Positions 1 through 64,000 of a stretch of DNA of 64,000 nucleotides are shown piece by piece (within the stretch, counting starts at the first letter, position 1; every line of letters starts with the position of its first letter). Origin of the DNA: Candidatus Cloacimonadales bacterium (GTDB taxonomy: Bacteria; Cloacimonadota; Cloacimonadia; Cloacimonadales; JAFGVF01); contig CAXXOU010000004.1 of the NCBI GenBank assembly GCA_963677495.2, positions 192,001-256,000 on the forward strand, written 5' to 3'. The notes beneath the pieces are model-generated. The model was not told where the DNA came from. It searched no databases and was given only the letters and a program-made list of their open reading frames with translations. The position numbers and the translations under genes are program-made.

Positions 1-86
1 CTGAATGGTAACACCAATCAAATCCAAGCAAATCTTTTAATTCTATTATTACGTAATCCTCAAAAATACAAAATTAGGAGGATAAC

Positions 87-896
87 ATGTTGATCGATAG
101 AATGAAAAGAGAACATCTAAACGAACTCTTCGGTAAATTAAAACTCCTGAATAAGCAGGGGAAAGACCATAATGCAAAGATAGAGCAAATATTAGCATAT
201 TTAGAGATTATACATTCTCATGTGAGAAAGTATTCATTAAAGCGTGAACTTGTTTTCATAGATAGCTGTGCCGGGAACTGTTATTTAAGTTTTCTAGTGT
301 ATTACTTTTACACCGAAATTGAGATGAGAAAAGTAAGGATTCATTGCGTTGATTATAACGATTCATTAATGCAGAAAGCAGAAAGACTAGCTAATGAATT
401 TGGTTTCGAGAATATGCACTTTCATACTAATGATGTTTTAGAGTTCGAAGCACCAACTAACATTAATCTTGTATACTCTCTGCATGCGTGTGATACAGCG
501 ACAGATGCTACATTGTATCTCGGAATTAAGAGCAGGGCAAAGATGATATTATCAGTGTCATGTTGCCAGCATACAATCAAGAAACAGTTTCGAACAAGCA
601 AAAGCAAAGGTATTACAAAGCATAGCATTTTCAAAGATAGATTACTATATATGATTGGTGATTCTATGAGAAGTCTTCTACTGGAGTTAAATGGTTACAC
701 TCCCGGAATCTTTGATTTTGTTTCATCAAGATATACAGACAAGAACATAATGCTTAGAGCAGTACCGGGTAAACTTACCAGAAGTGAAGATGTACTTAAT
801 GATTACAAGAAGATGTATGACGACTACAAGGTTGTACCTGTATTAGAACATTATCTATATAAAGACAGATTGAGAACTAAGCTTGAATCTAGCTAA
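87..896 (+). CDS. SAM-dependent methyltransferase (Methyltransf_32-like)
   Basis: IDSCAGNCYLSF SAM-binding motif, LHACDTATD and SCCQH motifs; AGGAGG RBS upstream. Confidence 0.8.
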   Translation: MLIDRMKREHLNELFGKLKLLNKQGKDHNAKIEQILAYLEIIHSHVRKYSLKRELVFIDSCAGNCYLSFLVYYFYTEIEMRKVRIHCVDYNDSLMQKAERLANEFGFENMHFHTNDVLEFEAPTNINLVYSLHACDTATDATLYLGIKSRAKMILSVSCCQHTIKKQFRTSKSKGITKHSIFKDRLLYMIGDSMRSLLLELNGYTPGIFDFVSSRYTDKNIMLRAVPGKLTRSEDVLNDYKKMYDDYKVVPVLEHYLYKDRLRTKLESS

Positions 897-900
897 ATAT

Positions 901-926
901 AAAAAGGGCTCAACACAGAGCCCTTT
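901..926. terminator. Bidirectional intrinsic terminator
   Basis: AAAAAGGGCTC-aacaca-GAGCCCTTT hairpin between convergent genes. Confidence 0.75.
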
Positions 927-946
927 ATTTATGTATATTAGTATTT

Positions 947-2188
947 TTAGTGAAGTGGGTGGATAAAGAGACCTGAACGAAGTTTTGGCTCGAACCAGGT
1001 AGATTTAGGAGGCATGATTTCTCCTGCATCTGCGATATCCATAAGTTCCTGCATTGATGTTGGGAACATAGAGAAAGCAACTCTTTCACCATTATTAACT
1101 CTCTTTTCAAGTTCAGAGAGACCACGGATTCCACCGATAAAGTCGATTCTCTCGTCTGTACGAGGATCACCGATACCGAGGATAGGGTTAAGTAAGTTCT
1201 CTTGGAGAATAGAAACATCAAGAGCTTTCACAGGGTCATTTGCATCAAATGAATCTGCTTTTGCTGTAAGCTTGTACCAAGTATCATTGATGAACATACC
1301 GAATGTGTGGATTGACTCTGGTTTGTAAGCTTCAGTTCCAACTTCTTCAACATCGAAATGCTTCTTAACAAGCTCAAAATACTCTTCATCACTATGACCA
1401 TTAAGGTCTTTTACAACACGGTTATAATCCATAACATAAAGCTGGTTATCAGGGAAGATAACAGCCATGAAGAAATTATATTCCTCTTCACCTGTGTAGT
1501 TAGGATTCTCTTCTCTAAGACGAAGTCCAACCTTAGCAGCTGAAGCTGTTCTGTGGTGACCGTCAGCAACATAGAGATATGGCATTGCTTCAAACGCAGC
1601 AGAGATAGCTTTAATATCTTCTTCGTTATCCATAAGCCATAATGTGTGTTTAACACCATCATCAGCTGTGAAGTCGTATTCCGGAGCTTTCTCGATTGTT
1701 TTACTTACAATCGCATCAATTTCATCTTTATGCGGATATGTGAAGAACACAGGAGAAGCGTGAGCAGCACAGGTATAAACGTGTTTGATTCTATCAGCTT
1801 CTTTTGCTGCGCGTGTAAGCTCATGTTTCTTAATTATATTGTTCATATAATCATCAACAGCAGTACAACCAACAAGACCAACCTGAGAAACGTCACCCAT
1901 GATTTCACGGTATACATAAAACATTGGTTTTTCATCTTGTGCCATGTGTCCGTCAGTAACATATTTATCTAAATTTTCTTTGGCTTTGAGATATACTTCT
2001 TCAGCATAATGGTCGATATCTAATGGTAAATCAACTTCAGGTTTCTCAACATGGATATAGCTAAGAGGGTTCTTCTTAACTTCTTCACGTGCTTCATCTG
2101 AATTCATTACATCATATGGTAAAGAAGCAATATCTTTTGCTTTGCCTTTAACAGGTCTTACAGCTTTAAAAGGTCTGAATACTGGCAT
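947..2188 (-). CDS. DUF1015 family protein (ParB/Srx-like fold)
   Basis: PYDV, IKKHELTR, YVADGHHRTASA and MPPKSTWFEPKLRSGL motifs. Confidence 0.9.
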   Translation of the reverse strand: MPVFRPFKAVRPVKGKAKDIASLPYDVMNSDEAREEVKKNPLSYIHVEKPEVDLPLDIDHYAEEVYLKAKENLDKYVTDGHMAQDEKPMFYVYREIMGDVSQVGLVGCTAVDDYMNNIIKKHELTRAAKEADRIKHVYTCAAHASPVFFTYPHKDEIDAIVSKTIEKAPEYDFTADDGVKHTLWLMDNEEDIKAISAAFEAMPYLYVADGHHRTASAAKVGLRLREENPNYTGEEEYNFFMAVIFPDNQLYVMDYNRVVKDLNGHSDEEYFELVKKHFDVEEVGTEAYKPESIHTFGMFINDTWYKLTAKADSFDANDPVKALDVSILQENLLNPILGIGDPRTDERIDFIGGIRGLSELEKRVNNGERVAFSMFPTSMQELMDIADAGEIMPPKSTWFEPKLRSGLFIHPLH

Positions 2189-2287
2189 ACAGTTTCTCCT
2201 TAAATATTTTTTATTAGTTTATGTGTTACTTGAATTACATCTATGATTTATGTCAATTAAATGTTGTATGAAGTTTAATTAGTATGA

Positions 2288-3961
2288 CTACTTCATAATA
2301 ACTACTTTTCTTGTAGCCGAACTGTTGCTGCCTTCTACCTTTAGAAAGAAAACTCCATTTGGTAAATCTTTAGTGTCGATCATATAATCACTAGATCTGT
2401 TTGTAGAAACCTTTCTTTTTAGTTGCCCTTTAATATTATAAAGTAAGATTGCTAGTGCATCATCAGGTTTTTCCAACTGAATCCTAAGTTCGTTTTTTAC
2501 AGGATTTGGGTACAATGTATAAACCGGAGCTGAAATAACCTCTTCATCAATTCCACTGTTATAGTCAGTTGTCAAAGTTATTTGCATGTTTTCATTAGCT
2601 CCAATATCAGCCCTAACGTAGCATATGTTTGAAGTTTCCCTTCTGATTATCTGTTGAATTGTACCGTTTTGGCAAGAATAACCAAATTCTCCAGAAGGCA
2701 TTTCAAACTTCAGTTTTATGTCATCAAATGTTAATGAGTAATTGTTCAAAATTGTTGCTGTAACTTCGTCATGTTCCTGATTAGCTGAGTAAGAAACATT
2801 GAAAGCATTACCATCATAACCTGCATAGACTGTATGGTGCGGTTGCAAAGTATCGTTATTCATACTAATAAATCGCATCGCTCTTGTGTTGCTTCCGGCA
2901 TTATCAGTGCCCAGATTGTATGGTTGTGAGTATATACTCCCCTCATTATGGTGTATATGACCGTAAAGAGCCATTTCAACTCCAAGATTGCTTAGGTTGA
3001 GCTCTTCATCGAAGTCATAGTGATAGAAGAGAATCTGATTAATTGTATCATCATGGACAGATAGCTCATTCTGTAACCATTGAATCTGCCTATCCGTGAA
3101 ACTGGTATCACCATATCGTAACCAGAAATAGTCTTCATAGTTAATATAAGATTCCAAGCCCACGAACAGGTTATCACCGTATTTAAATGAATAGTTTTGG
3201 GTATAGTAGAATTCAGATTGAGGAGGATTAGCTAATCTTTCCCAACCAAAGAATCTCCACCAGTTGTATCGGGCAGTTCCTAATGGGGGAGGAGTAGAAT
3301 CCCAACCTCCAATATCATGATTCCCGGAAACGAGATATACAGGAACTTCCAGCTCACCTAAGACTCTTTTAGCTTTTGTGAAATACTCTCTACTATCAAA
3401 CTCTTCCAATTCACCTTCATGAATCAAATCTCCGGTTAGGAGAACAAACTCAGGGTCAATGATGTTCACATCCTCTATTAATGCTCTTAAGTCCATAGTA
3501 TTGGTAGAATCGGACTCTGAGCCATTCTCATAGTAGTACATGTAAGTTGGTAAATGGGTATCTGTTATCTGTACGAATTTATAGTTATCTTTAAACTCAG
3601 GTATGATATATACTGAATTTCGAGAAGTATCTTCTTCAACTCCATCAGCATTTACATAAAGGTCGTAAAGTTCAAAGATTTCCGGTACCGGTGTTGTAAC
3701 TTCAATAAACCATCTTTCATATCCTGAAGAATAACTTGCTGAATTAATTGACAATGGTAAGACAATATCATCAAATCTTAGTTCTACTTCCCAGTTTTGT
3801 GTCTGTGGAGGTGCATTACATTCAATGTTGAATACTTCTCCCGGTGTAGCAATTTGAGGTACACTAAGGATTGGTCTCTGTATCACAGTTAGGACATCCC
3901 CAATAGCGAATGCAAAAGAAGTGAGGAATGCTAAATATATAATTAATGTTAATCTTTTCAT
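2288..3961 (-). CDS. Secreted metallophosphoesterase with C-terminal T9SS-like sorting domain
   Basis: Signal peptide; DTH, TGD, GNHD, GHIH calcineurin-like motifs; YPNP...YNIKGQ...LPNGVFF...KVVIMK tail. Confidence 0.8.
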   Translation of the reverse strand: MKRLTLIIYLAFLTSFAFAIGDVLTVIQRPILSVPQIATPGEVFNIECNAPPQTQNWEVELRFDDIVLPLSINSASYSSGYERWFIEVTTPVPEIFELYDLYVNADGVEEDTSRNSVYIIPEFKDNYKFVQITDTHLPTYMYYYENGSESDSTNTMDLRALIEDVNIIDPEFVLLTGDLIHEGELEEFDSREYFTKAKRVLGELEVPVYLVSGNHDIGGWDSTPPPLGTARYNWWRFFGWERLANPPQSEFYYTQNYSFKYGDNLFVGLESYINYEDYFWLRYGDTSFTDRQIQWLQNELSVHDDTINQILFYHYDFDEELNLSNLGVEMALYGHIHHNEGSIYSQPYNLGTDNAGSNTRAMRFISMNNDTLQPHHTVYAGYDGNAFNVSYSANQEHDEVTATILNNYSLTFDDIKLKFEMPSGEFGYSCQNGTIQQIIRRETSNICYVRADIGANENMQITLTTDYNSGIDEEVISAPVYTLYPNPVKNELRIQLEKPDDALAILLYNIKGQLKRKVSTNRSSDYMIDTKDLPNGVFFLKVEGSNSSATRKVVIMK

Positions 3962-3997
3962 AAGTATAAGTTAAGTTTTGTTAAGGATTCTGCAAGT

Positions 3998-5263
3998 TTA
4001 CTGTCTAATAATATCAATGGTTTGTACTTTACCTGCTTTGATCGCAGGTACTAAAGTAGCAATGAAACTTATGATAAGACAGATTGCAGAGATAACTATA
4101 AAGTCGATTGCTCTTGGTTCAATTGGTAGTGCATTCATAGGAAGATTGCCGGTCGGTATCTTAATCAAGTGCCATCTGTTTTGGACATACATAAATAGGG
4201 TAGCTAAAGCTATTCCTAATGCTGTTCCGCTAATGCCAATTGTCATTCCCTGACGAAGATATATACTGAATATATCTTTTTTAGTACATCCGAGTGATTT
4301 CAAGATACCAATCTCTTTTCTTTGTCTCACAATCATCTTAGCAAAGTTTCCGGTAAGGTTGAAAGATGTAATGATAATCATCAATGATAGGATTGCCATC
4401 ATTACAACTTTCTCAAGTTTCATAGCACTATAAAGGTTTCTATCAAAGCTGCTCCATGGTTGAAAATCGTAGTTAGGATACAAGGTTGTAAGTTCATTAG
4501 CTAGAGTATCTATCTCTCTGGGATTATATGTTTTCACTTCAAGGAACTGAATTTCATCTTGTTGAACATTCTCTAGGAAATAGGAGCAGTTTCCCAAACT
4601 AGTATATGCAAAAATATTATCATATTCAGGCATTCCGGATATAAACAGACCGGCAACCTTCAAGTCTTTTGATTTAGGCATCAGACCAAAGGCTGTTGGA
4701 ATTGTACCAATAGGGGAGAGCACTTTGACAACATCTCCAGGCATTGCTCTTAACTGCATTGCTAAGTCATAACCAAGTATGATAGAATCTTCCGGATAAC
4801 TGCCATCTGAACGGTACCCACTAAACATCCCTCTTCTAATCTCATCTGATTCAATACTAAAGTTTTTAGGATACTGACTGAATACTGGAGAAATTTGCTC
4901 TTGATGTTTTAACTCAGCACCATAAAGTACTACACCAGCACTGTTTTCCCCCTTCATAATCATGAGCTCAGCTCTATTCCCGGGCGCTACAACATCAATT
5001 TTAGGATGCTTTAAAAGGGCTTTCATAAAATCATGATAATCTTTCATTGGTGTCTTATCATGATTTCTAACTATCATCTCAGATTTCATACCAATGATAC
5101 GTTCCATTATATCTCTATCGAAACCGTTCATTACTGCAGACACTGAAAGGTAAGCAAATACACCAATCACTATACCAATAAATGGCATCAGATGAGTTCT
5201 TTTAAAGAAATTTCGCTTCCTGTTGAGAAGTAATGTTCTGGAAATATATGATGGATAATTCAC
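3998..5263 (-). CDS. lolE: LolC/E-family lipoprotein-releasing ABC permease
   Basis: N-terminal TM, AVMNGF, periplasmic domain, EIGILKSLG, C-terminal TMs ending VPAIKAGK. Confidence 0.8.
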   Translation of the reverse strand: MNYPSYISRTLLLNRKRNFFKRTHLMPFIGIVIGVFAYLSVSAVMNGFDRDIMERIIGMKSEMIVRNHDKTPMKDYHDFMKALLKHPKIDVVAPGNRAELMIMKGENSAGVVLYGAELKHQEQISPVFSQYPKNFSIESDEIRRGMFSGYRSDGSYPEDSIILGYDLAMQLRAMPGDVVKVLSPIGTIPTAFGLMPKSKDLKVAGLFISGMPEYDNIFAYTSLGNCSYFLENVQQDEIQFLEVKTYNPREIDTLANELTTLYPNYDFQPWSSFDRNLYSAMKLEKVVMMAILSLMIIITSFNLTGNFAKMIVRQRKEIGILKSLGCTKKDIFSIYLRQGMTIGISGTALGIALATLFMYVQNRWHLIKIPTGNLPMNALPIEPRAIDFIVISAICLIISFIATLVPAIKAGKVQTIDIIRQ

Positions 5264-5265
5264 TG

Positions 5266-5838
5266 CTACTCTGTAAGGGCTTTGATTAGATTTACAGCAG
5301 TTAAAAGGTCTGGTGCAATAAAATCAGGTTTTACCTTCCAAGTATCTCTGTTTTCAAAGAATTCTTTTTTACCATTACCCGTCAAAACTAAGATTGTCTG
5401 AAGCTTAGCATTATGTCCAAACTCAATGTCAGAATACTTATCTCCAATCATCCAGGATTTTGCAGCATCAATATCATGCTCCTGACAGGCAACTTTAAAC
5501 ATCCCAATATCAGGTTTTCGACAACTGCTTGAAACATTGTATGGTTCTACAACTCCCTCTTTATGGTAGGGACAGTAGTATACAGCATCTATATGTGCAT
5601 TAGAGTCTTTTAAGTTCATATGCATCTTCTCATGAATAGCATCTAAATCCTCAGGTGTATAATACCCTCTAGCTACTCCGCTTTGATTAGTAACAATAAT
5701 TGCTTTAAATCCCATTGCATTGATTGAGCTAACAGCTTCTCCTGCAAAAGAGTATAGCTCGAAAGCCTCGGGAGTGCTTATGTAACCATGCTTATCCATG
5801 TTGATTGTGCCATCGCGATCCATGAAAACAGCTTTCAT
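5266..5838 (-). CDS. gmhB: D-glycero-D-manno-heptose 1,7-bisphosphate phosphatase
   Basis: DRDGTIN, VTNQSGVARG, CPYH...CRKP, MIGDKYSD. Confidence 0.85.
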   Translation of the reverse strand: MKAVFMDRDGTINMDKHGYISTPEAFELYSFAGEAVSSINAMGFKAIIVTNQSGVARGYYTPEDLDAIHEKMHMNLKDSNAHIDAVYYCPYHKEGVVEPYNVSSSCRKPDIGMFKVACQEHDIDAAKSWMIGDKYSDIEFGHNAKLQTILVLTGNGKKEFFENRDTWKVKPDFIAPDLLTAVNLIKALTE

Positions 5839-5849
5839 TGTTTTAACCT

Positions 5850-8231
5850 CTAGTAATACTTCTTATGCCCTTTAGTCTCTATTTTCAGATCATCTTGCAG
5901 CTTAATGTTGAAGAACACTAGCTTATAATCCCAATAATCATTTGATCGATTATATGACAGAGTAAGTCTCCAACAGTGTAAATCTCTTGTCAGATTCAAT
6001 GTCTGAGAAACAATTCTTTTATCTTCTACATTTATATAATTACTATAGGATACATTCCAGTTTTTAGTTAAATTAAAGCTACTCGATAGTCTCAAATTTT
6101 GTGTTTTCGGTTCAAAGAATTTAACTTCGGAGCTCATATCATGAGTTAGAGTAACCTTCCATGAATTGGTCTCTGAAATCTTTTGAAGTTCCTCCAGAGT
6201 TAGTTCACCCTCACCATTAACTGTCTCTACTTTATGGTCTGCAAGAGGATTAGAAGGATTCCTAAAGTAATCATAATAGTTTGTATCACCACTAACTGAG
6301 AAGGATTGGTTAAAGCTCCAATCTCTAGCTTTCCAGTCCAGCCAACTCATCTCATATGGAGTTTGCTTAAATCTAACTGAGTTATTGTATGATATTGGTG
6401 TTTTACCAACTTTAAAACTTTTTGGTCTGAACTGAATATAGTGCGATAGATCGGAAAACTCTTTCTCATCTTTCTCTAAGTCATAGCTACAACTACTTGT
6501 CATGCTAAGAAGGTTGTTATAGGTTTTCTCCTTCTCAGTTTCTTTATCAAAGACTTTCAACTGCCATTCCTGACCTAGTGATAAATTGACTCTTCTACTT
6601 CGGTCACCTGTGTTTGGAGAAACTCCACCAAAAGAATAATAATCTCCGGCATGTTTAGAAAAGTCAGGTTTATAACTAAAGCTAACTGACGGTTTGAGGA
6701 TGTGTCGCATCGCTTTGAAATAGGAATGATTAAACTTCCTGTATCCGTAAATAGTGGTACTTAGCTTGGTTGAAGTGTTATAATCTCCGGCTCTTCCAAT
6801 GCTATCATCCACTTTACTTCGGTCAAAAATATATTCGTTATAATTAAAGCTCTGTGAGAATACAAGCCAGTTCATAAGCTTGTCAGAGTAATAGATTGTA
6901 CCTTTTATCGCAGCACCGGCGTGATGCTCATTGATATAAACACCGGTTGTGTCCTTTTCGTTGTTCCAAATAATATCAGAGAACTCAGGATCTTCCTCTT
7001 TAACTGTTCCGGTATGCACTGCCATAAAGCTACTACTTACATTGAACTTAGTCCACCAGGCATTTCTATTCACTTTGCTGTCTTTCGTTGTAAAGAATTC
7101 ATAGATAGGCTTAGAAGGAAGTGAATAGGAAGCTTTTGGTAAGGTAATCGATTTAGTTTCGTTCAAAAAATCATCGGTATAGTTTGCACTCAAACTAAGT
7201 GTTGAACTGAGTAATGGTTTACTAAAAGACATAGAAGATGTGATACGCTCAGAAAGACGCTTATCTATGTCCTCTTCACTTTCCCAAATCTGTTTACTTG
7301 TAACATAGTTCAGGTTTACTCGTAAGGTAGTCTTATTACCGAAATCATGAAAATGGGTAGCATTTACAACCCAGTCATCAGTTGCTTTTCCAATGTCAGT
7401 AACTCTGTGGTTATACGTAAAATCAACCCCACCATTGTAGATATACCTTTTCTTATAATCACTATCAAAATTGAAGTTCCAGCCACGTAACTCAGTTAAA
7501 TCAAGACTGAAGATGAAGTCTGCATAATCTTTGTAGGGATAGTAATATGCAACATTTTCAATGTATTTTCCATCTTCGTTGTTATATCCCGGCTGGGGTA
7601 CTAGGAATCCGGGTTTTCTCCCTCGTTTTGCTGGGAATGAAGCATAAGGTAGCCATAACAATGGAAACTCATTCACATACATAACAAGTGGGCGTCCCAA
7701 TATTTGTTCATTTACATAGACTCTTAGCTTCTTTGATTTCATGTAGAAGTGTGGATGCTCTTCTTCACAAGTTGTGAACTTACCATCATCTATATCGTAT
7801 ATCTTTTTGCCTACTTTTCTAATCTCGTTTCCTGAATAGAATCCCTGCTCAAATTTACCAATCCCGTTAAAGAGTATTCCCTCCTCAGTGTTAACATCAT
7901 AATAGGTGTCATGACCTATCATGAGCTGGGTTCCATCTTCCATGCGAGTCAAACCCTTTGTGAATGCTTTCCTATTTTCAAGGTCAACGATTATGGAATC
8001 CGATTCAATATTATAGTTTTTATACTCAATTTCTGCATTGCTGTACAGCTGTATTATTTGTTTGTCATAATTTGTACTTAAACTATCTGCCGAGAAGAGG
8101 ATGGAATCTGCCTTAGCTCTCTCGATACGGAGAGTGTCTCCAACGCTAATAACAGCGGGAGTTACCTGACTAAATGCACTTGTAGTCAGTATTAATATGT
8201 ATATTAGTGATGCGATAGTCTTCTTAATCAT
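5850..8231 (-). CDS. lptD: LPS assembly protein LptD-like outer-membrane protein
   Basis: Signal peptide (start taken at MIKK), GKFTTC...PHF, RKPGFLVP, C-terminal LTRDLHCW barrel motif. Confidence 0.8.
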   Translation of the reverse strand: MIKKTIASLIYILILTTSAFSQVTPAVISVGDTLRIERAKADSILFSADSLSTNYDKQIIQLYSNAEIEYKNYNIESDSIIVDLENRKAFTKGLTRMEDGTQLMIGHDTYYDVNTEEGILFNGIGKFEQGFYSGNEIRKVGKKIYDIDDGKFTTCEEEHPHFYMKSKKLRVYVNEQILGRPLVMYVNEFPLLWLPYASFPAKRGRKPGFLVPQPGYNNEDGKYIENVAYYYPYKDYADFIFSLDLTELRGWNFNFDSDYKKRYIYNGGVDFTYNHRVTDIGKATDDWVVNATHFHDFGNKTTLRVNLNYVTSKQIWESEEDIDKRLSERITSSMSFSKPLLSSTLSLSANYTDDFLNETKSITLPKASYSLPSKPIYEFFTTKDSKVNRNAWWTKFNVSSSFMAVHTGTVKEEDPEFSDIIWNNEKDTTGVYINEHHAGAAIKGTIYYSDKLMNWLVFSQSFNYNEYIFDRSKVDDSIGRAGDYNTSTKLSTTIYGYRKFNHSYFKAMRHILKPSVSFSYKPDFSKHAGDYYSFGGVSPNTGDRSRRVNLSLGQEWQLKVFDKETEKEKTYNNLLSMTSSCSYDLEKDEKEFSDLSHYIQFRPKSFKVGKTPISYNNSVRFKQTPYEMSWLDWKARDWSFNQSFSVSGDTNYYDYFRNPSNPLADHKVETVNGEGELTLEELQKISETNSWKVTLTHDMSSEVKFFEPKTQNLRLSSSFNLTKNWNVSYSNYINVEDKRIVSQTLNLTRDLHCWRLTLSYNRSNDYWDYKLVFFNIKLQDDLKIETKGHKKYY

Positions 8232-8382
8232 ATTCAAAACAGTTAAAAAGAGCAAGCTCTTTGTGTCAAGTAGAGGATTAAAGCTAGCTTTATGGTTTCA
8301 ATCGACTGCTTGTCAGGGCATAGCTTTTAACGAAGACTGATGTCGGTTTCAAATTGTAACTTCAAGTCAACTACTTCTCTTT

Positions 8383-8522
8383 ACTTAATCGCATCAAGAA
8401 CTTTATTGCACCGTTAAATAAGTTATGCACACGATGTGGATAACTTTAGGGGTTCATAGGGAGGGTCTAGGGAGGCTATAGGGAGGGACAAGCGAGATTC
8501 AAGGTTTTTGAAGCGATTAAGT
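8383..8522. repeat. Inverted-repeat-bounded element with DnaA-box-like palindrome and 11-bp-period array (copy A)
   Basis: IR 8383-8401/8504-8522; TTATGCACA-cga-TGTGGATAA 8423-8443; TAGG/AAG cores at 8457, 8468, 8479, 8490, 8501. Confidence 0.75.
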
Positions 8523-9016
8523 TAAGGATTCCTAAGGACTCCAAGAGATTCATTAGGTATATGATTCCAATTTTTTCTTGGAATTGTGTTCTTAAGAGCA
8601 AAGGTTGGCCTTTTTTTTGAAAGTGCGTTCTCCAGTTGGTTGTGGTATACATCTTGAAAGAGTGAAAATTGGGGATGATTCGGAGAAATGCATAATGCTT
8701 TTCACGAGTTCAAGACGGTGGATTATGAGTATACATTTACAATCCTACATGCCCTTAATTATAAAATATTATCAAGTTCTAACAAAATAAGTCACTTAAG
8801 ACATGTATTTAGAAAAAAGAAGTATCTATGAGAACAAACTCTTTGATATTTCTTCGTTACAATATGGGTGTCACATATTAACAATAATTGATTAAGTACA
8901 GATTGATAGAGATTTCCCTTGACAGTAATGCTTTACAAACATTTGCTATAATATAGGTATATTCATTGAAGCGGACTCATAAATGAGGTGATGTTACCTA
9001 CTTATTGGAGGAGCGG

Positions 9017-9961
9017 ATGAAAGAAAAAGTCATTCTGATGGTAAATTCGGAAAAGAAGCGAGAACAGTTGAAAACAGTGTTGAATGAAAAATATTCAGTA
9101 AAGATTAGTGAAATATTTTCTGAGCTTCCAACTGACGGGCACTATGTGATTCTTGACGATGCCACCAGAGACGATCAAGCGAATTTGACTAAGCATTTAA
9201 TCAAATCAAATAATGAACTTAAGAAAACAAACCTGCATTTAGAGCAACGCTTAAGAATGAAGAGTTCAGAGTTGATGGAGATGCAAAAAGAGTTAGAGAC
9301 ATTAAGTAAATCTATATCATACGACTTGAGAACACCGTTGAGAGCAATCTCCGGATTTGGGCAGTTGATACTTGAGGAATATAGTTCGAGTTTTGATGAT
9401 GAAGGGAAACGTTTAAGTGATATTGTTAATAACAATGTAGCAAGAATGAACGATTTGATAGATGCATTACTCAACTACTCTTACTTTAACAGATATGAGA
9501 TACAACCTGTAGATATCAATATGAATAAAATGGTGCAATCTGTATACAAAGAATTGACTACAGCAGTAGTACGTGACAAGATTGATTTGACAATTGAGAA
9601 TTTGCCAAACGCTTATGGTGACCCATTGCTCATTCGAAAAGTATGGTATATCCTATTAGCTAATGCTATAAAGTATACACAATATAATCAGAAAAGAGCC
9701 ATTTCAATAACTGCTAAAGAGCTAAGCAAAGAGTTTGTTTATAAGATAAAAGATAATGGTGTTGGATTTGATATGGAATACTCCGATAAGTTGTTTAACG
9801 CTTTCCAAAAATTGCATAGTGAGATACAATTCCCTGGGGTAGGTATGGGACTTGCCTTAGCAAAAAGAGCCATTAAGTTACATAAAGGATTAATATGGGG
9901 AGAAGGAGCAATCGATAAAGGTGCTTCATTCCAGTTTACAATCCCGAAGTTTAAAGTGTGA
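9017..9961 (+). CDS. Cytoplasmic sensor histidine kinase-like protein (H-box His replaced by Tyr)
   Basis: SISYDLRTPLRAISGF H-box, NAIKY, DNGVGFD, GVGMGLA; start at ATG after GGAGGAG. Confidence 0.85.
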   Translation: MKEKVILMVNSEKKREQLKTVLNEKYSVKISEIFSELPTDGHYVILDDATRDDQANLTKHLIKSNNELKKTNLHLEQRLRMKSSELMEMQKELETLSKSISYDLRTPLRAISGFGQLILEEYSSSFDDEGKRLSDIVNNNVARMNDLIDALLNYSYFNRYEIQPVDINMNKMVQSVYKELTTAVVRDKIDLTIENLPNAYGDPLLIRKVWYILLANAIKYTQYNQKRAISITAKELSKEFVYKIKDNGVGFDMEYSDKLFNAFQKLHSEIQFPGVGMGLALAKRAIKLHKGLIWGEGAIDKGASFQFTIPKFKV

Positions 9962-10013
9962 TTAAGCGTGGCTAGGAAAAGAGTGCAATACCCGGTGATA
10001 TTGGAGGTAGTAT

Positions 10014-10451
10014 ATGAAAAACTCATGTGATATGTTGTTAGTTGAAGATAATCCTAATGATGCAGAACTTATAATGAGAGCTTTAGTACGAGAAAAGATT
10101 TCTGATCGTATAGTACATTTGGAAGATGGTGCAGAGATTATTGATTACCTTCTCGGAAGAGATAAGTACAAAGATCGTGATACAACAATGCAACCGAAAG
10201 TAATCATACTTGACTTAAAACTACCAAAGATGACTGGTTTGGAAGTTTTGGAAGTGTTACGGGAGAATGAAACTACAGAGTTAATACCGATAGTTATTGT
10301 AACGTCGTCAATGGAAGACTGTGATGTTGAGAGAGCATACTCTCTCGGAGTTAACAGCTTTATTGTTAAACCTGTTGATTTTAACAAGTTTATAAAGTCT
10401 ATTAAGATGGTTGGTGATTACTGGCTAAATACAAATCATCAACCATATTAG
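10014..10451 (+). CDS. Single-domain response regulator (Rcp1-like)
   Basis: LLVEDNPND, ILDLKLPKMTGLEVL, GVNSFIVKPVDF...YW. Confidence 0.9.
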   Translation: MKNSCDMLLVEDNPNDAELIMRALVREKISDRIVHLEDGAEIIDYLLGRDKYKDRDTTMQPKVIILDLKLPKMTGLEVLEVLRENETTELIPIVIVTSSMEDCDVERAYSLGVNSFIVKPVDFNKFIKSIKMVGDYWLNTNHQPY

Positions 10452-10464
10452 GCAGAGGAATGTT

Positions 10465-12750
10465 ATGCTGAAACCGATAAAGATTTTAATTTTAGAAGAT
10501 TTGCCATCTGATGCAGAGTTAGCACAACGCCAGTTAAAGAAGCATTTGGGTGAGAGTGTAATAAGGATAGTAGATTCTAGAGATGACTTTATAAATGAAT
10601 TGAACAATTTTGAACCTGATTTGATTGTTTCAGACTATAATTTGCCTAGTTTTGATGGTTTATCAGCCCTTAAGTTGACTCTTGAAAAAGATCCCAGTAT
10701 CCCGTTTATAATACTTACTGGCTCAATGAATGAGGATACAGCGGTTGAATGTATGAAAGCAGGAGCATGGGATTATGTGATAAAGGAGCATAATAAACGA
10801 CTCGGAACATCAGCGATTAGTGCTCTTGAAAAGAGAAGAGTATTAGATGAAAAAGCAAAAGTTTCTGAAACAAATCGAGAAAACCAGATATTTATCCAAC
10901 AGATTACAAGGACTATCCCCTTATTCCTCTTTATATTTGATTTAAGTTCTAATCAATCAACATATTCGAATAGAGATATCTGGAAGGCTTTAGGCTATGA
11001 AAGTTTGAATAAAACGCAAAATGAAGGTCATTTTTTACTATCCATAATTCATGAAGAGGATGTTACTTCGCACACCAACCTATTTAATAGATTAAGAGAT
11101 CTTAAAGAAGGTGAAGTTGAAAGTAATGAGTATAGAGTCAAAGATGCATCAGGGGAATGGGTCTGGTTCAGGTCTATGTATGTCGTCTTTAGTTTCGATG
11201 ATTCAGGAAAGCCATTAACAATCCTTGAATCGACGCAAGACATTACTAGTTTGAAGAAAACTCAGAGAGATCTTCGAGAAGCTCACAAATTCTACAAACA
11301 GATTCTTGATAGTACTCAAGATGGGATAGTTGTCGCTAACTTAGAAAATAAGATAGTTTTTTGGAATCCTCCCATGACTGAGATGTTTAATATGGATTAT
11401 TTAGATGTGTTAGGTAAGGATCTAGAAGATATCTTTTCTAAAATTGGACGAGAATCTGAATTACCATTGTTAGAACAGTCAAAATTAGGTCATATTGTAA
11501 CCACTCCCGATTATATTTTTAACTATAAAAGTACCGGAAAAACAGGATGGGCGAATGGAAGATATTTTCCTCTTTTAGATACGAACAATGATTTTTCAGG
11601 TGTTATTTACATGGCTCATGATATAACGAAAAGAAAACTTGATGAAGTTGAACTTAGAGAAAGTGAGCATAAATACAAGACCATATTCGAAAATATACAG
11701 GATGTATACTTTGAAACGGATATGAACGGAATTATTGTAGAGATAAGTCCTTCCTTGAACACAATCTCTGGGTATACCAGAGAGGAGATGATAGGTAAAT
11801 TTATCGGTGATGTGTATGCAGATCTTGACGTTAGAAATAGATTACTTCAGAGACTTAAGAACGGGGAACGTTTGAAAGATTATGAGATTCTTCTCTTAGA
11901 TAAAGATGGCACACAAAGAGATTGTGCTGTGACTGCCCAAATTCTGCTTGATAAAAAGGATAATAAACCTCACGTATATGGAATAATGAGGGATATTTCT
12001 GAAAGAAAGAGAATAACAAGCGAGCTGATCCAAGCGAAAGAGAAAGCAGAGGAGATGAGTAAACTTAAATCAGCCTTCTTAGCAAACATGAGTCATGAGT
12101 TGAGAACACCTCTGGTTGGAATTCTTGGATTTGCTGAGTTGCTGAATGATATGGTACCAGATTCAGAAATAAAAGAGATGGTTGAAACTATTCTTGAATC
12201 AGGTGAAAGATTGCATACAACACTGAATCTAATCCTTGATCTTTCTAGAGTTGAAGCGAACAGGCAGGAAATTAAATGGACTAAAGTTGATTTTGTTTAC
12301 CGAGTAAACGAGAATATTCGAATCTTTGAGGGATTAGCGCAAAAGAAAGGCTTAAGCTTAAAACTGAATACTGAGTATGATAAGCTTATCTGTGATAACG
12401 ACTCATATCTTTTAGACCATATTCTGAGTAATGTGATTAATAATGCGATAAAATATACAGAAACTGGTTATATAAAGGTTGATCTAAGTAAAGAAATAAT
12501 TGATGAACTAGAATATGCTGTAATTCAAGTTACTGATACTGGTATTGGTATAGACGAATGTAGACAGGAGCTTATTTTTGATGCTTTCAGACAGGCAAGT
12601 GAAGGATATCATAGAATGTATGAAGGTACAGGTCTAGGACTAACAATTACTAAAAAGTACGTAGAATTATTAAACGGAAGAATATACTTAAAAAGTGCAT
12701 TGAATCAAGGTAGTACATTTACTATACAGTTCCCTGTACACAGAGTTTAA
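10465..12750 (+). CDS. Hybrid REC-PAS(x3)-histidine kinase
   Basis: N-terminal receiver (SDYNLP), three PAS/PAC ends (QDIT, HDIT, RDIS), FLANMSHELRTPL, GTGLGL. Confidence 0.9.
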   Translation: MLKPIKILILEDLPSDAELAQRQLKKHLGESVIRIVDSRDDFINELNNFEPDLIVSDYNLPSFDGLSALKLTLEKDPSIPFIILTGSMNEDTAVECMKAGAWDYVIKEHNKRLGTSAISALEKRRVLDEKAKVSETNRENQIFIQQITRTIPLFLFIFDLSSNQSTYSNRDIWKALGYESLNKTQNEGHFLLSIIHEEDVTSHTNLFNRLRDLKEGEVESNEYRVKDASGEWVWFRSMYVVFSFDDSGKPLTILESTQDITSLKKTQRDLREAHKFYKQILDSTQDGIVVANLENKIVFWNPPMTEMFNMDYLDVLGKDLEDIFSKIGRESELPLLEQSKLGHIVTTPDYIFNYKSTGKTGWANGRYFPLLDTNNDFSGVIYMAHDITKRKLDEVELRESEHKYKTIFENIQDVYFETDMNGIIVEISPSLNTISGYTREEMIGKFIGDVYADLDVRNRLLQRLKNGERLKDYEILLLDKDGTQRDCAVTAQILLDKKDNKPHVYGIMRDISERKRITSELIQAKEKAEEMSKLKSAFLANMSHELRTPLVGILGFAELLNDMVPDSEIKEMVETILESGERLHTTLNLILDLSRVEANRQEIKWTKVDFVYRVNENIRIFEGLAQKKGLSLKLNTEYDKLICDNDSYLLDHILSNVINNAIKYTETGYIKVDLSKEIIDELEYAVIQVTDTGIGIDECRQELIFDAFRQASEGYHRMYEGTGLGLTITKKYVELLNGRIYLKSALNQGSTFTIQFPVHRV

Positions 12751-12759
12751 GGAGTAATA

Positions 12760-13152
12760 ATGCAAAGTGATGACAAGAAGTTAAAACTCTTAGTTATTGA
12801 TGATGATTATTTAGTATATGAGATTATCAGGAGAATGTTGCATGCAAGTGCAAATGTTGATTATGCCCGATCTGGAGATGAAGCGATAGAACATCTTGGG
12901 CGTTCTGAATATAGTCTGATTTTCTTAGACATTAATCTAAAGAGCAAAGAAAGTGGATTGGACATCTTGAAAAGAATTAGGGAGATCGAGAGTTTTTCTA
13001 AAACACTTGTATGCGCAACCACAGCATATGCAATGTTGGGAGACAAGGAAAGATTTCTTGAAGCTGGATGTGACTATTATCTATCTAAGCCATTTACAAA
13101 AGATAATTTGAGATTACTCATTGAAAAATCATTAGATATTGTCATAGAATAG
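12760..13152 (+). CDS. Single-domain response regulator
   Basis: VIDDD, FLDINL, TAYAMLGDKERFLEAGCDYYLSKP. Confidence 0.9.
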   Translation: MQSDDKKLKLLVIDDDYLVYEIIRRMLHASANVDYARSGDEAIEHLGRSEYSLIFLDINLKSKESGLDILKRIREIESFSKTLVCATTAYAMLGDKERFLEAGCDYYLSKPFTKDNLRLLIEKSLDIVIE

Positions 13153-13160
13153 TAAGGGGC

Positions 13161-13547
13161 TTACAGCCCCTCACTTTTCTCTATTCGTTTAATAATCTTT
13201 CTGATCAACTTATCCGGATTTACAGGTTTAAACATAACATCCTGTAAGCCTAATTTCTTACAATTTACAATTGAATGGGAAGGATCATATCCAAATCCTG
13301 TCATCATAATAACCGGAAGAGAGTTATCATAATCCATAAGAGCAGTGTATAGCTCAAACCCATTCATGTCAGGCATAGCGATATCAGTTAACACGAGGTC
13401 TATATCCCCTTGCATAACTCTCATCTTTGCCTCATGAGCAATATTAAAGGTTAAAATTTCCCAGTCTGGAATCAGCCTTTTAAGGTCATACATCAAGTTT
13501 TCGAGGAGCTCTTGCTCATCATCTACAATTACTATTTTGTACCCCAT
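13161..13547 (-). CDS. Single-domain response regulator
   Basis: IVDDE, LTDIAMPDMNG, MMTG, KP. Confidence 0.9.
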   Translation of the reverse strand: MGYKIVIVDDEQELLENLMYDLKRLIPDWEILTFNIAHEAKMRVMQGDIDLVLTDIAMPDMNGFELYTALMDYDNSLPVIMMTGFGYDPSHSIVNCKKLGLQDVMFKPVNPDKLIRKIIKRIEKSEGL

Positions 13548-14428
13548 GTCTTAGCATCTTCTCCTGCAATAGATTTGTAAGCTGTGTAATATTTATCGAA
13601 AGTTTTACTGATAACCTCTTCAGGAAGCTCAGGTGCAGGTGGGTTCTTATCCCAACCTGTTGCTGAGATATAGTCTCTGATATATTGTTTGTCGTAGCTC
13701 TTAGGTGTTTTACCAACTTCATACTCTTCAATATCCCAGAATCTTGATGAATCAGGTGTAAGCATTTCATCGATAAGGTAAATCTGGCCTTCTATAGTTC
13801 CAAACTCGAACTTAGTATCAGCTAAAATAATCCCTTTCTGTTTAAGGAAATCAGCACCGAATTTGTATAGAGCTATTGATTTTTCTTTAAGTTCTTCAGC
13901 GATATTTTTATCAACTCTGTTAAGCATTTCAGCATAGCTGATATTGATATCATGGCCCTCTTCAGCTTTTGTTGATGGAGTGAATAAAGGCATAGGGAAT
14001 CTTTGAGATTCTTTCATCTCTTCAGCGATGAGCGTGTTGTTAACAGTACCTATACTCTTATACTCTTTCCAAGCTGAACCGGTGATATAACCACGAACGA
14101 TACATTCGAAAGGTATTACTCTTGTCTTTTTAACAAGCATACTTCTGTCTTCAAGCTCTTCTTTGAAAGGATGGAACTCTTCCGGATACTCATCTACATT
14201 ATCAGTAATGAAGTGATTAGGCATGATGTCTTTAGTAGCTTTAAAGAAATGTACTGAGATTTGGTTTAAGATTTTCCCTTTGTTTTCGATCTCATTTGGA
14301 AAAACTACATCAAATGCAGAAATCCTGTCTGATGTTACGATAAGGAGTTTATCTCCTAAATCATAGATGTCTCTTACTTTTCCTTGAAAGTGCTTTTGTA
14401 CGATTTGTAGTTCGCTAATTTTCATCAC
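13532..14428 (-). CDS. purC: SAICAR synthetase
   Basis: GKVRDIY, SDRISAFD, ECIVRGY, ADTKFEFG, DEMLTPDSSRFW, DKQYIRD. Confidence 0.97.
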   Translation of the reverse strand: MMKISELQIVQKHFQGKVRDIYDLGDKLLIVTSDRISAFDVVFPNEIENKGKILNQISVHFFKATKDIMPNHFITDNVDEYPEEFHPFKEELEDRSMLVKKTRVIPFECIVRGYITGSAWKEYKSIGTVNNTLIAEEMKESQRFPMPLFTPSTKAEEGHDINISYAEMLNRVDKNIAEELKEKSIALYKFGADFLKQKGIILADTKFEFGTIEGQIYLIDEMLTPDSSRFWDIEEYEVGKTPKSYDKQYIRDYISATGWDKNPPAPELPEEVISKTFDKYYTAYKSIAGEDAKTWGTK

Positions 14429-15362
14429 TATTCTCCTCAGCTTTATATTTTAGATTTGTTAGTACTCTCTTTATATTAGTCTGATATGTTCCCATAACCA
14501 AATCTTTATTTGTGTTTACCAGCTCAAAAAAGACAATCCATAACTCATCTAAGGTGTCTTTGTTCACAGCTAAAAACTCGTTGTCGCGGAAATCCATATC
14601 GGTGAAAACTGGAAATTCATCTACTCCTTTGCTTGTCTCAACACTTCTAACCATGCCTTTAAGTATCTCTATTTTAGTGCCTTCACCCTCCATCACTGTG
14701 TTGATATAACGGGCTGTATAGTAGAATATCATATATTGATAGAATCGGGATAAAAGGTCTATTTGCTTTCTCATAATCTCAGAGTCTTCAAACTTTATAT
14801 CATTAAACAGATCGGCACGTTTCTTCTCTAAAATTGATAAGAATGTGCTTCCTGATCGAAGATAAGTCTCAATAAGAAGATTCTTAGAGAATTTCTTACC
14901 AGCTTCCATTTGAAAAAGTTGTCTGAAAGTTTTAACTAAATCTGCAAGAAAGAAACGATCTCTAAAAGGACCAATATAGAATAGATCACCTTGTGTATCT
15001 TCTTTAATCTGAACTTGTATATCTCCATCAAAGTCTAATGCTAAATAGCAGTAGTCTTCATAAGGTTTAATTTGTGCCTGTAACTGAGGTTTAAGTTTCT
15101 TGATTAGCTTCTTTTGCCAGATAAGAGCATTAAAAGTATCAGGCATCTCTTCCCAATGAATCTCTGTGGCAGTATCTTTTAATGCTATGAATCTTGGATC
15201 TTCCTGCATTTTATCAAGATAGAAACGTATTCTGCCTTGCAGGTTTCCAGCTAAAGAAACATAGAGAGCGTTAAGAGCATTCGAGAAATAGAAGATTCCC
15301 GGATTCTTTGGTAATTTATCAATCTTAGCCTGCATGTCAGACGTGATAGTTAATAGATTCAT
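14415..15362 (-). CDS. Degenerate UvrC/Cho-like protein (GIY-YIG-like N-terminus plus UVR-like helix)
   Basis: LPKNPGIFYF...LYVSLAGNLQGRIRFY resembles the UvrC N-terminus; YIGPF; IKFEDSEIMRKQI. Confidence 0.55.
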   Translation of the reverse strand: MNLLTITSDMQAKIDKLPKNPGIFYFSNALNALYVSLAGNLQGRIRFYLDKMQEDPRFIALKDTATEIHWEEMPDTFNALIWQKKLIKKLKPQLQAQIKPYEDYCYLALDFDGDIQVQIKEDTQGDLFYIGPFRDRFFLADLVKTFRQLFQMEAGKKFSKNLLIETYLRSGSTFLSILEKKRADLFNDIKFEDSEIMRKQIDLLSRFYQYMIFYYTARYINTVMEGEGTKIEILKGMVRSVETSKGVDEFPVFTDMDFRDNEFLAVNKDTLDELWIVFFELVNTNKDLVMGTYQTNIKRVLTNLKYKAEENSDEN

Positions 15363-15378
15363 CTTAATTCCTTCTTTC

Positions 15379-16344
15379 CTAATTATTTATAACTTCCGGA
15401 TTTACAATAGCTTTTGGCATCTTGCCGTCTAATGCTGCGATAGCATTGTCTACTGCTAGGAAACCCATTGTGTTTCTTGTTTCAGTTGTAGCTGAACCTA
15501 TATGAGGTAACAATACAACATTTTCAAGATTCATCAGTTCGGGACAAATTTCCGGTTCATGCTCATATACGTCAAGTCCTGCTCCGGCTATTTCCCCATT
15601 TTTAAGTGCTTTAACTAACTCAAGCTCGTTTACGCAAGCTCCACGAGCTGTGTTAATAAGAATAGCATTTCTTTTCATCAACTTAAATTGATCTTTATCA
15701 ATCAGATAATGTGTGTCTTTTGTGTATGGAATATTCAAGCTGATAAAGTCAGATTTTGCTAAAAGCTCTTCTAACGGAACTTGAGTAGCGTTAATACCAT
15801 CTATTGTAGTTTTTGAACGATTAGTGTAGAGTACATTCATATTGAAACCGGAAGCTCTGCGTGCTACTGCTTTACCAATTCTACCAGCACCAATCACTCC
15901 AAGTGTTTTCCCGGAAATCTCATGCCCACAAAAGAGAGTTGGTTTCCAGCCTTTGAATTTCCCGGCCCTTACGTAGCTATCACTTTGAACAATCTGCCTT
16001 GCAACTGCAAACAATAAGCTCCAAGCAATATCAGCTGTAGCTTCTGTTAGTACTCCGGGAGTATTGCAAACAGCAATACCCAGCTCAGTTGCTGTAATGA
16101 CATCAATGTTATTATATCCAACCGCATAATTACTAACACATTTCAGTTTAGGATTTGCCCTTAAGATCTCTTCATCAATTTTGTCTGCAAGAGTGCACAA
16201 AACTGCATCTGCCCACTTAATACCTTCAAGCAACTCAGCTTTGCTGAGAGCTCTGTCGTCCAAGTTAGCTCTTAGTTCAAAATTATCTTTAATATAGTTC
16301 ATTGCTTCTTTTGGAAGCTCTCTTGTCACAAACAGTTTCTTCAT
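15379..16344 (-). CDS. D-2-hydroxyacid dehydrogenase (glyoxylate reductase/D-glycerate dehydrogenase)
   Basis: AVGYNNID, NTPGVLT, GAGRIG, INTARG, GLDVYEHEP, PHIGSAT. Confidence 0.92.
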   Translation of the reverse strand: MKKLFVTRELPKEAMNYIKDNFELRANLDDRALSKAELLEGIKWADAVLCTLADKIDEEILRANPKLKCVSNYAVGYNNIDVITATELGIAVCNTPGVLTEATADIAWSLLFAVARQIVQSDSYVRAGKFKGWKPTLFCGHEISGKTLGVIGAGRIGKAVARRASGFNMNVLYTNRSKTTIDGINATQVPLEELLAKSDFISLNIPYTKDTHYLIDKDQFKLMKRNAILINTARGACVNELELVKALKNGEIAGAGLDVYEHEPEICPELMNLENVVLLPHIGSATTETRNTMGFLAVDNAIAALDGKMPKAIVNPEVINN

Positions 16345-17456
16345 ATGTTATCTACCTGATATTTAAATGATTTTATACCATGGAAGATAGCTTTCACTAT
16401 CTTGTCCTGATGTTCTTTCTTATTCAGTTTTTTCTCTTCATCCTTATTAGAAATGAAACCTGCTTCAATTAGTACAGCAGGCATGTAAGCACCTTTCAAT
16501 ACATAAAATCCGGCTTGCTTAACCCCTCGATCTTCTGACTTAGTTGCAGTAACTAGGTTTGTTTGTAACTTATTAGCTAAGTCGGAACTCTCAGCTAACT
16601 GTTCAGTCATAGATATGTCTGCAAGTAGGAAGTCTAAAGAGTTGTATTCCTCAACTGCATCCTCACCACCTTCATACTTATAAACAACTGAGTTTTCCAT
16701 CTGTTCAACAGCTCTAGCTTCGTCAGTTTTTGCAGTAGAAAGATAGTAAACTTCGATTCCTGTTGCTTTTTTATTTCTAGCTGAGTTGAGATGTATAGAA
16801 ATGAACATATCAGCTTTTTCAGAGTTGGCAAATTTTGTACGGTTTCTTAGATGAACATACTCATCTTTTGACCGTGTAAGTAGCACTTTAACATCGAGAT
16901 TCTTTTCTAATAACTCTTTCAGCTTAGTCGCAATATAAAGTGTTATATCTTTCTCTTTTAATTTTTTAGATATTCCAACAGCACCAGGATCTTTCCCTCC
17001 ATGCCCAGGATCAATAACTATAGTTCTAATAGCATCATCGTCAGGTATTTCAGCTAGTAATAACCTACGCTTCATATCGAAGCGAATCTCTTTCTTAAAA
17101 ATATACGGGGCAACTTCAGCGAAGAAAGAAACAGGTAAGTAGTAGACTCCATCATGTAGTTTTAAATCATATATAAAGCTGAAGTAGTCAGTTCTATAAT
17201 TTACGAAAGAGCTTTCGGTAAGGAAATAAAGATGTTTCTTGTAAATAGATACTCTAAGTTTATCATCTTTCAATTCTTCTCTATAAGAACCACCCATGAT
17301 ATCTGAAAACTCTTTAAGTTTGAAATAACTGATCTCTCCAAACTTGGTCTCTTTTAGCGTACGCTTATCTTTCGATCCTTTGAATCTGATAGATATATCA
17401 GCACTTAAAATACTCACACAAATTATTATCGTTGCTAGGCATATTATCTTTTTCAT
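16341..17456 (-). CDS. N-acetylmuramoyl-L-alanine amidase (Amidase_3)
   Basis: Signal peptide; IDPGHGGKDPGA, EKD, FISIH, PAVLIEAGFISN. Confidence 0.93.
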   Translation of the reverse strand: MKKIICLATIIICVSILSADISIRFKGSKDKRTLKETKFGEISYFKLKEFSDIMGGSYREELKDDKLRVSIYKKHLYFLTESSFVNYRTDYFSFIYDLKLHDGVYYLPVSFFAEVAPYIFKKEIRFDMKRRLLLAEIPDDDAIRTIVIDPGHGGKDPGAVGISKKLKEKDITLYIATKLKELLEKNLDVKVLLTRSKDEYVHLRNRTKFANSEKADMFISIHLNSARNKKATGIEVYYLSTAKTDEARAVEQMENSVVYKYEGGEDAVEEYNSLDFLLADISMTEQLAESSDLANKLQTNLVTATKSEDRGVKQAGFYVLKGAYMPAVLIEAGFISNKDEEKKLNKKEHQDKIVKAIFHGIKSFKYQVDNI

Positions 17457-18355
17457 TATAATTCATCCTTGAATTTAGGTGTCCATGCATCACTGCTTCC
17501 ACATTCCTGAACGTATGCATTTTTGAAGCCAAGAGTAGCAGTTAATCTAACTAAATCATCATATAAATCGGGTGAGACTGACTTACTAAGAACTTTAGAT
17601 TTATCTGCCTGATAAGTTGGGTAATACTGTCCCATTAAGCTGAGATATAAGTCACTCCCAAATTCTTCATGCAACATATACAATACTTTCTTGGAACCTG
17701 ATACATCATCAGGTAGCACAAGATGGCGTACTAGCATTCCCCGAGTAGCTATCTCTTCACTACAAACAATATCTCCAACTTGCCTATACATCTCTTTTAA
17801 AGCAAGTAATGCTATATCTGGATAATCAGGTGCAAAGGAGTATTTCTTAGAAAACTTAGGACTGTAGTATTTGAAATCAGGAATATAGATATCAACTAAA
17901 CCATCTAATGTCTTTAAAGTCTCTATAGACTCATATCCATTAGAGTTCCATATGACAGGTAAAAACAAACCTAATTTCTTAGCTTCTATTATCGCTTCAC
18001 GAATCTGTGGTGTATAATGGGTAGGGGAGACCAGGTTAATGTTGTGTACACCATTATTTTGTAGTTCAAGCATTATTTTTACAAGCGCTGATATGGTGAT
18101 AGGTTTACCATCTCCCTGTTGACTTATTTGCCAGTTTTGACAGAACACACAGTGCAGGTTACAATTTGAGAAGAAGATTGTACCACTGCCGGAAGAACCA
18201 GAGAAAATAGGTTCTTCTCCAAAGTGTTTTTGATGCAGGTTATATTTGATTTGTTCAGTACTGTTACAGTTACCGGTCGTAGCGTATCTATCAACTCCAC
18301 ACTCATGTGGACAGATTTTACAAGCTTTTAGTTCCGTGAAAAGCTTGTCACTCAT
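17456..18355 (-). CDS. PflX-like radical SAM protein
   Basis: CKICPHECGVDR, HFGEEP, GSGTIFFSNCNLHCVFCQN, RHLVLP. Confidence 0.9.
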   Translation of the reverse strand: MSDKLFTELKACKICPHECGVDRYATTGNCNSTEQIKYNLHQKHFGEEPIFSGSSGSGTIFFSNCNLHCVFCQNWQISQQGDGKPITISALVKIMLELQNNGVHNINLVSPTHYTPQIREAIIEAKKLGLFLPVIWNSNGYESIETLKTLDGLVDIYIPDFKYYSPKFSKKYSFAPDYPDIALLALKEMYRQVGDIVCSEEIATRGMLVRHLVLPDDVSGSKKVLYMLHEEFGSDLYLSLMGQYYPTYQADKSKVLSKSVSPDLYDDLVRLTATLGFKNAYVQECGSSDAWTPKFKDEL

Positions 18356-18731
18356 TTAAACTGAAGCTCTCCGGTAATAGTTTTTTGATTGAAGTGACAT
18401 TACTTTGAGAGTTGGACCCATAGATAATCTCTACATCATCGCTAAACTCACTTATAACTTGTCTACAAGCTCCGCAAGGAGGAAAGGGTATCTCAGCATT
18501 AGCAAAAACTGCTAGCTTCACAATCTTCTTTTCTCCTGCTGAGATCATTTTAAATATGGCTGTTCTTTCTGCACAGTTTGTGAGTGAATAAGAGCTGTTC
18601 TCAACATTACAACCAGTATAGATATTGCCATTATCAGTTAATACTGCAGCCCCAACCTTGAACCCTGAATAGGGAGCATATGCGTGCTGGGAAGCTTCTT
18701 TTGCTAGCTCGAGTAACTTTGTGAGTTCCAT
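18348..18731 (-). CDS. cdd: Cytidine deaminase
   Basis: AYAPYSGFKVGAA, GCNVEN, CAERTA, PCGACRQ. Confidence 0.95.
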   Translation of the reverse strand: MELTKLLELAKEASQHAYAPYSGFKVGAAVLTDNGNIYTGCNVENSSYSLTNCAERTAIFKMISAGEKKIVKLAVFANAEIPFPPCGACRQVISEFSDDVEIIYGSNSQSNVTSIKKLLPESFSLNE

Positions 18732-18740
18732 ATTTTCTCC

Positions 18741-19850
18741 TTAGCTTAGAAGTGCAAGGATGATTCCACCTGCAACAACTGACCCAATCTGCCCTGCAAC
18801 ATTAGCGCTTACGGCAGGCATGAGTAGGAAGTTGAACGGATCTTCTTTTAATCCCATTTTATGTATGACACGGGCTGACATTGGGAAGGCTGAAATTCCA
18901 CATGCACCAATCATCGGATTTATTTTCTTCTTAATAAACAGATTCAAGAGTTTTGCAAACAGCACACCACCGGCTGTGTCGAATATGAAAGCAACCAATC
19001 CAAGGCACATAATGAACAATGTCTTTGTTTGAAGGAAATCCTCTCCTGTCATCTTGGTTGCAATAGCAATACCCAGCAGGATTGTAACAATATTGCCAAG
19101 TTCCTTCTGTGCAGTTAATGATAATGATTCAAGCACACCACATTCTCTTATAAGGTTACCAAACATGAGGAATCCAATAAGCGCAGCTGATTCCGGAGCA
19201 ATAAGCCCTGCGAGTAGCGTTATCATAATAGGGAAGATAATCTTTACTGATTTAGGTATATCACTTGTGTTATAATCCATACGGATCTTACGCTCTTTGC
19301 TGGTTGTAAGTAGTTTTACCACAGGTGGTTGGATAATAGGTACTAAAGCCATGTATGAGTATGCAGCTACAGAGATAGGACCTAAAAGGTCTTTAGCAAA
19401 CTTTGAGGCTACATATATAGATGTTGGACCATCAGCTGCACCAATAATGCCTATTGATGCTGCTTCTCTGATAGGAAAACCGATTAAAGCAGCCATAGAG
19501 ATAGTGAAGAATATACCGAATTGGGCTGCTGCACCGAACAAGAGCATGAGCGGATTGGTTAATAATGGTGTGAAGTCAATCATAGCACCAATAGCGATGA
19601 ATATCAGTAAAGGAAACAACTCATTGGCAATTCCAAAGTCAAACAGGACTCTCATAGCTCCATGAGGGCTTATAGTTCCCACAAGCTCAGCCATGGGAAG
19701 ATTTGCCAGTATTGTACCAAAACCAATAGGTAATAGTAAAGCAGGCTCATACTCTTTCTTGATTGCGAGATAGATTAGTATGAAGCCAATCAATATCATA
19801 ATTGTACTTTTAAGCTCAATCGCCATTATTCCACGAAACAATTCCTGCAT
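18741..19850 (-). CDS. Na+-translocating decarboxylase beta subunit (stand-alone paralogue)
   Basis: EPALLLPIGFG, GAMIDF, GIIGAADGPTSIY, AYSYMALVPIIQPP, NVAGQIGS. Confidence 0.92.
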   Translation of the reverse strand: MQELFRGIMAIELKSTIMILIGFILIYLAIKKEYEPALLLPIGFGTILANLPMAELVGTISPHGAMRVLFDFGIANELFPLLIFIAIGAMIDFTPLLTNPLMLLFGAAAQFGIFFTISMAALIGFPIREAASIGIIGAADGPTSIYVASKFAKDLLGPISVAAYSYMALVPIIQPPVVKLLTTSKERKIRMDYNTSDIPKSVKIIFPIMITLLAGLIAPESAALIGFLMFGNLIRECGVLESLSLTAQKELGNIVTILLGIAIATKMTGEDFLQTKTLFIMCLGLVAFIFDTAGGVLFAKLLNLFIKKKINPMIGACGISAFPMSARVIHKMGLKEDPFNFLLMPAVSANVAGQIGSVVAGGIILALLS

Positions 19851-19899
19851 ATATTCTCCAATAAAATCAGTATGAATTCACTTTTCTAATCACAGTAAA

Positions 19900-20298
19900 T
19901 TAATCAATGTATTTTTTGTATTCTTCCATTATCTCTTTGGGTAAACGAGTTGGGCGCCCATTTTTAACAAAAGCACCAAATACAGTCAATGTGCTACAAA
20001 GATCATTATTCTGATTATAAATCTCTTGGTACCAACGACCTTTAACTCTATTTAACTCCTGAATATGAGTCTCGATTCTTATCTTTTCACCAAAACATAC
20101 ACCTTTTTTATAGTCAAGCTCTACACGTATAACAAATATTCCCATCTCCAAATCACTAAGCGCATGGATTGAGTACTTGGTCTCATCCAATGCTTCACTT
20201 CTTGCCTCTTCATAAATCTGAAGATAGTTTGCATTATTCATATGACCATAGATATCACATTCATACCCATAAATCTTGCGACTATATGTAAATGCCAT
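19900..20298 (-). CDS. Acyl-CoA thioesterase (4HBT/YbgC hot-dog family)
   Basis: ECDIYGHMNNANYLQIYEEAR; start moved to MAFTY after GGAGGA. Confidence 0.85.
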   Translation of the reverse strand: MAFTYSRKIYGYECDIYGHMNNANYLQIYEEARSEALDETKYSIHALSDLEMGIFVIRVELDYKKGVCFGEKIRIETHIQELNRVKGRWYQEIYNQNNDLCSTLTVFGAFVKNGRPTRLPKEIMEEYKKYID

Positions 20299-20543
20299 TT
20301 CATCCTCCAAAATATTATCTTTTAGTGTTTCATATATGTAATAAGGGATGTTGTCAAGGAATGTATTTATTTTATGGAGTGCACCAACTGTGTAGGTGCG
20401 TCTTGTCACACAACTCTTAGATGAGTCCTTCAGTACTCCTGGAAGTATCTGACAAACTCCATGAAACAGATCTCTACCTAATTATCCTCCAAATTTTCCC
20501 TGCTGGCGAATTTTCCCAATTTTGCACCAATTTTGCCCTGCTT

Positions 20544-20700
20544 CATCCCTTCCGGTTCCGTGACTAAAAAGGTGTTTCAAAGGTAATCCACAGGTGACCC
20601 TCTCGTGACCCTCTCGTGGAAGGCCTCGAATTATCCACATGATGTGGATAACTTGAATATCTATGAAAAACTTGTCGTAGTCACGCGACTGGAAGGGATG
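20544..20700. repeat. Inverted-repeat-bounded element with DnaA-box palindrome and 11-bp-period array (copy B, reverse orientation)
   Basis: IR 20544-20566/20678-20700; five 11-mers 20569-20623; TTATCCACA-tga-TGTGGATAA 20631-20651. Confidence 0.8.
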
Positions 20701-20787
20701 CATAAGGCTTAGTTTTCGATAAACAATGTAGACTTATAAATGGTGAAAGGGTTGAATGTGAGTTTAGCTACTAAGTTGATACAATAG

Positions 20788-20818
20788 AAAAAAGCTGTTG
20801 AGACATCTCAACAGCTTT
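20788..20818 (-). terminator. Terminator after tRNA-Leu
   Basis: AAAGCTGTTGAGA-ca-TCTCAACAGCTTT hairpin with U-tract on the minus strand. Confidence 0.8.
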
Positions 20819-20821
20819 AAA

Positions 20822-20910
20822 TGGTGCAGAAGGCGGGACTTGAACCCGCACACCCAGATTAGGGCACAAGATCCTTAGTCTTGCGTGTCTGCCAATTCCA
20901 CCACTTCTGC
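20822..20910 (-). tRNA. tRNA-Leu, anticodon AAG
   Basis: Minus strand GCAGAAGTGGTGGAATTGGCAGACACG-CAAGA-CTAAGGA-TCTTG-long variable arm-GCGGGTTCAAGTCCCGC-CTTCTGC-ACCA; anticodon at 20874-20876. Confidence 0.93.
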
Positions 20911-20917
20911 GTAAAGT

Positions 20918-21268
20918 TTATTCAGTTGGAGCAGGAGTCTCAGCCGGGGCTTCAGTTACAGGAACGACTGCATCTGTTGCCGGAGCTTCTTCAGGAGCTT
21001 CCTGAGTCCAATCAATGTTACTCTTTGGAGCTTTAGGAGATCTGTCAGATTTCACATAAAGTGCCATTGAAATACATGAGAGTAAAAATACTCCACCAAG
21101 TATCTTTGTCCATTTCTTAAGAAATGCACTAGCACCGGTTCCGCCCATAACACCTTGAGCAACGCTACCAAAGTTGGAATCTAATCCACCTTTAGATGTT
21201 TGAGCCAAAATAACAAGCACTAAGGCAACTGCTATCAGTACGTGTACTACAAATAACAAATATAACAT
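20918..21268 (-). CDS. secG: Preprotein translocase subunit SecG
   Basis: Two TM helices, ILAQTSKGGL...FG linker; followed by tRNA-Leu as is common. Confidence 0.88.
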   Translation of the reverse strand: MLYLLFVVHVLIAVALVLVILAQTSKGGLDSNFGSVAQGVMGGTGASAFLKKWTKILGGVFLLSCISMALYVKSDRSPKAPKSNIDWTQEAPEEAPATDAVVPVTEAPAETPAPTE

Positions 21269-21389
21269 TTCATCTCCATTGCTTTATTGTGGTGCTTTTA
21301 TATTTGAGTCCGTTTCTGTGTCAATAAAAAAGAAAAAAAAGTGTTAACTAAATCTTCTCGACAACGGATAAGCACCTTGTTATCAATCT

Positions 21390-22391
21390 TTAACCTATAC
21401 CGATTGCCTTTCTTACTCGTTTGATTGTTTCTGCTGCAATTGAGCGTGCACGCTCACCACCGAGTTTTAATTGCTGATCGATATAGTCTTTATTATCCAT
21501 TAAGTCGTTGTATCGTTCTCTGTATGGTGCAATCTGCTCATTCATGGCTTCAAATAAAGCCTGTTTAGCTTCACCCCAGCCCATGCCACCGGCAGTGTAA
21601 CGATTGCGCAGGGCTTCAATTTGCTCTGCATTGGCAAAAAGCTTATATAGGGTGAAAACAGAGCATGTATCAGGATCTTTAGGTTCCTCAATAGTCTGTG
21701 AGTTTGTTACTATCTTCATTACCTTCTTTCTTAGCTTCTTTTCAGGAAGGAACATTGGGATAGTATTATTATAACTCTTAGACATTTTTCTACCATCAAG
21801 TCCTACAACAGTCTGTGATGCAGGAGTAGAGTATGGCTCAGGAATTACAAGTACATCCTCTTTATAGGTATGATTAATTGTTTGAGCTATATCAACTCCC
21901 ATCTCAATATGCTGGAACTGGTCTTTACCAACAGGTACGAAATTAGTATCGAAGAGCAGAATGTCAGCAGCCATAAGGATTGGATAAGTATATAGTCCCA
22001 TGTTCACACCGATGTCCTGGTCTTTTCCCTCTTCGTTATTTGCTTGGACCATAGCTTTATAAGCGTGTGCCCTATTCATAAGACCTTTGGGTGTGTAAGC
22101 CATAAGAATAACTGCAAGGTCGAAGGTTTCAGGTACGTCAGACTGACGATAGAAGAGTACCTCTTCGGGATTTAGTCCACATGCAAGCCATGCTGCTGCA
22201 ATTTCATATATATAGTCTTTTAAAAGCTTAGGGTCTCTAATCTGGTTCAATGCGTGATAATCTGCAATGAAATACCTAGCATCAAACTTTTTTGCAAGTT
22301 CTAAAGCCGGTCTAATAGAACCTATATAGTTACCTATATGTGGCTCTCCTGTAGGTTTAATTCCTGTTAAAGAAACTTTTCTTGATGTCAT
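21390..22391 (-). CDS. trpS: Tryptophanyl-tRNA synthetase
   Basis: TGIKPTGEPHIGNY, YPILMAADIL, VPVGKDQ, KMSKS. Confidence 0.97.
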   Translation of the reverse strand: MTSRKVSLTGIKPTGEPHIGNYIGSIRPALELAKKFDARYFIADYHALNQIRDPKLLKDYIYEIAAAWLACGLNPEEVLFYRQSDVPETFDLAVILMAYTPKGLMNRAHAYKAMVQANNEEGKDQDIGVNMGLYTYPILMAADILLFDTNFVPVGKDQFQHIEMGVDIAQTINHTYKEDVLVIPEPYSTPASQTVVGLDGRKMSKSYNNTIPMFLPEKKLRKKVMKIVTNSQTIEEPKDPDTCSVFTLYKLFANAEQIEALRNRYTAGGMGWGEAKQALFEAMNEQIAPYRERYNDLMDNKDYIDQQLKLGGERARSIAAETIKRVRKAIGIG

Positions 22392-22542
22392 AACGACTCC
22401 CGTAAATGTAATGCAGGCTAAGTTTAAGGAATAACGATATTAGGCAAGGACAAAATTAATCCCCCATATATTAATAATTATATTTACAATTTAGTGTAGG
22501 ATACTATTCTTTTACTATAGCTAGTGCAAAGGAGTTATTCGA

Positions 22543-24558
22543 ATGAAGAAAGTTAATCTTATCTTGATAAATATTGTATTGTTATTCTCAATTAGTTGTA
22601 ATCTACTTTCAATCATTACATGGGAAAATGTTCCCGAGATCTCAACCCAGATAAACAGAATTAAAACAGCTGATGATGAGATGTTTTTTGCAGGAGAGGA
22701 CCATTGCTACTTAATGGACTCAAACGGAATGATAACAGATATTAATTTACCTGATAGAAGTTTTGTGGATGCATTGAGATTGGAAGATAATAGATATATT
22801 GTAGTTTATGAAGATTTTATGATGGGGGAGAGTTATATTGCCCTTCTAAATACTGTGGATAGCTCTCTTACAAACCTAACTGCTATAAGTAATCCTGGTA
22901 AATTGAGCCATCTTCCCGGTAAAGGCTTGTACACATGCGCAACAAATTCCGGGATGATGTTATCATATGATGGTCTGGCGTGGGGCATGTCAGAACTAAT
23001 GACAAGTCCGACACATCAGATTTTGGAATGTAATCAAGGAATTATTTGTAGAGAAAGTGGTGATCTGTATGAACTACATGATTCAATGAGTTTTGCATAT
23101 AATGGACAAAGTCCAATAACTGCACCAGAACTTAATGAAATCTCAGGGCTTGTAGCTAGTAGACAGCATCCGGGTATATTTTGGGCTATTACAGATTCCG
23201 GGGGAGATGCAGTTGTATATGCCTTGAATAGTTTGGGTGAACTTGTGAATACGTTTCCAATTCCATTGAGTGATAATCGTGACTATGAGGATATTGCAAT
23301 TGGACAACTTGAAGAAGGTGGACCTGAGTATATCTTCATAGCGGACGTTGGGAACAACTCATTAGCTACAGATATTATGCAAATCTATGTTGTACCCGAG
23401 CCGGTGGATGTTTATGGAACTCCAATAGATTTACCTTTAGAGAACGTTTTTCATTTCCAGTATCCGGATCGCAACTATGATTGTGAAACTCTTATGTTTG
23501 ATCCTATTTCAAAAAACTTCTATATTCTGATTAAATCAGATCCGAACAATAGCATCCCGGATAACAAGATGTTCGTTCTTGAAGCTCCACATGAAAACAC
23601 ACTAAGGACTGTTGAGCTAGTTGGAAATCCTGACTTTCCAACGGATTTTGTAGTTAATCGTGGAGCTACAGCCGGTGATATTTCATATGATGGTGGTGAA
23701 ATCTTGGTTAGAACTTATGATCATGTTTATTACTGGCAAAGAGGGGATGATCAGAGTGTTGAAGATGCTATGAATGCACAAGCTGAAGTGCTCCCATATA
23801 ACATCGAGGCTCAAGGTGAGTCAATATGCTGGAACCTTTTCTCGGAAGCATATTATACTGCGAGTGAAACGGTTACTAATATCAGTAGATATACTCGGTC
23901 AGCTTATTCGCAATTACAGGTAAACATTTGGCCGTTGAGAAACATTTTTGTCAATGATGCTAACAACATATTGTTAGCCCGTAATACACCTGAATATGGT
24001 GTCTATGAAGTTGTTTCAAATCTTATTGATGTTGTTAATTTAATCATTCCCGGATATAGAGTGAATGGGATAATTCAGCTTCCTAATACTGATTATGTTT
24101 TGTTTGATATTGATGATAGGGTGGTTTATTATGATGGAATAGCAAATGAGATTGCAGATATTTCAGTCGTGGATACTGTTCATGATGTCGTATATGATGA
24201 AGGAACAGATTATCTGTATGTTGCAGGATTAAATGGTGTTGTTAAGGCATTACGAAATACTCCTATTGAGGAGAATGTTCAACAAGTAACACAAACCTCT
24301 ATAAGCCCTAATCCTTTTATCGATTCTGTTACATTCAAAGTCGATTCAATTATGAAGCAAAAGGACAGTAAAATCACTATATACAATGTTAAAGGACAAC
24401 GAATTTACTCACAAACACAAAGTCTACAGAAAGGACTGAATGAACTACAATGGAATGGTTTAGATAGAAATAATAGATCTGTTCCTACAGGTGTTTACTT
24501 CTACAAAATAGATACAGGTGAGAGTTCATTATCCGGTAAACTTGTAAAGATGAAGTAG
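22543..24558 (+). CDS. Secreted beta-propeller-like protein with FlgD-Ig/T9SS-like C-terminal domain
   Basis: Signal peptide; EISGL/DSGG/DYEDIA/IADVGNN/DCET/QGESI repeats; SPNPF...YNVKGQ...WNGLD...GVYFY tail. Confidence 0.7.
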   Translation: MKKVNLILINIVLLFSISCNLLSIITWENVPEISTQINRIKTADDEMFFAGEDHCYLMDSNGMITDINLPDRSFVDALRLEDNRYIVVYEDFMMGESYIALLNTVDSSLTNLTAISNPGKLSHLPGKGLYTCATNSGMMLSYDGLAWGMSELMTSPTHQILECNQGIICRESGDLYELHDSMSFAYNGQSPITAPELNEISGLVASRQHPGIFWAITDSGGDAVVYALNSLGELVNTFPIPLSDNRDYEDIAIGQLEEGGPEYIFIADVGNNSLATDIMQIYVVPEPVDVYGTPIDLPLENVFHFQYPDRNYDCETLMFDPISKNFYILIKSDPNNSIPDNKMFVLEAPHENTLRTVELVGNPDFPTDFVVNRGATAGDISYDGGEILVRTYDHVYYWQRGDDQSVEDAMNAQAEVLPYNIEAQGESICWNLFSEAYYTASETVTNISRYTRSAYSQLQVNIWPLRNIFVNDANNILLARNTPEYGVYEVVSNLIDVVNLIIPGYRVNGIIQLPNTDYVLFDIDDRVVYYDGIANEIADISVVDTVHDVVYDEGTDYLYVAGLNGVVKALRNTPIEENVQQVTQTSISPNPFIDSVTFKVDSIMKQKDSKITIYNVKGQRIYSQTQSLQKGLNELQWNGLDRNNRSVPTGVYFYKIDTGESSLSGKLVKMK

Positions 24559-24630
24559 ATTTTCTTTGACACTATAGCAAATATTAACTTTATTTAAATA
24601 TACTTATAAAAAGGAACCTAAGGAGATATT

Positions 24631-26238
24631 ATGAAGAAACTGGCACTATTTTTAATATTACTGTTGCCATTAGTACTTTTTGCTCAAGAAGCACAAACTG
24701 AGCAAACTGAACAAGACGGTTTCCAAATGGGCGGTTCTGTAGGAACTGTTACTATTGGAGATAAAATGTACACATCAATCAGGCTTATGCCTGAGCTTGC
24801 TATTTGGAAGTTCGGAATTGGTCTTGATGTTGATCTATTAATTGATGAAGATGGTAACATCAGAGAAGAAGATTGGGATGACTGGGAAGACTATGTAAAC
24901 AAATTCTATTATCTGCGTTTTGCCCGTAGACAAGATCCTTTCTATTTCAAGATTGGTGGCATTAGAGGTTATACATTAGGTAACGGTCTTTTAATGGATA
25001 ACTACTCAAACATGCTTAATTACCCAAATGTAAGACAGATCGGTCTTTATACAGGCTTTAATGCATATAGTCTTGCTAACCTTGGTGGAGAAGTTTTTAC
25101 TTCTAATGTTACAGAGAATGATATCTTAGCCGGTAGAGTTAGAATCAATCCTTTCTACTATACTGCTATTCCATATCTTGATAATTTAATGATTGGAGCT
25201 TCTATCGCAACAGACAGAAACCAGTATAATGGTATTCTTGATACAGATGGCGATAAAGTTCCGGATGCGTTTGATGCTTTCCCTGATGACAAAGATTATG
25301 CAGCTGATACTGATAATGACGGAAAACCGGATGAGATGGATCCGGATAGTGATGGTGATGACCTTTATGATTTCGATGAAGACTATTTCTACGAGCATTG
25401 GCAGGATGAAGTGCAGACTGACCTAACTTGGGAAGATTATAGTGAAGCATTAAATACTCTTGGTTTACTTGATGATGAAGTTGATCTACTTAAACCAACT
25501 GAGATTGGTGATGATGATGCAACTGTTATAGGCCTTGATTATGAATTACCGCTTTTCCCATTGAACGTTGATTGGAAGAACCCACCAAAGTTCTATATTG
25601 CGCATTACTCAGAATATGCTAAGATTATTGATAATGGTGATGGAATAATATTCCCGGGTTTCAAGTTCATCTGGAACCTTTCACCAAACGTATTTAAGCT
25701 TACATCTAATCTTGAATATAGAATCTTCAACGAAAAGTTTATCCCCGGTTACTTTGATGCTCTGTACGATGACCAAAGAGCACGAATCAAATCTGATGGT
25801 GATAGCTTAAGAATTGAACTCAAAGAAGAAACTCTTGATGATATAGCTGCATCACAAGGTTGGTATGGTAAACTTCGAATTGACTTGTTCCAGTTCCTAT
25901 TCGCATCAGTTGCTTATCAGCATATGACAGCAGATGATAATGTACAGGATTTTGAAGCTTATCAATCTATCTGGGCAAATGCAGGTGTGAACCTTAATAT
26001 TGTACCTGTTGTAAAAGATGCATCAATTGGATACTCACAAACAAATGTGGATAAAATCAGATACTTAGAAGATGAGAATGCTTATGTTTTTGGACAAGTT
26101 AAAGCAGAAGTTTCTCCTAATACAATGCTTGTTGGTAAATACCAAGTATTCTGGAACGATATTGACGACAATGGTAAGATAGAAGGTAGTGAAGAAACTA
26201 CTGAGACTTACTCTGTTGGTGTTGAATTCAAATTCTAA
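24631..26238 (+). CDS. Outer-membrane protein with thrombospondin type 3-like Ca-binding insert
   Basis: Signal peptide; DTDGDKVPDAFDAFPDD, DTDNDGKPDEMDPDSDGD; ends VGVEFKF. Confidence 0.65.
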   Translation: MKKLALFLILLLPLVLFAQEAQTEQTEQDGFQMGGSVGTVTIGDKMYTSIRLMPELAIWKFGIGLDVDLLIDEDGNIREEDWDDWEDYVNKFYYLRFARRQDPFYFKIGGIRGYTLGNGLLMDNYSNMLNYPNVRQIGLYTGFNAYSLANLGGEVFTSNVTENDILAGRVRINPFYYTAIPYLDNLMIGASIATDRNQYNGILDTDGDKVPDAFDAFPDDKDYAADTDNDGKPDEMDPDSDGDDLYDFDEDYFYEHWQDEVQTDLTWEDYSEALNTLGLLDDEVDLLKPTEIGDDDATVIGLDYELPLFPLNVDWKNPPKFYIAHYSEYAKIIDNGDGIIFPGFKFIWNLSPNVFKLTSNLEYRIFNEKFIPGYFDALYDDQRARIKSDGDSLRIELKEETLDDIAASQGWYGKLRIDLFQFLFASVAYQHMTADDNVQDFEAYQSIWANAGVNLNIVPVVKDASIGYSQTNVDKIRYLEDENAYVFGQVKAEVSPNTMLVGKYQVFWNDIDDNGKIEGSEETTETYSVGVEFKF

Positions 26239-26345
26239 AGTATTAATTGATAATAGAAGGGGACTTGCGGTTGCAAGTCCCTAAATCTATGTAAAACGAC
26301 ATTCCGGGTCGTTTAACTTCTATGTTAACTCTCAGCAGATAAAGT

Positions 26346-27035
26346 TTATATCCCTTTCATCACAAGCGTATCCCAAGGTTTCTTAAGATAGTATTTCATA
26401 GTATGTTTCTGCTTGCCATTAAGTCCTTCTCCAACCTTCTCGTCAAAGTCTTTAAGAACAAGGTACTTCTCAAAAGGAAGGTTTAGCTCATCAGCAACTT
26501 CCTGGATTATATCAATCCCATCTTTCACAACTTGTTCATCAGTATACTGCATCATGTTAGAGTTACATACTAGTTCAGTAACTCGCAGGCCTGATGCTTT
26601 TTGCAGCATATCCATCATGCCGAATATCTCGTCTTTATTAGTTGTAAAAGGTCTGTTTGTGTTGATTACAAGATGAAGTTCGTATCCTCTTGTTTTGATG
26701 TCGTGCACGAATCTACCAAGCGTTCTGCAGCCCATAGGGTCACCACCAACATCCAGGACAACATTCTTCTCACGATTCACAATAGCACCACGAATACGTG
26801 GAGAGATCATCGGCAGGTCTGCATGTTTGAATTGTCCATCCGGAGCAATAACTTCTATGCCCTCTTTCTCAAACTCTTCACGAACATCTCTACTCCGGAA
26901 ATAGGGGTTCACAACGTCCATATCAGCTAACACAACATTGTCGTTGCCTTCACTCATCTCTTTTGCCAGATTGATTGAATATTCGCTTTTACCGCTACCG
27001 TATGCACCGATTACAACGATTAACTTGTTTTCCAT
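26346..27035 (-). CDS. P-loop ATP-binding protein (MinD/CobQ-like, DxDVVNPYFRSR family)
   Basis: GAYGSGKSE Walker A, DMDVVNPYFRSR, DVGGD, NTNRPFT. Confidence 0.8.
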   Translation of the reverse strand: MENKLIVVIGAYGSGKSEYSINLAKEMSEGNDNVVLADMDVVNPYFRSRDVREEFEKEGIEVIAPDGQFKHADLPMISPRIRGAIVNREKNVVLDVGGDPMGCRTLGRFVHDIKTRGYELHLVINTNRPFTTNKDEIFGMMDMLQKASGLRVTELVCNSNMMQYTDEQVVKDGIDIIQEVADELNLPFEKYLVLKDFDEKVGEGLNGKQKHTMKYYLKKPWDTLVMKGI

Positions 27036-27713
27036 CTATACCTCATTAATGTTTTTCCTAAATATTAATTGAAACTTCTCCAAAAGCTCAAAATGATTTG
27101 CAATAAAATCATTCGCTTCTGCTTTAATCTGCTCATGCTCATGCTTAGCCCATTTGTCATATATCCCAATCGTAGTCATACCTGCATTATTACCGGCTTG
27201 TATTCCTGCAATAGTATCTTCAACAACCAATATATCTTTAGGGGAGATGTTAAGTTTTGTTGCGGTATTAAGATATATGTCAGGATGCGGTTTCCCTTTA
27301 ATGTCATTACTTCCGGTTTGAACATGTAGAAAGTATTCAGATATGTCATTCTTACTTAAGGCCAATGCTGCAAGTTCATCTGAGTTGCTAGTCCCTATTG
27401 CCATCGGTATCTCATTCTCTTTCAAAAACTGCAAAACATCAAGAGCACCCGGTTTCAGACAAATCTCTGTTTTATATAACTCATAAACTCTGTCTGTCCA
27501 TTCCTGCATAATCTCTTCAATAGTTTCAGGAAGGTTAAATCTTTCTTTGAAATACTGAGCTAAACCTGAGTAACTATTCCCTTGGGGAACAGAATCAAAA
27601 AGGTCTTTTGGAACATCTATCCCTCGTTTACCAAGAAAATCTTTATCAACATCAAGCCAAACACCCATTGAGTCAATAAGGGTGCCATCAAGGTCAAAAA
27701 TTACTGCTTTCAT
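27036..27713 (-). CDS. HAD-family phosphatase
   Basis: FDLDGTLIDS, GTS, KPHPDIY, VEDTIAG. Confidence 0.9.
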   Translation of the reverse strand: MKAVIFDLDGTLIDSMGVWLDVDKDFLGKRGIDVPKDLFDSVPQGNSYSGLAQYFKERFNLPETIEEIMQEWTDRVYELYKTEICLKPGALDVLQFLKENEIPMAIGTSNSDELAALALSKNDISEYFLHVQTGSNDIKGKPHPDIYLNTATKLNISPKDILVVEDTIAGIQAGNNAGMTTIGIYDKWAKHEHEQIKAEANDFIANHFELLEKFQLIFRKNINEV

Positions 27714-28034
27714 TTACATCTCCTGCAAAACAAAAACTGTGAAAGTACTATAATAGTCAATCACTAAATGCCCTCTTGTCATGCGAGTTTATCTCTATAA
27801 ATAAAAATATTTTAAAAAATAATAACAATTAAAATATTCTTAGCATTGTCATGCTAAATGCTTGGTTATCAGTGTCTTAAGTATTGTATAGTTGCCTTTC
27901 GGTGGCAGTAAAAAAGGTCATATCTGCTTATTTTATCGGTAATTACGTAAATTTGTGTTGACAAATAATCTTTTATCCTGTTTTTTATTATCAGCCTATC
28001 TGCTAAGACTTTATAATTAAAGAAGGAGGAAAAA

Positions 28035-28307
28035 ATGAGTAGAGAAGGATTAATCAAAAAAATAGCCGAAGATGCAGGCTTAACCAAAAAAGTTGCAACT
28101 ACAGCTTTGAATTCCGTATTAGAAGGTATTCAAACAACTCTTGAAGCCGGTGACAAAGTTACTCTTATCGGTTTCGGTACTTTCTCAGTTAAAGAGCGTC
28201 CTGCACGTATGGGCGTTAACCCTCAAACTAAAAAGAAAATTAAAATAGCTGCGAAGAAAGTTCCTGTTTTCAAGGCAGGTGCAAAACTTAAAGAAGCTGT
28301 AAAATAA
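28035..28307 (+). CDS. hup: DNA-binding protein HU
   Basis: GDKVTLIGFGTFSVKERPARMGVNPQT...PVFKAGAKLKEAVK. Confidence 0.96.
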   Translation: MSREGLIKKIAEDAGLTKKVATTALNSVLEGIQTTLEAGDKVTLIGFGTFSVKERPARMGVNPQTKKKIKIAAKKVPVFKAGAKLKEAVK

Positions 28308-28326
28308 TTTAATTTTTATTATTTAT

Positions 28327-28357
28327 AAAAAGGGATGCTTTTGGCATCCCCTTTTTT
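28327..28357. terminator. Terminator after hup
   Basis: GGGATGC-ttttg-GCATCCC followed by T-run. Confidence 0.8.
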
Positions 28358-28392
28358 ATTTATAAAACTATCGATTTATATCTTATCAACTA

Positions 28393-28683
28393 TTAATAGT
28401 TACCAATAGCTAACTCATAGATGACAGCACTAAAAAATATCCAAAATGATGTTGATAAAATGGAACCCACGATAAGGACAATTAATTGAGCCTTAGCCCA
28501 ATTTGACTTAATCTTATTTGTTGAACTATCGAATGACCAGATAATTAAAACTATGAGATTAATCAATGGGATCCACATTAGAAACATTGTCCAAAGCCAC
28601 TCACCGACACCAATTATCTTTACAGGTTCACCTCTGACCTCAGGTTTGGGCTCCTCTTCAAAGTAGTATGTTTTTTCTTCCAT
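28393..28683 (-). CDS. Small membrane protein
   Basis: GEWLWTMFLMWIPLINLIVLIIW...NWAKAQL pattern, two hydrophobic segments; GGAGG RBS. Confidence 0.7.
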   Translation of the reverse strand: MEEKTYYFEEEPKPEVRGEPVKIIGVGEWLWTMFLMWIPLINLIVLIIWSFDSSTNKIKSNWAKAQLIVLIVGSILSTSFWIFFSAVIYELAIGNY

Positions 28684-28855
28684 TTTTCCTCCAGTGTGCC
28701 AATTCATAACAGTGAATAGATATATGTCAATTGTTAAGTGATATATGTTATAGAGACTTGTACTAGAGAAATCATACTAATCCAATATCTGTTTACATTC
28801 ACTTGAAAAAGTTCCGAATGTTAGCTTATTGTTCATCAGCTACTATCTTCCTATT

Positions 28856-28987
28856 CTCAGCAGTAATTCATTATCCCAGATTGGTTTTATCTTGGTAACA
28901 ACTTGGCAATTTCTTTGCAATTAGGCCAAGGATAGGCCAAGGGTTGACCAAGGGTTGGGTAAGTGTTTACCAAGAATTACTGCTGAG
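28856..28987. repeat. 132-bp palindromic element with inverted CTTGG/CCAAG 11-bp arrays (copy C)
   Basis: Perfect 14-bp terminal IR CTCAGCAGTAATTC/GAATTACTGCTGAG; cores at 28880-28913 and 28926-28970 every 11 bp. Confidence 0.8.
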
Positions 28988-29017
28988 TGTATTGTCCTGA
29001 AATAGTTACCCTAAACT

Positions 29018-29452
29018 ATGAAAGGAAAAGAGATGAAAGAGAAAGAAGAAAAGAGAGTTTTGAGAAACTATAGTGTAGTATTTAAGATGAAAGTAGTAGA
29101 CGAAATCGAGAGTGGATATTTAACTATTAGTGAAGCAACTCAGCTTTATAAAATACCAAGTACGACAACCATTCGAGGTTGGATCAAAAAATATGGAATG
29201 GATCAAAAGATTGATAAGGTGGTACACTATATGACTAAAGATGAAAAGACCGAATTAATCCGCTTACGCAAGGAGAATAGACGGCTTCAGCGTGCATTGG
29301 ACGATAGCTATCTTAAAGAGTTAGCATTAGAGACATTGATAGAAGTATCCGGTAATAAGCTAGGTATGGATCTAAAAAAAAAGCTTGGTTCGATAGTGCA
29401 GGAAAAACTCAAGAAAGAGCTATTGAATGCGGACTCCGATACAGAGGATTAG
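29018..29452 (+). CDS. IS3 OrfA (HTH)
   Basis: YSVVFKMKVV...TIRGWIKKYG HTH plus coiled coil; A9G slippery run 29374-29383. Confidence 0.88.
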   Translation: MKGKEMKEKEEKRVLRNYSVVFKMKVVDEIESGYLTISEATQLYKIPSTTTIRGWIKKYGMDQKIDKVVHYMTKDEKTELIRLRKENRRLQRALDDSYLKELALETLIEVSGNKLGMDLKKKLGSIVQEKLKKELLNADSDTED

Positions 29453-29466
29453 AGAGGATTTGTAAG

Positions 29467-30255
29467 GTGTACGGTTATACAAGACAAGGCTATAATAAGC
29501 ATGTAAAAATACTCGAACGAGATGCTGCGAGAGACCGTGAGATAGTGCGACTCGTGGAAGAGCTCCGGCGAGAACAGGAGACAACAGGCTATCGAATGAT
29601 AATGAAAATGCTTATAAAACATAATGATCCTGACCTAAAGATAAGTAGAGATAAACTAATAGAGTTGTTACGTATGAATAACTTATTGCAAAGACCTCCC
29701 AAGCGATATGTAGTTACAACAAACTGGAAGCATAAATTGAAGATATACCCCAATCTTTTACCGGAAACGAACATCACAAAAAAAGACCAAGTTTGGGTAA
29801 CAGACATTACATATATCTCAGTTGGAAGGGGGTTTATGTATCTGTTTTTAGTAACAGACTACTATTCAAGAAAGATAGTTGGTCACTACTTATCTGATAC
29901 TCTGGAAACAAAAGGAGCAGTGAAGGCATTTAATAAAGCAAAAAGAGGAACAAAAATCCCGCGAGGTATAATACTTCACTCTGATCATGGTGTCCAGTAC
30001 TGTAGTAAAGAATACATCGGATTGCTTAAAAGAAGCCATGCAAGAGTTAGTATGACAGGAAAGAATCACTGCTATGATAATGCAGTCGCTGAAAGAGTAA
30101 ACAGAACATTGAAACATGATCTGGGAATGAAATTGAAATTCCCAAACAAAAAGGTCGCTTTGCAAGCAACGGAAGAAGCAGTTTATATCTATAATAATAA
30201 AAGATATCATTCTTCACTTGACTACAACACTCCTGGAAGTGTATATGCTTCTTAG
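29467..30255 (+). CDS. IS3 OrfB DDE transposase (fused to OrfA by -1 frameshift)
   Basis: WVTDITY, HSDHGVQY, DNAVAERVNRTLK, YNNKRYHSSL; the -1 frame is open back to the A-run. Confidence 0.92.
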   Translation: MYGYTRQGYNKHVKILERDAARDREIVRLVEELRREQETTGYRMIMKMLIKHNDPDLKISRDKLIELLRMNNLLQRPPKRYVVTTNWKHKLKIYPNLLPETNITKKDQVWVTDITYISVGRGFMYLFLVTDYYSRKIVGHYLSDTLETKGAVKAFNKAKRGTKIPRGIILHSDHGVQYCSKEYIGLLKRSHARVSMTGKNHCYDNAVAERVNRTLKHDLGMKLKFPNKKVALQATEEAVYIYNNKRYHSSLDYNTPGSVYAS

Positions 30256-30633
30256 TAAATCAATTTAGAAAAGATAGAATTATTTCATTCAATTGAAGTA
30301 AACTGAGTAACTAAAACTATGGTAAACTTATTCAGGACACTGCAGAGAGTAGAATGTGAATGAAGCTTATAATACCTATTTCTACATTCACTAATGTTAT
30401 GGTACTGGTTCGAAGTTCTTTTTTCTTTTCTTTTATTTTATCTTCGCTCAATAATCACATCCTTTCATTCTATAGAGCTCTTTGGAAATGAGCGCAAGTC
30501 TAAAATAAAGAGATTGTTTGAAGAAAGAATAATAATGATTATGCACATTGTAATAAGGTGTTAGCTAATTTATCTTGACAACTAAACCTGATTCTCAGAC
30601 TTGCGATATATAATATTTCCTTTGGAGGTTAAT

Positions 30634-31014
30634 ATGACAGTAAAAGATGATTTATATTACACAGAATCTCATGAATGGGTCAAAGTTGAAGGCGACGTGG
30701 CTTACATTGGTATCACCGATTTTGCACAGCAAGAGCTTGGTGAAATAGTTTATGTAGAGCTTCCAGAAGTTGGTGATAGTGTATCTTCAGATGAACCATT
30801 TGGTTCAGTAGAGACATCAAAAGCTGTTGAAGATGTTAACTCACCAATCAGTGGTGAAGTTATTGAAATTAATTCTGACCTTGAAGACAATGCAGAATTA
30901 GTAAACACTAGTCCTTATGGTGAAGGTTGGATGATCAAAGTTCAGCTTAGCGATAAAGAGGAAATCGAACAGCTTTTAAGCGCTTCTGAATATAAGAACG
31001 TTATTGAAGGCTAA
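30634..31014 (+). CDS. gcvH: Glycine cleavage system H protein
   Basis: HEWV, GITDFAQQELG, lipoyl-Lys in VETSKAV, PYGEGW; start at MTVK after GGAGG. Confidence 0.95.
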   Translation: MTVKDDLYYTESHEWVKVEGDVAYIGITDFAQQELGEIVYVELPEVGDSVSSDEPFGSVETSKAVEDVNSPISGEVIEINSDLEDNAELVNTSPYGEGWMIKVQLSDKEEIEQLLSASEYKNVIEG

Positions 31015-31068
31015 ACGAATTAACTTTTAGGAAAGCCGTTACTTCGGTAACGGCTTCATTTTATAATT

Positions 31069-31695
31069 ATGAATAGAAAAGATTATTGCCCGACCAAACC
31101 CTTTCTGATTATCTTGTCTGCTCCTTCCGGTGGTGGAAAATCCACTATCTTGGGTGAGATACTCAAGGAGAATGGAAATATTGATTATTCCATCTCCTAT
31201 ACTACTCGAGCACCTCGTGGTGAAGAGAAAGATGGTGTTCACTATTTCTTCGTAACAGAGGAGAAGTTCAAAGAGATGATAGATGCCGGTGATTTCCTTG
31301 AGTATGCCCTTGTGCATGGTAACTATTACGGTACATCTAAAAGCTATATTAAGAGTAGAATCGATGCAGGAAGACATGTAATTATGGATATCGATGTGCA
31401 GGGAGCGAACCAGATAACCAATAGTGATTTGGATATTGTAAAGATATTCATACTTCCCCCTGATAAGTCTGTTTTGGAAGATCGACTACGTAAACGTGGA
31501 ACTGATTCTGATGAAGCTATTAAGAAAAGGTTGACAAATGCAGACGTTGAATTGGGTTATATCAAAGACTATGAGTATGTGATAATTAATGATGAGTTGT
31601 CTCAAGCTGTGGAGGATGTAAAAACAATCATCTCAGCAGAAGAGCTCACACGAGAAAGATATTCTGAAATAGATACAAAATTCTACAGAGGTTAA
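31069..31695 (+). CDS. gmk: Guanylate kinase
   Basis: APSGGGKST, SYTTRAPRGEEKDGVHYFF, HGNYYGT, DIDVQGA. Confidence 0.97.
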   Translation: MNRKDYCPTKPFLIILSAPSGGGKSTILGEILKENGNIDYSISYTTRAPRGEEKDGVHYFFVTEEKFKEMIDAGDFLEYALVHGNYYGTSKSYIKSRIDAGRHVIMDIDVQGANQITNSDLDIVKIFILPPDKSVLEDRLRKRGTDSDEAIKKRLTNADVELGYIKDYEYVIINDELSQAVEDVKTIISAEELTRERYSEIDTKFYRG

Positions 31696-31696
31696 G

Positions 31697-32005
31697 ATGA
31701 TTAATTCAAAAATCGAGAAGTTTCTTGAAAATCATAACATGAACTACCTTTTCTGCTTACTCTCAAACAAAGAGGTGCAGAGATTAAATGATCTTCCTGA
31801 GTTTGTAAGAAATAAATTCATGAAGAAACTTACTGAAGTTGCAATGGAACATGTTGCTGTAAATGATATTCCTGACTATTTGGAAGAGATTGAACAGCAC
31901 ATGGCTCTTGAAGAGGAGAAACGTCTTGCTGCTATGCAGGATGAAGATATTGATGAAGATGATGACAATATCGAAGAACTCCCATTCGTAATGGATGACA
32001 TGTAG
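31697..32005 (+). CDS. Probable divergent RNA polymerase omega subunit with acidic tail
   Basis: Immediately after gmk; IEKFL...NYLFCLLSNKEVQRLN...KKLTEVAMEHV fits the omega pattern loosely. Confidence 0.5.
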   Translation: MINSKIEKFLENHNMNYLFCLLSNKEVQRLNDLPEFVRNKFMKKLTEVAMEHVAVNDIPDYLEEIEQHMALEEEKRLAAMQDEDIDEDDDNIEELPFVMDDM

Positions 32006-32027
32006 ATTAACAATTGACTGTTAATCA

Positions 32028-32702
32028 ATGAAAAAAGCAGTTAAACAATACTTAGAACTACTCGGGCTCTCAGGTATCGAATACCTGAGAAAGCCTGAAG
32101 AGATTAAACCCCCAACTCTTACTCCCGAACAAAAGGGACTGCATTTAGAGCATCTCAGAAAGCAGTACGCCAACTGTAAAAAGTGTAAACTTCATCAGGG
32201 TAGAACCAACTTTGTTTATGGAAACGGTAATCCGGATGCTAGACTTGTCTTGATTGGTGAAGGTCCGGGTGAACAAGAGGATAAGACCGGTGAGGTATTT
32301 GTAGGCCCAGCCGGACAATTACTAACAAAGATGTTGGCAGCGATAAACCTATCTCGAGAGGATGTATACATTTGCAATATAGTTAAATGTAGACCACCTG
32401 CTAACAGAAACCCTGAACCTGATGAAGTAAAAGCATGCAGAGATTATCTTGTGGAACAGATAAGGATTATTCAACCTGAATATATACTTCTGTTGGGAAG
32501 AGTTGCTGCACATAATCTACTGGAGACTGGTGATCCTTTAAGTAGATTACGAGGAAACAATTTCAAATTTGAAGGTGCAAACGTTCTTGCAACTTACCAT
32601 CCTTCAGCATTATTAAGAAACCCTACATTCAAAAAAGGTGCCTGGGTAGATCTTCAAAGACTAAGAGATCTAATGGGCATTGCTCCAAAATCGAACAAGT
32701 AA
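32028..32702 (+). CDS. Uracil-DNA glycosylase, family 4
   Basis: CKKCKL, GEGPG, FVGPAG, KCRPPANRNP, TYHPSALLR. Confidence 0.93.
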   Translation: MKKAVKQYLELLGLSGIEYLRKPEEIKPPTLTPEQKGLHLEHLRKQYANCKKCKLHQGRTNFVYGNGNPDARLVLIGEGPGEQEDKTGEVFVGPAGQLLTKMLAAINLSREDVYICNIVKCRPPANRNPEPDEVKACRDYLVEQIRIIQPEYILLLGRVAAHNLLETGDPLSRLRGNNFKFEGANVLATYHPSALLRNPTFKKGAWVDLQRLRDLMGIAPKSNK

Positions 32703-32906
32703 ACTTCAAAACTAAACCCGAAAGCAGTTAAACGTAACGTTAAAATGTCAAAAATTAGTTAAAACTAAACCTACCTTTTCTCTTGGTATTTATAGTATTT
32801 ACGATTTTTTGAAAAAAGCTTTACTAAAAGATATTGCCTAATTTTGTGGGTTGCAATTACCTAAGTATATAAATATGAATAAATAAAATAGTAATCGGGA
32901 GGATTT

Positions 32907-34457
32907 ATGAACGTTCCGAAAAAGATTACCGAACTGCGTAGCTTAAGAGATAAAGCGATGCTCGGTGGCGGTCAGAAGCGAATTGATGCCCAGCATGCTA
33001 AAGGTAAACTCACAGCACGTGAGCGTATTGACCTTTTAGTGGATGAGGACAGTTTTGAAGAGTTTGACCTTTTCGTGAAGCACAATTGCCATAACTTTGG
33101 TATGGAAGAAAACCGTATTGCAGGTGATGGTGTTATTACCGGTTGTGGTACTGTTAATGGTAGACTAGTATTCCTTTTTGCACAAGATTTCACCGTATTT
33201 GGTGGCTCATTATCAAAAACTTATGCAGAAAAGATTTGTAAAATCCAGGATATGGCAATGAAAGCCGGTGCTCCGGTTATCGGCCTAAACGATTCCGGTG
33301 GTGCTAGAATCCAGGAAGGCGTTGAAGCTCTTGCAGGTTATGCAGAGATTTTCTATCGCAATGTGATGGCTTCAGGTGTAATCCCTCAAATCTCAGCTAT
33401 TCTCGGACCTTGTGCCGGTGGTGCTGTGTATTCTCCTGCGATTACTGACTTTATTATCATGAATAAAAAGAACAGCTATATGTTCGTTACCGGACCTAAA
33501 GTTGTTAAGACTGTGCTTAATCAGGATACAACTCCTGATGCTCTTGGTGGTGCGATGGTACACGCAACTAAGAGTGGTGTTACTCACTTTGTTACTGATA
33601 GTGAAGAGGAGACAATTCTTCTTATAAAGAAACTTCTTAGCTATATCCCATCAAACAATCTTGAGTCACCCCCTGTTGTTACTTCATCTGATCCTGTTAG
33701 TAGACCTTGTGATGAGTTGAATACAATTATTCCTGATAATCCAAACAAACCTTATGACATCTTAGATGTTATTCATACAATAGCTGATGATGGTGAGTTC
33801 TGTGAAATTCATAGAAACTATGCCCAGAACGTTGTTGTTGGTTTCGGTAGACTTAACGGACATACAGTCGGTTTTGTTGCAAACCAACCTAAGTTCCTTG
33901 CCGGTGTGCTTGATATTAATGCCTCAAACAAAGCTGCAAGATTCATCAGATTCTGTGACTCATTTAATATCCCATTAGTTGTGCTTGAAGATGTACCGGG
34001 TTTCCTTCCGGGACAGAATCAGGAACATAATGGTATTATCAGTAATGGTGCAAAACTACTTTATGCTTTTGCTGAAGCTACTGTTCCAAAGATTACAGTT
34101 ATTCTTAGAAAAGCGTATGGTGGTGCATACTGTGTTATGAACAGTCGTCACATGAGAGCAGATATGGTTTATGCTTGGCCATCAGCTGAGATTGCAGTTA
34201 TGGGACCAGCCGGTGCTGTTGAAGTTATCTTCAGAAAAGAGGCTAAGAACTCAGACAATCCAAAACAGGTTCTTCTTGATAAAGAAAACGAGTATCGTGA
34301 TAAGTTTGCTAATCCATATAATGCTGCTGAACGTGGTTATGTTGATGATGTTATTGAACCATCAAGAACAAGATTCAGACTTATTAGAGCTCTTGAAATG
34401 TTAGCAACTAAGAAGGATGTCATCCCTGCCAGAAAACATGGTAACATCCCATTATAG
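32907..34457 (+). CDS. mmdA: Methylmalonyl-CoA decarboxylase alpha (carboxyltransferase) subunit
   Basis: [45 protein letters not shown]; followed by delta/gamma/beta genes. Confidence 0.88.
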
Positions 34458-34465
34458 GTAATATT

Positions 34466-35149
34466 ATGAAAAGCAAAATATTAATCACACTTATCATGCT
34501 CATACTTGGTTCTTTCCTTTTTGCAGAACCGGTTAAAGTTATAGGTGTGTTTTGTGGAGAAAAGCAGGAGTTCACTGTTCAAGCTGGAGAAACTCTTTCT
34601 CAAATCTGTGATAAACTGAATATCCCTGTTAAGAAGATAAAATCATTATTGCAGACTGAACTTGATGCTTACAATGAAGCTAATAATCAGGATTTGCCTA
34701 ACTATCATAGAGATTGGGATGCAAAGACTTTAGCAGATCTAAAGGTTACTCCTGAAAGGTTTAAAGAGGTTTATCAGAAGTTCATTGATGAAAGATATGA
34801 GTTTGGTGGCAATATTACTATAGTTGGAATCTCAGTTGTGTTCGTGAGTTTACTTGTAATCTGCCTTCTCATCGGACTCTTTGAGCATATTGGTAAAGAA
34901 AGAAAGCCTAAAACTAAGTCTAAAACAGTTGCAACTTCAGTTGGAAACGTTACCGGTGATGCAGAATCAATGAGTTCTAATTCAATAGTAGCAGTCATAA
35001 TCGCTTTGCATAAGTATAGAACAGAAATAGAAGAGCGTCGTAAAATAATGCTTACTTTCAAAAGAACTCCGGTTTCATTATGGGGTTCACATAACAAAGG
35101 TGATATGCCAAACTATAACTTTAATCAACCTACACGAGGTCGTAAATAA
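34466..35149 (+). CDS. OadG/MmdD-family delta subunit with N-terminal exported extension
   Basis: TM ITIVGISVVFVSLLVICLLI, VAVIIALH, SLW motif; operon position. Confidence 0.7.
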   Translation: MKSKILITLIMLILGSFLFAEPVKVIGVFCGEKQEFTVQAGETLSQICDKLNIPVKKIKSLLQTELDAYNEANNQDLPNYHRDWDAKTLADLKVTPERFKEVYQKFIDERYEFGGNITIVGISVVFVSLLVICLLIGLFEHIGKERKPKTKSKTVATSVGNVTGDAESMSSNSIVAVIIALHKYRTEIEERRKIMLTFKRTPVSLWGSHNKGDMPNYNFNQPTRGRK

Positions 35150-35886
35150 TGAAAAGATATAATCTTAAGATAAATGGTGAGACTTACAGCGCCTATATAG
35201 TTAGTTATCATGATTCAGGTGCTGTTGTTGAGGTTAATGGTAATAAGTTCTCAGTAGAGTTCTTAGAAGATGGTTCTGCTTCAATTCCAAAGATTGAGCG
35301 TTCTGCTCGTGAGTTACCTGCAACTCCTGAATTTGAAAACAATAATGATAGCGATGGTAGCATTTACTCTCCAATCCCGGGTGTGATTGTAAAAGTACTT
35401 GCTGAAGAGGGTGAGGAAGTTAAGAAAGGTCAGCCTATTGTGATTCTTGAAGCTATGAAGATGGAATCAGAGATTCCTGCACCTTGTAATGGTAAGATTG
35501 CTGAGATTCTTGTAAAAGAGAAAGCTCCTGTTACTGAAGGTCAGCTCATGGTGAAAGTTACACCTTCTAACAAACCTGCACCTGCTCAGAAACCTAAACC
35601 TCAGCCAAAGAAAAAAGCACCTGTTCAAGCTCCTGTAGCTCCTGCTCCAACTCCTGCACCTTCAGCCGGAGGAAAAGGTGTTTCAGCTCCTATTCCAGGC
35701 ACTATACTTGGTATTAAAGTTAAAGTTGGTGACAGAGTTAATGCAGGTGACCCTGTAATCATCCTTGAAGCAATGAAAATGGAATCAGAGATTTCATCAG
35801 AATATGCCGGAACAGTTACTAACATCAGATTCAACACAGGCGACGCTGTGCAAGAAGGTGATGTTATGATAGAATTAGGAGACTAA
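35149..35886 (+). CDS. mmdC: Biotin carboxyl carrier (gamma) subunit with two biotinyl domains
   Basis: Two LEAMKMESEI motifs separated by a Pro/Ala/Lys linker. Confidence 0.85.
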   Translation: MKRYNLKINGETYSAYIVSYHDSGAVVEVNGNKFSVEFLEDGSASIPKIERSARELPATPEFENNNDSDGSIYSPIPGVIVKVLAEEGEEVKKGQPIVILEAMKMESEIPAPCNGKIAEILVKEKAPVTEGQLMVKVTPSNKPAPAQKPKPQPKKKAPVQAPVAPAPTPAPSAGGKGVSAPIPGTILGIKVKVGDRVNAGDPVIILEAMKMESEISSEYAGTVTNIRFNTGDAVQEGDVMIELGD

Positions 35887-35888
35887 TC

Positions 35889-37016
35889 ATGCAAGAAATG
35901 GTGAATTTCTTTCACACTACCGGATTTGCTAACTTCAATCTTGGATACTTCTCCATGATTGTTATCGGTTTAGTATTTATCTATCTTGGTATTGCTAAAC
36001 ATTATGAGCCACTTTTACTTGTCCCTATCGGGTTCGGTATTGTGGTTGGTAACATTCCCGGTATATCAATGCAGGGACAGAGTGTCTATGACACCGGTTC
36101 TGTTATGTACTACCTTTATCAAGGCGTTAGTAGAGGTTATTATCCTCCGCTTATCTTCCTCGGTATTGGTGCTATGACAGACTTCTCGACCTTGATTGCT
36201 AATCCGAAGCTAATTCTACTCGGTGCAGCTGCTCAGGCCGGTATCTTTATTACATTTATCGGATCACTACTATTAGGCTTCAACCTTATGGAAGCAGCAT
36301 CTATTGGTATTATCGGTGGTGCTGATGGTCCTACATCTATATATATAGCATCTAAGCTTGCACCTCATCTTCTTGGTGCTATTGCTGTGGCTGCTTATTC
36401 ATATATGGCACTTGTGCCTGTGATTCAACCACCTATCATGAGACTTCTTACCACCAAGAAAGAGCGTGTTATCAAGATGAAGACACCTCGTATTGTCTCT
36501 AAACGTGAAAAGATTATCTTCCCAATAGTGGCTATGATTATCACTACTTTCATCGCTCCGGGTGGTATCGCACTTCTCTCTATGCTTTTCTTCGGAAACT
36601 TACTTAAAGAGTGTGGTGTTACAGAACGTCTTGCCAACACTGCAAGAACATCCATGAACGATATGGTTGTGATTCTGCTTGGTTTCACAGTTGGTGCATC
36701 TACAAATGCTAAATACTTCTTGAATGTGACTTCTATCAAGATCTTCCTGCTTGGTGCTTTCTCATTCTGTATTGCAACAGCATTTGGTGTACTTTTTGCC
36801 AAGTTCATGAACCTTTTCCTCAAAGAAAAAATCAATCCGCTTATCGGTAATGCAGGTGTTTCAGCTGTGCCTGATTCAGCTCGTGTTTCACAGGTAATCG
36901 GACAGGAATATAATAAGTCAAACTACCTTCTTATGCATGCTATGGCTCCAAACGTTGCCGGTGTTATCGGTTCCGCTGTTGCTGCTGGTGTGATGCTTGG
37001 TATTTTGGCTCATTAA
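35889..37016 (+). CDS. mmdB: Na+-translocating decarboxylase beta subunit
   Basis: EPLLLVPIGFG, GIIGGADGPTSIY, GVSAVPDSARV, NVAGVIGS. Confidence 0.9.
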   Translation: MQEMVNFFHTTGFANFNLGYFSMIVIGLVFIYLGIAKHYEPLLLVPIGFGIVVGNIPGISMQGQSVYDTGSVMYYLYQGVSRGYYPPLIFLGIGAMTDFSTLIANPKLILLGAAAQAGIFITFIGSLLLGFNLMEAASIGIIGGADGPTSIYIASKLAPHLLGAIAVAAYSYMALVPVIQPPIMRLLTTKKERVIKMKTPRIVSKREKIIFPIVAMIITTFIAPGGIALLSMLFFGNLLKECGVTERLANTARTSMNDMVVILLGFTVGASTNAKYFLNVTSIKIFLLGAFSFCIATAFGVLFAKFMNLFLKEKINPLIGNAGVSAVPDSARVSQVIGQEYNKSNYLLMHAMAPNVAGVIGSAVAAGVMLGILAH

Positions 37017-37041
37017 TAGATAAAAAGTAAACCATTCTTCC

Positions 37042-37075
37042 AAAAGCCTATTCTTGAAAAGGAATAGGCTTTTTT
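37042..37075 (+). terminator. Terminator of the mmd operon
   Basis: AAAAGCCTATTC...GAATAGGCTTTTTT. Confidence 0.85.
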
Positions 37076-37077
37076 GT

Positions 37078-37607
37078 TGTCATGCTGAGCGAAGTGAGTT
37101 TTGCGAACGCAGTCGAACCGAAGACCATCGGGAGGAGCTCGCTTGCCGAAGGCGAGCAACTATTTATCTCTCCGATAACTTTAGTCTCCAAACTAAATAA
37201 GAGCTATTTTCCGAAGGAAAACATTCATAAGATAAGTCAATACTGCAACAGATATCCACTAAAGCCACCGGAGCGAACTGTTCAACTTCGCTCAGGGTGA
37301 CAAACACGGGAGCGGTCACCTGTGTGAGTTTGCGAGCATGGAGAATTGCGTAATAGGTTTCATTCACGAACTTCGAAGTACGTAATTCTCCGAACTTCTT
37401 TCAGTCGTAATGGTGACCGCTTTCGTAAGTGTACACAGTGCCTTTTTCAACAACTTACGGCATTTCAGGGAGTTTGTCGGCCTGATAAGGCAACGGACTT
37501 CCTAAAATGCACTTCGAAGTGGCTATTCCTGATTTCGTTCTCGCGTCACGCTATCGCTGCAACGCAAGTCCGAAATTGACATACACAGCGCCTTTTTCAA
37601 CAACTTA
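37078..37607. repeat. Cluster of palindromic/dispersed REP-like repeats
   Basis: IR TGTCATGCTGAGCGAAGT (37078) / ACTTCGCTCAGGGTGACA (37285-37302); segments shared with 50190-50230 and 51969-52028; 26-bp direct repeat at 37432/37582. Confidence 0.7.
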
Positions 37608-37651
37608 GCTATATTTATTGCCCTTTTAGCTCTCTTTTACTGCTCTATCCA

Positions 37652-37760
37652 TCAACGCACTGTGCTCCCACTGTGCACGCACTGTGAAGGCACTGCCAAC
37701 CCACTGTTTCACTGGGTGCACAGTGCGTGCACAGTGGGAAAACAGTGGGATGACTGTGTT
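37652..37760. repeat. Inverted 11-bp-period array CACTGT/ACAGTG (copy D)
   Basis: CACTG[T/C] at 37658, 37669, 37680, 37691, 37702; ACAGTG at 37720, 37731, 37742 and ACTGTG at 37753. Confidence 0.85.
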
Positions 37761-37839
37761 TTGGTAAAAAGTTTACAGGAAGTTTGCGATATCGAAAATG
37801 ATGTATAAAAGTATAACAGTGATAGAACTGAGAAATATC

Positions 37840-37881
37840 TTGACTGAATTAAGTAGCTCTTAATAATTAAGCGTTACTTAA
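37840..37881 (+). promoter_or_regulatory. Putative promoter overlapped by two TTAAG-N5-CTTAA operators
   Basis: TTGACT at 37840; palindromes 37849-37863 and 37867-37881 directly upstream of the repressor. Confidence 0.6.
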
Positions 37882-37916
37882 ACTAATAAAAGGTATATAA
37901 TAAAGGAGTGAGACAT

Positions 37917-38591
37917 ATGATTGGAGAAAGAATAGTCGAACTTAGAAAGGAATTTGGGATTTCACAAGCGAAACTAGCTGAACAGTTAGGAGTAAAACCG
38001 GCAGCAGTATCTCAATTTGAAAAGGGTAAAACTAAGCCAGCTATCGAAACATTACTGAACATTGCTGATATTTTTAAAGTTAATCTACATTGGCTCTTGA
38101 AGAATGAGGGACAGAAGTATATAAATAGTACGAGTGAAGAGATACATTTTGTCGATTCACCTGTTTCTTTTAACACTGAGATTGATATGATGGAACTTCC
38201 TGTAGTTGGTGAGATTTCTGCAGGTCAACCACTCCCATGTTATCAAGATGCGGGTGAATCAGTGAAGATTAATGCTAATGAGTTAAGTGGGAATCCTGAT
38301 GATTTTCTCTGCTTTAGAGTAAATGGTGAGAGTATGCAACCTGAAATTATGCATGGAGATAAGGTCCTGATAAGGAAATCAAATGATTGGGATGCAGCTG
38401 AAGGGAAGGTTTGTGCTGTGAGACTTGACGGAGAAATAACCTTGAAGAAACTTGCCTTCAATGAAGATGATAAGAGTATAAGATTGATACCTCTAAACGT
38501 AGAGTTTGAGGATATTATCATAAGACCGGATGAGCATAGTGATATTATGCTGTTAGGCATACTTGTTTATCTCTACAGGAAAATTCAATGA
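37917..38591 (+). CDS. XRE-HTH plus S24 peptidase repressor (CI/LexA-like)
   Basis: SQAKLAEQLGV...SQFEKG HTH; ISAG cleavage site; GESM Ser and TLKK Lys dyad. Confidence 0.9.
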   Translation: MIGERIVELRKEFGISQAKLAEQLGVKPAAVSQFEKGKTKPAIETLLNIADIFKVNLHWLLKNEGQKYINSTSEEIHFVDSPVSFNTEIDMMELPVVGEISAGQPLPCYQDAGESVKINANELSGNPDDFLCFRVNGESMQPEIMHGDKVLIRKSNDWDAAEGKVCAVRLDGEITLKKLAFNEDDKSIRLIPLNVEFEDIIIRPDEHSDIMLLGILVYLYRKIQ

Positions 38592-38603
38592 TAAGGTAGT
38601 TAA

Positions 38604-39386
38604 ATGAAAAGACAGTTGATTAGACATATTATTCAGGGCGTACTCTTCGTTCTAACTTTGGTTTTTATTTATTTTAGTTATACAGGTATACTTGCAACAG
38701 TGCATTCTGTATGCCCGAATGCTGTAGTTTGTTTCGGATTACCGGGTATAATAAACAAGTTTTATGCCTTTGTACCTGCTTTGCTAGTTGGATTAGCTAT
38801 TCTGCTATCTAGTATGTTCTTTGGTAGATGGTTCTGTGGATATGTATGTTTCTTTGGGACACTACAAGAAAAGAGCTTCCAGGCTTTTAGCAAAAAAAAG
38901 AAACTAAAAGAGAAGATGTCACACTATTATGAGAAGAAACTTAGCATAACTAAATACTTGATTCTCATTTTTACAATGATAAGTGCTATCTTCTTTAGTA
39001 TCCATTTTTACCATAAGTTCTGTCCGGTAATTGTAATTACATCATTAAATCATATTAGTTGGCAGGGAATTATAATTGTAGTTGTCTTTACTATAGTTGC
39101 TTTCTTTTCAAGCAGATTTTGGTGCAGGTTTTTATGTCCATATGGAGCGTTAATGAATCTGTTTCAATATTTTGGGAAGCTGTTAAGAGTTCCAAGATTG
39201 AAAATATTCCGTAACCTTGAGCTCTGTGTTGATTGTAATTTGTGTAACAGATCGTGTCCTATGAATATTAGCATATCTGATAAAGAAGTGATAGATGATG
39301 TGAATTGTATACATTGTGGTGAGTGTATAGCCCATTGTCCTAAGAATAAAGGGCTTTTGGAAAAATTTCCAAACAAAAAAAGTTAG
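38604..39386 (+). CDS. Membrane 4Fe-4S binding protein (NapH/MauN-like)
   Basis: GRWFCGYVCFFG, RFWCRFLCPYG, CVDCNLCNRSCP, CIHCGECIAHCP. Confidence 0.88.
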   Translation: MKRQLIRHIIQGVLFVLTLVFIYFSYTGILATVHSVCPNAVVCFGLPGIINKFYAFVPALLVGLAILLSSMFFGRWFCGYVCFFGTLQEKSFQAFSKKKKLKEKMSHYYEKKLSITKYLILIFTMISAIFFSIHFYHKFCPVIVITSLNHISWQGIIIVVVFTIVAFFSSRFWCRFLCPYGALMNLFQYFGKLLRVPRLKIFRNLELCVDCNLCNRSCPMNISISDKEVIDDVNCIHCGECIAHCPKNKGLLEKFPNKKS

Positions 39387-39615
39387 AGTTATGGATAAAA
39401 GTCCAAAACAGTAGTTAAAGAGTTAAAATACAGTAAGATATAATGTGTTAAAGTTCTTTAAAATGTTCCAACATGGCGTTGTAACTCTTTGTTAGAAGGA
39501 AATTTATAAAAAAGTAGTTGACAACTGTTTGCTTTTGATTAAATTGTATACTGTACTTAGTGATAGATAAGTGATGAATTAATTGGCCTACAGACCCTAC
39601 ATAGAATGCCCTCCG

Positions 39616-39654
39616 AACACAACGGTTGCCTCCCGGTAATCGTTGTGTTTTTTT
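39616..39654 (+). terminator. Terminator-like hairpin in the glmS 5' leader
   Basis: AACACAACGGTTGCC-tccc-GGTAATCGTTGTGTT followed by T-run; TTGACA at about 39518 upstream. Confidence 0.65.
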
Positions 39655-39723
39655 ATTGGACAAAAATCTCTCTTATCATATCTTCAAATCAAGAATACTA
39701 AAATCAAAGATGAGGTACTAAGA

Positions 39724-41562
39724 ATGTGCGGAATAGTAGGATATATAGGTAATAAGAATGCTGTTAAAGTATCAGTTGATGCCTTGAAAAGACTTGAGTA
39801 TAGGGGATATGATAGCTCAGGCGTAGCGACTTTACAAAAAAATAACTCACTTTTCATTGCTAAGAAAAAGGGTAAGATAAAGGAGTTAGAGAAGGAACTG
39901 ATCAGTTCTGACTTTAAATTATCAGAGTTAGCAATTGCTCATACAAGATGGGCTACACACGGTGAACCCAATGAGATTAATGCTCATCCTCACAGTGATT
40001 GTAGTGGTAAAGTAGCTCTTGTACATAATGGAATTATTGAAAATTATAAAGCACTTCGAAAACGATTAGAGGGCGAAGGTTGTGTTTTCATGTCACAGAC
40101 AGACACGGAAGTGTTAGCACATTTAGTTGGCTACTTTTATAAAGAAGGTGTTGAACTTGTTGAAGCTGTTCAATCAGCCCTCAAACTTGTCGAAGGAACT
40201 TATGGGATAGCTGTAATATCTCCTAATGAACCGGGGAAGATCGTTGCTGCACGTAAAGGGTCACCACTTATTCTTGGAATTGGAGATGATGAACATTTCA
40301 TCGCATCTGATGTGAACGCAATTATTATCCATACTAAGAGAGTTATCTACCTGCAGGATGAGGAAGTTGCTGTAGTTACAAATGATAGTTTTGAACTTTC
40401 AACCATACACAATGAATCACTTCAACCTAAAATCTCTGAAATTGACTGGGATGCAACAGATAGCGAGAAAGGTAACTTCAAACACTTCATGCTTAAAGAA
40501 ATATTCGAACAATCAATTACAATTAGACATGCATTCCGTGGACGATTGATTGAGTCATTAGCTACTGCCAGACTTGGTGGTATGAATATGACTTTGCCTG
40601 AGTTACAGAAGGTCAAGAAGATAATCTTGATTGCATGTGGAACATCTTACCATACCTGTATTCTTGGTAAATATCTGCTTGAAAAGATGGCAAGAATGCC
40701 TGTACAGATTGACTATGCGAGTGAGTTCAGATATAGAAATCCAATAATCCAGGAAGACACGATTGTCTTTGTAATAAGCCAATCTGGTGAAACTGCTGAT
40801 ACTATTGCTGCTTTACGTGAAGCAAAAGCGAAAGGAGCACGTGTACTTGGTATTACGAATGGTATCGGTTCTACAATAGCACGAGAAACCGATGGTGGTA
40901 CTTATATCCATGCCGGAACTGAGATTGGTGTTGCTTCGACTAAAGCTTTTACCTCGCAAGTAACAATTCTGTATCTCTTAGGTATCCTCTTTGGTAGAAT
41001 GAGAAATCTGTCTCATGTGGATGGTTTGCACTATATGGAAGAACTTAAGAAGATTCCTGAAAAAGTAGAGTCTATTACGAAACAATCTGATAAGATTAGA
41101 GAAATAGCAAAGAAGATTGTTGATTCTAAGAATGCATTATTCCTTGGTCGTGATGTACATTTCCCTGTTGCCCTAGAAGGTGCTTTGAAACTGAAAGAGA
41201 TATCATATATCCATGCAGAAGGTTATCCGGCAGCAGAGATGAAACATGGTCCTATCGCACTTATTGATGAAGAGATGCCGGTTATTGCGATTGCTATGAA
41301 AGATGTGCTTTATGATAAAGTGTTCTCTAACTTGCAGGAAGTGAAAGCCAGAAAAGGTAGATTATTTACAATTGCTTCAGAAGATGATGATCAATTGAAG
41401 TCAATCTCAGAAGAAGTTATCTATATCCCTCATACAATCCATGAGCTTCAGCCGTTGTTATCTGTGATTCCATTGCAACTACTGGCATATCATGTGGCTG
41501 ATTTGAGAGATCTTGATGTGGATCAACCACGTAACTTAGCAAAGTCAGTTACTGTAGAATAG
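39724..41562 (+). CDS. glmS: Glutamine-fructose-6-phosphate aminotransferase
   Basis: MCGIVG start, LEYRGYDS, HTRWATHG, SQSGETAD, PRNLAKSVTVE. Confidence 0.98.
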   Translation: MCGIVGYIGNKNAVKVSVDALKRLEYRGYDSSGVATLQKNNSLFIAKKKGKIKELEKELISSDFKLSELAIAHTRWATHGEPNEINAHPHSDCSGKVALVHNGIIENYKALRKRLEGEGCVFMSQTDTEVLAHLVGYFYKEGVELVEAVQSALKLVEGTYGIAVISPNEPGKIVAARKGSPLILGIGDDEHFIASDVNAIIIHTKRVIYLQDEEVAVVTNDSFELSTIHNESLQPKISEIDWDATDSEKGNFKHFMLKEIFEQSITIRHAFRGRLIESLATARLGGMNMTLPELQKVKKIILIACGTSYHTCILGKYLLEKMARMPVQIDYASEFRYRNPIIQEDTIVFVISQSGETADTIAALREAKAKGARVLGITNGIGSTIARETDGGTYIHAGTEIGVASTKAFTSQVTILYLLGILFGRMRNLSHVDGLHYMEELKKIPEKVESITKQSDKIREIAKKIVDSKNALFLGRDVHFPVALEGALKLKEISYIHAEGYPAAEMKHGPIALIDEEMPVIAIAMKDVLYDKVFSNLQEVKARKGRLFTIASEDDDQLKSISEEVIYIPHTIHELQPLLSVIPLQLLAYHVADLRDLDVDQPRNLAKSVTVE

Positions 41563-41578
41563 ATAAAGTAAAAATTAT

Positions 41579-41606
41579 AAAAGGCCCGTGAAATTCGGGC
41601 CTTTTT
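41579..41606. terminator. Bidirectional terminator
   Basis: AAAAGGCCCG-tgaaatt-CGGGCCTTTTT. Confidence 0.8.
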
Positions 41607-41620
41607 ATATTGTTAAAGTA

Positions 41621-42103
41621 CTAAAGTAATTCAGTTAGTTGTCCTGTCTCAACATCAACTTTGATCAGTTCAACTCCAGCTTCTTTCATCATCTCTTCAG
41701 CAAGTTGATCATTATATGGCTCTGCGATGTATACTTTTCTAATCTCAGAATTGATAATAATCTTAGCACAGATACTACATGGTTGGTTTGTACAATAAAG
41801 CTCTGCACCTTTAATTGAGTGCCCGTTTACCGCTGCTTGAATGATAGCATTTTGCTCAGCATGGACTCCTCGACACATCTCATGTCTTTGTCCGGAAGGG
41901 ATATTCATCTGTTGTCTGAGGCAACCTGTTTCGGAGCAATGTCTTACTCCTTTAGGTGAACCATTATAACCTGTTGATAGTATCTGGTTGTTGCGGACAA
42001 TCACTGCACCAACTTTGCGTCTTGTGCAGGTTGAGCGTTCGGAAGCTAAATAAGCCATTTTCATAAAGTATTGCTGCCAATAAGGACGTTGTTCTGACAT
42101 CAT
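41621..42103 (-). CDS. dCMP deaminase (ComEB family)
   Basis: [30 protein letters not shown]. Confidence 0.92.
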
Positions 42104-42181
42104 GTACCCCTTTTTCGTGATGTGATAAGCATAACATCATTTATAACTTGTCAAGTGGCAATTCAAACAAATTCTGGAATC

Positions 42182-43426
42182 ATGAATAAGATACAGAAAC
42201 CAAAACTTGATTTACATGGCACCATAGAACTTGAAGGCTCAAAGTCAATCCTGCAAAGACTGATTCTCATATCGCTTTTCTTAAAAGATGAACTAAGAGT
42301 TACTAACTGGAGTAGCTCCAATGATGTAACTGAGATGTCTAAAGCAGTTGGAGTTGAGTCCACAGAGAAAGATGTACTCCTCTCAGTTTCATGTTTACAG
42401 GATACTATACACATTGATGAGTCAGCCACAGCGTTGAGATTCTTAGTTACTTATGCATCACTCAATGAAGGAAAGAAAACATCAATCACAATGGGGAAGA
42501 GGTTAGCAAAAAGACCACATGATATCCTCTTTGATTTACTGAGAAAGCTTGGAGCTGCTATTGATGTTATAGATTGTAGAATTGATATAGTAGGTTCTAA
42601 ACCTACTTTGAAATCAATAGATGTTCCTGCTAATGTTAGCAGTCAGTACATATCTGCTTTATTACTCTGTGCTCCATTATTCGAAAACGGTCTCACATTC
42701 AAACTCATCCCTCCGATTGTATCAAAAAACTATATCGAACTTACAATTGCCTTAATGACAACTTTTGGTATCACAGTCAGTTATGAAGAGAATGTGATTA
42801 CTATCCCACCAAAGAGTAATTATAAAGATATCAATAACTTCACTTGTGAAGCAGACCTTTCCTCAGCCATATACCCCCTTTGTGTCGGACTTTTCTCAGA
42901 AAAGGGAATTGGAGTCACTCCTATCTCTAATCACACGAAACAACCCGATTTTGTCTTCTGGAAGCTACTTTCAGATGCCGGTGCTGATATAAAACTTCAT
43001 TATAGAGAAGATAGTGAGGAAGCAGTGCTCATTTCTAAACTTACAGATTATGATGGGTTTACCTTTGATGCAATGAGAGCCCCGGACCTCGTACCTGCAT
43101 TGGCTCTACTCGCTTTGTTCGCTGATACAGAGTCTATGATTACGAATGTAGATTATCTTAAGAATAAAGAATCAAATAGAGTTGTAGGCATTGTAAATAA
43201 CTTCAAACTCTTAGGTGCTGATATAGAATATAATGATAGCACTTTGACTATTCAACCTCTATCTGATAACCCAAATAGCGTAACCTTAGATACACAAAAC
43301 GACCATCGATTAGCAATGGTATTTTATATCATTACTCTTATGTTTCCACAAGTTAGCATAAATGAAAGAGATTCTATAGGGAAGTCATACCCACACTTTA
43401 TAGATGATATTGCAAATTTAAAGTAA
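42182..43426 (+). CDS. aroA: 3-phosphoshikimate 1-carboxyvinyltransferase (divergent)
   Basis: GSKS..QR, SSQYISALL, PDLVP, KESNR, DHRLAM, KSYP. Confidence 0.85.
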   Translation: MNKIQKPKLDLHGTIELEGSKSILQRLILISLFLKDELRVTNWSSSNDVTEMSKAVGVESTEKDVLLSVSCLQDTIHIDESATALRFLVTYASLNEGKKTSITMGKRLAKRPHDILFDLLRKLGAAIDVIDCRIDIVGSKPTLKSIDVPANVSSQYISALLLCAPLFENGLTFKLIPPIVSKNYIELTIALMTTFGITVSYEENVITIPPKSNYKDINNFTCEADLSSAIYPLCVGLFSEKGIGVTPISNHTKQPDFVFWKLLSDAGADIKLHYREDSEEAVLISKLTDYDGFTFDAMRAPDLVPALALLALFADTESMITNVDYLKNKESNRVVGIVNNFKLLGADIEYNDSTLTIQPLSDNPNSVTLDTQNDHRLAMVFYIITLMFPQVSINERDSIGKSYPHFIDDIANLK

Positions 43427-43430
43427 TTAG

Positions 43431-43462
43431 AAAAAGGCAACTCAAAATTGAGTTGCCTTTTC
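43431..43462. terminator. Bidirectional terminator
   Basis: AAAAAGGCAACTCA-aaat-TGAGTTGCCTTTT between convergent genes. Confidence 0.85.
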
Positions 43463-43479
43463 AAATTAAATAGTTTCGA

Positions 43480-44424
43480 TTACAAAGTAATAATTGTACC
43501 TGTCTTACCTTCTAAAGCTTCGGTAAGGTACTCATGAGAAGTGATGATAACTCTTTTACCACCTTTCTCAAGGTAATCAACTGCTGCTAAAATCTTTGGT
43601 CCCATACTACCTTTTGGGAAGTGACCTTCAGCGTGATAGCGTTTTGCATCTTCAGTGTTAAGAGTAGATAGCTCTTCCATCTCAGGCTTACCCCAATTGA
43701 TAGCAACTTTCTCAACACCGGTAAGGATGATAAGTGTATCAGCTTCGATCTGGTTCGCAAGAAGAGCAGAAGCAAAGTCTTTATCGATAACTGCATCCAC
43801 ACCTTCAAGGGTTTGGTTGTTTTCAACATATACAGGAATACCACCACCGCCACAAGAGATAACGATAGTACCGTTTTCCATGAGAGCTTGAATTGCTTTA
43901 GCAGGAATAATATCTTTTGGTTTTGGTGAAGGAACAACCTGACGCCATCCACGGCCTGCATCTTCAGTCATTGACCAGCCATATGCTTCTTGAAGATCTT
44001 TTGCTTGTTCTTCAGTATAGAAAGGACCTACCGGCTTAGATGGATTGCTCATACTTGGATCGTTCTTATCCACAACAATCTGTGTAAGGATTACTGCAAC
44101 CTCAGGTTCAAGACCTGCATTCTTAAGAATATTCTGTAAGCTTTGGTCAATCATATAACCCATTGTACCTTCGGTAGCAGCATTAAGAACGCCTAAAGGA
44201 AGTGGTGCAACACCACGGTCGATACCTGCGTTTTGTTGAATAAGCATGTTGCCAACTTGAGGTCCATTACCATGAGAGATAGCAATCTGGTAACCCTCTT
44301 TAATAAGTTTAGCGATACCATTAAGACTTTCACGAGTATTAGCGAACTGCTCTGTGATAGTTCCTTTTTGTCCGGCTTGGATAATAGCGTTTCCGCCGAG
44401 AGCCAAAACGATTTTCTTATTCAT
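43480..44424 (-). CDS. arcC: Carbamate kinase
   Basis: ALGGNA, HGNGPQVG, GGGGIPV, AVIDKD, GSMGPKI. Confidence 0.96.
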   Translation of the reverse strand: MNKKIVLALGGNAIIQAGQKGTITEQFANTRESLNGIAKLIKEGYQIAISHGNGPQVGNMLIQQNAGIDRGVAPLPLGVLNAATEGTMGYMIDQSLQNILKNAGLEPEVAVILTQIVVDKNDPSMSNPSKPVGPFYTEEQAKDLQEAYGWSMTEDAGRGWRQVVPSPKPKDIIPAKAIQALMENGTIVISCGGGGIPVYVENNQTLEGVDAVIDKDFASALLANQIEADTLIILTGVEKVAINWGKPEMEELSTLNTEDAKRYHAEGHFPKGSMGPKILAAVDYLEKGGKRVIITSHEYLTEALEGKTGTIITL

Positions 44425-44514
44425 ATTATTCTCCTGATACTTTTATTTCTGAAAAGCAAAGTAGGAGACGGTTAAATCTCCTACTTTTAAATATCTATAA
44501 GCTCTACTTATCTG

Positions 44515-45834
44515 TTAGTAGCCTCTTTCTTTGAGTAACTCAGCAAGAGTTGGTTTTCCAATCTCCTGAAGATCATAACTAACACGAGTAGATGGCTGAT
44601 CGATTTTCACAATTCTTCTCAGATCGATTGGAGTACCGATTACAACTGCATCGCACTCAGTCTTTCTGATTGTTTCTTCGAGATCTTTAATCTGCTGTTC
44701 ACCATATCCCATTGCTGGAAGAAGAACACCAACTTCAGGATATTTCTCAAATGTTTCCTGAATCTCACCAACAGCCCAAGGGCGAGGATCAACGAGGTCT
44801 GCAGCACCGCATTTCTCAGCAGCTACAACACCTGCACCATAAGCCATTTCGCCATGTGTGAGAGTTGGACCATCTTCTACAACAAGCACATTCTTGCCAA
44901 GTAATAATTCAGGATCTTCTACTGTAAGAGGAGAAGCAGCTTCTACAATCTTAGCTGTAGGGTTGATAGCACGGCAGTTTTCGCGTACTTCCTGAATATC
45001 ATCAAGGTCAGCTGAGTCGATTTTATTGATAACAATAATATCAGCTAAACGAACGTTTGTTTCGCCAGGATAGTAACTGATTTCATGACCAGGTCTATGT
45101 GGGTCAACAACAACAATGTTAACTTCTTGATCTGAAGTATAGAATGGTGTGTCATTATTACCACCGTCCCAGATGATTACATCAGCTTCTTTCTCAGCTT
45201 CACGCACGATTGCTTCATAGTCAACACCGGCATAAATGATGCTTCCCATTGCAATGTGTGGTTCATACTCTTCCATCTCTTCGATAGTACATTTGTGCTT
45301 TGCAAGGTCTTCAATTACTTCAAAGCGTTGAACTTTCTGAGCTACAAGGTCACCATAAGGCATTGGATGACGGATAGAAACAACCTTTTTACCTACGCTC
45401 TTAAGATAGCGAACAACGGCTCTAGTTGTCTGACTCTTTCCGCAACCTGTTCTAGCTGCACAAATAGTGATAAGTGGTTTAGTTGTTTTAACGCGACCAT
45501 GTTTTTCACCCATAAGCATGAAGTCAGCACCGGCTGCATTAACCATAGCAGCATTATGCATAACTCTTTCGTAAGGGAGATCACTATATGCAAGTACAAC
45601 GATATCTATATCATGTTCCTTAATAAGTTCTGGAACTTTTGCTTCAGGCAGAATTGGAATACCATTCGGATAAAGTTTTCCCGCTAAAGCAGCAGGATAT
45701 TTTTTGTCATCTATGCCCGGAATCTGAGTTGCAGTGAATGCGATTACATTATACTCCTCATTATCTCTAAAGTAATTGTTGAAATTGTGGAAATCTCTTC
45801 CCGCAGCGCCCATAATGATAACTTTCTTTTTCAT
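44515..45834 (-). CDS. arcE: P-loop protein of the cDPG-synthetase-like family; probable arginine synthetase
   Basis: IMGAAGRDFHNFN, RTGCGKSQT, RHPMPYG, EEYEPH, WDGGNND, EDGPTLTHG; directly upstream of arcC. Confidence 0.72.
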   Translation of the reverse strand: MKKKVIIMGAAGRDFHNFNNYFRDNEEYNVIAFTATQIPGIDDKKYPAALAGKLYPNGIPILPEAKVPELIKEHDIDIVVLAYSDLPYERVMHNAAMVNAAGADFMLMGEKHGRVKTTKPLITICAARTGCGKSQTTRAVVRYLKSVGKKVVSIRHPMPYGDLVAQKVQRFEVIEDLAKHKCTIEEMEEYEPHIAMGSIIYAGVDYEAIVREAEKEADVIIWDGGNNDTPFYTSDQEVNIVVVDPHRPGHEISYYPGETNVRLADIIVINKIDSADLDDIQEVRENCRAINPTAKIVEAASPLTVEDPELLLGKNVLVVEDGPTLTHGEMAYGAGVVAAEKCGAADLVDPRPWAVGEIQETFEKYPEVGVLLPAMGYGEQQIKDLEETIRKTECDAVVIGTPIDLRRIVKIDQPSTRVSYDLQEIGKPTLAELLKERGY

Positions 45835-46207
45835 GGAAACTCCTTTCTAAATGGATTTCCACCAAAAGTGGGGTTCAAAGATAATCAGTCAAGAAAAATT
45901 TAGGTTATTTCTTGGCAATATCTTTTTTGACTTTTTTTGGGGTCTCCTATCAGGCTCTTTATAGCTTATAATGCAAGAGTAGCCTAATTGATTGGGATTG
46001 AAATATGTACGTGATTTATGCTTAAGTGAGTATGCTACAGGATAGATGCAATAAAGGTATGTATTGGACCAATTAAATCAGCTCATCTTTTACCCAAAAC
46101 AAACTCATTAGCAATTTTTTTTATCAACTTCTCTTCAACTATTTAATCAAAAGACATCTTTCAACCTGTTCTTTATATAACATCAATCTCTCACTGCTCC
46201 CTCTATG

Positions 46208-46339
46208 CTCAGCATTAATTCCTGTGAGACACTTGGGTAACCCTTGGGAAACACTTGGGTAATCCTTGGGTTAATTACCAAGGGATAACCAATTTATTAT
46301 TAAGTTAGAATTGATTAGCAAGCAGTTGTTAATGCTGAG
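46208..46339. repeat. 132-bp palindromic element (copy E, homologue of copy C in reverse orientation)
   Basis: CTCAGCATTAA...TTAATGCTGAG ends; CTTGGG at 46232, 46243, 46254, 46265; CCAA at 46278, 46289. Confidence 0.8.
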
Positions 46340-46487
46340 GGAAGAGAGAGGGATAAGGGATAATTTGAGGTGCAAGCCCTTTAGTGTTTTTGATACCAGC
46401 CCTTTGGAAATATAACAAAGACATGTAGCCCTATAGGGGCGAAAGACAACCAACAACAATTATCGTAACATTCCATCTAAAATCATC

Positions 46488-46625
46488 TTACCCCCATTCA
46501 ATAAAGATATGACAAAGATTATATATTTATCCACAACTTGTGACTAACTTACTGCTTTGAGTAAGTGAGTAGTAAGAGAGTAGTAAGTGTGAAGTAAGAG
46601 AGAAGTAAGAATTGAATGGGGGTAA
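46488..46625. repeat. Inverted-repeat-bounded element with DnaA box and GTAAG 11-bp array (copy F)
   Basis: Perfect 15-bp IR TTACCCCCATTCAAT/ATTGAATGGGGGTAA; TTATCCACA-act-TGTGACTAA 46527-46547; GTAAG at 46561, 46572, 46583, 46594, 46605. Confidence 0.82.
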
Positions 46626-46684
46626 TCGTAGGAACATAAAATGCTATTTCTCCCGATTTTCCAATGACCAACAAAAGCATAATG

Positions 46685-46770
46685 TTTATATCCATCCCTT
46701 ATCCAACTTATAAGATTCCTATATGTTTATATAGGTTTCATATAAGAGACATATAGGGAACTTTTAGGGA
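46685..46770. repeat. Inverted 11-bp-period array CYTATA/TATARG (copy G)
   Basis: Cores at 46685, 46696, 46707, 46718, then 46730, 46741, 46752, 46763. Confidence 0.65.
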
Positions 46771-46859
46771 TTATGTGTCCGTTGCTCCTGTGCCTGACGG
46801 GAGATTGGAGGAATAAAATCATTTAAAATTGTGTTGGGATTATATGATGAAGATGTTCG

Positions 46860-47060
46860 TTAGGGTGACCCCTTTAGGATCAGGTTTGTTTTTATTCCCG
46901 TCCATAAGCTAAAGCCTATGGCTATTATTGGGTTATCCTTGTAGGATAAATGGGCTGCAATGCCCTTAGATAGAACCCTAATTGGGTTCACCAATGTTAG
47001 CCACAGGTTTCAACCTGTGGAATATGATAAAACAATAATTCAATCCTAAATGGATTGCCC
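46860..47060. repeat. REP-like multi-hairpin element
   Basis: Short hairpins GAACCC-taatt-GGGTTC, TAG-CCACAGGTT-tc-AACCTGTGG, CAATCC-taaat-GGATTG, plus an inverted partner set upstream. Confidence 0.6.
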
Positions 47061-47198
47061 ATTTATCCCTTGCTGATGAAAATCAATAGTGTCATTAAGG
47101 TATAATACAATTTCTTTCTTGCCATCTCGAAACCATATCTTAATATTTGCCTTAACAGATAATAATACTCAATGCAGGAGATTTAAGGGTGTTTATTT

Positions 47199-49211
47199 AT
47201 GAGACTTAAAAGATTAGATTTGAATGAAAATGATGTAGAGGATTTTGGATTAAGTACGATCAGAAGTAAAGAACTAGGACATGTGATTGCATTAGTAGGT
47301 GAAAATGGTGCTGGAAAATCTAGATATTTGAATGCTATCGAAAAACAAATTAAAAATATAAAAACTCCTATATCTTTGATTGATAAACTGTTTAAGCTTA
47401 ATAGGAGTTATGCTAGAGATGCTGATAACTACCAAAAAGCAATCAATACAATAGGTAGAGAAGAAATGGAAATTAGGCTTTCATATTTACGTTCTGAAGA
47501 ATATGAACACAATATAAATCATCAATCAGAAATTGATGAGATTGAGAGAATTCTGGCAGACAATTATGATTTGCCAACTTTTAGCAATACAGAAGAAGCT
47601 GAAACTTTCGAATCTAATACTAAGCAAGTAGTAGTTGACTTTGTTAAAAAGAGATTAGTTGTTATTAAGCATGAGGATATTGTCAATCTACATCAGCAAA
47701 TGAAAAACCCAAAAGTAGGACTTAACGATATTTTAGACAAAGCCAATATTAAAAAGGATTTCAATAAGTTGTTTGAGTCTGTTCTAGAAGATGGATTGAC
47801 ATTTTTTCAAGGCTTAGGCAATGACCTTGCAATGCATCAAATTTTGGAGAGAGAAGACCCCAGAAAAAGTGAGTTCAAAAAGAAAGAAGCTCAATGTGAT
47901 AAACTAATTGGACTGACTAGAGAATTTTTGGATAAGGATTTATCATGGGAGAGAGAAACTTTGAATCATGAACCTAGTCATGAGGGATACAAGCTTTCTG
48001 TAAAAGGTGCATGGTGTTTGAACGGTTACAAGTTCAACTATACTGATTTATCAGAAGGAGAGAGAGTATTGTTTTGTATAGTTTTAATACTTTTCCTATG
48101 TAGCTCAAACTCGGAAGCATCTGCATCTGAATCTATTATATTTTTTGATGAGCCAGAATTGAATTTACATCCTAAAATAGCTATGCGCTTGATAAACAAG
48201 CTTTCTGAACTAATTCAAAATGAAGGACAGTTAATCATAGCAACCCATTCTTTACCAATTATTGCGAATTTGGATTATCGATCAATCTTCATGGTTGATG
48301 ACAACAAAATATACAACCCATGTGCACCCAATATTCCAAAAACTATTAATAAATTGATGGGATTTGAAAATGAAATCATCAGACTTACAGAGTTTCTAAA
48401 GTCACCTGCGGCATGGGCAATGAACAGCTTTCTTGTTGAGTGTTTAACACACCCAAATGAGATAAAAGATATTAAAAAAAACGATCCTGAACTACTTGCA
48501 TTGATTCAAACAATAAACAAAGAATCGGTTAAGATATTGGATTTTGGGGCAGGACAAGGTAGAATGCTTATCGGGTTAAAAGAGCATGAAGAATTTTGGA
48601 AGAAAGTAAAATATGATTGTTATGATCATGAGGGAGAAAATGAGGAATTACTTAAATCTTTGGGAGCAAAAAATGTTATCAATAAACAACATGATCTACC
48701 AGAGAGGAATTATGATATAGTTTCTTTAATAAATGTATTACATGAAGTAGATGTGCTTGAGTGGGGTTGCCTTCTTACTAAGATAAAAAATTGTTTAAAG
48801 GATGATGGACATTTAGTCTTAATTGAAGACTCAATGATCCCTATAGGAGAGTTACCTTGTGATAATGGTTATATTATTCTTTCTGAAATTGAGCTGAAGA
48901 CACTCCTTGGTAAAAAGGCAACAAGAGTTTCTCTAAAGGATACAGTAAAGAGTGATTACGATGATAGGATTGTATGTGTATCGATTTCAAAAGCGTCAAT
49001 GAACAGTTTTGATTCAGAAATAGTGCGAGAAACTTTGCTTGAGTTAAAGAAGAACACTTTCAGAGAAGTAAAAGAATTTTACTCGAAGGAAGATGAGAAA
49101 CCATTGAACAAAGAATCTGTTAGGGATGGTCGTAATTTTGCTAGAAAAGCTATACTACATACTAATAGTATTATCGCATTAGAAAAGCTAACGAAAGCAA
49201 TGAAAATATGA
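47199..49211 (+). CDS. ABC/AAA_21-type ATPase fused to a class I SAM-dependent methyltransferase domain
   Basis: GENGAGKS Walker A, LSEGE signature, FFDEPELNLHP Walker B/D-loop, ATHS; C-terminal ILDFGAGQGR, YDIVSLINVLHE, LKDDGHLVLIE. Confidence 0.85.
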   Translation: MRLKRLDLNENDVEDFGLSTIRSKELGHVIALVGENGAGKSRYLNAIEKQIKNIKTPISLIDKLFKLNRSYARDADNYQKAINTIGREEMEIRLSYLRSEEYEHNINHQSEIDEIERILADNYDLPTFSNTEEAETFESNTKQVVVDFVKKRLVVIKHEDIVNLHQQMKNPKVGLNDILDKANIKKDFNKLFESVLEDGLTFFQGLGNDLAMHQILEREDPRKSEFKKKEAQCDKLIGLTREFLDKDLSWERETLNHEPSHEGYKLSVKGAWCLNGYKFNYTDLSEGERVLFCIVLILFLCSSNSEASASESIIFFDEPELNLHPKIAMRLINKLSELIQNEGQLIIATHSLPIIANLDYRSIFMVDDNKIYNPCAPNIPKTINKLMGFENEIIRLTEFLKSPAAWAMNSFLVECLTHPNEIKDIKKNDPELLALIQTINKESVKILDFGAGQGRMLIGLKEHEEFWKKVKYDCYDHEGENEELLKSLGAKNVINKQHDLPERNYDIVSLINVLHEVDVLEWGCLLTKIKNCLKDDGHLVLIEDSMIPIGELPCDNGYIILSEIELKTLLGKKATRVSLKDTVKSDYDDRIVCVSISKASMNSFDSEIVRETLLELKKNTFREVKEFYSKEDEKPLNKESVRDGRNFARKAILHTNSIIALEKLTKAMKI

Positions 49212-49235
49212 TGCAAAAACATGTAGGAGTATAGA

Positions 49236-49979
49236 ATGATTAGAGAAGGATTTATAATAATGATGGATATACTTGGATACAAAGATTTTGTTACAAAGAA
49301 GTTCGATTATAATGATTTCTTTGATGTATGGAGAGATTTAAAATATACTATCGAATCAAGTCAAGAAACCATTAAAAAGAGAATCCCTAGCTTTGATATT
49401 TACATTACTGGTTTCTCGGATACTTACTTTATCTGCATCTCTTTTCAAGATAGGTTTGTTAAAGAAAATACTGACGATATAGAGTATTGTTTTCTATTTA
49501 TAAACCATTTTCTGCCTGAGTTATTGCATAAATCGCTGTTAAGTAAAATCTACCTTAGAGGTGCAATAAGTTTTGGTGAATATGCTATTGATACAGAAAA
49601 TAATATAATAATAGGTGAAGCCTTAAATGATGCTGCAGAATGGTGTGAATCTACCAATTGGATGGGAATAATCTTATCCCCAAGTGCTGCGATTCAATTA
49701 GAAAAAGTGATGAAGCGTCCTGATGGTGATGGAGAATCATTGCATAGAAAGGCATTAATACTTAGTATGTATGCAACCTACCCAATCCCATACAAAAATA
49801 ACAATTACGGAAGTAAGTATGCGTTTAACCTTTTAGCTCCTTTTCCATTTACAAGTGCTAGTTTCTTTCTAAAAGAGCTAAGGAAAAAGTTTAGTGAAAC
49901 AGTTAACTCTCATAGTGAAGATAAATATAAGAACACGATGAAGTTTCTTGAGTTTTGTCTAGAAAAGATAGAGAAGTGA
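49236..49979 (+). CDS. Divergent class III nucleotidyl cyclase-like protein
   Basis: MDILGY, FSDTYF, LRGAISFGE, GEALNDAA...E, GIILSPS; AGGAG RBS, 24 bp after the ATPase stop. Confidence 0.6.
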   Translation: MIREGFIIMMDILGYKDFVTKKFDYNDFFDVWRDLKYTIESSQETIKKRIPSFDIYITGFSDTYFICISFQDRFVKENTDDIEYCFLFINHFLPELLHKSLLSKIYLRGAISFGEYAIDTENNIIIGEALNDAAEWCESTNWMGIILSPSAAIQLEKVMKRPDGDGESLHRKALILSMYATYPIPYKNNNYGSKYAFNLLAPFPFTSASFFLKELRKKFSETVNSHSEDKYKNTMKFLEFCLEKIEK

Positions 49980-50024
49980 GACAATTAGGAATTGGGCATG
50001 GTCTAAACTATATCCTTAATAAAT

Positions 50025-50280
50025 TGTGCGACCCATATAGGGTCGAAATCACTTTTTTGGGAACAGAGACCATGGGCTTACGCCACATGGCTATTCACAT
50101 TCTGTCCTTATCGGACAGGGAGAAGAGCTAATAGCTTGTAGCCTATAGCCTATAGCTTACAGTTAATAGTTAGTGTTGTTCGTTAGGGTCGCAATTCCCC
50201 GAACTCCCTTTGGTCGTAATGGTGACCGCTACTGTTTATTCAATTCTCGAAGATGCGGACAGGATGTCCGCGGTCCCAGT
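50025..50280. repeat. REP-like hairpins and heptamer tandem repeat
   Basis: CGACCC-atata-GGGTCG, CCATGGGC...CATGGCTA, CTGTCC-ttatc-GGACAG; TAGCYTA-like 7-mers 50125-50173; GCGGACA-gga-TGTCCGC 50255-50271. Confidence 0.65.
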
Positions 50281-50350
50281 TAGACAATTTATTTGACTTT
50301 TTATGCTAGTTATGTTATATATGGATTGTATGAATAAAAGGAAGTGAATT

Positions 50351-51655
50351 ATGCAAAATCCTACAAAGACAATACTGAAAAAGCGTGATGGAGGGCAGTT
50401 AACTGCCTCAGAGATAAAGCATTTTATTGAATCATATTTAAAGGGAGTGGTTCCTGAGTACCAGATGTCAGCGATGCTGATGGCAATATATATGAAAGGA
50501 ATGGTTCCGGAAGAGATAGCAACACTTACAGATGTATACATAAAATCCGGTGATTTCATTGAATTCCCTAATGACATTATTACAGTTGATAAACACTCAA
50601 CCGGTGGAGTAGGTGATAAGATATCTTTGATGTTAGCACCGCTTGTAGCTTCTTTTGGAGTTCATGTTCCTATGATATCAGGCCGTGGCTTAGGTCATAC
50701 CGGTGGTACTTTAGATAAGTTAGATTCTATCCCCGGTTTCAAAACCAATATAGAAACAGAAGAGTTTAAGCGCATTGTGACTGAAGTTGGTTTGTCTATT
50801 ATAGGTCAGACTGAAAGACTTGTTCCTGCTGATAAGAGAATTTATGCCCTCAGAGATGTGACTGCTACTGTAGAAAGCTTACCACTTATCACAGCCAGTA
50901 TTATGAGTAAGAAGATAGCAGAAGGAGCAAAGAACCTTGTTGTTGACCTTAAAGTTGGTGAAGGTGCTTTCATGGACTCTATGGAAAAGGCTGAACAGCT
51001 AGCTGAACTTCTCATAAACACAGGTGAACAATTCGGACAGAAGGTTACAGTTGTCTTTACTAATATGAATGCTCCACTTGGTTTCTATGTCGGTAACTCA
51101 TTGGAAGTAATCGAGACTTTCGAATATCTCAAAGGTAAACATATACCTGATGTAGACCTTATAACAAGAACTCTCGCTACTGAGATGCTGATAATGACCG
51201 GTAAATACACTGACTGGAACAAAGCTTTCAATGAAACAGGTGTTAAGATTGCTGATGGTACAGCTCTTAAATATTGGGAGAAGATGCTGGAAGTACAGGG
51301 GGCTGATATGAGAGTTTGCAATGACTACAGTCTCTTCCCAAAAGCTAAATATGAAATCCCAATCGTATCACACAAATCAGGTAGAATCAAACGCATTGAT
51401 AGTAGAGCTATCGGATATGCACTTATAGATGTTAAAGCCGGACGCAGAAAGATAACAGATGAACTTGATTTTAGCTCAGGTGCTCTCCTAACTCATAAGA
51501 TTGGCAATGGTGTCTTTGAGAATGAAGACTTAGGCGTTGTATATTGCAACAACAAAGCAGACGGTGAGAAAGTTGCCAAGTTCATTGCCCAGTGTTATGA
51601 GATAGTACCTGATGAGGTAGAAAAGCAGGATGTGATATTGGGGATTTGGAGATAG
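50351..51655 (+). CDS. pdp: Pyrimidine-nucleoside (thymidine) phosphorylase
   Basis: DKHSTGGVGDK, SGRGLGHTGGTLDKL, YALRDVT, SIMSKK. Confidence 0.95.
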   Translation: MQNPTKTILKKRDGGQLTASEIKHFIESYLKGVVPEYQMSAMLMAIYMKGMVPEEIATLTDVYIKSGDFIEFPNDIITVDKHSTGGVGDKISLMLAPLVASFGVHVPMISGRGLGHTGGTLDKLDSIPGFKTNIETEEFKRIVTEVGLSIIGQTERLVPADKRIYALRDVTATVESLPLITASIMSKKIAEGAKNLVVDLKVGEGAFMDSMEKAEQLAELLINTGEQFGQKVTVVFTNMNAPLGFYVGNSLEVIETFEYLKGKHIPDVDLITRTLATEMLIMTGKYTDWNKAFNETGVKIADGTALKYWEKMLEVQGADMRVCNDYSLFPKAKYEIPIVSHKSGRIKRIDSRAIGYALIDVKAGRRKITDELDFSSGALLTHKIGNGVFENEDLGVVYCNNKADGEKVAKFIAQCYEIVPDEVEKQDVILGIWR

Positions 51656-51678
51656 GTTTTAGTCAATAGCCACGTTTC

Positions 51679-52030
51679 GTAGAACGTTTCTCCGGAACGT
51701 TTGACCCGATAGGGTCACAAAATACTAGCCAATGGGTCCACGACCCATGGACATGAAACAATGAGACCGCAATCCGATTAGGATTGCACTAATCCCATTC
51801 CCCAAACAGAGGTATAATGCAATCCATGTAGGATTGAAATTACATTAACCCAGACCATGGATCGTGGACCCATTGGCTAGTATTATGCTTTCCTCCGGAA
51901 AGAGATTGTAACAGTAGCTCGAGTCCATCTCAGTCCTACTGGTGACAGCTTCGAAAACACTGCTGTCTGCATTTTAGGAAGTCCGTTTCCGCTACGCAAG
52001 CTACGCATCAGACAAACTCCCTGAAATGCG
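51679..52030. repeat. REPIN-like inverted doublet and dispersed repeats
   Basis: IR AATACTAGCCAATGGGTCCACGA (51721) / TCGTGGACCCATTGGCTAGTATT (to 51884); inner GCAATCC-N5-GGATTG hairpins; 51969-52028 matches 37461-37510 inverted. Confidence 0.75.
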
Positions 52031-52216
52031 ATCAATTCCTCCGAATTGTACATTTGCAATAACCCCTTATCTCTTCCGTAAAGCCTGTGAATTACTTGAC
52101 ATGTTATTTAATCTCTTTAATTATTGTACTGCAACTCATAAGGAAAGAAAGTTAATAAACGATTTATTAGTCTATAGGATAATTGATAGAGATTCTTAAA
52201 ATGATTTGGAGTAGTT

Positions 52217-53614
52217 ATGAAAAAACTTTTGTTTGTACTAATTGTAGTAGTTTTACTACCTGTTGCTTTGTTTTCTCAGGATACTTGGGATAGAATTATA
52301 CATCCCTTTGATGATAATTACTTTAATTTCAGAATCTATGAGATCATAAAGTGTAATGACAATGGATATGCCATAAGAGGTTATTGTGATTATGCAGCAA
52401 GTGAGGAGGTGTTTGAAATTAGAACTTATATTACAAAGATAAACTCTACCGGTTATATTGAATGGACTCAACAGGATTCGCTTTCGGGATATAGTGAATA
52501 CAACTTATATGATCAAGTTGGTTTTACTCAAACTAACGATGGTGGTTTTATTGTAGCTGCCAAATATAGTTTATTTAAGTATGACCAAGATGGAAATCGA
52601 GAATGGGAAGATACAAATATCGAAAACAATCCGTTTGTTTACAGTTCGATAGAGTCAGATCAAGATGGCAACGTATATGTAACCGGATCAGTTAACGGAA
52701 TACCCGTGATAAAAGTTATTGATGAAGACAATAATATAATCTGGGAAGAGTCATATGCATGGGATGATATAACTATGGGGAATGCAATCAAACTAAAACC
52801 TTATATCTCTGATGGATTTCTTTGTATTTTTTCCGTTGATTATCAGACTGAAGGACTCTATGGACTTCGAATAGTATATTTTAATAGTGAAAGAGAAATT
52901 GTCTGGAGCTATGATACAATTGATAACCCTGAGTTTCATGGTTTTTGTCAATCAATAACATATTCTTTGTTTGATGACTATTTCTATATAAATAATGCCA
53001 ACTCTGTACTTATCCTAGATAGTCAGGGAGTATATATAAATTCTTTTAGTTATTTACCAAGATCAATGCATGAGCTGAAGGCATATACTGATGATACATT
53101 TATTTCAAGAGTATCAGGAGGTTATGAAGTTTATGATAGAACCACTTTCGAGATAACCTATTCTTCACAAAATGAAACAGGTTTAGATTTAGGAAATATA
53201 TACGGGTTTAAATCTTTTGAAATCCTAGAGGATGGATATATGATTACATGTGGTACAACATGGGAGGGAAACATTCATATTTTTAAAACGAACTCCCTAG
53301 GCGCAGTACCTATAGAAGAAGATACATCAACTCCGCAGTGCCAACTGAAGTTAAACAGTTATCCGAACCCATTCAATCCGCAGTCCACAATTGAATACTA
53401 TGTGCCAAAACGAGGATTGGTTGATGTTAGTGTATATAACGTAAAAGGCCAGAAAGTACGTATTTTAATGAACAAATTACATAATCAAGGAACATATTCT
53501 ATTGTCTGGGATGGGAAAGATAGTAACAATAAACCTGTTTCATCCGGTATATATTTCTATAATGTTAAAACAGAGGACCAGATACAGACTAAGAAGTGTA
53601 TTCTGATGAAATAA
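52217..53614 (+). CDS. Secreted beta-propeller-like protein with FlgD-Ig/T9SS-like C-terminal domain
   Basis: Signal peptide; TNDGGFI/KYDQDGNREW repeats; SYPNPFNP...YNVKGQ...WDGKD...SSGIYFY...KCILMK. Confidence 0.75.
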   Translation: MKKLLFVLIVVVLLPVALFSQDTWDRIIHPFDDNYFNFRIYEIIKCNDNGYAIRGYCDYAASEEVFEIRTYITKINSTGYIEWTQQDSLSGYSEYNLYDQVGFTQTNDGGFIVAAKYSLFKYDQDGNREWEDTNIENNPFVYSSIESDQDGNVYVTGSVNGIPVIKVIDEDNNIIWEESYAWDDITMGNAIKLKPYISDGFLCIFSVDYQTEGLYGLRIVYFNSEREIVWSYDTIDNPEFHGFCQSITYSLFDDYFYINNANSVLILDSQGVYINSFSYLPRSMHELKAYTDDTFISRVSGGYEVYDRTTFEITYSSQNETGLDLGNIYGFKSFEILEDGYMITCGTTWEGNIHIFKTNSLGAVPIEEDTSTPQCQLKLNSYPNPFNPQSTIEYYVPKRGLVDVSVYNVKGQKVRILMNKLHNQGTYSIVWDGKDSNNKPVSSGIYFYNVKTEDQIQTKKCILMK

Positions 53615-53996
53615 TCGATAAAGAAAAGGAAATAATAGACCAATGCTTAGGTATTGGTCTATTATTCTATAAGCGTTAGGATTACTGTTTTACTTTATGC
53701 TCATGAGCCTAGTGTACGTATTAAGTTAATAATGAGAAAATCACTTGACGTTAACAATGAATTAATTTCATTTAATCATAATTGAAAGATGAAGCATAGA
53801 TGTGTGTACGTAATAAATAGTGCGTAATTAGGTAAAAATTGTTTAACATGGTTGAAGTGTTAAGAAAAGTTCTAATAGTAATTGAGATAAGTACTTATTG
53901 AAAGTTCTTGACACATGAGTCGGTCAAAATAATTTGTGCTGAAATTGTCTTTAAATAAGTTAAGATAGATAAGTAAGATATAAATAAGGAGACATC

Positions 53997-54182
53997 ATGC
54001 CAGTACCTAAACGGAAGACATCTAAGACACGTAGAGATAAGAGACGTACTCATTATAAGATTTCTGCTCCTGCCTTCAGTGTGTGTCCAACCTGTGGCGA
54101 ACCATTCAAGCCACATAATGTATGCAAAGCATGCGGATCATACAAAGGAAAGCAGGTTATCGAAGTAAAGAGTGATAAATAG
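53997..54182 (+). CDS. rpmF: 50S ribosomal protein L32
   Basis: [19 protein letters not shown], CxxC...HxxCxxCG. Confidence 0.97.
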
Positions 54183-54184
54183 GG

Positions 54185-55180
54185 ATGCAAATAGCTTTAG
54201 ACGCATTTGGCAGTGATCACGCACCTTATCCAGAAGTGGAAGGTGCGGTTCTTGCTATTAGGGAGAATATTTGTGACAAGATATTCCTCGTGGGCAAGGA
54301 AGACATTCTAGCCAAAGAGTTGGAAAAGTATTTTTACGATAAGTCCAGAATTGAGATAGTTCCGGCATCAGAACGAATAGAGATGAGTGATAAGGCTGTA
54401 AAGGCTGTTCGCAAGAAGAAAGACTCATCTTTAGTGCGAACTGTGGAACTTCACAAAGAGGGAATTGCGGATGCTGCTGTTAGTGCAGGGAATACCGGTG
54501 CAGTTATGAGTGCATCTTTATTCTCATATAAACGCATTAATAATATCATGCGTCCGGCACTTGCTGTTGTTTTCCCAACAGCAGAAAACCCGGTTATACT
54601 TCTGGATGTTGGTGCCAATGTTGATTGTTCACCGGAGCATCTTCAGCAGTTTGCAGTCTTAGGAACTTTATATAGTCAGTATTTCTTTCAAACTAAATCA
54701 CCGAGAGTATCTTTATTAAACATTGGTGAAGAGGCGGAGAAAGGAAATGATCTGGTTAAGCGGACATACGAGTTACTTTCCAACGAAGAGAGAATTAACT
54801 TTCATGGAAACATTGAAGGTAAGTATCTTCTTCAGGGAGGAACAGATGTTATCGTATGTGATGGATTTGTTGGAAATGTGATGTTGAAGACCTTTGAAGG
54901 TTCAGTTCTTTCTGTTCTTAAGATTATTAAAGAACAGATAGCTAAGGACTGGATAGCAAAGATCGGAGCATTGCTTTCTTTCCCTGCTTATGCATATCTA
55001 AAAAAACGATTAGACCACACTGAATACGGTGGTTCACTCCTTGTTGGAGTAAGAGGTATTACGATAATCGGACATGGCAGTTCAAATGCCCAGTCAATAA
55101 AGAATGCTGTAAAGTATGCGACTAGAATCGTAGATTCAGGTTTCGTAAAGCATTCAATCGATTATTTTGAAAGGCAGTAA
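54185..55180 (+). CDS. plsX: Phosphate acyltransferase
   Basis: IALDAFGSDHAP, SAGNTGA, LDVGAN, DGFVGNV, GHGSS. Confidence 0.96.
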   Translation: MQIALDAFGSDHAPYPEVEGAVLAIRENICDKIFLVGKEDILAKELEKYFYDKSRIEIVPASERIEMSDKAVKAVRKKKDSSLVRTVELHKEGIADAAVSAGNTGAVMSASLFSYKRINNIMRPALAVVFPTAENPVILLDVGANVDCSPEHLQQFAVLGTLYSQYFFQTKSPRVSLLNIGEEAEKGNDLVKRTYELLSNEERINFHGNIEGKYLLQGGTDVIVCDGFVGNVMLKTFEGSVLSVLKIIKEQIAKDWIAKIGALLSFPAYAYLKKRLDHTEYGGSLLVGVRGITIIGHGSSNAQSIKNAVKYATRIVDSGFVKHSIDYFERQ

Positions 55181-55182
55181 TT

Positions 55183-56172
55183 ATGAAATATAAAGCAAAG
55201 TATACTGCATTTGGTCGTTATGTTCCAGAGAAGATTTTGAACAATCACGATCTTGAGAAGATTGTTGATACAAATGATGAATGGATCAGAACAAGAACCG
55301 GAATGTTTGAAAGGAGAATTGCAGCTCCTGAACAGGCAGCAAGTGACTTGGCTACTAAAGCAGCCGAAAACTGTATTGAAAACTCAAATATAAAATATAA
55401 AGATATCGATATGATTATCTGTGGAACAATTTCACCGGACCATGCTTTCCCATCTACTGCATGTTTTGTTCAGAAGAACTTAGGTCTTAAAGGAATCCCT
55501 GCTTTTGATATATCTGCAGGATGCCCCGGATTTATCTATGCTTCTGATATTGCAAGACAGTTTGTGGAGAATGGAACTAAGAAGAATGTTTTGGTTATTG
55601 GTGTTGAATTACTCTCAAAAATCCTTAACTGGAATGATAGAAATACCTGTGTTCTTTTTGGTGATGGTGCCGGAGCAGCAATTATTTCAAGAGCCCAGAG
55701 TAATGAGACTTCACAGATTATTGATTCAGAGATTCTTGCTGATGGAAACTATACCGAACTTCTAGTTCAGGAAGCCGGTGGTTCAAGAAACCCTGCAAGT
55801 GAAGAGACTGTTAGAGAAAATCAACATACAGTTTCAATGCAGGGAAATAGAGTGTTCAAATTGGCTGTGAAATCCATGTACTCAGTTAGCGAAACTGTTG
55901 TGAAGAGAAACAACATGGGTTTCAATGACCTTGACTGGCTAGTTCCTCATCAGGCAAATATGAGAATTATTGAAAGTCTTGGTAATAAGATGAAGATTAA
56001 TAAAGATAAGGTAATAGTTAATATTCAGAAATATGCTAATACCTCATCAGCAACTATTCCAATTGCTATAGCAGAAGCTATTGAAGAGGGTAAGATTAGG
56101 CGTGGAGATGTTATTAATACTGTATCTTTTGGTGCCGGATTAACCTGGGGTAGTGTACTCTTCAGATTTTAG
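55183..56172 (+). CDS. fabH: Beta-ketoacyl-ACP synthase III
   Basis: AGCPGF, LFGDGAGA, PHQAN, NTSSATIP, FGAGLTWG. Confidence 0.96.
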   Translation: MKYKAKYTAFGRYVPEKILNNHDLEKIVDTNDEWIRTRTGMFERRIAAPEQAASDLATKAAENCIENSNIKYKDIDMIICGTISPDHAFPSTACFVQKNLGLKGIPAFDISAGCPGFIYASDIARQFVENGTKKNVLVIGVELLSKILNWNDRNTCVLFGDGAGAAIISRAQSNETSQIIDSEILADGNYTELLVQEAGGSRNPASEETVRENQHTVSMQGNRVFKLAVKSMYSVSETVVKRNNMGFNDLDWLVPHQANMRIIESLGNKMKINKDKVIVNIQKYANTSSATIPIAIAEAIEEGKIRRGDVINTVSFGAGLTWGSVLFRF

Positions 56173-56181
56173 GAGATAGTA

Positions 56182-57138
56182 ATGAAATTTACAAATAAAG
56201 AGATTGCTTTTGTTTTCCCGGGACAGGGAGCACAATATATAGGTATGACTTCTGATTTTCAGGAAGCAAACCCACATTTAAAAGAGATTTTAACTAAGTT
56301 TGATGAAGTTCACAATACTAAGCTAGCCGGAATAATGATGGATGGCCCTGAAAGTGAACTTAAAGAGACTAAATATACACAACCTGCAATTCTCTTCCAT
56401 AGCTATTGTGCTTGGAAAAGTTTTGTAGAGAAAGCTGATATAACACCAAGTTTTGTTGCCGGACATTCATTAGGAGAGTTTTCTGCTCTTGTTGCGAATG
56501 GAGTGCTTTCAGTAGAAGATGCAATGCACCTTGTTCATAGAAGAGGACAGTTCATGATTGATGCTAATGGTGATCAACCATATGCAATGTATGCAATTAT
56601 TGGAATGGACTCAGAAGGTGTTAAAGCTGCATGTGAAGAAGCTCAGAGCGAAGGTGTAGTAATTGCTGCAAACTTCAATACTCCGGTTCAGACTGTTATA
56701 TCAGGAAGTGAAGCCGGAGTTAAAAAAGCTGCTGAAATCTGCAAAGCTAATAAAGCTAAAAGAACTATTCCTTTAACTGTTGGTGGTCCTTTCCATTCTC
56801 CACTTATTGAAAAAGCCGGAGTATGGTTAAACGAAGAGATGCAGAGCATGAACTTCAAGAATACAGCTATTCCTGTTGTTTCTAATGTTGACGCAGAACC
56901 AGCTTCAGAAGGATCTAAGATTATCGATAATCTTACAAAACAGGTAACTTCATCAGTACTCTGGGTTGACTGTGTTAAAAGAATGGTTGCAGAGGGTGTG
57001 AAAGTCTTTATTGAGTTCGGACCAAACAAAGTTCTTAGCGGAATGATAAAAAAAATAGACAGGAATGCAATTGTTTATAACGTTGATAAACTTTCAGATA
57101 TAGAAACAGTTTTAGAAGGATTGAACAATGCTGAATAG
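56182..57138 (+). CDS. fabD: Malonyl-CoA:ACP transacylase
   Basis: FPGQGAQ, GHSLGE, GPFHS. Confidence 0.96.
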   Translation: MKFTNKEIAFVFPGQGAQYIGMTSDFQEANPHLKEILTKFDEVHNTKLAGIMMDGPESELKETKYTQPAILFHSYCAWKSFVEKADITPSFVAGHSLGEFSALVANGVLSVEDAMHLVHRRGQFMIDANGDQPYAMYAIIGMDSEGVKAACEEAQSEGVVIAANFNTPVQTVISGSEAGVKKAAEICKANKAKRTIPLTVGGPFHSPLIEKAGVWLNEEMQSMNFKNTAIPVVSNVDAEPASEGSKIIDNLTKQVTSSVLWVDCVKRMVAEGVKVFIEFGPNKVLSGMIKKIDRNAIVYNVDKLSDIETVLEGLNNAE

Positions 57139-57874
57139 ATTAAATGATAAGGTTACAATTGTAACTGGTAGTGCACGTGGCATAGGTTTTGGTATTGCAG
57201 AGAGATTTGCAGAAGAAGGTGCACTGGTTGTTATACTTGATCTTATGCAAGATGCTGTAGATGAAGCTGTAGCTAAGCTTACAGCTAAAGGTTATAAAGC
57301 TGAAGGTTATGCAGCGAATGTTACAGATGGTGACAAAGTAGCAGAGATTTATAAAGAGTTAAGTAAAAAACATGGACATATTGATGTACTTATCAATAAT
57401 GCCGGTATTACTAAAGATAACCTTATCATGCGAATGAAAGAATCTGATTGGGATGCAGTAATTGCAGTTAACCTTAAAGGTACGTTTATTTGTACACAGA
57501 AGTTAAGCAGATACCTTCTTAAACAAAAAGCCGGAGTGATAGTAAATATTGCTTCTGTTATCGGAATCATGGGAAATGCAGGTCAAGCAAACTACGCTGC
57601 TTCTAAAGGTGGAGTAATAGCTTTGACTAAATCTACTGCTAAAGAGTTTGCTTCAAGAGGCATTAGAGTAAATGCAGTTGCACCAGGATTTATTGAAACT
57701 GAGATGACACAAAATCTCGGAGAAGACGTTATTGCTGAATATGCTAAAGCTATTCCATTAAATAAAATGGGTTCAGTGAAGAACGTTGCAGACTTATGTT
57801 TATTCCTAGCTTCAGATGAAGCAGAATATATTACCGGACAGGTCATCAATGTTGATGGCGGTCTAATTATCTAA
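57128..57874 (+). CDS. fabG: 3-oxoacyl-ACP reductase
   Basis: TGSARGIG, NNAGITKD, NYAASK, PGFIET. Confidence 0.96.
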   Translation: MLNRLNDKVTIVTGSARGIGFGIAERFAEEGALVVILDLMQDAVDEAVAKLTAKGYKAEGYAANVTDGDKVAEIYKELSKKHGHIDVLINNAGITKDNLIMRMKESDWDAVIAVNLKGTFICTQKLSRYLLKQKAGVIVNIASVIGIMGNAGQANYAASKGGVIALTKSTAKEFASRGIRVNAVAPGFIETEMTQNLGEDVIAEYAKAIPLNKMGSVKNVADLCLFLASDEAEYITGQVINVDGGLII

Positions 57875-57902
57875 GAGTATAAATAAAACTTAGGAGGATA
57901 TA

Positions 57903-58139
57903 ATGGATATCGCACAAGAAGTAAAAAAAATCATAATGGAAGAATTAAACGTAGATGAAAGTCAAATCACAGATGAAGCTAACTTCATCGATGATTTAGG
58001 TGCTGATTCATTAGATACAGTTGAGCTTGTAATGAAGTTCGAAGACAAATTTGATATTGAGATTCCTGAAGAAGATCAGGACAAACTTCGTACAGTTGGT
58101 CAAGCTATCAGTTATCTTACTTCAAAACTTAACGGTTAA
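57903..58139 (+). CDS. acpP: Acyl carrier protein
   Basis: [14 protein letters not shown]. Confidence 0.97.
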
Positions 58140-58218
58140 TCTTAGAAATTTAAGGTTGTTCGGGTGCCAGCATTTGGACAACCTTTTCTATTCTAATCAT
58201 TAATGAACAGAGGTTTTT

Positions 58219-59454
58219 ATGAAAAGAAGAGTTGTTATTACAGGTTTAGGAACCATAAACCCTGTAGGAAATAGTGTTGAAGAAACATGGACTAATCTCT
58301 TAGCCGGTAAGGTTGGAATTAGAGATATTGATAGATTCGACACAGAGAAGTTTGGTGTGAAGTTTGCTGCTCAAATTAATGGGTACAATGCTGCAGACCA
58401 TTTTGATGTTAAAGAAGCTAGAAAAATAGACTTATATGCCCAGTATGCTGTTGTAGCTGCTCGTCAGGCTATGGAAGATTCAGGACTTAAAGATTTCGAT
58501 TTCAATCCTGATAGATTTGGATGTATTACAGGTGCCGGTATCGGTGGTATTCATACTTTTGAAGAGGAAGTAGAGAAGAAAGTGAATAAAGGACCTAGAC
58601 GTATCAGTCCGTTTTTTATTCCTAAGATGATATCAAACATTGCATCAGCTCACATCTCAATTGAACATAACTTAAAGGGTATTAATTTTAACGTTGTTTC
58701 TGCGTGTGCAAGCTCAAACCATGCAATTGGTACTGCATTTAGATCTATCCAATACGGAGATGCTGATTTAGTACTTACAACAGGATGTGAGGCTTCTGTT
58801 TCACCTATGGCTGTTGGTGGTTTCACTTCAATGAAAGCACTTTCTACCAGAAACGATGATCCTGCTACCGCTAGCAGACCTTTTGATAAAGATAGAGACG
58901 GTTTCGTAATCTCTGAAGGTGCAGCAGTACTTGTTCTTGAAGAACTTGAACACGCCAAAGCTCGTGGAGCAAAGATTTATGCTGAGCTACTTGGTTATGG
59001 AGCTACTGCAGATGCTTACCATATTACCGCTCCAACAGAGACAGGTGAAGGTAGTACAAGAGCAATCAAAATGGCTCTTGCAGATGCAGGATTAAAACCT
59101 GAAGATATCGACTATGTTAATGCTCATGGAACATCAACTCCATTGAATGATGTTACTGAAACAAGATCTATTAAAACAGTTTTTGGTGAGCATGCTTATA
59201 ACTTAAAAATTAGCTCCACTAAGTCAATGGTTGGTCATATGTTGGGTGCAGCAGCAGCTATGGAAGCTATTGTTTGTATCAAATCAATTAATGATCAGAA
59301 AATACATAAGACAGCTAATTTAGTAAATCCCGATGCAGAATGTGATTTAGATTATGTTATGGGTGAGTCAATTGATCATAAGGTTACTTACGCACTAAGT
59401 AACTCTCTTGGTTTTGGTGGTCAGAACTCAGCAATTGTTATTGGAAAATACTGA
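58219..59454 (+). CDS. fabF: Beta-ketoacyl-ACP synthase II
   Basis: RVVITGLG, SACASS, NAHGTST, GHMLGAA, NSLGFGG. Confidence 0.96.
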   Translation: MKRRVVITGLGTINPVGNSVEETWTNLLAGKVGIRDIDRFDTEKFGVKFAAQINGYNAADHFDVKEARKIDLYAQYAVVAARQAMEDSGLKDFDFNPDRFGCITGAGIGGIHTFEEEVEKKVNKGPRRISPFFIPKMISNIASAHISIEHNLKGINFNVVSACASSNHAIGTAFRSIQYGDADLVLTTGCEASVSPMAVGGFTSMKALSTRNDDPATASRPFDKDRDGFVISEGAAVLVLEELEHAKARGAKIYAELLGYGATADAYHITAPTETGEGSTRAIKMALADAGLKPEDIDYVNAHGTSTPLNDVTETRSIKTVFGEHAYNLKISSTKSMVGHMLGAAAAMEAIVCIKSINDQKIHKTANLVNPDAECDLDYVMGESIDHKVTYALSNSLGFGGQNSAIVIGKY

Positions 59455-59493
59455 TTTTATGGGGGCTAATGCCCCCTCATTTCAGAGGTAGTA

Positions 59494-60267
59494 TTGAATA
59501 CAATTATAAAACGTCTATCCGGTATATTCAATTCTCGTCGTGAAACGATAATAATTGAAGATAGCGAATGGGAAGAGAAACTTCAAGAGTTTCAAAAAAG
59601 AATAAACTATAAGTTCAATGATGTAAATCTCCTGAAAAGTGCTTTTACGCACAACTCATATTTCAGGAAGAAAGCACCTTACGCCTGCTCTATTTCACCA
59701 TTTGAACGAATGGAGTTCCTAGGAGATTCGATTCTAGGTCTGTTCGTGTCGCAAGAGTTATTCCTTACTTTCCCGGAGAGCCAGGAAGGTACTTTGTCAA
59801 AGATGAAATCAAAGATTGTATCAGAGAAGTATCTTACCGTAAAAGCTAAAGAGATTGAGCTCGGAAGCTATTTAATGCTGAGTGATGATGAGGATAGAAA
59901 TGGAGGTCGAAAACGTCCGTCAATCCTATCTGATGCCATGGAAGCATTAATATGTGCTGTATATCTTGATAGCGACCTTGAAGAGGCTGGAGCTTTAGTT
60001 AGAAATATAGTCCTTACTAACTTTAGGAAGCTTATAAATCAAGATGAATTAAAGAACTTTAAGAGCATTCTACAGGAATATAGTCAATCTAAATTCCAAA
60101 CACCTCCTACTTACGAAAAAGATGGAGAAATTGGTCCAGATCATAATAAAACATTTATCATGAGTGTGTTTATTAATGGTGAAAAAGTTGGAACAGGTTC
60201 AGGTTCGAGTAAAAAAGAAGCCCAACAAAACGCTGCGAAAGAAGCATGTAATCTACTAAACATATAA
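59494..60267 (+). CDS. rnc: Ribonuclease III
   Basis: ERMEFLGDSIL, DAMEALI, dsRBD KSILQE...GPDH...KKEAQQNAA. Confidence 0.95.
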   Translation: MNTIIKRLSGIFNSRRETIIIEDSEWEEKLQEFQKRINYKFNDVNLLKSAFTHNSYFRKKAPYACSISPFERMEFLGDSILGLFVSQELFLTFPESQEGTLSKMKSKIVSEKYLTVKAKEIELGSYLMLSDDEDRNGGRKRPSILSDAMEALICAVYLDSDLEEAGALVRNIVLTNFRKLINQDELKNFKSILQEYSQSKFQTPPTYEKDGEIGPDHNKTFIMSVFINGEKVGTGSGSSKKEAQQNAAKEACNLLNI

Positions 60268-61238
60268 TGAAAATCTATCCAATTTTCATACCTCAGCAAG
60301 GCTGTGCTTATCAGTGCATCTATTGTAATCAATTCGAAATAACCGGGACTCAAGAAATAGATAAAGAAAAACTAATCTCTGAATTAAACATGTTCAAACT
60401 AAAGAACAAAGGTTTAGTCAAAGAGATTGCATTCTTTGGGGGAACTTTTACTGCTCTAGATCCCAACGTAAGGATAGAGTATTTTAATCTGATCGAACCA
60501 TTTCTTGATTCTAAAACTACTGTTCGATACTCTACTAGACCCGATTGTATTGATACAAGAATTCTAGCGGAAAGTATATTGAATCATGTTACAACGATTG
60601 AGCTTGGCATTCAAAGTTTTGAAGATAATGTCTTGAGATTATCTGGTAGGAATTACACATCCAAAGTAGCTATAAATGCAGCAAAAGCAATTAAGGAAAA
60701 TGGAATCAAACTAGGTGTTCAACTTATGCCTGGTCTTCCAGGTTATTCTCAAGAGTCATTAGCTAGAACTATTAGTATTACAAAAAAGATTAAGCCTGAT
60801 TTTGTTAGAATTTATCCCCTGTTAGTATTACATGATACACCTTTGGAACAGCTTTACAAAAAAGGTGTCTATAATCCTTTAAAGTTGCAAGATGCTGTTT
60901 TTGATGCAGTTGAGATGATAGATCAGTTTGAAGAATATGGAATCAAAATCGCAAAAGTAGGTTTGCATTCTGATATCACAGAAAGAGATGCAGTAGTCGC
61001 CGGGCCTTTCCACCCAAGTTTCGGAGAACTGGTAAAAGGTGAGTTACTAATTCGCAAAATGTTAAAAGAGATTAATCAGGATTGTGTACTGGAAATATCA
61101 GATAAAAATATTTCTTTACTTTACGGTCACAATCAATATATATTGAAACAGCTCTTAAAAAGATGTAGTTTCACAATTCATGAAATAGTGAAAAGTATGA
61201 AACTTAAGAAAGGGGAATTCAGAATATTATCGAGATGA
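60267..61238 (+). CDS. Radical SAM protein (Elp3/YhcC-like, rnc-associated)
   Basis: PIFIP..GCAYQCIYCNQ, FFGGTFT, STRPD, ELGIQS, AGPFHP. Confidence 0.85.
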   Translation: MKIYPIFIPQQGCAYQCIYCNQFEITGTQEIDKEKLISELNMFKLKNKGLVKEIAFFGGTFTALDPNVRIEYFNLIEPFLDSKTTVRYSTRPDCIDTRILAESILNHVTTIELGIQSFEDNVLRLSGRNYTSKVAINAAKAIKENGIKLGVQLMPGLPGYSQESLARTISITKKIKPDFVRIYPLLVLHDTPLEQLYKKGVYNPLKLQDAVFDAVEMIDQFEEYGIKIAKVGLHSDITERDAVVAGPFHPSFGELVKGELLIRKMLKEINQDCVLEISDKNISLLYGHNQYILKQLLKRCSFTIHEIVKSMKLKKGEFRILSR

Positions 61239-61247
61239 GGTAGTAAA

Positions 61248-62861
61248 ATGAAACGATATATTTTTCTTGTATTAATTGTGACTTTGTTATTGGGGTGCGA
61301 AATCAAGAGTCCTAATGGGACCAAGTGGGAAATAGATTTGAATCTTCCACTCATGGATGAAGTTTACCCAATAATTGACTTGGTTGATGATGAATATGTA
61401 TTCATGGATGAGGCGGATAGTACTCTATATGTTGAAACAAAAGGAGAGATTAATTCCAGAGAGATTGATGAGCTTAAAGTTGAACTTAATTCTGAGTTTA
61501 CTCTTAATAGCTTGAATAGCGATACTCCATCTTACCCCGGTAGTATTCCGTTCTTGTCAATTTTGCCTGATTATACTATCGAAGTCGTAGCCGGTAAAAT
61601 ACTATCCGGTGATTTAGTCGTAGTCATGAATGATATTGTAACTGAAGTTCATGATGGTACGGTTACTATTGTGTTTAATGAAGTCTATGATGAGAATGGA
61701 GAGAATTTCTCTCCAAGTATTGATATCAATCAGTTTGGTTCTCAAGAGCATAGATTTGAGCTAAATAATCATGTTATAAAATCTTCCGACGATATTATGT
61801 CCGGTAATACTGTAAATGAGCTAACTTTTACAATTAATATCCAAGATAATATGGGCTCTGCTGAAAGCATAAACTATGGTTCAATTGATATACGTCTTTC
61901 AGATATGGTCTATTTTGAATCTTTCTTGGGAAACATAACAGGATACTATTTAGATATTGAAGAAGATTTAGCAAATGTTGATATAGAATATCCACAGAAT
62001 ATTGATGATGTTGTTGTGATAGAAGATGCTAGAGTTGAATTAGATTTAATCTCAGACATTGGTTTCGAAACTACTTTTGATGGTTATATAACTTCATACA
62101 ATGATGACGGAGATAGTATTCGAATTGAGATTCTTGATGATAATGATAATAATTTCAGTATACCATCTGCTGAAGTATTGATTGATTCTGGTTATCCGAC
62201 AACCAGTCCTGTCACAAACCAATTTGTTAGCGATAAACAAATTGATCAGTTGTTTTCAATAATGCCAACAAGCCTTGTTATCCATAGCTCAAGAGTTTAT
62301 GTTCAGAATCCTGTAAATAGTTATGGTTTTATTGCATTGAATCATTCAGTATACGGTGACTACACTGGTATTATTCCATTCAATTTCTCTTTAAACGATT
62401 CATCAGTACCTTTGATAACAGATGATAGCAGTACAGCTCTAATTTCAAAGGAAAACCAGGATATTATTGAAGAGCATTGTCAGCGAGCTGAAATAGAGTT
62501 AGCTATAGAGAACAAATTGCCTATAGGTGGTCGAATTCAGATTTTTATTCATAATGAGCCATTAGGTGGTACAGTAGATTCATTGAATCTAGCAATGCTA
62601 CAACTAAAGGGTGAGTCTAGTGAGGATGAAGAAGAACCGGTAGGATATTATGTAAGCTCATTAAGTGAAAACACAGCATTCAATATACCAATTGAAAACT
62701 TTGAAGTATTCCTTAATGATGAAGTATATATCAAATTCCTGATGTATGCAGACGTTACTGATGAGCCTATATTAATCTCTGGTACTGTTAATGATTATAT
62801 AAGGATTTCGGGGGCATTGAAACTTACAGTGTTAATGCAACAACTTGGGGAGGCAGAGTAA
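61248..62861 (+). CDS. Acidic lipoprotein, unknown function
   Basis: Lipobox LLLGC after a hydrophobic stretch; beta-rich acidic sequence. Confidence 0.7.
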   Translation: MKRYIFLVLIVTLLLGCEIKSPNGTKWEIDLNLPLMDEVYPIIDLVDDEYVFMDEADSTLYVETKGEINSREIDELKVELNSEFTLNSLNSDTPSYPGSIPFLSILPDYTIEVVAGKILSGDLVVVMNDIVTEVHDGTVTIVFNEVYDENGENFSPSIDINQFGSQEHRFELNNHVIKSSDDIMSGNTVNELTFTINIQDNMGSAESINYGSIDIRLSDMVYFESFLGNITGYYLDIEEDLANVDIEYPQNIDDVVVIEDARVELDLISDIGFETTFDGYITSYNDDGDSIRIEILDDNDNNFSIPSAEVLIDSGYPTTSPVTNQFVSDKQIDQLFSIMPTSLVIHSSRVYVQNPVNSYGFIALNHSVYGDYTGIIPFNFSLNDSSVPLITDDSSTALISKENQDIIEEHCQRAEIELAIENKLPIGGRIQIFIHNEPLGGTVDSLNLAMLQLKGESSEDEEEPVGYYVSSLSENTAFNIPIENFEVFLNDEVYIKFLMYADVTDEPILISGTVNDYIRISGALKLTVLMQQLGEAE

Positions 62862-64000
62862 TGAAAAAAACAATAATTATTCTATCTATCCTTATGACTA
62901 TCGCACTTTGCTCTGCAACTTCCAGGTCAAATGGATTTGCAGGTAGTTTTATGATGCGAGCAAATACAACTGATGCAATCTTCTGGAACCCAGCCAATTT
63001 AGTAGATGATAAAGCATACATGGAATTGCCATTTACAAATTTCGATTTCGCAGTCTCTAACAATGCATTTACTATAGATACTTATAACTCGGTAGCCGGT
63101 CAAATGATTGATGTAGATTTGAAAGATAAACTGATGAAAGACTTGAATGGTGCGTTAGTACTAAAAGCTAGGGCATCAGTTCAAGAGTTTGCATGGAGTG
63201 ATGGTAAAACCGGACTAGGATTAAGAACGCACTATGCTTTAAACAGCAGATTTTCTGAAGAGTATATAAGACTAGCACTATACGGTAACACTCAGAATTA
63301 TTATGAGTTTGATGAAAAAAACAATAATATTGATATGTTAAGCTATATGGATCTTGCTTGGAGTTATGGTGGCTTATCAATGCCATATGTTAATGACTAT
63401 TTTCCTGCGACTTGGGGGGTTACACTAAGTACTCTGATCGGAATCAATAGTGTCGAAACCAAAGAGTATTCTGGGCATTTTTCTAATGGATTAGAAGGTG
63501 ATGAGATTAATGGTGCAGATTTTGTTCAAGACATTACTCTGATTTCAAGTACAGGTGGGATCGGATATAAAGGATTACTAGGTTTAGCACTTGAGCCAGT
63601 GGAAAATCTTAACTTAGGTATGACTTTTGATAACCTTTTTGCTAAGATATACTGGGAACTGGATAATCAAGAAATTCATTATATAGTCCATGCAGATTCG
63701 ATATTTATCTTGGATTTAGACGAGGATTTTTATAGTGAAGAACAAACAAATATGCAGATAAGTAAGCGTTCAACAAAGCTTCCTTTTGAATTCGCTTTAG
63801 GTTCAAAGTATAGTTACAAAAAAAGTTCTCTTTCCATGGATTATAGACAGGCTACTAAGAGTTCTGCATTTACTTCTGATAAACCTGATATATCACTAGG
63901 ATTTGAAACTATGTGGGCAGCAATGCCTATACAGCTTGGTATTAGATTTGGTAACAGTACAGTTCCAATGATTTTTGCATGGGGCTTAGGTTATAGATCC
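62861..64000 (+). CDS. Outer-membrane beta-barrel-like protein (truncated by the window end)
   Basis: ATG overlaps the previous stop; MKKTIIILSILMTIALCSA signal, DAIFWNPANL motif as in FadL/DUF5723-like barrels; absent from the ORF track, consistent with no stop before the window end. Confidence 0.65.
   Translation, partial: MKKTIIILSILMTIALCSATSRSNGFAGSFMMRANTTDAIFWNPANLVDDKAYMELPFTNFDFAVSNNAFTIDTYNSVAGQMIDVDLKDKLMKDLNGALVLKARASVQEFAWSDGKTGLGLRTHYALNSRFSEEYIRLALYGNTQNYYEFDEKNNNIDMLSYMDLAWSYGGLSMPYVNDYFPATWGVTLSTLIGINSVETKEYSGHFSNGLEGDEINGADFVQDITLISSTGGIGYKGLLGLALEPVENLNLGMTFDNLFAKIYWELDNQEIHYIVHADSIFILDLDEDFYSEEQTNMQISKRSTKLPFEFALGSKYSYKKSSLSMDYRQATKSSAFTSDKPDISLGFETMWAAMPIQLGIRFGNSTVPMIFAWGLGYRS

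Follow-up and report, generated by a model that had tools for sequence, protein, structure and literature searches.

In the parC locus of plasmid R1, sets of five 11-bp direct repeats adjoin the promoter of the gene coding for the binding protein ParR, which, according to the available part of the published account, binds parC cooperatively and autoregulates its own expression (PMC2241845). In the REPIN-RAYT systems, as described in the accessible part of the preprint, a cognate repeat lies beside the gene, this linkage follows the gene phylogeny, several gene-repeat pairs occur in a genome and satellites are counted in tens (10.1101/2022.05.22.493013). DnaA boxes next to about five phased repeats for an element-encoded protein are found at the iteron origins of RK2, P1 and F, whose iterons are of 17–22 bp (PMC4980987, available part). 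As for the DnaA boxes themselves, DARS1 and DARS2 of E. coli carry boxes I and II in opposite orientation and 5 bp apart, together with a third box (PMC6868365), and E. coli DnaA is described to prefer pairs of boxes 2–3 bp apart, modelled in tandem, TTATCCACA being given as a DnaA box (PMC11317965); both descriptions follow the accessible portions of the two papers.

Here we describe a repeat system that is parC/ParR-like at its master loci and REPIN-RAYT-like in its gene-plus-satellite pattern, yet is a member of neither class. It was recognised in a stretch of 64,000 nucleotides (hereafter the window, positions 192001–256000 of contig C4) from the genome of a Candidatus Cloacimonadales bacterium (designated G000; 3.41 Mb, 4 contigs). 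The original prediction on this DNA proposed three loci with one layout, consisting of an inverted repeat (IR) arm, a linker, an inverted pair of DnaA boxes, about five units with 11-bp period and the partner IR arm, and this layout is confirmed at all three, here elements A, B and F (Table 1). The consensus of the DnaA box is TTWTNCACA, with position 5 being free. Four further 11-bp arrays, placed by the same prediction at 28856, 37652, 46208 and 46685, are real as well and lack boxes.

Table 1. Repeat elements and associated features of the window (positions refer to the window)
Feature	Position	Strand	Remarks
Element A, subfamily A (34 copies)	8379..8526	+	IR arm, linker, box pair, inverted word, five 11-bp units, IR arm
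IR arms of element A	8379-8401/8504-8526		23 bp, 3 mismatches; 21 nt to box pair
Inverted DnaA-box pair of copy A, 3-bp spacer	8423..8443	.	both halves match TTWTNCACA
Array of copy A	8444..8510	+	one inverted and five direct words, 11-bp pitch, TAGGG-type
Element B, subfamily B (24 copies)	20544..20700	-	orientation opposite to A
IR arms of element B	20544-20566/20678-20700		23 bp, 3 mismatches
Array of element B	~20564-20630
Box pair of element B	20631-20651		26 nt to IR
Head-to-head 11-bp array without boxes, family c2 (39 copies)	28856..28984	+
IS3-like element	28988..30344	+	1357 bp, 3-bp duplication; inserted 4 nt after c2 array
Head-to-head CACTG array without boxes, family c0 (67 copies)	37645..37765	.
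Array without boxes, family c2	46208..46295	-
Element F, subfamily F (7 copies)	46488..46625	+	AGTAAG array
IR arms of element F	46488-46502/46611-46625		15 bp, perfect; 24 nt to box pair
Box pair of element F	46527-46547		second box 1 mismatch off TTWTNCACA
Head-to-head CATAT array without boxes, family c8 (6 copies)	46685..46774	.

Element A lies between divergent lptD-like and histidine-kinase genes, and element B has a tRNA-Leu on one side and a thioesterase gene on the other. Copy A is spanned by overlapping read-derived contigs, with a depth of ≈14-fold on the repeat core (the reads come from the same source sample, so they are not independent). A 25-letter joint (8445–9749) present in the contigs of one sample was taken as a probable repeat artefact. 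Adjoining the repeat island of element F, a gene (47199–49211) codes for a fusion of an AAA ATPase and a methyltransferase-like domain, weakly resembling the retron effector PtuA, and is a possible defence gene. Elsewhere in the window, a tRNA-Cys was called by ARAGORN at 51769–51864, without Rfam confirmation, and a 90-aa gene (28035–28307) codes for a protein which we take to be HU-like.

Scan of G000 for the palindrome TTATCCACA-N3-TGTGGATAA retrieved 20, 39, 16 and 4 occurrences at 0, 1, 2 and 3 mismatches, respectively, far above chance, and no match at 0–1 mismatch was found in the same genome with the 15 other spacers in the range 0–15 or with the reverse orientation. Seventy-five of the 79 sites could be sorted into subfamilies A (34), B (24), F (7), G (6) and H (4); the remaining four comprised a truncated A copy, which was kept, and three chance matches, which were dropped, leaving 76 box elements. 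An extra subfamily-A element, outside the 76 counted, apparently carries an IS21-like insertion in its first box, beside the IS21-like element 197336–198868 on contig C3. The predicted enrichment of the 11-bp period was also found: 246 intergenic clusters were counted at lag 11 versus 1, 8, 8, 4 and 0 at lags 8, 9, 10, 12 and 13, and arrays with this period amount to ≈280 elements in 15 families. At lag 23, 30 intergenic clusters were counted.

In the original prediction the elements were thought to have a different sequence at each copy, with only the palindrome conserved. On the contrary, the nearest relatives of A, B and F show 94%, 90% and 90% identity, respectively, and the five subfamily consensuses align in register, with 35–68% identity past the boxes and one common IR geometry at the same offsets. 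Every subfamily has five direct words plus one inverted word that abuts the box pair. A process generating locus-specific 11-mers is thus not in accordance with these multi-copy families, and the argument raised against a mobile repeat (MITE) fails, because it was based on free sequence. Divergence is unevenly distributed along the element, with 0–4% in the boxes and array versus 12–28% in the linker and arms (in subfamily A, 0–2.4% versus 14–28%). Between subfamilies F and H the word differs in each of the five direct units and in the inverted one, with the first and last spacers unchanged, a difference not expected from plain 11-bp slippage but expected from selection on a word that is read.

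A single search pattern applied to 232 genomes of the phylum gave 59, 53, 10 and 8 matches in G000 and in its sister species G002, G001 and G003, respectively, one match in each of four other genomes, at dnaA in two of them, and none in the remaining 224, the box class being nearly confined to one genus. Dispersed copies of G000 show no orientation preference with respect to the neighbouring genes (28/17/16/14); 14 of 75 elements lie between converging genes and 45 of 75 have a gene start on the side where the −35 box, described below, would be. Conservation in the element flanks had no 11-bp periodicity. Comparison of filled and empty sites in 8 pairs among 266 arrays retrieved no consistent ends or target duplication; there was one possible 2-bp duplication, and no pair gave the ends of a box element.

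In the comparison of orthologous loci suggested with the original prediction, positions of the elements are not kept, and the type of array is retained at the G001 orthologs of a gene family described below. Indeed, no element is present in G001 at any of the three sites orthologous to A, B and F, and in G002 one is found at lptD only, belonging to another subfamily, in the orientation of copy A (L078, G002:C115:6890). The tRNA-Leu and lptD are immediate neighbours in G001, the former being upstream, and are separated in G000 by a 12-kb block (8380–20700) bounded by A and B. The idea that arrays mark synteny breakpoints was not retained, as adjacency was conserved in 3 of 36 gaps with arrays versus 8 of 32 long gaps without them, which is not significant (p 0.10); the comparison with 23 of 73 gaps of at least 100 nt (p 0.008) is confounded by gap length.

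Among the arrays without boxes, c2 copies are also found upstream of the genes G000:C4:946147 and C4:1498355, a c0 copy upstream of C4:1447755 and of its G001 ortholog, and a c8 copy upstream of C4:58745, all of them paralogs of the family just mentioned; c8 also partners element F at three loci. All six G000 copies of the IS3-like element lie 4–38 nt past a c2 array, in a single orientation, with a 3-bp duplication in four of the six. Such siting shows recognition of at least one array family by some machinery, comparable with the targeting of REPs by IS1397 (PMC1525189, available part).

That the palindrome consists of consensus DnaA boxes, as originally proposed, agrees with our data. TTWTNCACA is matched by 69 and 64 of 76 halves, with most of the variation at position 5, the position pattern being the only informative aspect since sites were picked by box likeness, and the same nonamers occur in the region after dnaA of G000 (oriC). 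The elements contain 93 of the 154 perfect TTATCCACA and 133 of the 484 TTWTNCACA sites of the genome. The box pair is a perfect palindrome in 20 of 75 cases and an imperfect one, with uncompensated mismatches, in 55, which fits protein sites better than a stem. Element nonamers thus behave like DnaA boxes and are predicted DnaA sites. A group of five TTWTNCACA sites, belonging to no element and lying away from dnaA, was observed at G000:C1:766199–766412. In having close consensus boxes the pair resembles both DARS, with which it shares the opposite orientation, and the preferred double boxes, with which it shares the 3-bp spacing. However, two inverted boxes 3 bp apart in 76 dispersed copies differ from the 5-bp spacing and third box of DARS (PMC6868365, available part), a spacer of 5 bp having no match at 0–1 mismatch in G000 and no third DnaA box being found in the subfamily consensuses; a DARS-like site, one of the functions originally suggested, is therefore not supported. 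The double box, in turn, is described in tandem in the available part of PMC11317965, whereas the pair is inverted here. No paper on a back-to-back 3-bp preference of DnaA boxes in Streptomyces was found in the open-access literature.

The arrays are associated with a family of genes coding for a 150-aa protein. G000 has 22 paralogs, none inside the window, and the link could not be seen in the original prediction for this reason. The family is present in 136 of the 232 genomes (≈770 matches), a protein named Candidatus Zophobacter franzmannii is 66% identical to one of the paralogs, and Pfam search of 142 members gave no match. In a tree of 45 rows, one clade obtained 100/100 support, and its 7 G000 members have no family array upstream. 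Among the other 15 paralogs, 14 have an array in the upstream gap (up to 1.5 kb of it), versus 315 of 1276 other genes (upstream gaps of at least 300 nt; Fisher 5e-8); paralog C1:781894, outside the array-free clade, has none. Downstream, no array was found at any of the 22. The 15 arrays at paralogs represent 12 of the 15 families and extend to rare ones, whereas permutation gave a mean of 7.5 families (p 5.5e-4), with no paralog alongside families c4 (23 copies), c11 and c12. The upstream regions of the paralogs are repeat-rich islands, and a simple count within 700 nt gave an array at 11 of 22 paralogs versus 269 of 760 long-gap genes, with no clear excess, so that the evidence for a link comes from the diversity of the families, the structure of the clades and the other genomes. 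Box-bearing paralogs cluster weakly (80/46), with two falling outside; a sister relationship of the F- and H-linked paralogs C4:58745 and C4:777579 was considered and is unsupported by the tree.

As regards the other genomes, the types G, c0 and c2 are retained at the G001 orthologs. Searching 500 nt upstream retrieved an array at 10 of 19 paralog loci of sister species versus 13 of 265 G001 genes, and at 13 of 46 paralog loci of other genera versus 13 of 254 genes (33 of 46 having none at this threshold), the control lags 9, 10, 12 and 13 giving 0–1 loci in sister species and 0–4 in other genera; these loci are the top-scoring ones and a small share of the ≈770 matches, related loci lack independence and the background was sampled over 120–400 kb. 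Loci were fetched with at least 300 nt upstream, two short and two duplicate ones being dropped and one without usable flank scored negative. Dispersed lag-11 arrays were found in the paralog-rich genomes G014 (5 in 140 kb), G013 (3 in 140 kb), G130 (8 in 120 kb) and G001 (14 in 400 kb), and none in G004, G031 and G005 (1, 0 and 5 paralog matches; 140, 140 and 120 kb, respectively); words of the dispersed arrays recur in the arrays beside paralogs of the respective genome (L120, L121, L118). As judged from sequence, the gene/array link holds for other Cloacimonadota as well as for 4 of the 10 Bacteroidota DUF6266 loci described below.

Other features were noticed around these genes. A TATA-rich word ending in AGAGG stands 100–350 nt before the start at many paralogs (L016, L020, L021, L061, L062), often together with 7-bp repeat tracts; a pattern of this kind matched upstream of just 3 of the 22 G000 paralogs, and 46 intergenic clusters were counted at lag 7 in this genome. 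Tandem pairs of 150-aa genes occur at L053 (G126) and L075 (G025). No recurring neighbour family (structural, lysis, recombinase or ParM-like NTPase) was found beside the 22 paralogs.

At 11 loci, here termed masters, array, box pair and gene follow one another, the full order being words at 11-bp pitch (five direct, then one inverted), the inverted box pair, a −35 box and the gene. Masters of subfamily A (G000:C1:524192) and B (G000:C2:34352 and C3:25015) were identified, and none in the usual orientation was found in G000 for subfamily F. A TTGAC, as in −35 boxes of the sigma-70 type, lies past the box pair in 9 of the 11 masters, at exactly 25 nt in seven (the A, G and both B masters of G000, one of G001, L027 of G002 and L073 of G003) and at 41 nt in two; several of them have a plausible −10 box as well, and the H and L069 masters are without TTGAC. 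On the contrary, TTGAC was found in none of 70 dispersed copies of G000 and in none of 23 of G002. The −35 position falls within one IR arm, and in the dispersed copies it is the same as the partner arm in a mean of 4.25 of 5 letters in A, 3.8 in G and 2.8 in B. As far as these sequences show, the −35 box appears to be lost mostly through growing likeness to the partner arm, which is shown for A and G and weaker for B. Of the 23 dispersed elements sampled in G002, 16 could be assigned, with a threshold of 70%, to one of the four masters of that genome.

The AlphaFold2 model of the 150-aa protein (pLDDT 95.9) has three short strands followed by helices. Foldseek gave no match at E 0.001 against PDB and viral structures, and the best hits of the structure search were ribbon-helix-helix proteins (VIA, Z 3.9, rmsd 2.4, 49 residues aligned), within noise; weak matches of this kind would not make the modelled protein a new fold. 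Conserved residues are K2, G14, R33, Y72 and L109, with no HUH pair. N-termini are basic in most array-bearing paralogs and acidic in both tested members of the array-free clade. The first 110 residues matched the DUF6266 profile (PF19781) at 76.6% (E 2e-5, 92 columns; reversed control, 0.3%), and a separate hhalign gave 43.6%; an Atlas lead to this family scored 0.87, the family being on 12% of that cluster. Pfam search of G000 with DUF6266 gave no match up to E 1, the relationship being below cut-off. The two share the same three-helix order, but the match is confined to the first 110 residues, and the C-terminal half of DUF6266, which is FN3-like (Z 10.8), is missing from the 150-aa proteins. 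These evidences suggest, moderately and not decisively, that the 150-aa protein is remotely related to the N-terminal domain of DUF6266. Among 10 Bacteroidota DUF6266 loci, 4 are preceded by an 11-bp array, each with its own word, and 6 have none at threshold. The DUF6266 set used is mostly on contigs below ≈3.5 kb. At L172 (G229:C152) the DUF6266 gene, with no array upstream, overlaps an ORF which by its motif we take to be tyrosine-recombinase-like; this locus has more than 100 close relatives on contigs mostly below 3.5 kb, which suggests a very small mobile or virus-like element. No DUF6266 locus was confirmed in viral contigs.

Compared with parC/ParR, the masters of G000–G003 have the same arrangement of five 11-bp repeats by the promoter of the gene. 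However, the elements lie on the chromosome, the gene has no recurring ParM-like NTPase as a neighbour, the paralogs are many and differ in their words, arrays are copied throughout the genome, one class has a DnaA-box pair, and the ribbon-helix-helix match of the protein is within noise. With REPIN-RAYT the system shares a gene with a neighbouring cognate repeat, a linkage that follows the gene phylogeny, several such pairs in one genome and dispersed extragenic copies with IRs (76 box elements, 280 arrays), but the gene is not a Y1/HUH transposase, what is conserved is a phased word array and not a REP hairpin, the arms are the least conserved part, and the repeat holds the promoter of the gene. 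Iteron origins are alike in having DnaA boxes by phased repeats; they differ from the ≈6-bp words at 11-bp pitch found here in the length of their iterons (PMC4980987, available part). Moreover, the 150-aa protein has no winged-helix Rep match, no unwinding element was found, and the GC skew of G000 switches at the dnaA-linked oriC. From a MITE the elements are distinguished by the absence of a conserved terminal IR, the arms diverging far more than boxes and array.

A protein-binding platform with helical phasing, among the possibilities originally listed, is the best reading of these data. The explanation that we favour, with a confidence evenly balanced between right and wrong, is that of a row of sites which, as in parC, is bound cooperatively by the protein of its own gene and which has been copied genome-wide as a non-autonomous repeat. 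The element would be a copy of the control region of a 150-aa gene. Each paralog protein would bind its own word cooperatively and from one side of the helix, in the manner of ParR on parC, and together with DnaA may control the promoter of the paralog. Divergence of the paralogs is accompanied by a simultaneous change of the word in all units, whereby each paralog would obtain its own address; the change is observed between F and H, and co-evolution of protein and word would account for it. The ≈140-bp module is found copied, as a non-autonomous repeat, at dozens of random intergenic sites, with loss of the −35 box. Copying, which we regard as the weakest step, most likely needs the protein-array complex and a recombination activity. 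Against this explanation, no catalytic motif for mobility is evident. A broader version of this explanation, which we hold to be unlikely, is that DUF6266-like proteins polymerise on their own arrays, the coated array being the unit copied, with orthogonal paralog-word codes in Cloacimonadota and Bacteroidota; the proteins would perhaps be domesticated from small virus-like elements, and one lineage would have taken up the DnaA-box pair, tying copying or expression to replication.

The copies might instead be kept for the host, as nucleoid-organising sites for the 150-aa proteins, the box class acting also as a distributed DnaA sink of the datA/DARS type. The share of the perfect boxes of G000 carried by the elements and the far lower divergence of boxes and arrays than of linker and arms are consistent with this, as is the scarcity of box elements around the C4 GC-skew switch, where a distance of 400 kb, chosen post hoc, includes 7 of 76 box elements versus 58 of 200 arrays without boxes (p 4e-4; at 200 kb, p 0.14). 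In G001, however, the trend is reversed, with 11 of 12 elements origin-distal; copy number of the box class differs between sister species and is zero in most phylum genomes searched, positions are not kept across species and the geometry is unlike DARS, so that we consider a host-serving platform quite improbable. A similarly small probability is given to a site of coat or packaging nucleation, where a coat-like protein, domesticated from a small virus-like element with DUF6266, would polymerise on the array, one unit for each helical turn, and arrays would spread as packaged or protected DNA. The profile match and shared helix order with DUF6266, the small contigs of that set, one behind the tyrosine-recombinase-like ORF, and the FN3-like domain speak for it; the 150-aa proteins, though, are without this domain, structural, lysis or recombinase genes do not recur beside them, the DUF6266 gene of G229 has no array and no viral structure was matched.

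Still less probable are ordinary MITE or REP-type repeats moved by Y1 (RAYT-like) or IS transposases, the gene link being then due to shared repeat-rich islands. An enclosing IR, a length of 140 bp, random intergenic siting, strong predicted folding (z −5.6 to −8.0), mosaics with REP-like repeats, the presence of 10 Y1-like genes in G000 and the IS1397-like targeting of one array family by the IS3-like copies would all fit. Yet an array lies within 200 nt (the linkage rule given in the available part of the RAREFAN preprint) of 1 of the 10 Y1-like genes, and a box element within 500 nt of none; the arms are the least conserved part, no IR sequence is common to the subfamilies, target duplication is not consistent, and the ends of the two IS compared, IS3-like and IS21-like, differ from those of the elements. 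Shared islands, moreover, leave unexplained one family per paralog, ortholog-specific types and the master-only −35 box. A structured RNA, as the original prediction had also considered, or a ssDNA hairpin, with the IR closing a stem and words once per A-form turn, is very doubtful, since, despite the same folding scores on both strands, arm covariation in subfamily A (own 13.1 versus cross 11.2, p 0.002) and a G002 family with symmetric boxes, both strands fold alike as for any IR, covariation was not found in B, F, G and H, most box pairs are imperfect, the array at masters lies upstream of the −35 box and outside the predicted transcript, and Rfam matched only the tRNA-Leu in the window, with nothing near gathering score at 5 paralog loci.

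No published account of such arrays in Cloacimonadota or Bacteroidetes, or of DUF6266, was found in the open-access literature without supplements, and the available part of PMC8542988 is silent on such repeats. The proposed parC-like binding row and its satellites appear new as a system, for the cognate gene family, the master/satellite structure and the master-only promoter, with moderate confidence in the mechanism. Helically phased repeats form a large unexplained class in bacteria, for which the 150-aa family would provide a candidate reader; the arrays, in turn, would offer DUF6266-like proteins a first function open to testing. Should binding be confirmed, pairs of paralog and word would represent natural orthogonal DNA-binding modules with matched sites, and the whole would be a gene-plus-satellite repeat system with a gene other than a known transposase. 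Finally, since the box class has 60% of the perfect DnaA boxes of G000, the organism makes it possible to test directly if DnaA titration can be altered by a repeat that spreads.

Follow-up and report, generated by a model that had tools for sequence, protein, structure and literature searches.

Two neighbouring genes in a 64,000-nucleotide stretch of a Candidatus Cloacimonadales genome (the window; genome G000) raise the question of whether an ABC ATPase fused to a methyltransferase (gene 1) and a protein with a nucleotidyl-cyclase fold (gene 2) form a single defence system or only share a site. A coupled two-gene system had been proposed in the preliminary description of the locus. The reading favoured here, with a probability of about 0.55, is that two independently mobile accessory genes lie adjacent at a repeat-rich rearrangement breakpoint, with gene 1 a conflict protein and gene 2 a nucleotidyl-transfer enzyme.

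The locus and the two proteins

The coordinates of the features are given in Table 1. The two genes were confirmed as an operon-like unit on one strand, with gene 2 beginning 24 bp downstream of gene 1, and they are probably co-transcribed. Gene 2 carries its own AGGAG, 6 nt ahead of the ATG. The GC content of genes 1 and 2 is 0.32 and 0.32, respectively (GC3 0.26 and 0.28). No promoter is claimed because a promoter scan returned 12 sites, compared with 19.6 expected by chance.

Table 1. Features of the locus (positions in the window).
Feature	Position	Strand	Evidence or remark
Left neighbour, GTPase-like core gene (labelled 'arcE'), outside the unit	44515..45834	-	In 5/5 relatives tested
Upstream intergenic stretch, several genome-wide repeat families, not locus-specific	46174..47064	.	
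Gene 1, ABC-ATPase::class I SAM-methyltransferase fusion, 670 aa (P0001)	47199..49211	+	Pfam; AF2 pLDDT 74
Gene 1 PtuA/OLD-type ABC ATPase domain, ~aa 1-375	47199..48323	+	Pfam AAA_21/AAA_15; PADLOC PtuA; Foldseek
Gene 1 Walker A (G34-S41)	47298-47321	+	
Gene 1 ABC signature (S285/G287)	48048-48062	+	
Gene 1 Walker B (D317-E318)	48141-48158	+	
Gene 1 H-loop (H350)	48240-48248	+	
Gene 1 class I methyltransferase domain, ~aa 423-600	48465..48998	+	Pfam; Z about 15 to small-molecule methyltransferases
Gene 1 SAM motif I, DFGAGQGR (D448-R455)	48540-48563	+	
Gene 1 NVLHE, after strand 4	48732-48746	+	
Gene 1 C-terminal two-helix extension; G644/R645 and N656 conserved	49014..49208	+	AF2 model, alignment
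Gene 2, class III nucleotidyl-cyclase-fold protein, 247 aa (P0039)	49236..49979	+	AF2 pLDDT 91; Foldseek E 1.3e-6
Gene 2 D11	49266-49268	+	D in 82/85 rows
Gene 2 D62	49419-49421	+	D in 85/85 rows
Gene 2 RGAISFG (including R108)	49557-49577	+	
Gene 2 G127-E135	49614-49640	+	
Gene 2 K230-N233	49923-49934	+	
Downstream intergenic repeats, family differs from upstream ones	50069..50234	.	Up to ~40 copies elsewhere in genome
Right neighbour, pyrimidine-nucleoside phosphorylase pdp, core gene, outside the unit	50351..51655	+	Pfam; 3/5 relatives

The unit had been placed between arcE and pdp. The pdp assignment holds, and the three relatives that carry this gene are the near-complete ones. The arcE label was confirmed by no library: the gene gave just weak matches to CobW/HypB GTPases (Pfam and NCBIfam). 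It adjoins a carbamate-kinase-like gene, and arcE is a plausible name. The flanking repeats reported earlier are real but do not bound the locus; they belong to several distinct intergenic families spread over the genome. The repeats at 46234 and 50199 have ~38 and ~39 copies elsewhere in the genome, respectively, and similar repeats occur past pdp. Matches common to the two flanks are at most 21 bp long (longest exact match 13 bp). The repeats were ruled out as the ends of an element. The upstream stretch is a synteny breakpoint relative to G011, a complete genome of the same genus, and both genes are missing from the matching sites of G011. A 3,383 bp short-read contig covers positions 46717-50099 with 0 differences in 4/4 runs (one sample, possibly the source of the window). 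Depth was lower in run X4. Short-read joints skipping both genes were rejected as an empty site, the short side being just 20-21 letters. The 22-38 kb part of the window was likewise rejected as a prophage carrying both genes; it holds housekeeping genes and one IS3-type element. No other defence genes were found near genes 1 and 2 within the window.

Both domains assigned to gene 1 at the outset were recovered by Pfam (AAA_21, E = 3.5e-18; Methyltransf_23, E = 2.7e-11). The ATPase motifs (Walker A, signature, Walker B and H350) are complete, and their residues are kept in 96-99 of the 99 full-length rows of the family alignment. The best PADLOC match of the ATPase is PtuA (71.6 bits), the score against the NCBIfam PtuA model is 43.7 bits (far short of the cut-off of 500) and the top Foldseek matches are retron I-A/Septu PtuA structures (9n69, 9vhe and 8eea). 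By its PADLOC and fold matches, the ATPase resembles those of PtuA, AriA and OLD and not those of transporters. The methyltransferase half has a Rossmann-type fold with the class I motif DxGxGxG (D448, G450, G452 and G454), and an acidic residue follows strand 2 (D/E476 in 96/99 rows). Residues D429, G452, R455, N512, V513, H515, E516, W522, E543, G550 and E551 are invariant in 99/99 rows, and the catalytic residues of both halves are likewise invariant in 24 loci found using ATPase patterns alone. DNA amino-methyltransferases of restriction-modification (RM) systems carry [SDN]PP[FYW] after strand 4, as described in passages of PMC10853773. This motif is absent from gene 1, which has NVLHE there, with N, V, H and E invariant. 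By these residues the methyltransferase is intact and of a non-DNA type. Its substrate is a guess, because in fold comparison it is equally near to many biosynthetic small-molecule enzymes.

The description of gene 2 as cyclase-like with two Asp motifs was borne out. Its AF2 model superposes on 3et6 with a Z-score of 12.4 (r.m.s.d. 3.6 over 170 residues), and both Asp residues are conserved. No matches to gene 2 were found in Pfam, PADLOC or NCBIfam, and its profile gave no sequence match to a solved structure. Class III cyclases have a transition-state Asn-x-x-x-Arg in the helix that follows a conserved Gly. The gene-2 family lacks this pair, judged from an alignment of 85 rows with the register set by G127. 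The earlier remark that the usual Arg is lacking stands (position 135 is mostly E/S/D/K), but the family does not share the Asn of 'N-x-A-A': position 131 is N in only 14/85 rows, and position 132 is D/E in 85/85. The conserved positions include D/E132, W142-G144, K230 and N233. The family comprises 1,290 representatives at 50% identity. No forms of 544-2000 aa, which would include a fusion of genes 1 and 2, scored; this counts as weak evidence. A complex prediction for the gene-2 homodimer with ATP and Mg scored 0.37 (mark 0.42) and was counted neither way. Gene 2 is best described as a solitary, putative two-metal nucleotidyl-transfer enzyme with a class III cyclase fold and a rewired active site.

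Distribution and linkage

Relatives of gene 2 were found in 0/111 loci of the gene-1 family, both by profile (best E value 0.65 with filters off) and by six-frame search; 83 of these loci have at least 1 kb downstream. One gene-1 search gave 80 loci, 55 of which were other ABC ATPases; these do not enter the gene-1 counts and were also gene-2-negative. The gene-1 methyltransferase profile found gene 1 in 0/38 gene-2 loci, 32 of which have room for it upstream (hand count). The gene-2 loci come from searching whole genomes in just two taxa, because the alignment offered no stretch of sufficient conservation for a pattern scan. In the window's phylum (232 genomes), gene 2 occurs in 25 genomes and gene 1 in two, with both only in G000. 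The corresponding numbers for 401 Flavobacteriaceae genomes are 11 and two, with none carrying both. Gene 2 was also found in 0/5 whole genomes of gene-1 carriers tested. The closest relatives of gene 1 in the tree (L001, L149, L150 and L151) are all among the gene-2-negative loci. No relatives above ~40% identity were found for either gene, the best being at ~37-39%. Gene-2 relatives routinely sit frame-tight behind unrelated genes.

From this lack of co-occurrence, which the preliminary description had itself named as an outcome that would count against the coupled system, we conclude that genes 1 and 2 are very probably independent and not a dedicated pair. Their pairing here is probably an accident of insertion. 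Because relatives of the two occur apart, the locus most likely holds two separate candidates for anti-phage genes and not one two-gene system; each could plausibly serve in defence by itself.

The gene-1 fusion is sporadic and mostly stand-alone, and in several phyla it persists as one polypeptide. Most copies are surrounded by housekeeping genes. Five of ten viral loci were left out as weak partial matches; the remaining five are IMG/VR contigs, three with gene 1 beside tail or baseplate genes. None were found in plasmids at 1e-15. Gene 1 lies between hsdR and hsdM in L218 (with 9 bp and overlapping junctions), directly after hsdS in L192, two genes before hsdM-hsdS in L004 and divergent from a dCTP-deaminase defence gene in L016 and L021. 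Three loci (L185, L201 and L220) form one clade with a 744-769-aa HD hydrolase downstream. The gene 1 of the window falls into a different clade, next to sequences from Bacteroidota, and lacks an HD partner. The tree was calculated with FastTree, gave long-branch warnings and is used for coarse grouping only.

Enrichment of homologues in defence islands had been proposed as a check for both genes. It was seen, modestly, for gene 2 only, whose relatives tend to lie near RM genes or in prophages: an RM or AbiE neighbour of at least 100 bits occurs in 12/38 gene-2 loci versus 1/18 control loci (p = 0.04), and in 5/90 gene-1 loci versus 1/18 controls (p = 1.0; hand counts). Any PADLOC match of at least 100 bits was found near gene 1 in 20/90 loci versus 4/18 controls (hand counts). 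The controls all come from the window's phylum and number 18 after removal of one, from 19, that lay inside a single giant ORF without neighbours. The RM/AbiE criterion was fixed after a first look at the locus data. The gene-2 signal comes entirely from the first 19 loci (12/19; 0/19 in the second 19), and four of the 12 loci are related prophages with Dam-like genes. Further gene-2 loci adjoin BREX, Upx/Avs-like and PDC genes. No recurrent effector was found beside gene 2 in the 38 loci. Single-sequence searches of phage records and IMG/VR gave no match to gene 2, and a plasmid collection gave three weak matches. Lugos was rejected as a match, being an HTH protein.

Comparison with known systems

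The gene 1 ATPase most resembles PtuA of Septu and retron I-A in its PADLOC and fold matches. It differs in having a fused methyltransferase and no adjoining HNH gene (PtuB) or reverse transcriptase; the window neighbours are gene 2, pdp and the GTPase gene, and no recurrent partner of the Septu/retron kind was found among the relatives. With PrrC/RloC, OLD, HEC-04 and fused PARIS, gene 1 shares the layout of a single polypeptide that has its ABC ATPase at the N terminus and an enzyme at the C terminus. PrrC and RloC end in a HEPN anticodon nuclease, whereas gene 1 ends in a class I methyltransferase. PARIS, OLD, Gabija and HEC-04 differ from the locus in their TOPRIM nuclease: none is fused to gene 1 or adjacent, the C-terminal domain being a methyltransferase and gene 2 cyclase-like. 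According to passages of 10.1101/2024.01.29.577857, fusion of an ABC ATPase to an effector is an established design in defence, and PrrC is embedded in type I RM operons. Some gene-1 relatives are similarly embedded (L218), whereas the gene 1 of the window lies outside any RM operon; of the 111 loci, L218 is inside one and L192 and L004 border RM genes.

Gene 2 shares its class III cyclase fold with PycC of Pycsar (7r65, Z = 9.6; 8jsf, Z = 10.6) and probably with Pucsar. The spacing and role of its Asp residues match the two metal-binding Asp residues of PycC, as given in passages of PMC11224242. It differs in having no match to the PycC HMM and in its conserved residues, and no transmembrane or cNMP-binding TIR effector lies beside it in the window or is conserved in the 38 loci. 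OptS (mCpol) of Panoptes also has a palm-type fold and two Asp residues (9mnr, Z = 7.2 over 109 residues). Sections of PMC12657218 describe OptS as ~119 aa long and coupled to S-2TM-beta, CARF or SAVED effectors; gene 2 is twice that length, is nearer to class III (Z = 12.4) and has no such partner. Both families are widespread, and no description of either was found in the papers searched.

Rival readings and proposed mechanism

A genuine two-gene system based on joint action of the ATPase-methyltransferase and the cyclase-fold protein, possibly a young lineage-specific partnership, would suit the 24 bp same-strand gap, the similar low GC content and the joint absence from G011. The dedicated HD hydrolase of another gene-1 clade (3/111 loci) also speaks for it, and at ~37-39% identity there are no relatives close enough to test recent linkage. 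We nevertheless consider it very improbable: 0/111 and 0/38 loci are paired, no second genome among 232 and 401 has both genes, gene-2 relatives are routinely placed tightly behind unrelated genes and Pfam finds no cyclic-nucleotide-binding domain in gene 1. Another reading keeps gene 1 defensive and gives its methyltransferase half a role in SAM sensing or regulation, for instance as a guard of RM systems that face SAM lyases from phages; the output would then come from the ATPase or from a partner, of which the HD hydrolase is an example. This is consistent with the HD-coupled clade and with the copies that lie within SAM-dependent type I RM operons, and a literature search yielded no defence system with a methyltransferase as toxic effector. 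However, N512, H515, E516, W522, E543, G550 and E551 lie outside the SAM-binding loop, and their invariance (99/99 rows) fits catalysis better than binding alone. Most copies also have no RM genes or partner nearby; this reading seems quite unlikely.

Gene 1 might instead be no defence gene at all and serve as an accessory ATP-regulated small-molecule methyltransferase (in detoxification or metabolite tailoring), with gene 2 being an unrelated cyclase that is either degenerate or used in signalling. The lack of defence-island enrichment and the biosynthetic fold neighbours of gene 1 point this way, and G000 holds ordinary cyclases (seven matches) and three cNMP-binding domains that gene 2 could feed. 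Against this are the PtuA/AriA/OLD type of the ATPase, the lack of any recurrent metabolic or transporter neighbour among 472 neighbouring ORFs, and a patchy distribution over distant phyla with prophage cargo positions and RM-operon insertions. We regard it as unlikely.

Within the preferred reading of two independent accessory genes, we lean towards gene 1 being a conflict protein that is complete in itself, built as an 'ABC-ATPase sensor plus fused effector'. The PtuA matches, the invariant catalytic residues of both halves, the viral contigs, the positions in or beside type I RM operons and next to the dCTP-deaminase gene, and the HD-coupled clade speak for this. The missing enrichment in defence islands, the housekeeping surroundings of most copies and, in the window, the lack of any further defence gene nearby speak against it. 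Most plausibly, by analogy, gene 1 would act like PrrC or OLD, the nuclease being replaced by a methyltransferase. The ATPase heads would oligomerize and keep the methyltransferase off until it is freed by a cue from the phage, which could be an anti-restriction protein or a shift in nucleotides, as with PARIS, PrrC and OLD. It may then transfer a methyl group to O or N in a molecule that the host cannot do without (a nucleotide, cofactor or RNA), with His515 the likely base, and so arrest the infected cell. For gene 2, the chances are roughly even that it acts in phage conflict without an effector in cis, either by consuming NTPs or through a nucleotide read by receptors encoded elsewhere.

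A bolder proposal, which we put forward only tentatively, is that gene 1 is a cross-phylum single-protein anti-phage system whose methyltransferase, gated by the ABC-ATPase sensor, is itself the toxic effector, so that methylation would kill or stall the cell and would not serve as a mark of self. Gene 2 would then represent a large effector-less branch of the class III cyclase fold, with a rewired active site, that defends by consuming NTPs or by making a non-canonical nucleotide. ABC-ATPase defence systems are known with effectors of the nuclease type. The effectors of ABC-ATPase defence named in passages of 10.1101/2024.01.29.577857 are TOPRIM, NERD, PIN, proteases and sirtuins; if the proposal is true, a non-DNA methyltransferase fused to an ABC ATPase would be a new output chemistry for such defence. 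The gene-2 family would be of interest as a large family outside the Pfam, PADLOC and NCBIfam models, with the cyclase metal site kept and the Asn/Arg pair replaced. Gene 1 is a single gene and offers obvious residues for mutation (K40, E318, G450 and H515).

Linkage of the two genes and their genomic site

Gene 1 (P0001, an ABC-ATPase fused to a class I SAM-methyltransferase) and gene 2 (P0039, a class III cyclase-fold protein) lie 24 bp apart on the same strand, where the preliminary description had placed both ORFs. It had also proposed them as one new two-gene defence system, a reading that the sequence comparisons do not support. A gene-2 profile run against 111 gene-1 loci (including some near-duplicates) gave no match in ORFs or six frames; 83 of these loci extend at least 1 kb downstream, and 0/83 sets a 95% upper bound on adjacency of about 3.5% with the loci treated as independent. 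None of 38 gene-2 loci matched the gene-1 methyltransferase profile; 32 of them leave room upstream for gene 1 (hand count). Among 232 genomes of the window's phylum, gene 2 was present in 25 and gene 1 in two, and only G000 has both; in 401 Flavobacteriaceae genomes the counts were 11 and two with an overlap of 0, and five further genomes with gene 1 all lacked gene 2. The relatives of both genes reach no more than about 40% identity, so a young partnership could have escaped this comparison. Clustering of 472 ORFs neighbouring gene-1 loci yielded no family in more than three loci. The one informative neighbour family is an HD protein of 744–769 aa behind L185, L201 and L220, whose gene-1 relatives (∼560 aa) form one clade separate from the window's protein.

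Positions 46717–50099 are spanned by a single short-read contig with 0 differences in four runs, all from one sample that may be the window's own source; the gene pair is thus not an assembly error. The GC content is 0.32 for each gene versus 0.37–0.42 in six neighbouring core genes; that of a secreted-protein gene is 0.33. Gene 1 was not found in the complete same-genus genome G011, in which the flanking core genes (a GTPase-like gene and pdp) are separated by 85 kb and the homologue of window 9005–9958 comes next after the GTPase gene. This break in synteny marks window 45834–47199 as a rearrangement breakpoint, and no clean empty allele can be read. Repeats do flank the pair on both sides as originally described; they belong to different families, form a patchwork of genome-wide repeats and also occur beyond pdp. 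The 64 kb window contains no further defence genes. Many FlgD/T9SS-tail proteins are encoded in it, which together with a source name in the cluster of a close gene-2 relative points to a probable Cloacimonadota host. The window also has an IS3-type element and a LexA/CI-type repressor with no recognizable prophage around it.

Coordinates of the two genes and of other features (window positions unless a locus is named)
Feature	Position	Strand	Detail
Gene 1	47199-49211	+	670 aa ORF
Gene 2	49236-49979	+	247 aa ORF
Residue 431 of gene 1	48489-48491		E431
IS3-type element	29018-30252		ORFs: HTH transposase and rve integrase
HTH-S24 repressor	37908-38591
HD-protein genes behind gene-1 relatives	L185:5995-8226, L201:7123-9384, L220:1695-4001		directly behind the gene-1 relative or after a 111-122-aa gene
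Gene-1 relative in RM operon	L218:1239-3107
Gene-1 relatives, Lachnospiraceae	L016:3776-5314, L021:3123-4652
Split gene-1 relative (G202)	L142:2708-4401		two ORFs, 406 + 158 aa
HATPase protein and receiver protein beside gene-2 relatives (G012)	L130:1595-5561, L133:6751-10771
590-aa ORF (G011)	L139:5574-7343		contains a gene-2-family domain
Control region L252	G207:C1:700000-712800		wholly within one ORF >4,260 aa

Domains, predicted folds and families

Pfam assigned AAA_21 to residues 30–353 of gene 1 and Methyltransf_23 to residues 434–542. The top PADLOC match was PtuA (71.6 bits, far under the NCBIfam PtuA cut-off). In the AlphaFold model (pLDDT 74) the N-terminal half resembles retron I-A/Septu PtuA structures, and residues 419–600 resemble small-molecule class I methyltransferases (Z about 15, with many ties). 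In an alignment of 99 full-length rows, 95 of them different, the ATPase motifs are kept in 96–99 rows, and D429, G452, R455, N512, V513, H515, E516, W522, E543, G550 and E551 in all 99. The metagenome loci had been scanned with the pattern NVLHEI, which is circular for the invariance of those residues; they are equally invariant in 24 loci recovered through ATPase patterns. The ABC-ATPase motifs and SAM-binding domain first noted in gene 1 were thus confirmed. DNA amino-methyltransferases, as described in the available part of PMC10853773, carry [SDN]PP[FYW] at the position that NVLHE takes in gene 1, so gene 1 is no RM-type DNA methylase. Residue 431, part of a D-x-Q conserved ahead of the methyltransferase, is E in the window's protein and Q in the other 98 rows.

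The fusion recurs in 24 further full-length proteins (P0002–P0025; 32–37% identity to gene 1), with a few more distant ones. It was confirmed in 25/80 genome loci, 5/10 viral loci and 195 metagenome loci (80 kept), and on these sequences is a real family. Named hosts include Bacteroidota, Pseudomonadota, Bacillota, Myxococcota and Verrucomicrobiota; the family is rare in both genome sets surveyed. The sole other relative found in the window's phylum, at L142, has a KilA-N/PDC-S22 gene on one side and a transposase on the other. Burkholderia members in the P0032 cluster are recorded at 617, 610, 548, 419, 404 and 207 aa, lengths that point to frequent truncation or to inconsistent gene calling.

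Gene 2 had no match in Pfam, PADLOC or NCBIfam and a single weak PHROG match of unknown function; its family numbers 1,290 representatives with E no higher than 0.001. In the ESM Atlas unnamed clusters rank first, Guanylate_cyc being the nearest named (0.88). The confident model (pLDDT 91, built from 85 rows) has the fold of class III cyclases (Foldseek E 1.3e-6). Its Z score is 12.4 against 3et6, 9.6–10.6 against PycC structures, about 8 against GGDEF domains and 7.2 against OptS, which bears out the earlier cyclase-like assignment. The family keeps D11 (82/85), D62 (85/85) and R108 (83/85). Class III cyclases have a canonical Asn-x-x-x-Arg; in the probable register this is not kept among the 85 rows, N131 occurring in just 14 and position 135 being mostly acidic or Ser. 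Of the N-x-A-A lacking its Arg that had been pointed out, the missing Arg stands and the Asn is incidental. Conserved instead are D/E132 (85/85), K230 (84/85), N233 (81/85), W142-x-G144, P149 and P185. The remainder of the L139 ORF has no Pfam or PADLOC match.

Defence context

Loci were counted by hand for an RM or AbiE neighbour at PADLOC (2023 version) scores of at least 100 bits, a criterion chosen after first looks at the neighbourhoods. Six complete genomes from the window's phylum supplied 19 evenly chosen control regions, of which 18 were usable. Enrichment of homologues near defence genes was seen for gene 2 only: 12/38 loci versus 1/18 controls (p 0.04), all 12 among the first 19 loci and 0 among the second 19. 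Within the phylum the count was 12/27 (p 0.006). Related prophages account for four of the 12 (L123, L127, L128 and L129, from four genomes in the window's order); in these the gene-2 relative is cargo, antisense between two Dam-like methylase genes and a tape-measure gene. Other gene-2 loci border BREX and PD-T4-3, Upx/Avs-like, NucC-like and PDC genes. In G012 a gene-2 relative twice lies beside an unannotated protein of 1,187–1,204 aa with a C-terminal HATPase domain, accompanied by a 140-aa receiver protein; one site is next to AbiE.

For gene 1, three genes per side were scanned at genome loci and two per side at metagenome/viral loci (148/178 proteins). RM or AbiE neighbours were found at 2/25 and 3/65 loci; the total of 5/90 shows no excess over the 1/18 controls (p 1.0), which do not match the gene-1 hosts. 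Any PADLOC match of at least 100 bits occurred at 20/90 loci versus 4/18 controls. This sample thus shows no defence-island enrichment for gene 1, whose defence case rests on ATPase class, patchy spread and individual contexts. At L218 a relative is embedded in a type I RM operon, with hsdR and hsdM as its neighbours (junctions 9 bp and overlapping), a PrrC-like position; PrrC sits inside such an operon (available parts of 10.1101/2024.01.29.577857 and PMC12065111). Relatives also follow hsdS (L192), precede a type IIG/ISP gene (L155), diverge from a dCTP-deaminase defence gene (L016, PADLOC 529 bits; L021, PADLOC 507 bits, adjoining terminase and portal genes) and lie next to tail or baseplate genes (L230, L232 and L233).

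Candidate functions

Full-text searches, judged by titles and abstract openings, gave no paper describing either family. An ATPase-methylase fusion may nevertheless already appear in Krishnan et al. 2020, reportedly a census of conflict systems with ABC ATPases, and the systems that DefensePredictor validated include some with P-loop and MTase domains (10.1101/2025.01.08.631726). Each gene belongs to an apparently unstudied family and merits its own test.

We give a probability of roughly 0.35 to the joint reading that gene 1 is an ATPase-gated toxic methyltransferase system and gene 2 an effector-less, rewired branch of the class III cyclase fold. O-Methyltransferases have LH-D/E motifs, and by analogy the invariant H515 may act as base; the methyltransferase half would be the effector, and its target an essential small molecule or RNA methylated at O or N. 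In related systems an ABC ATPase detects phage and switches on an effector that is fused to it or associated with it, the triggers being Ocr, Stp and RecBCD inhibitors (10.1101/2024.01.29.577857 and PMC12065111). The lack of excess near RM or AbiE genes would suit a non-defence enzyme, which the ATPase class and individual contexts make unlikely; a SAM-sensing role for the methyltransferase half seems slighter still. Gene 2 would act through a putative two-metal nucleotidyl-transfer site with no receptor in cis, unlike Pycsar (PMC11224242) and Panoptes (PMC12657218). It may deplete an NTP or send a signal that acts in trans; elsewhere G000 has three cNMP-binding domains and seven matches to ordinary cyclases.
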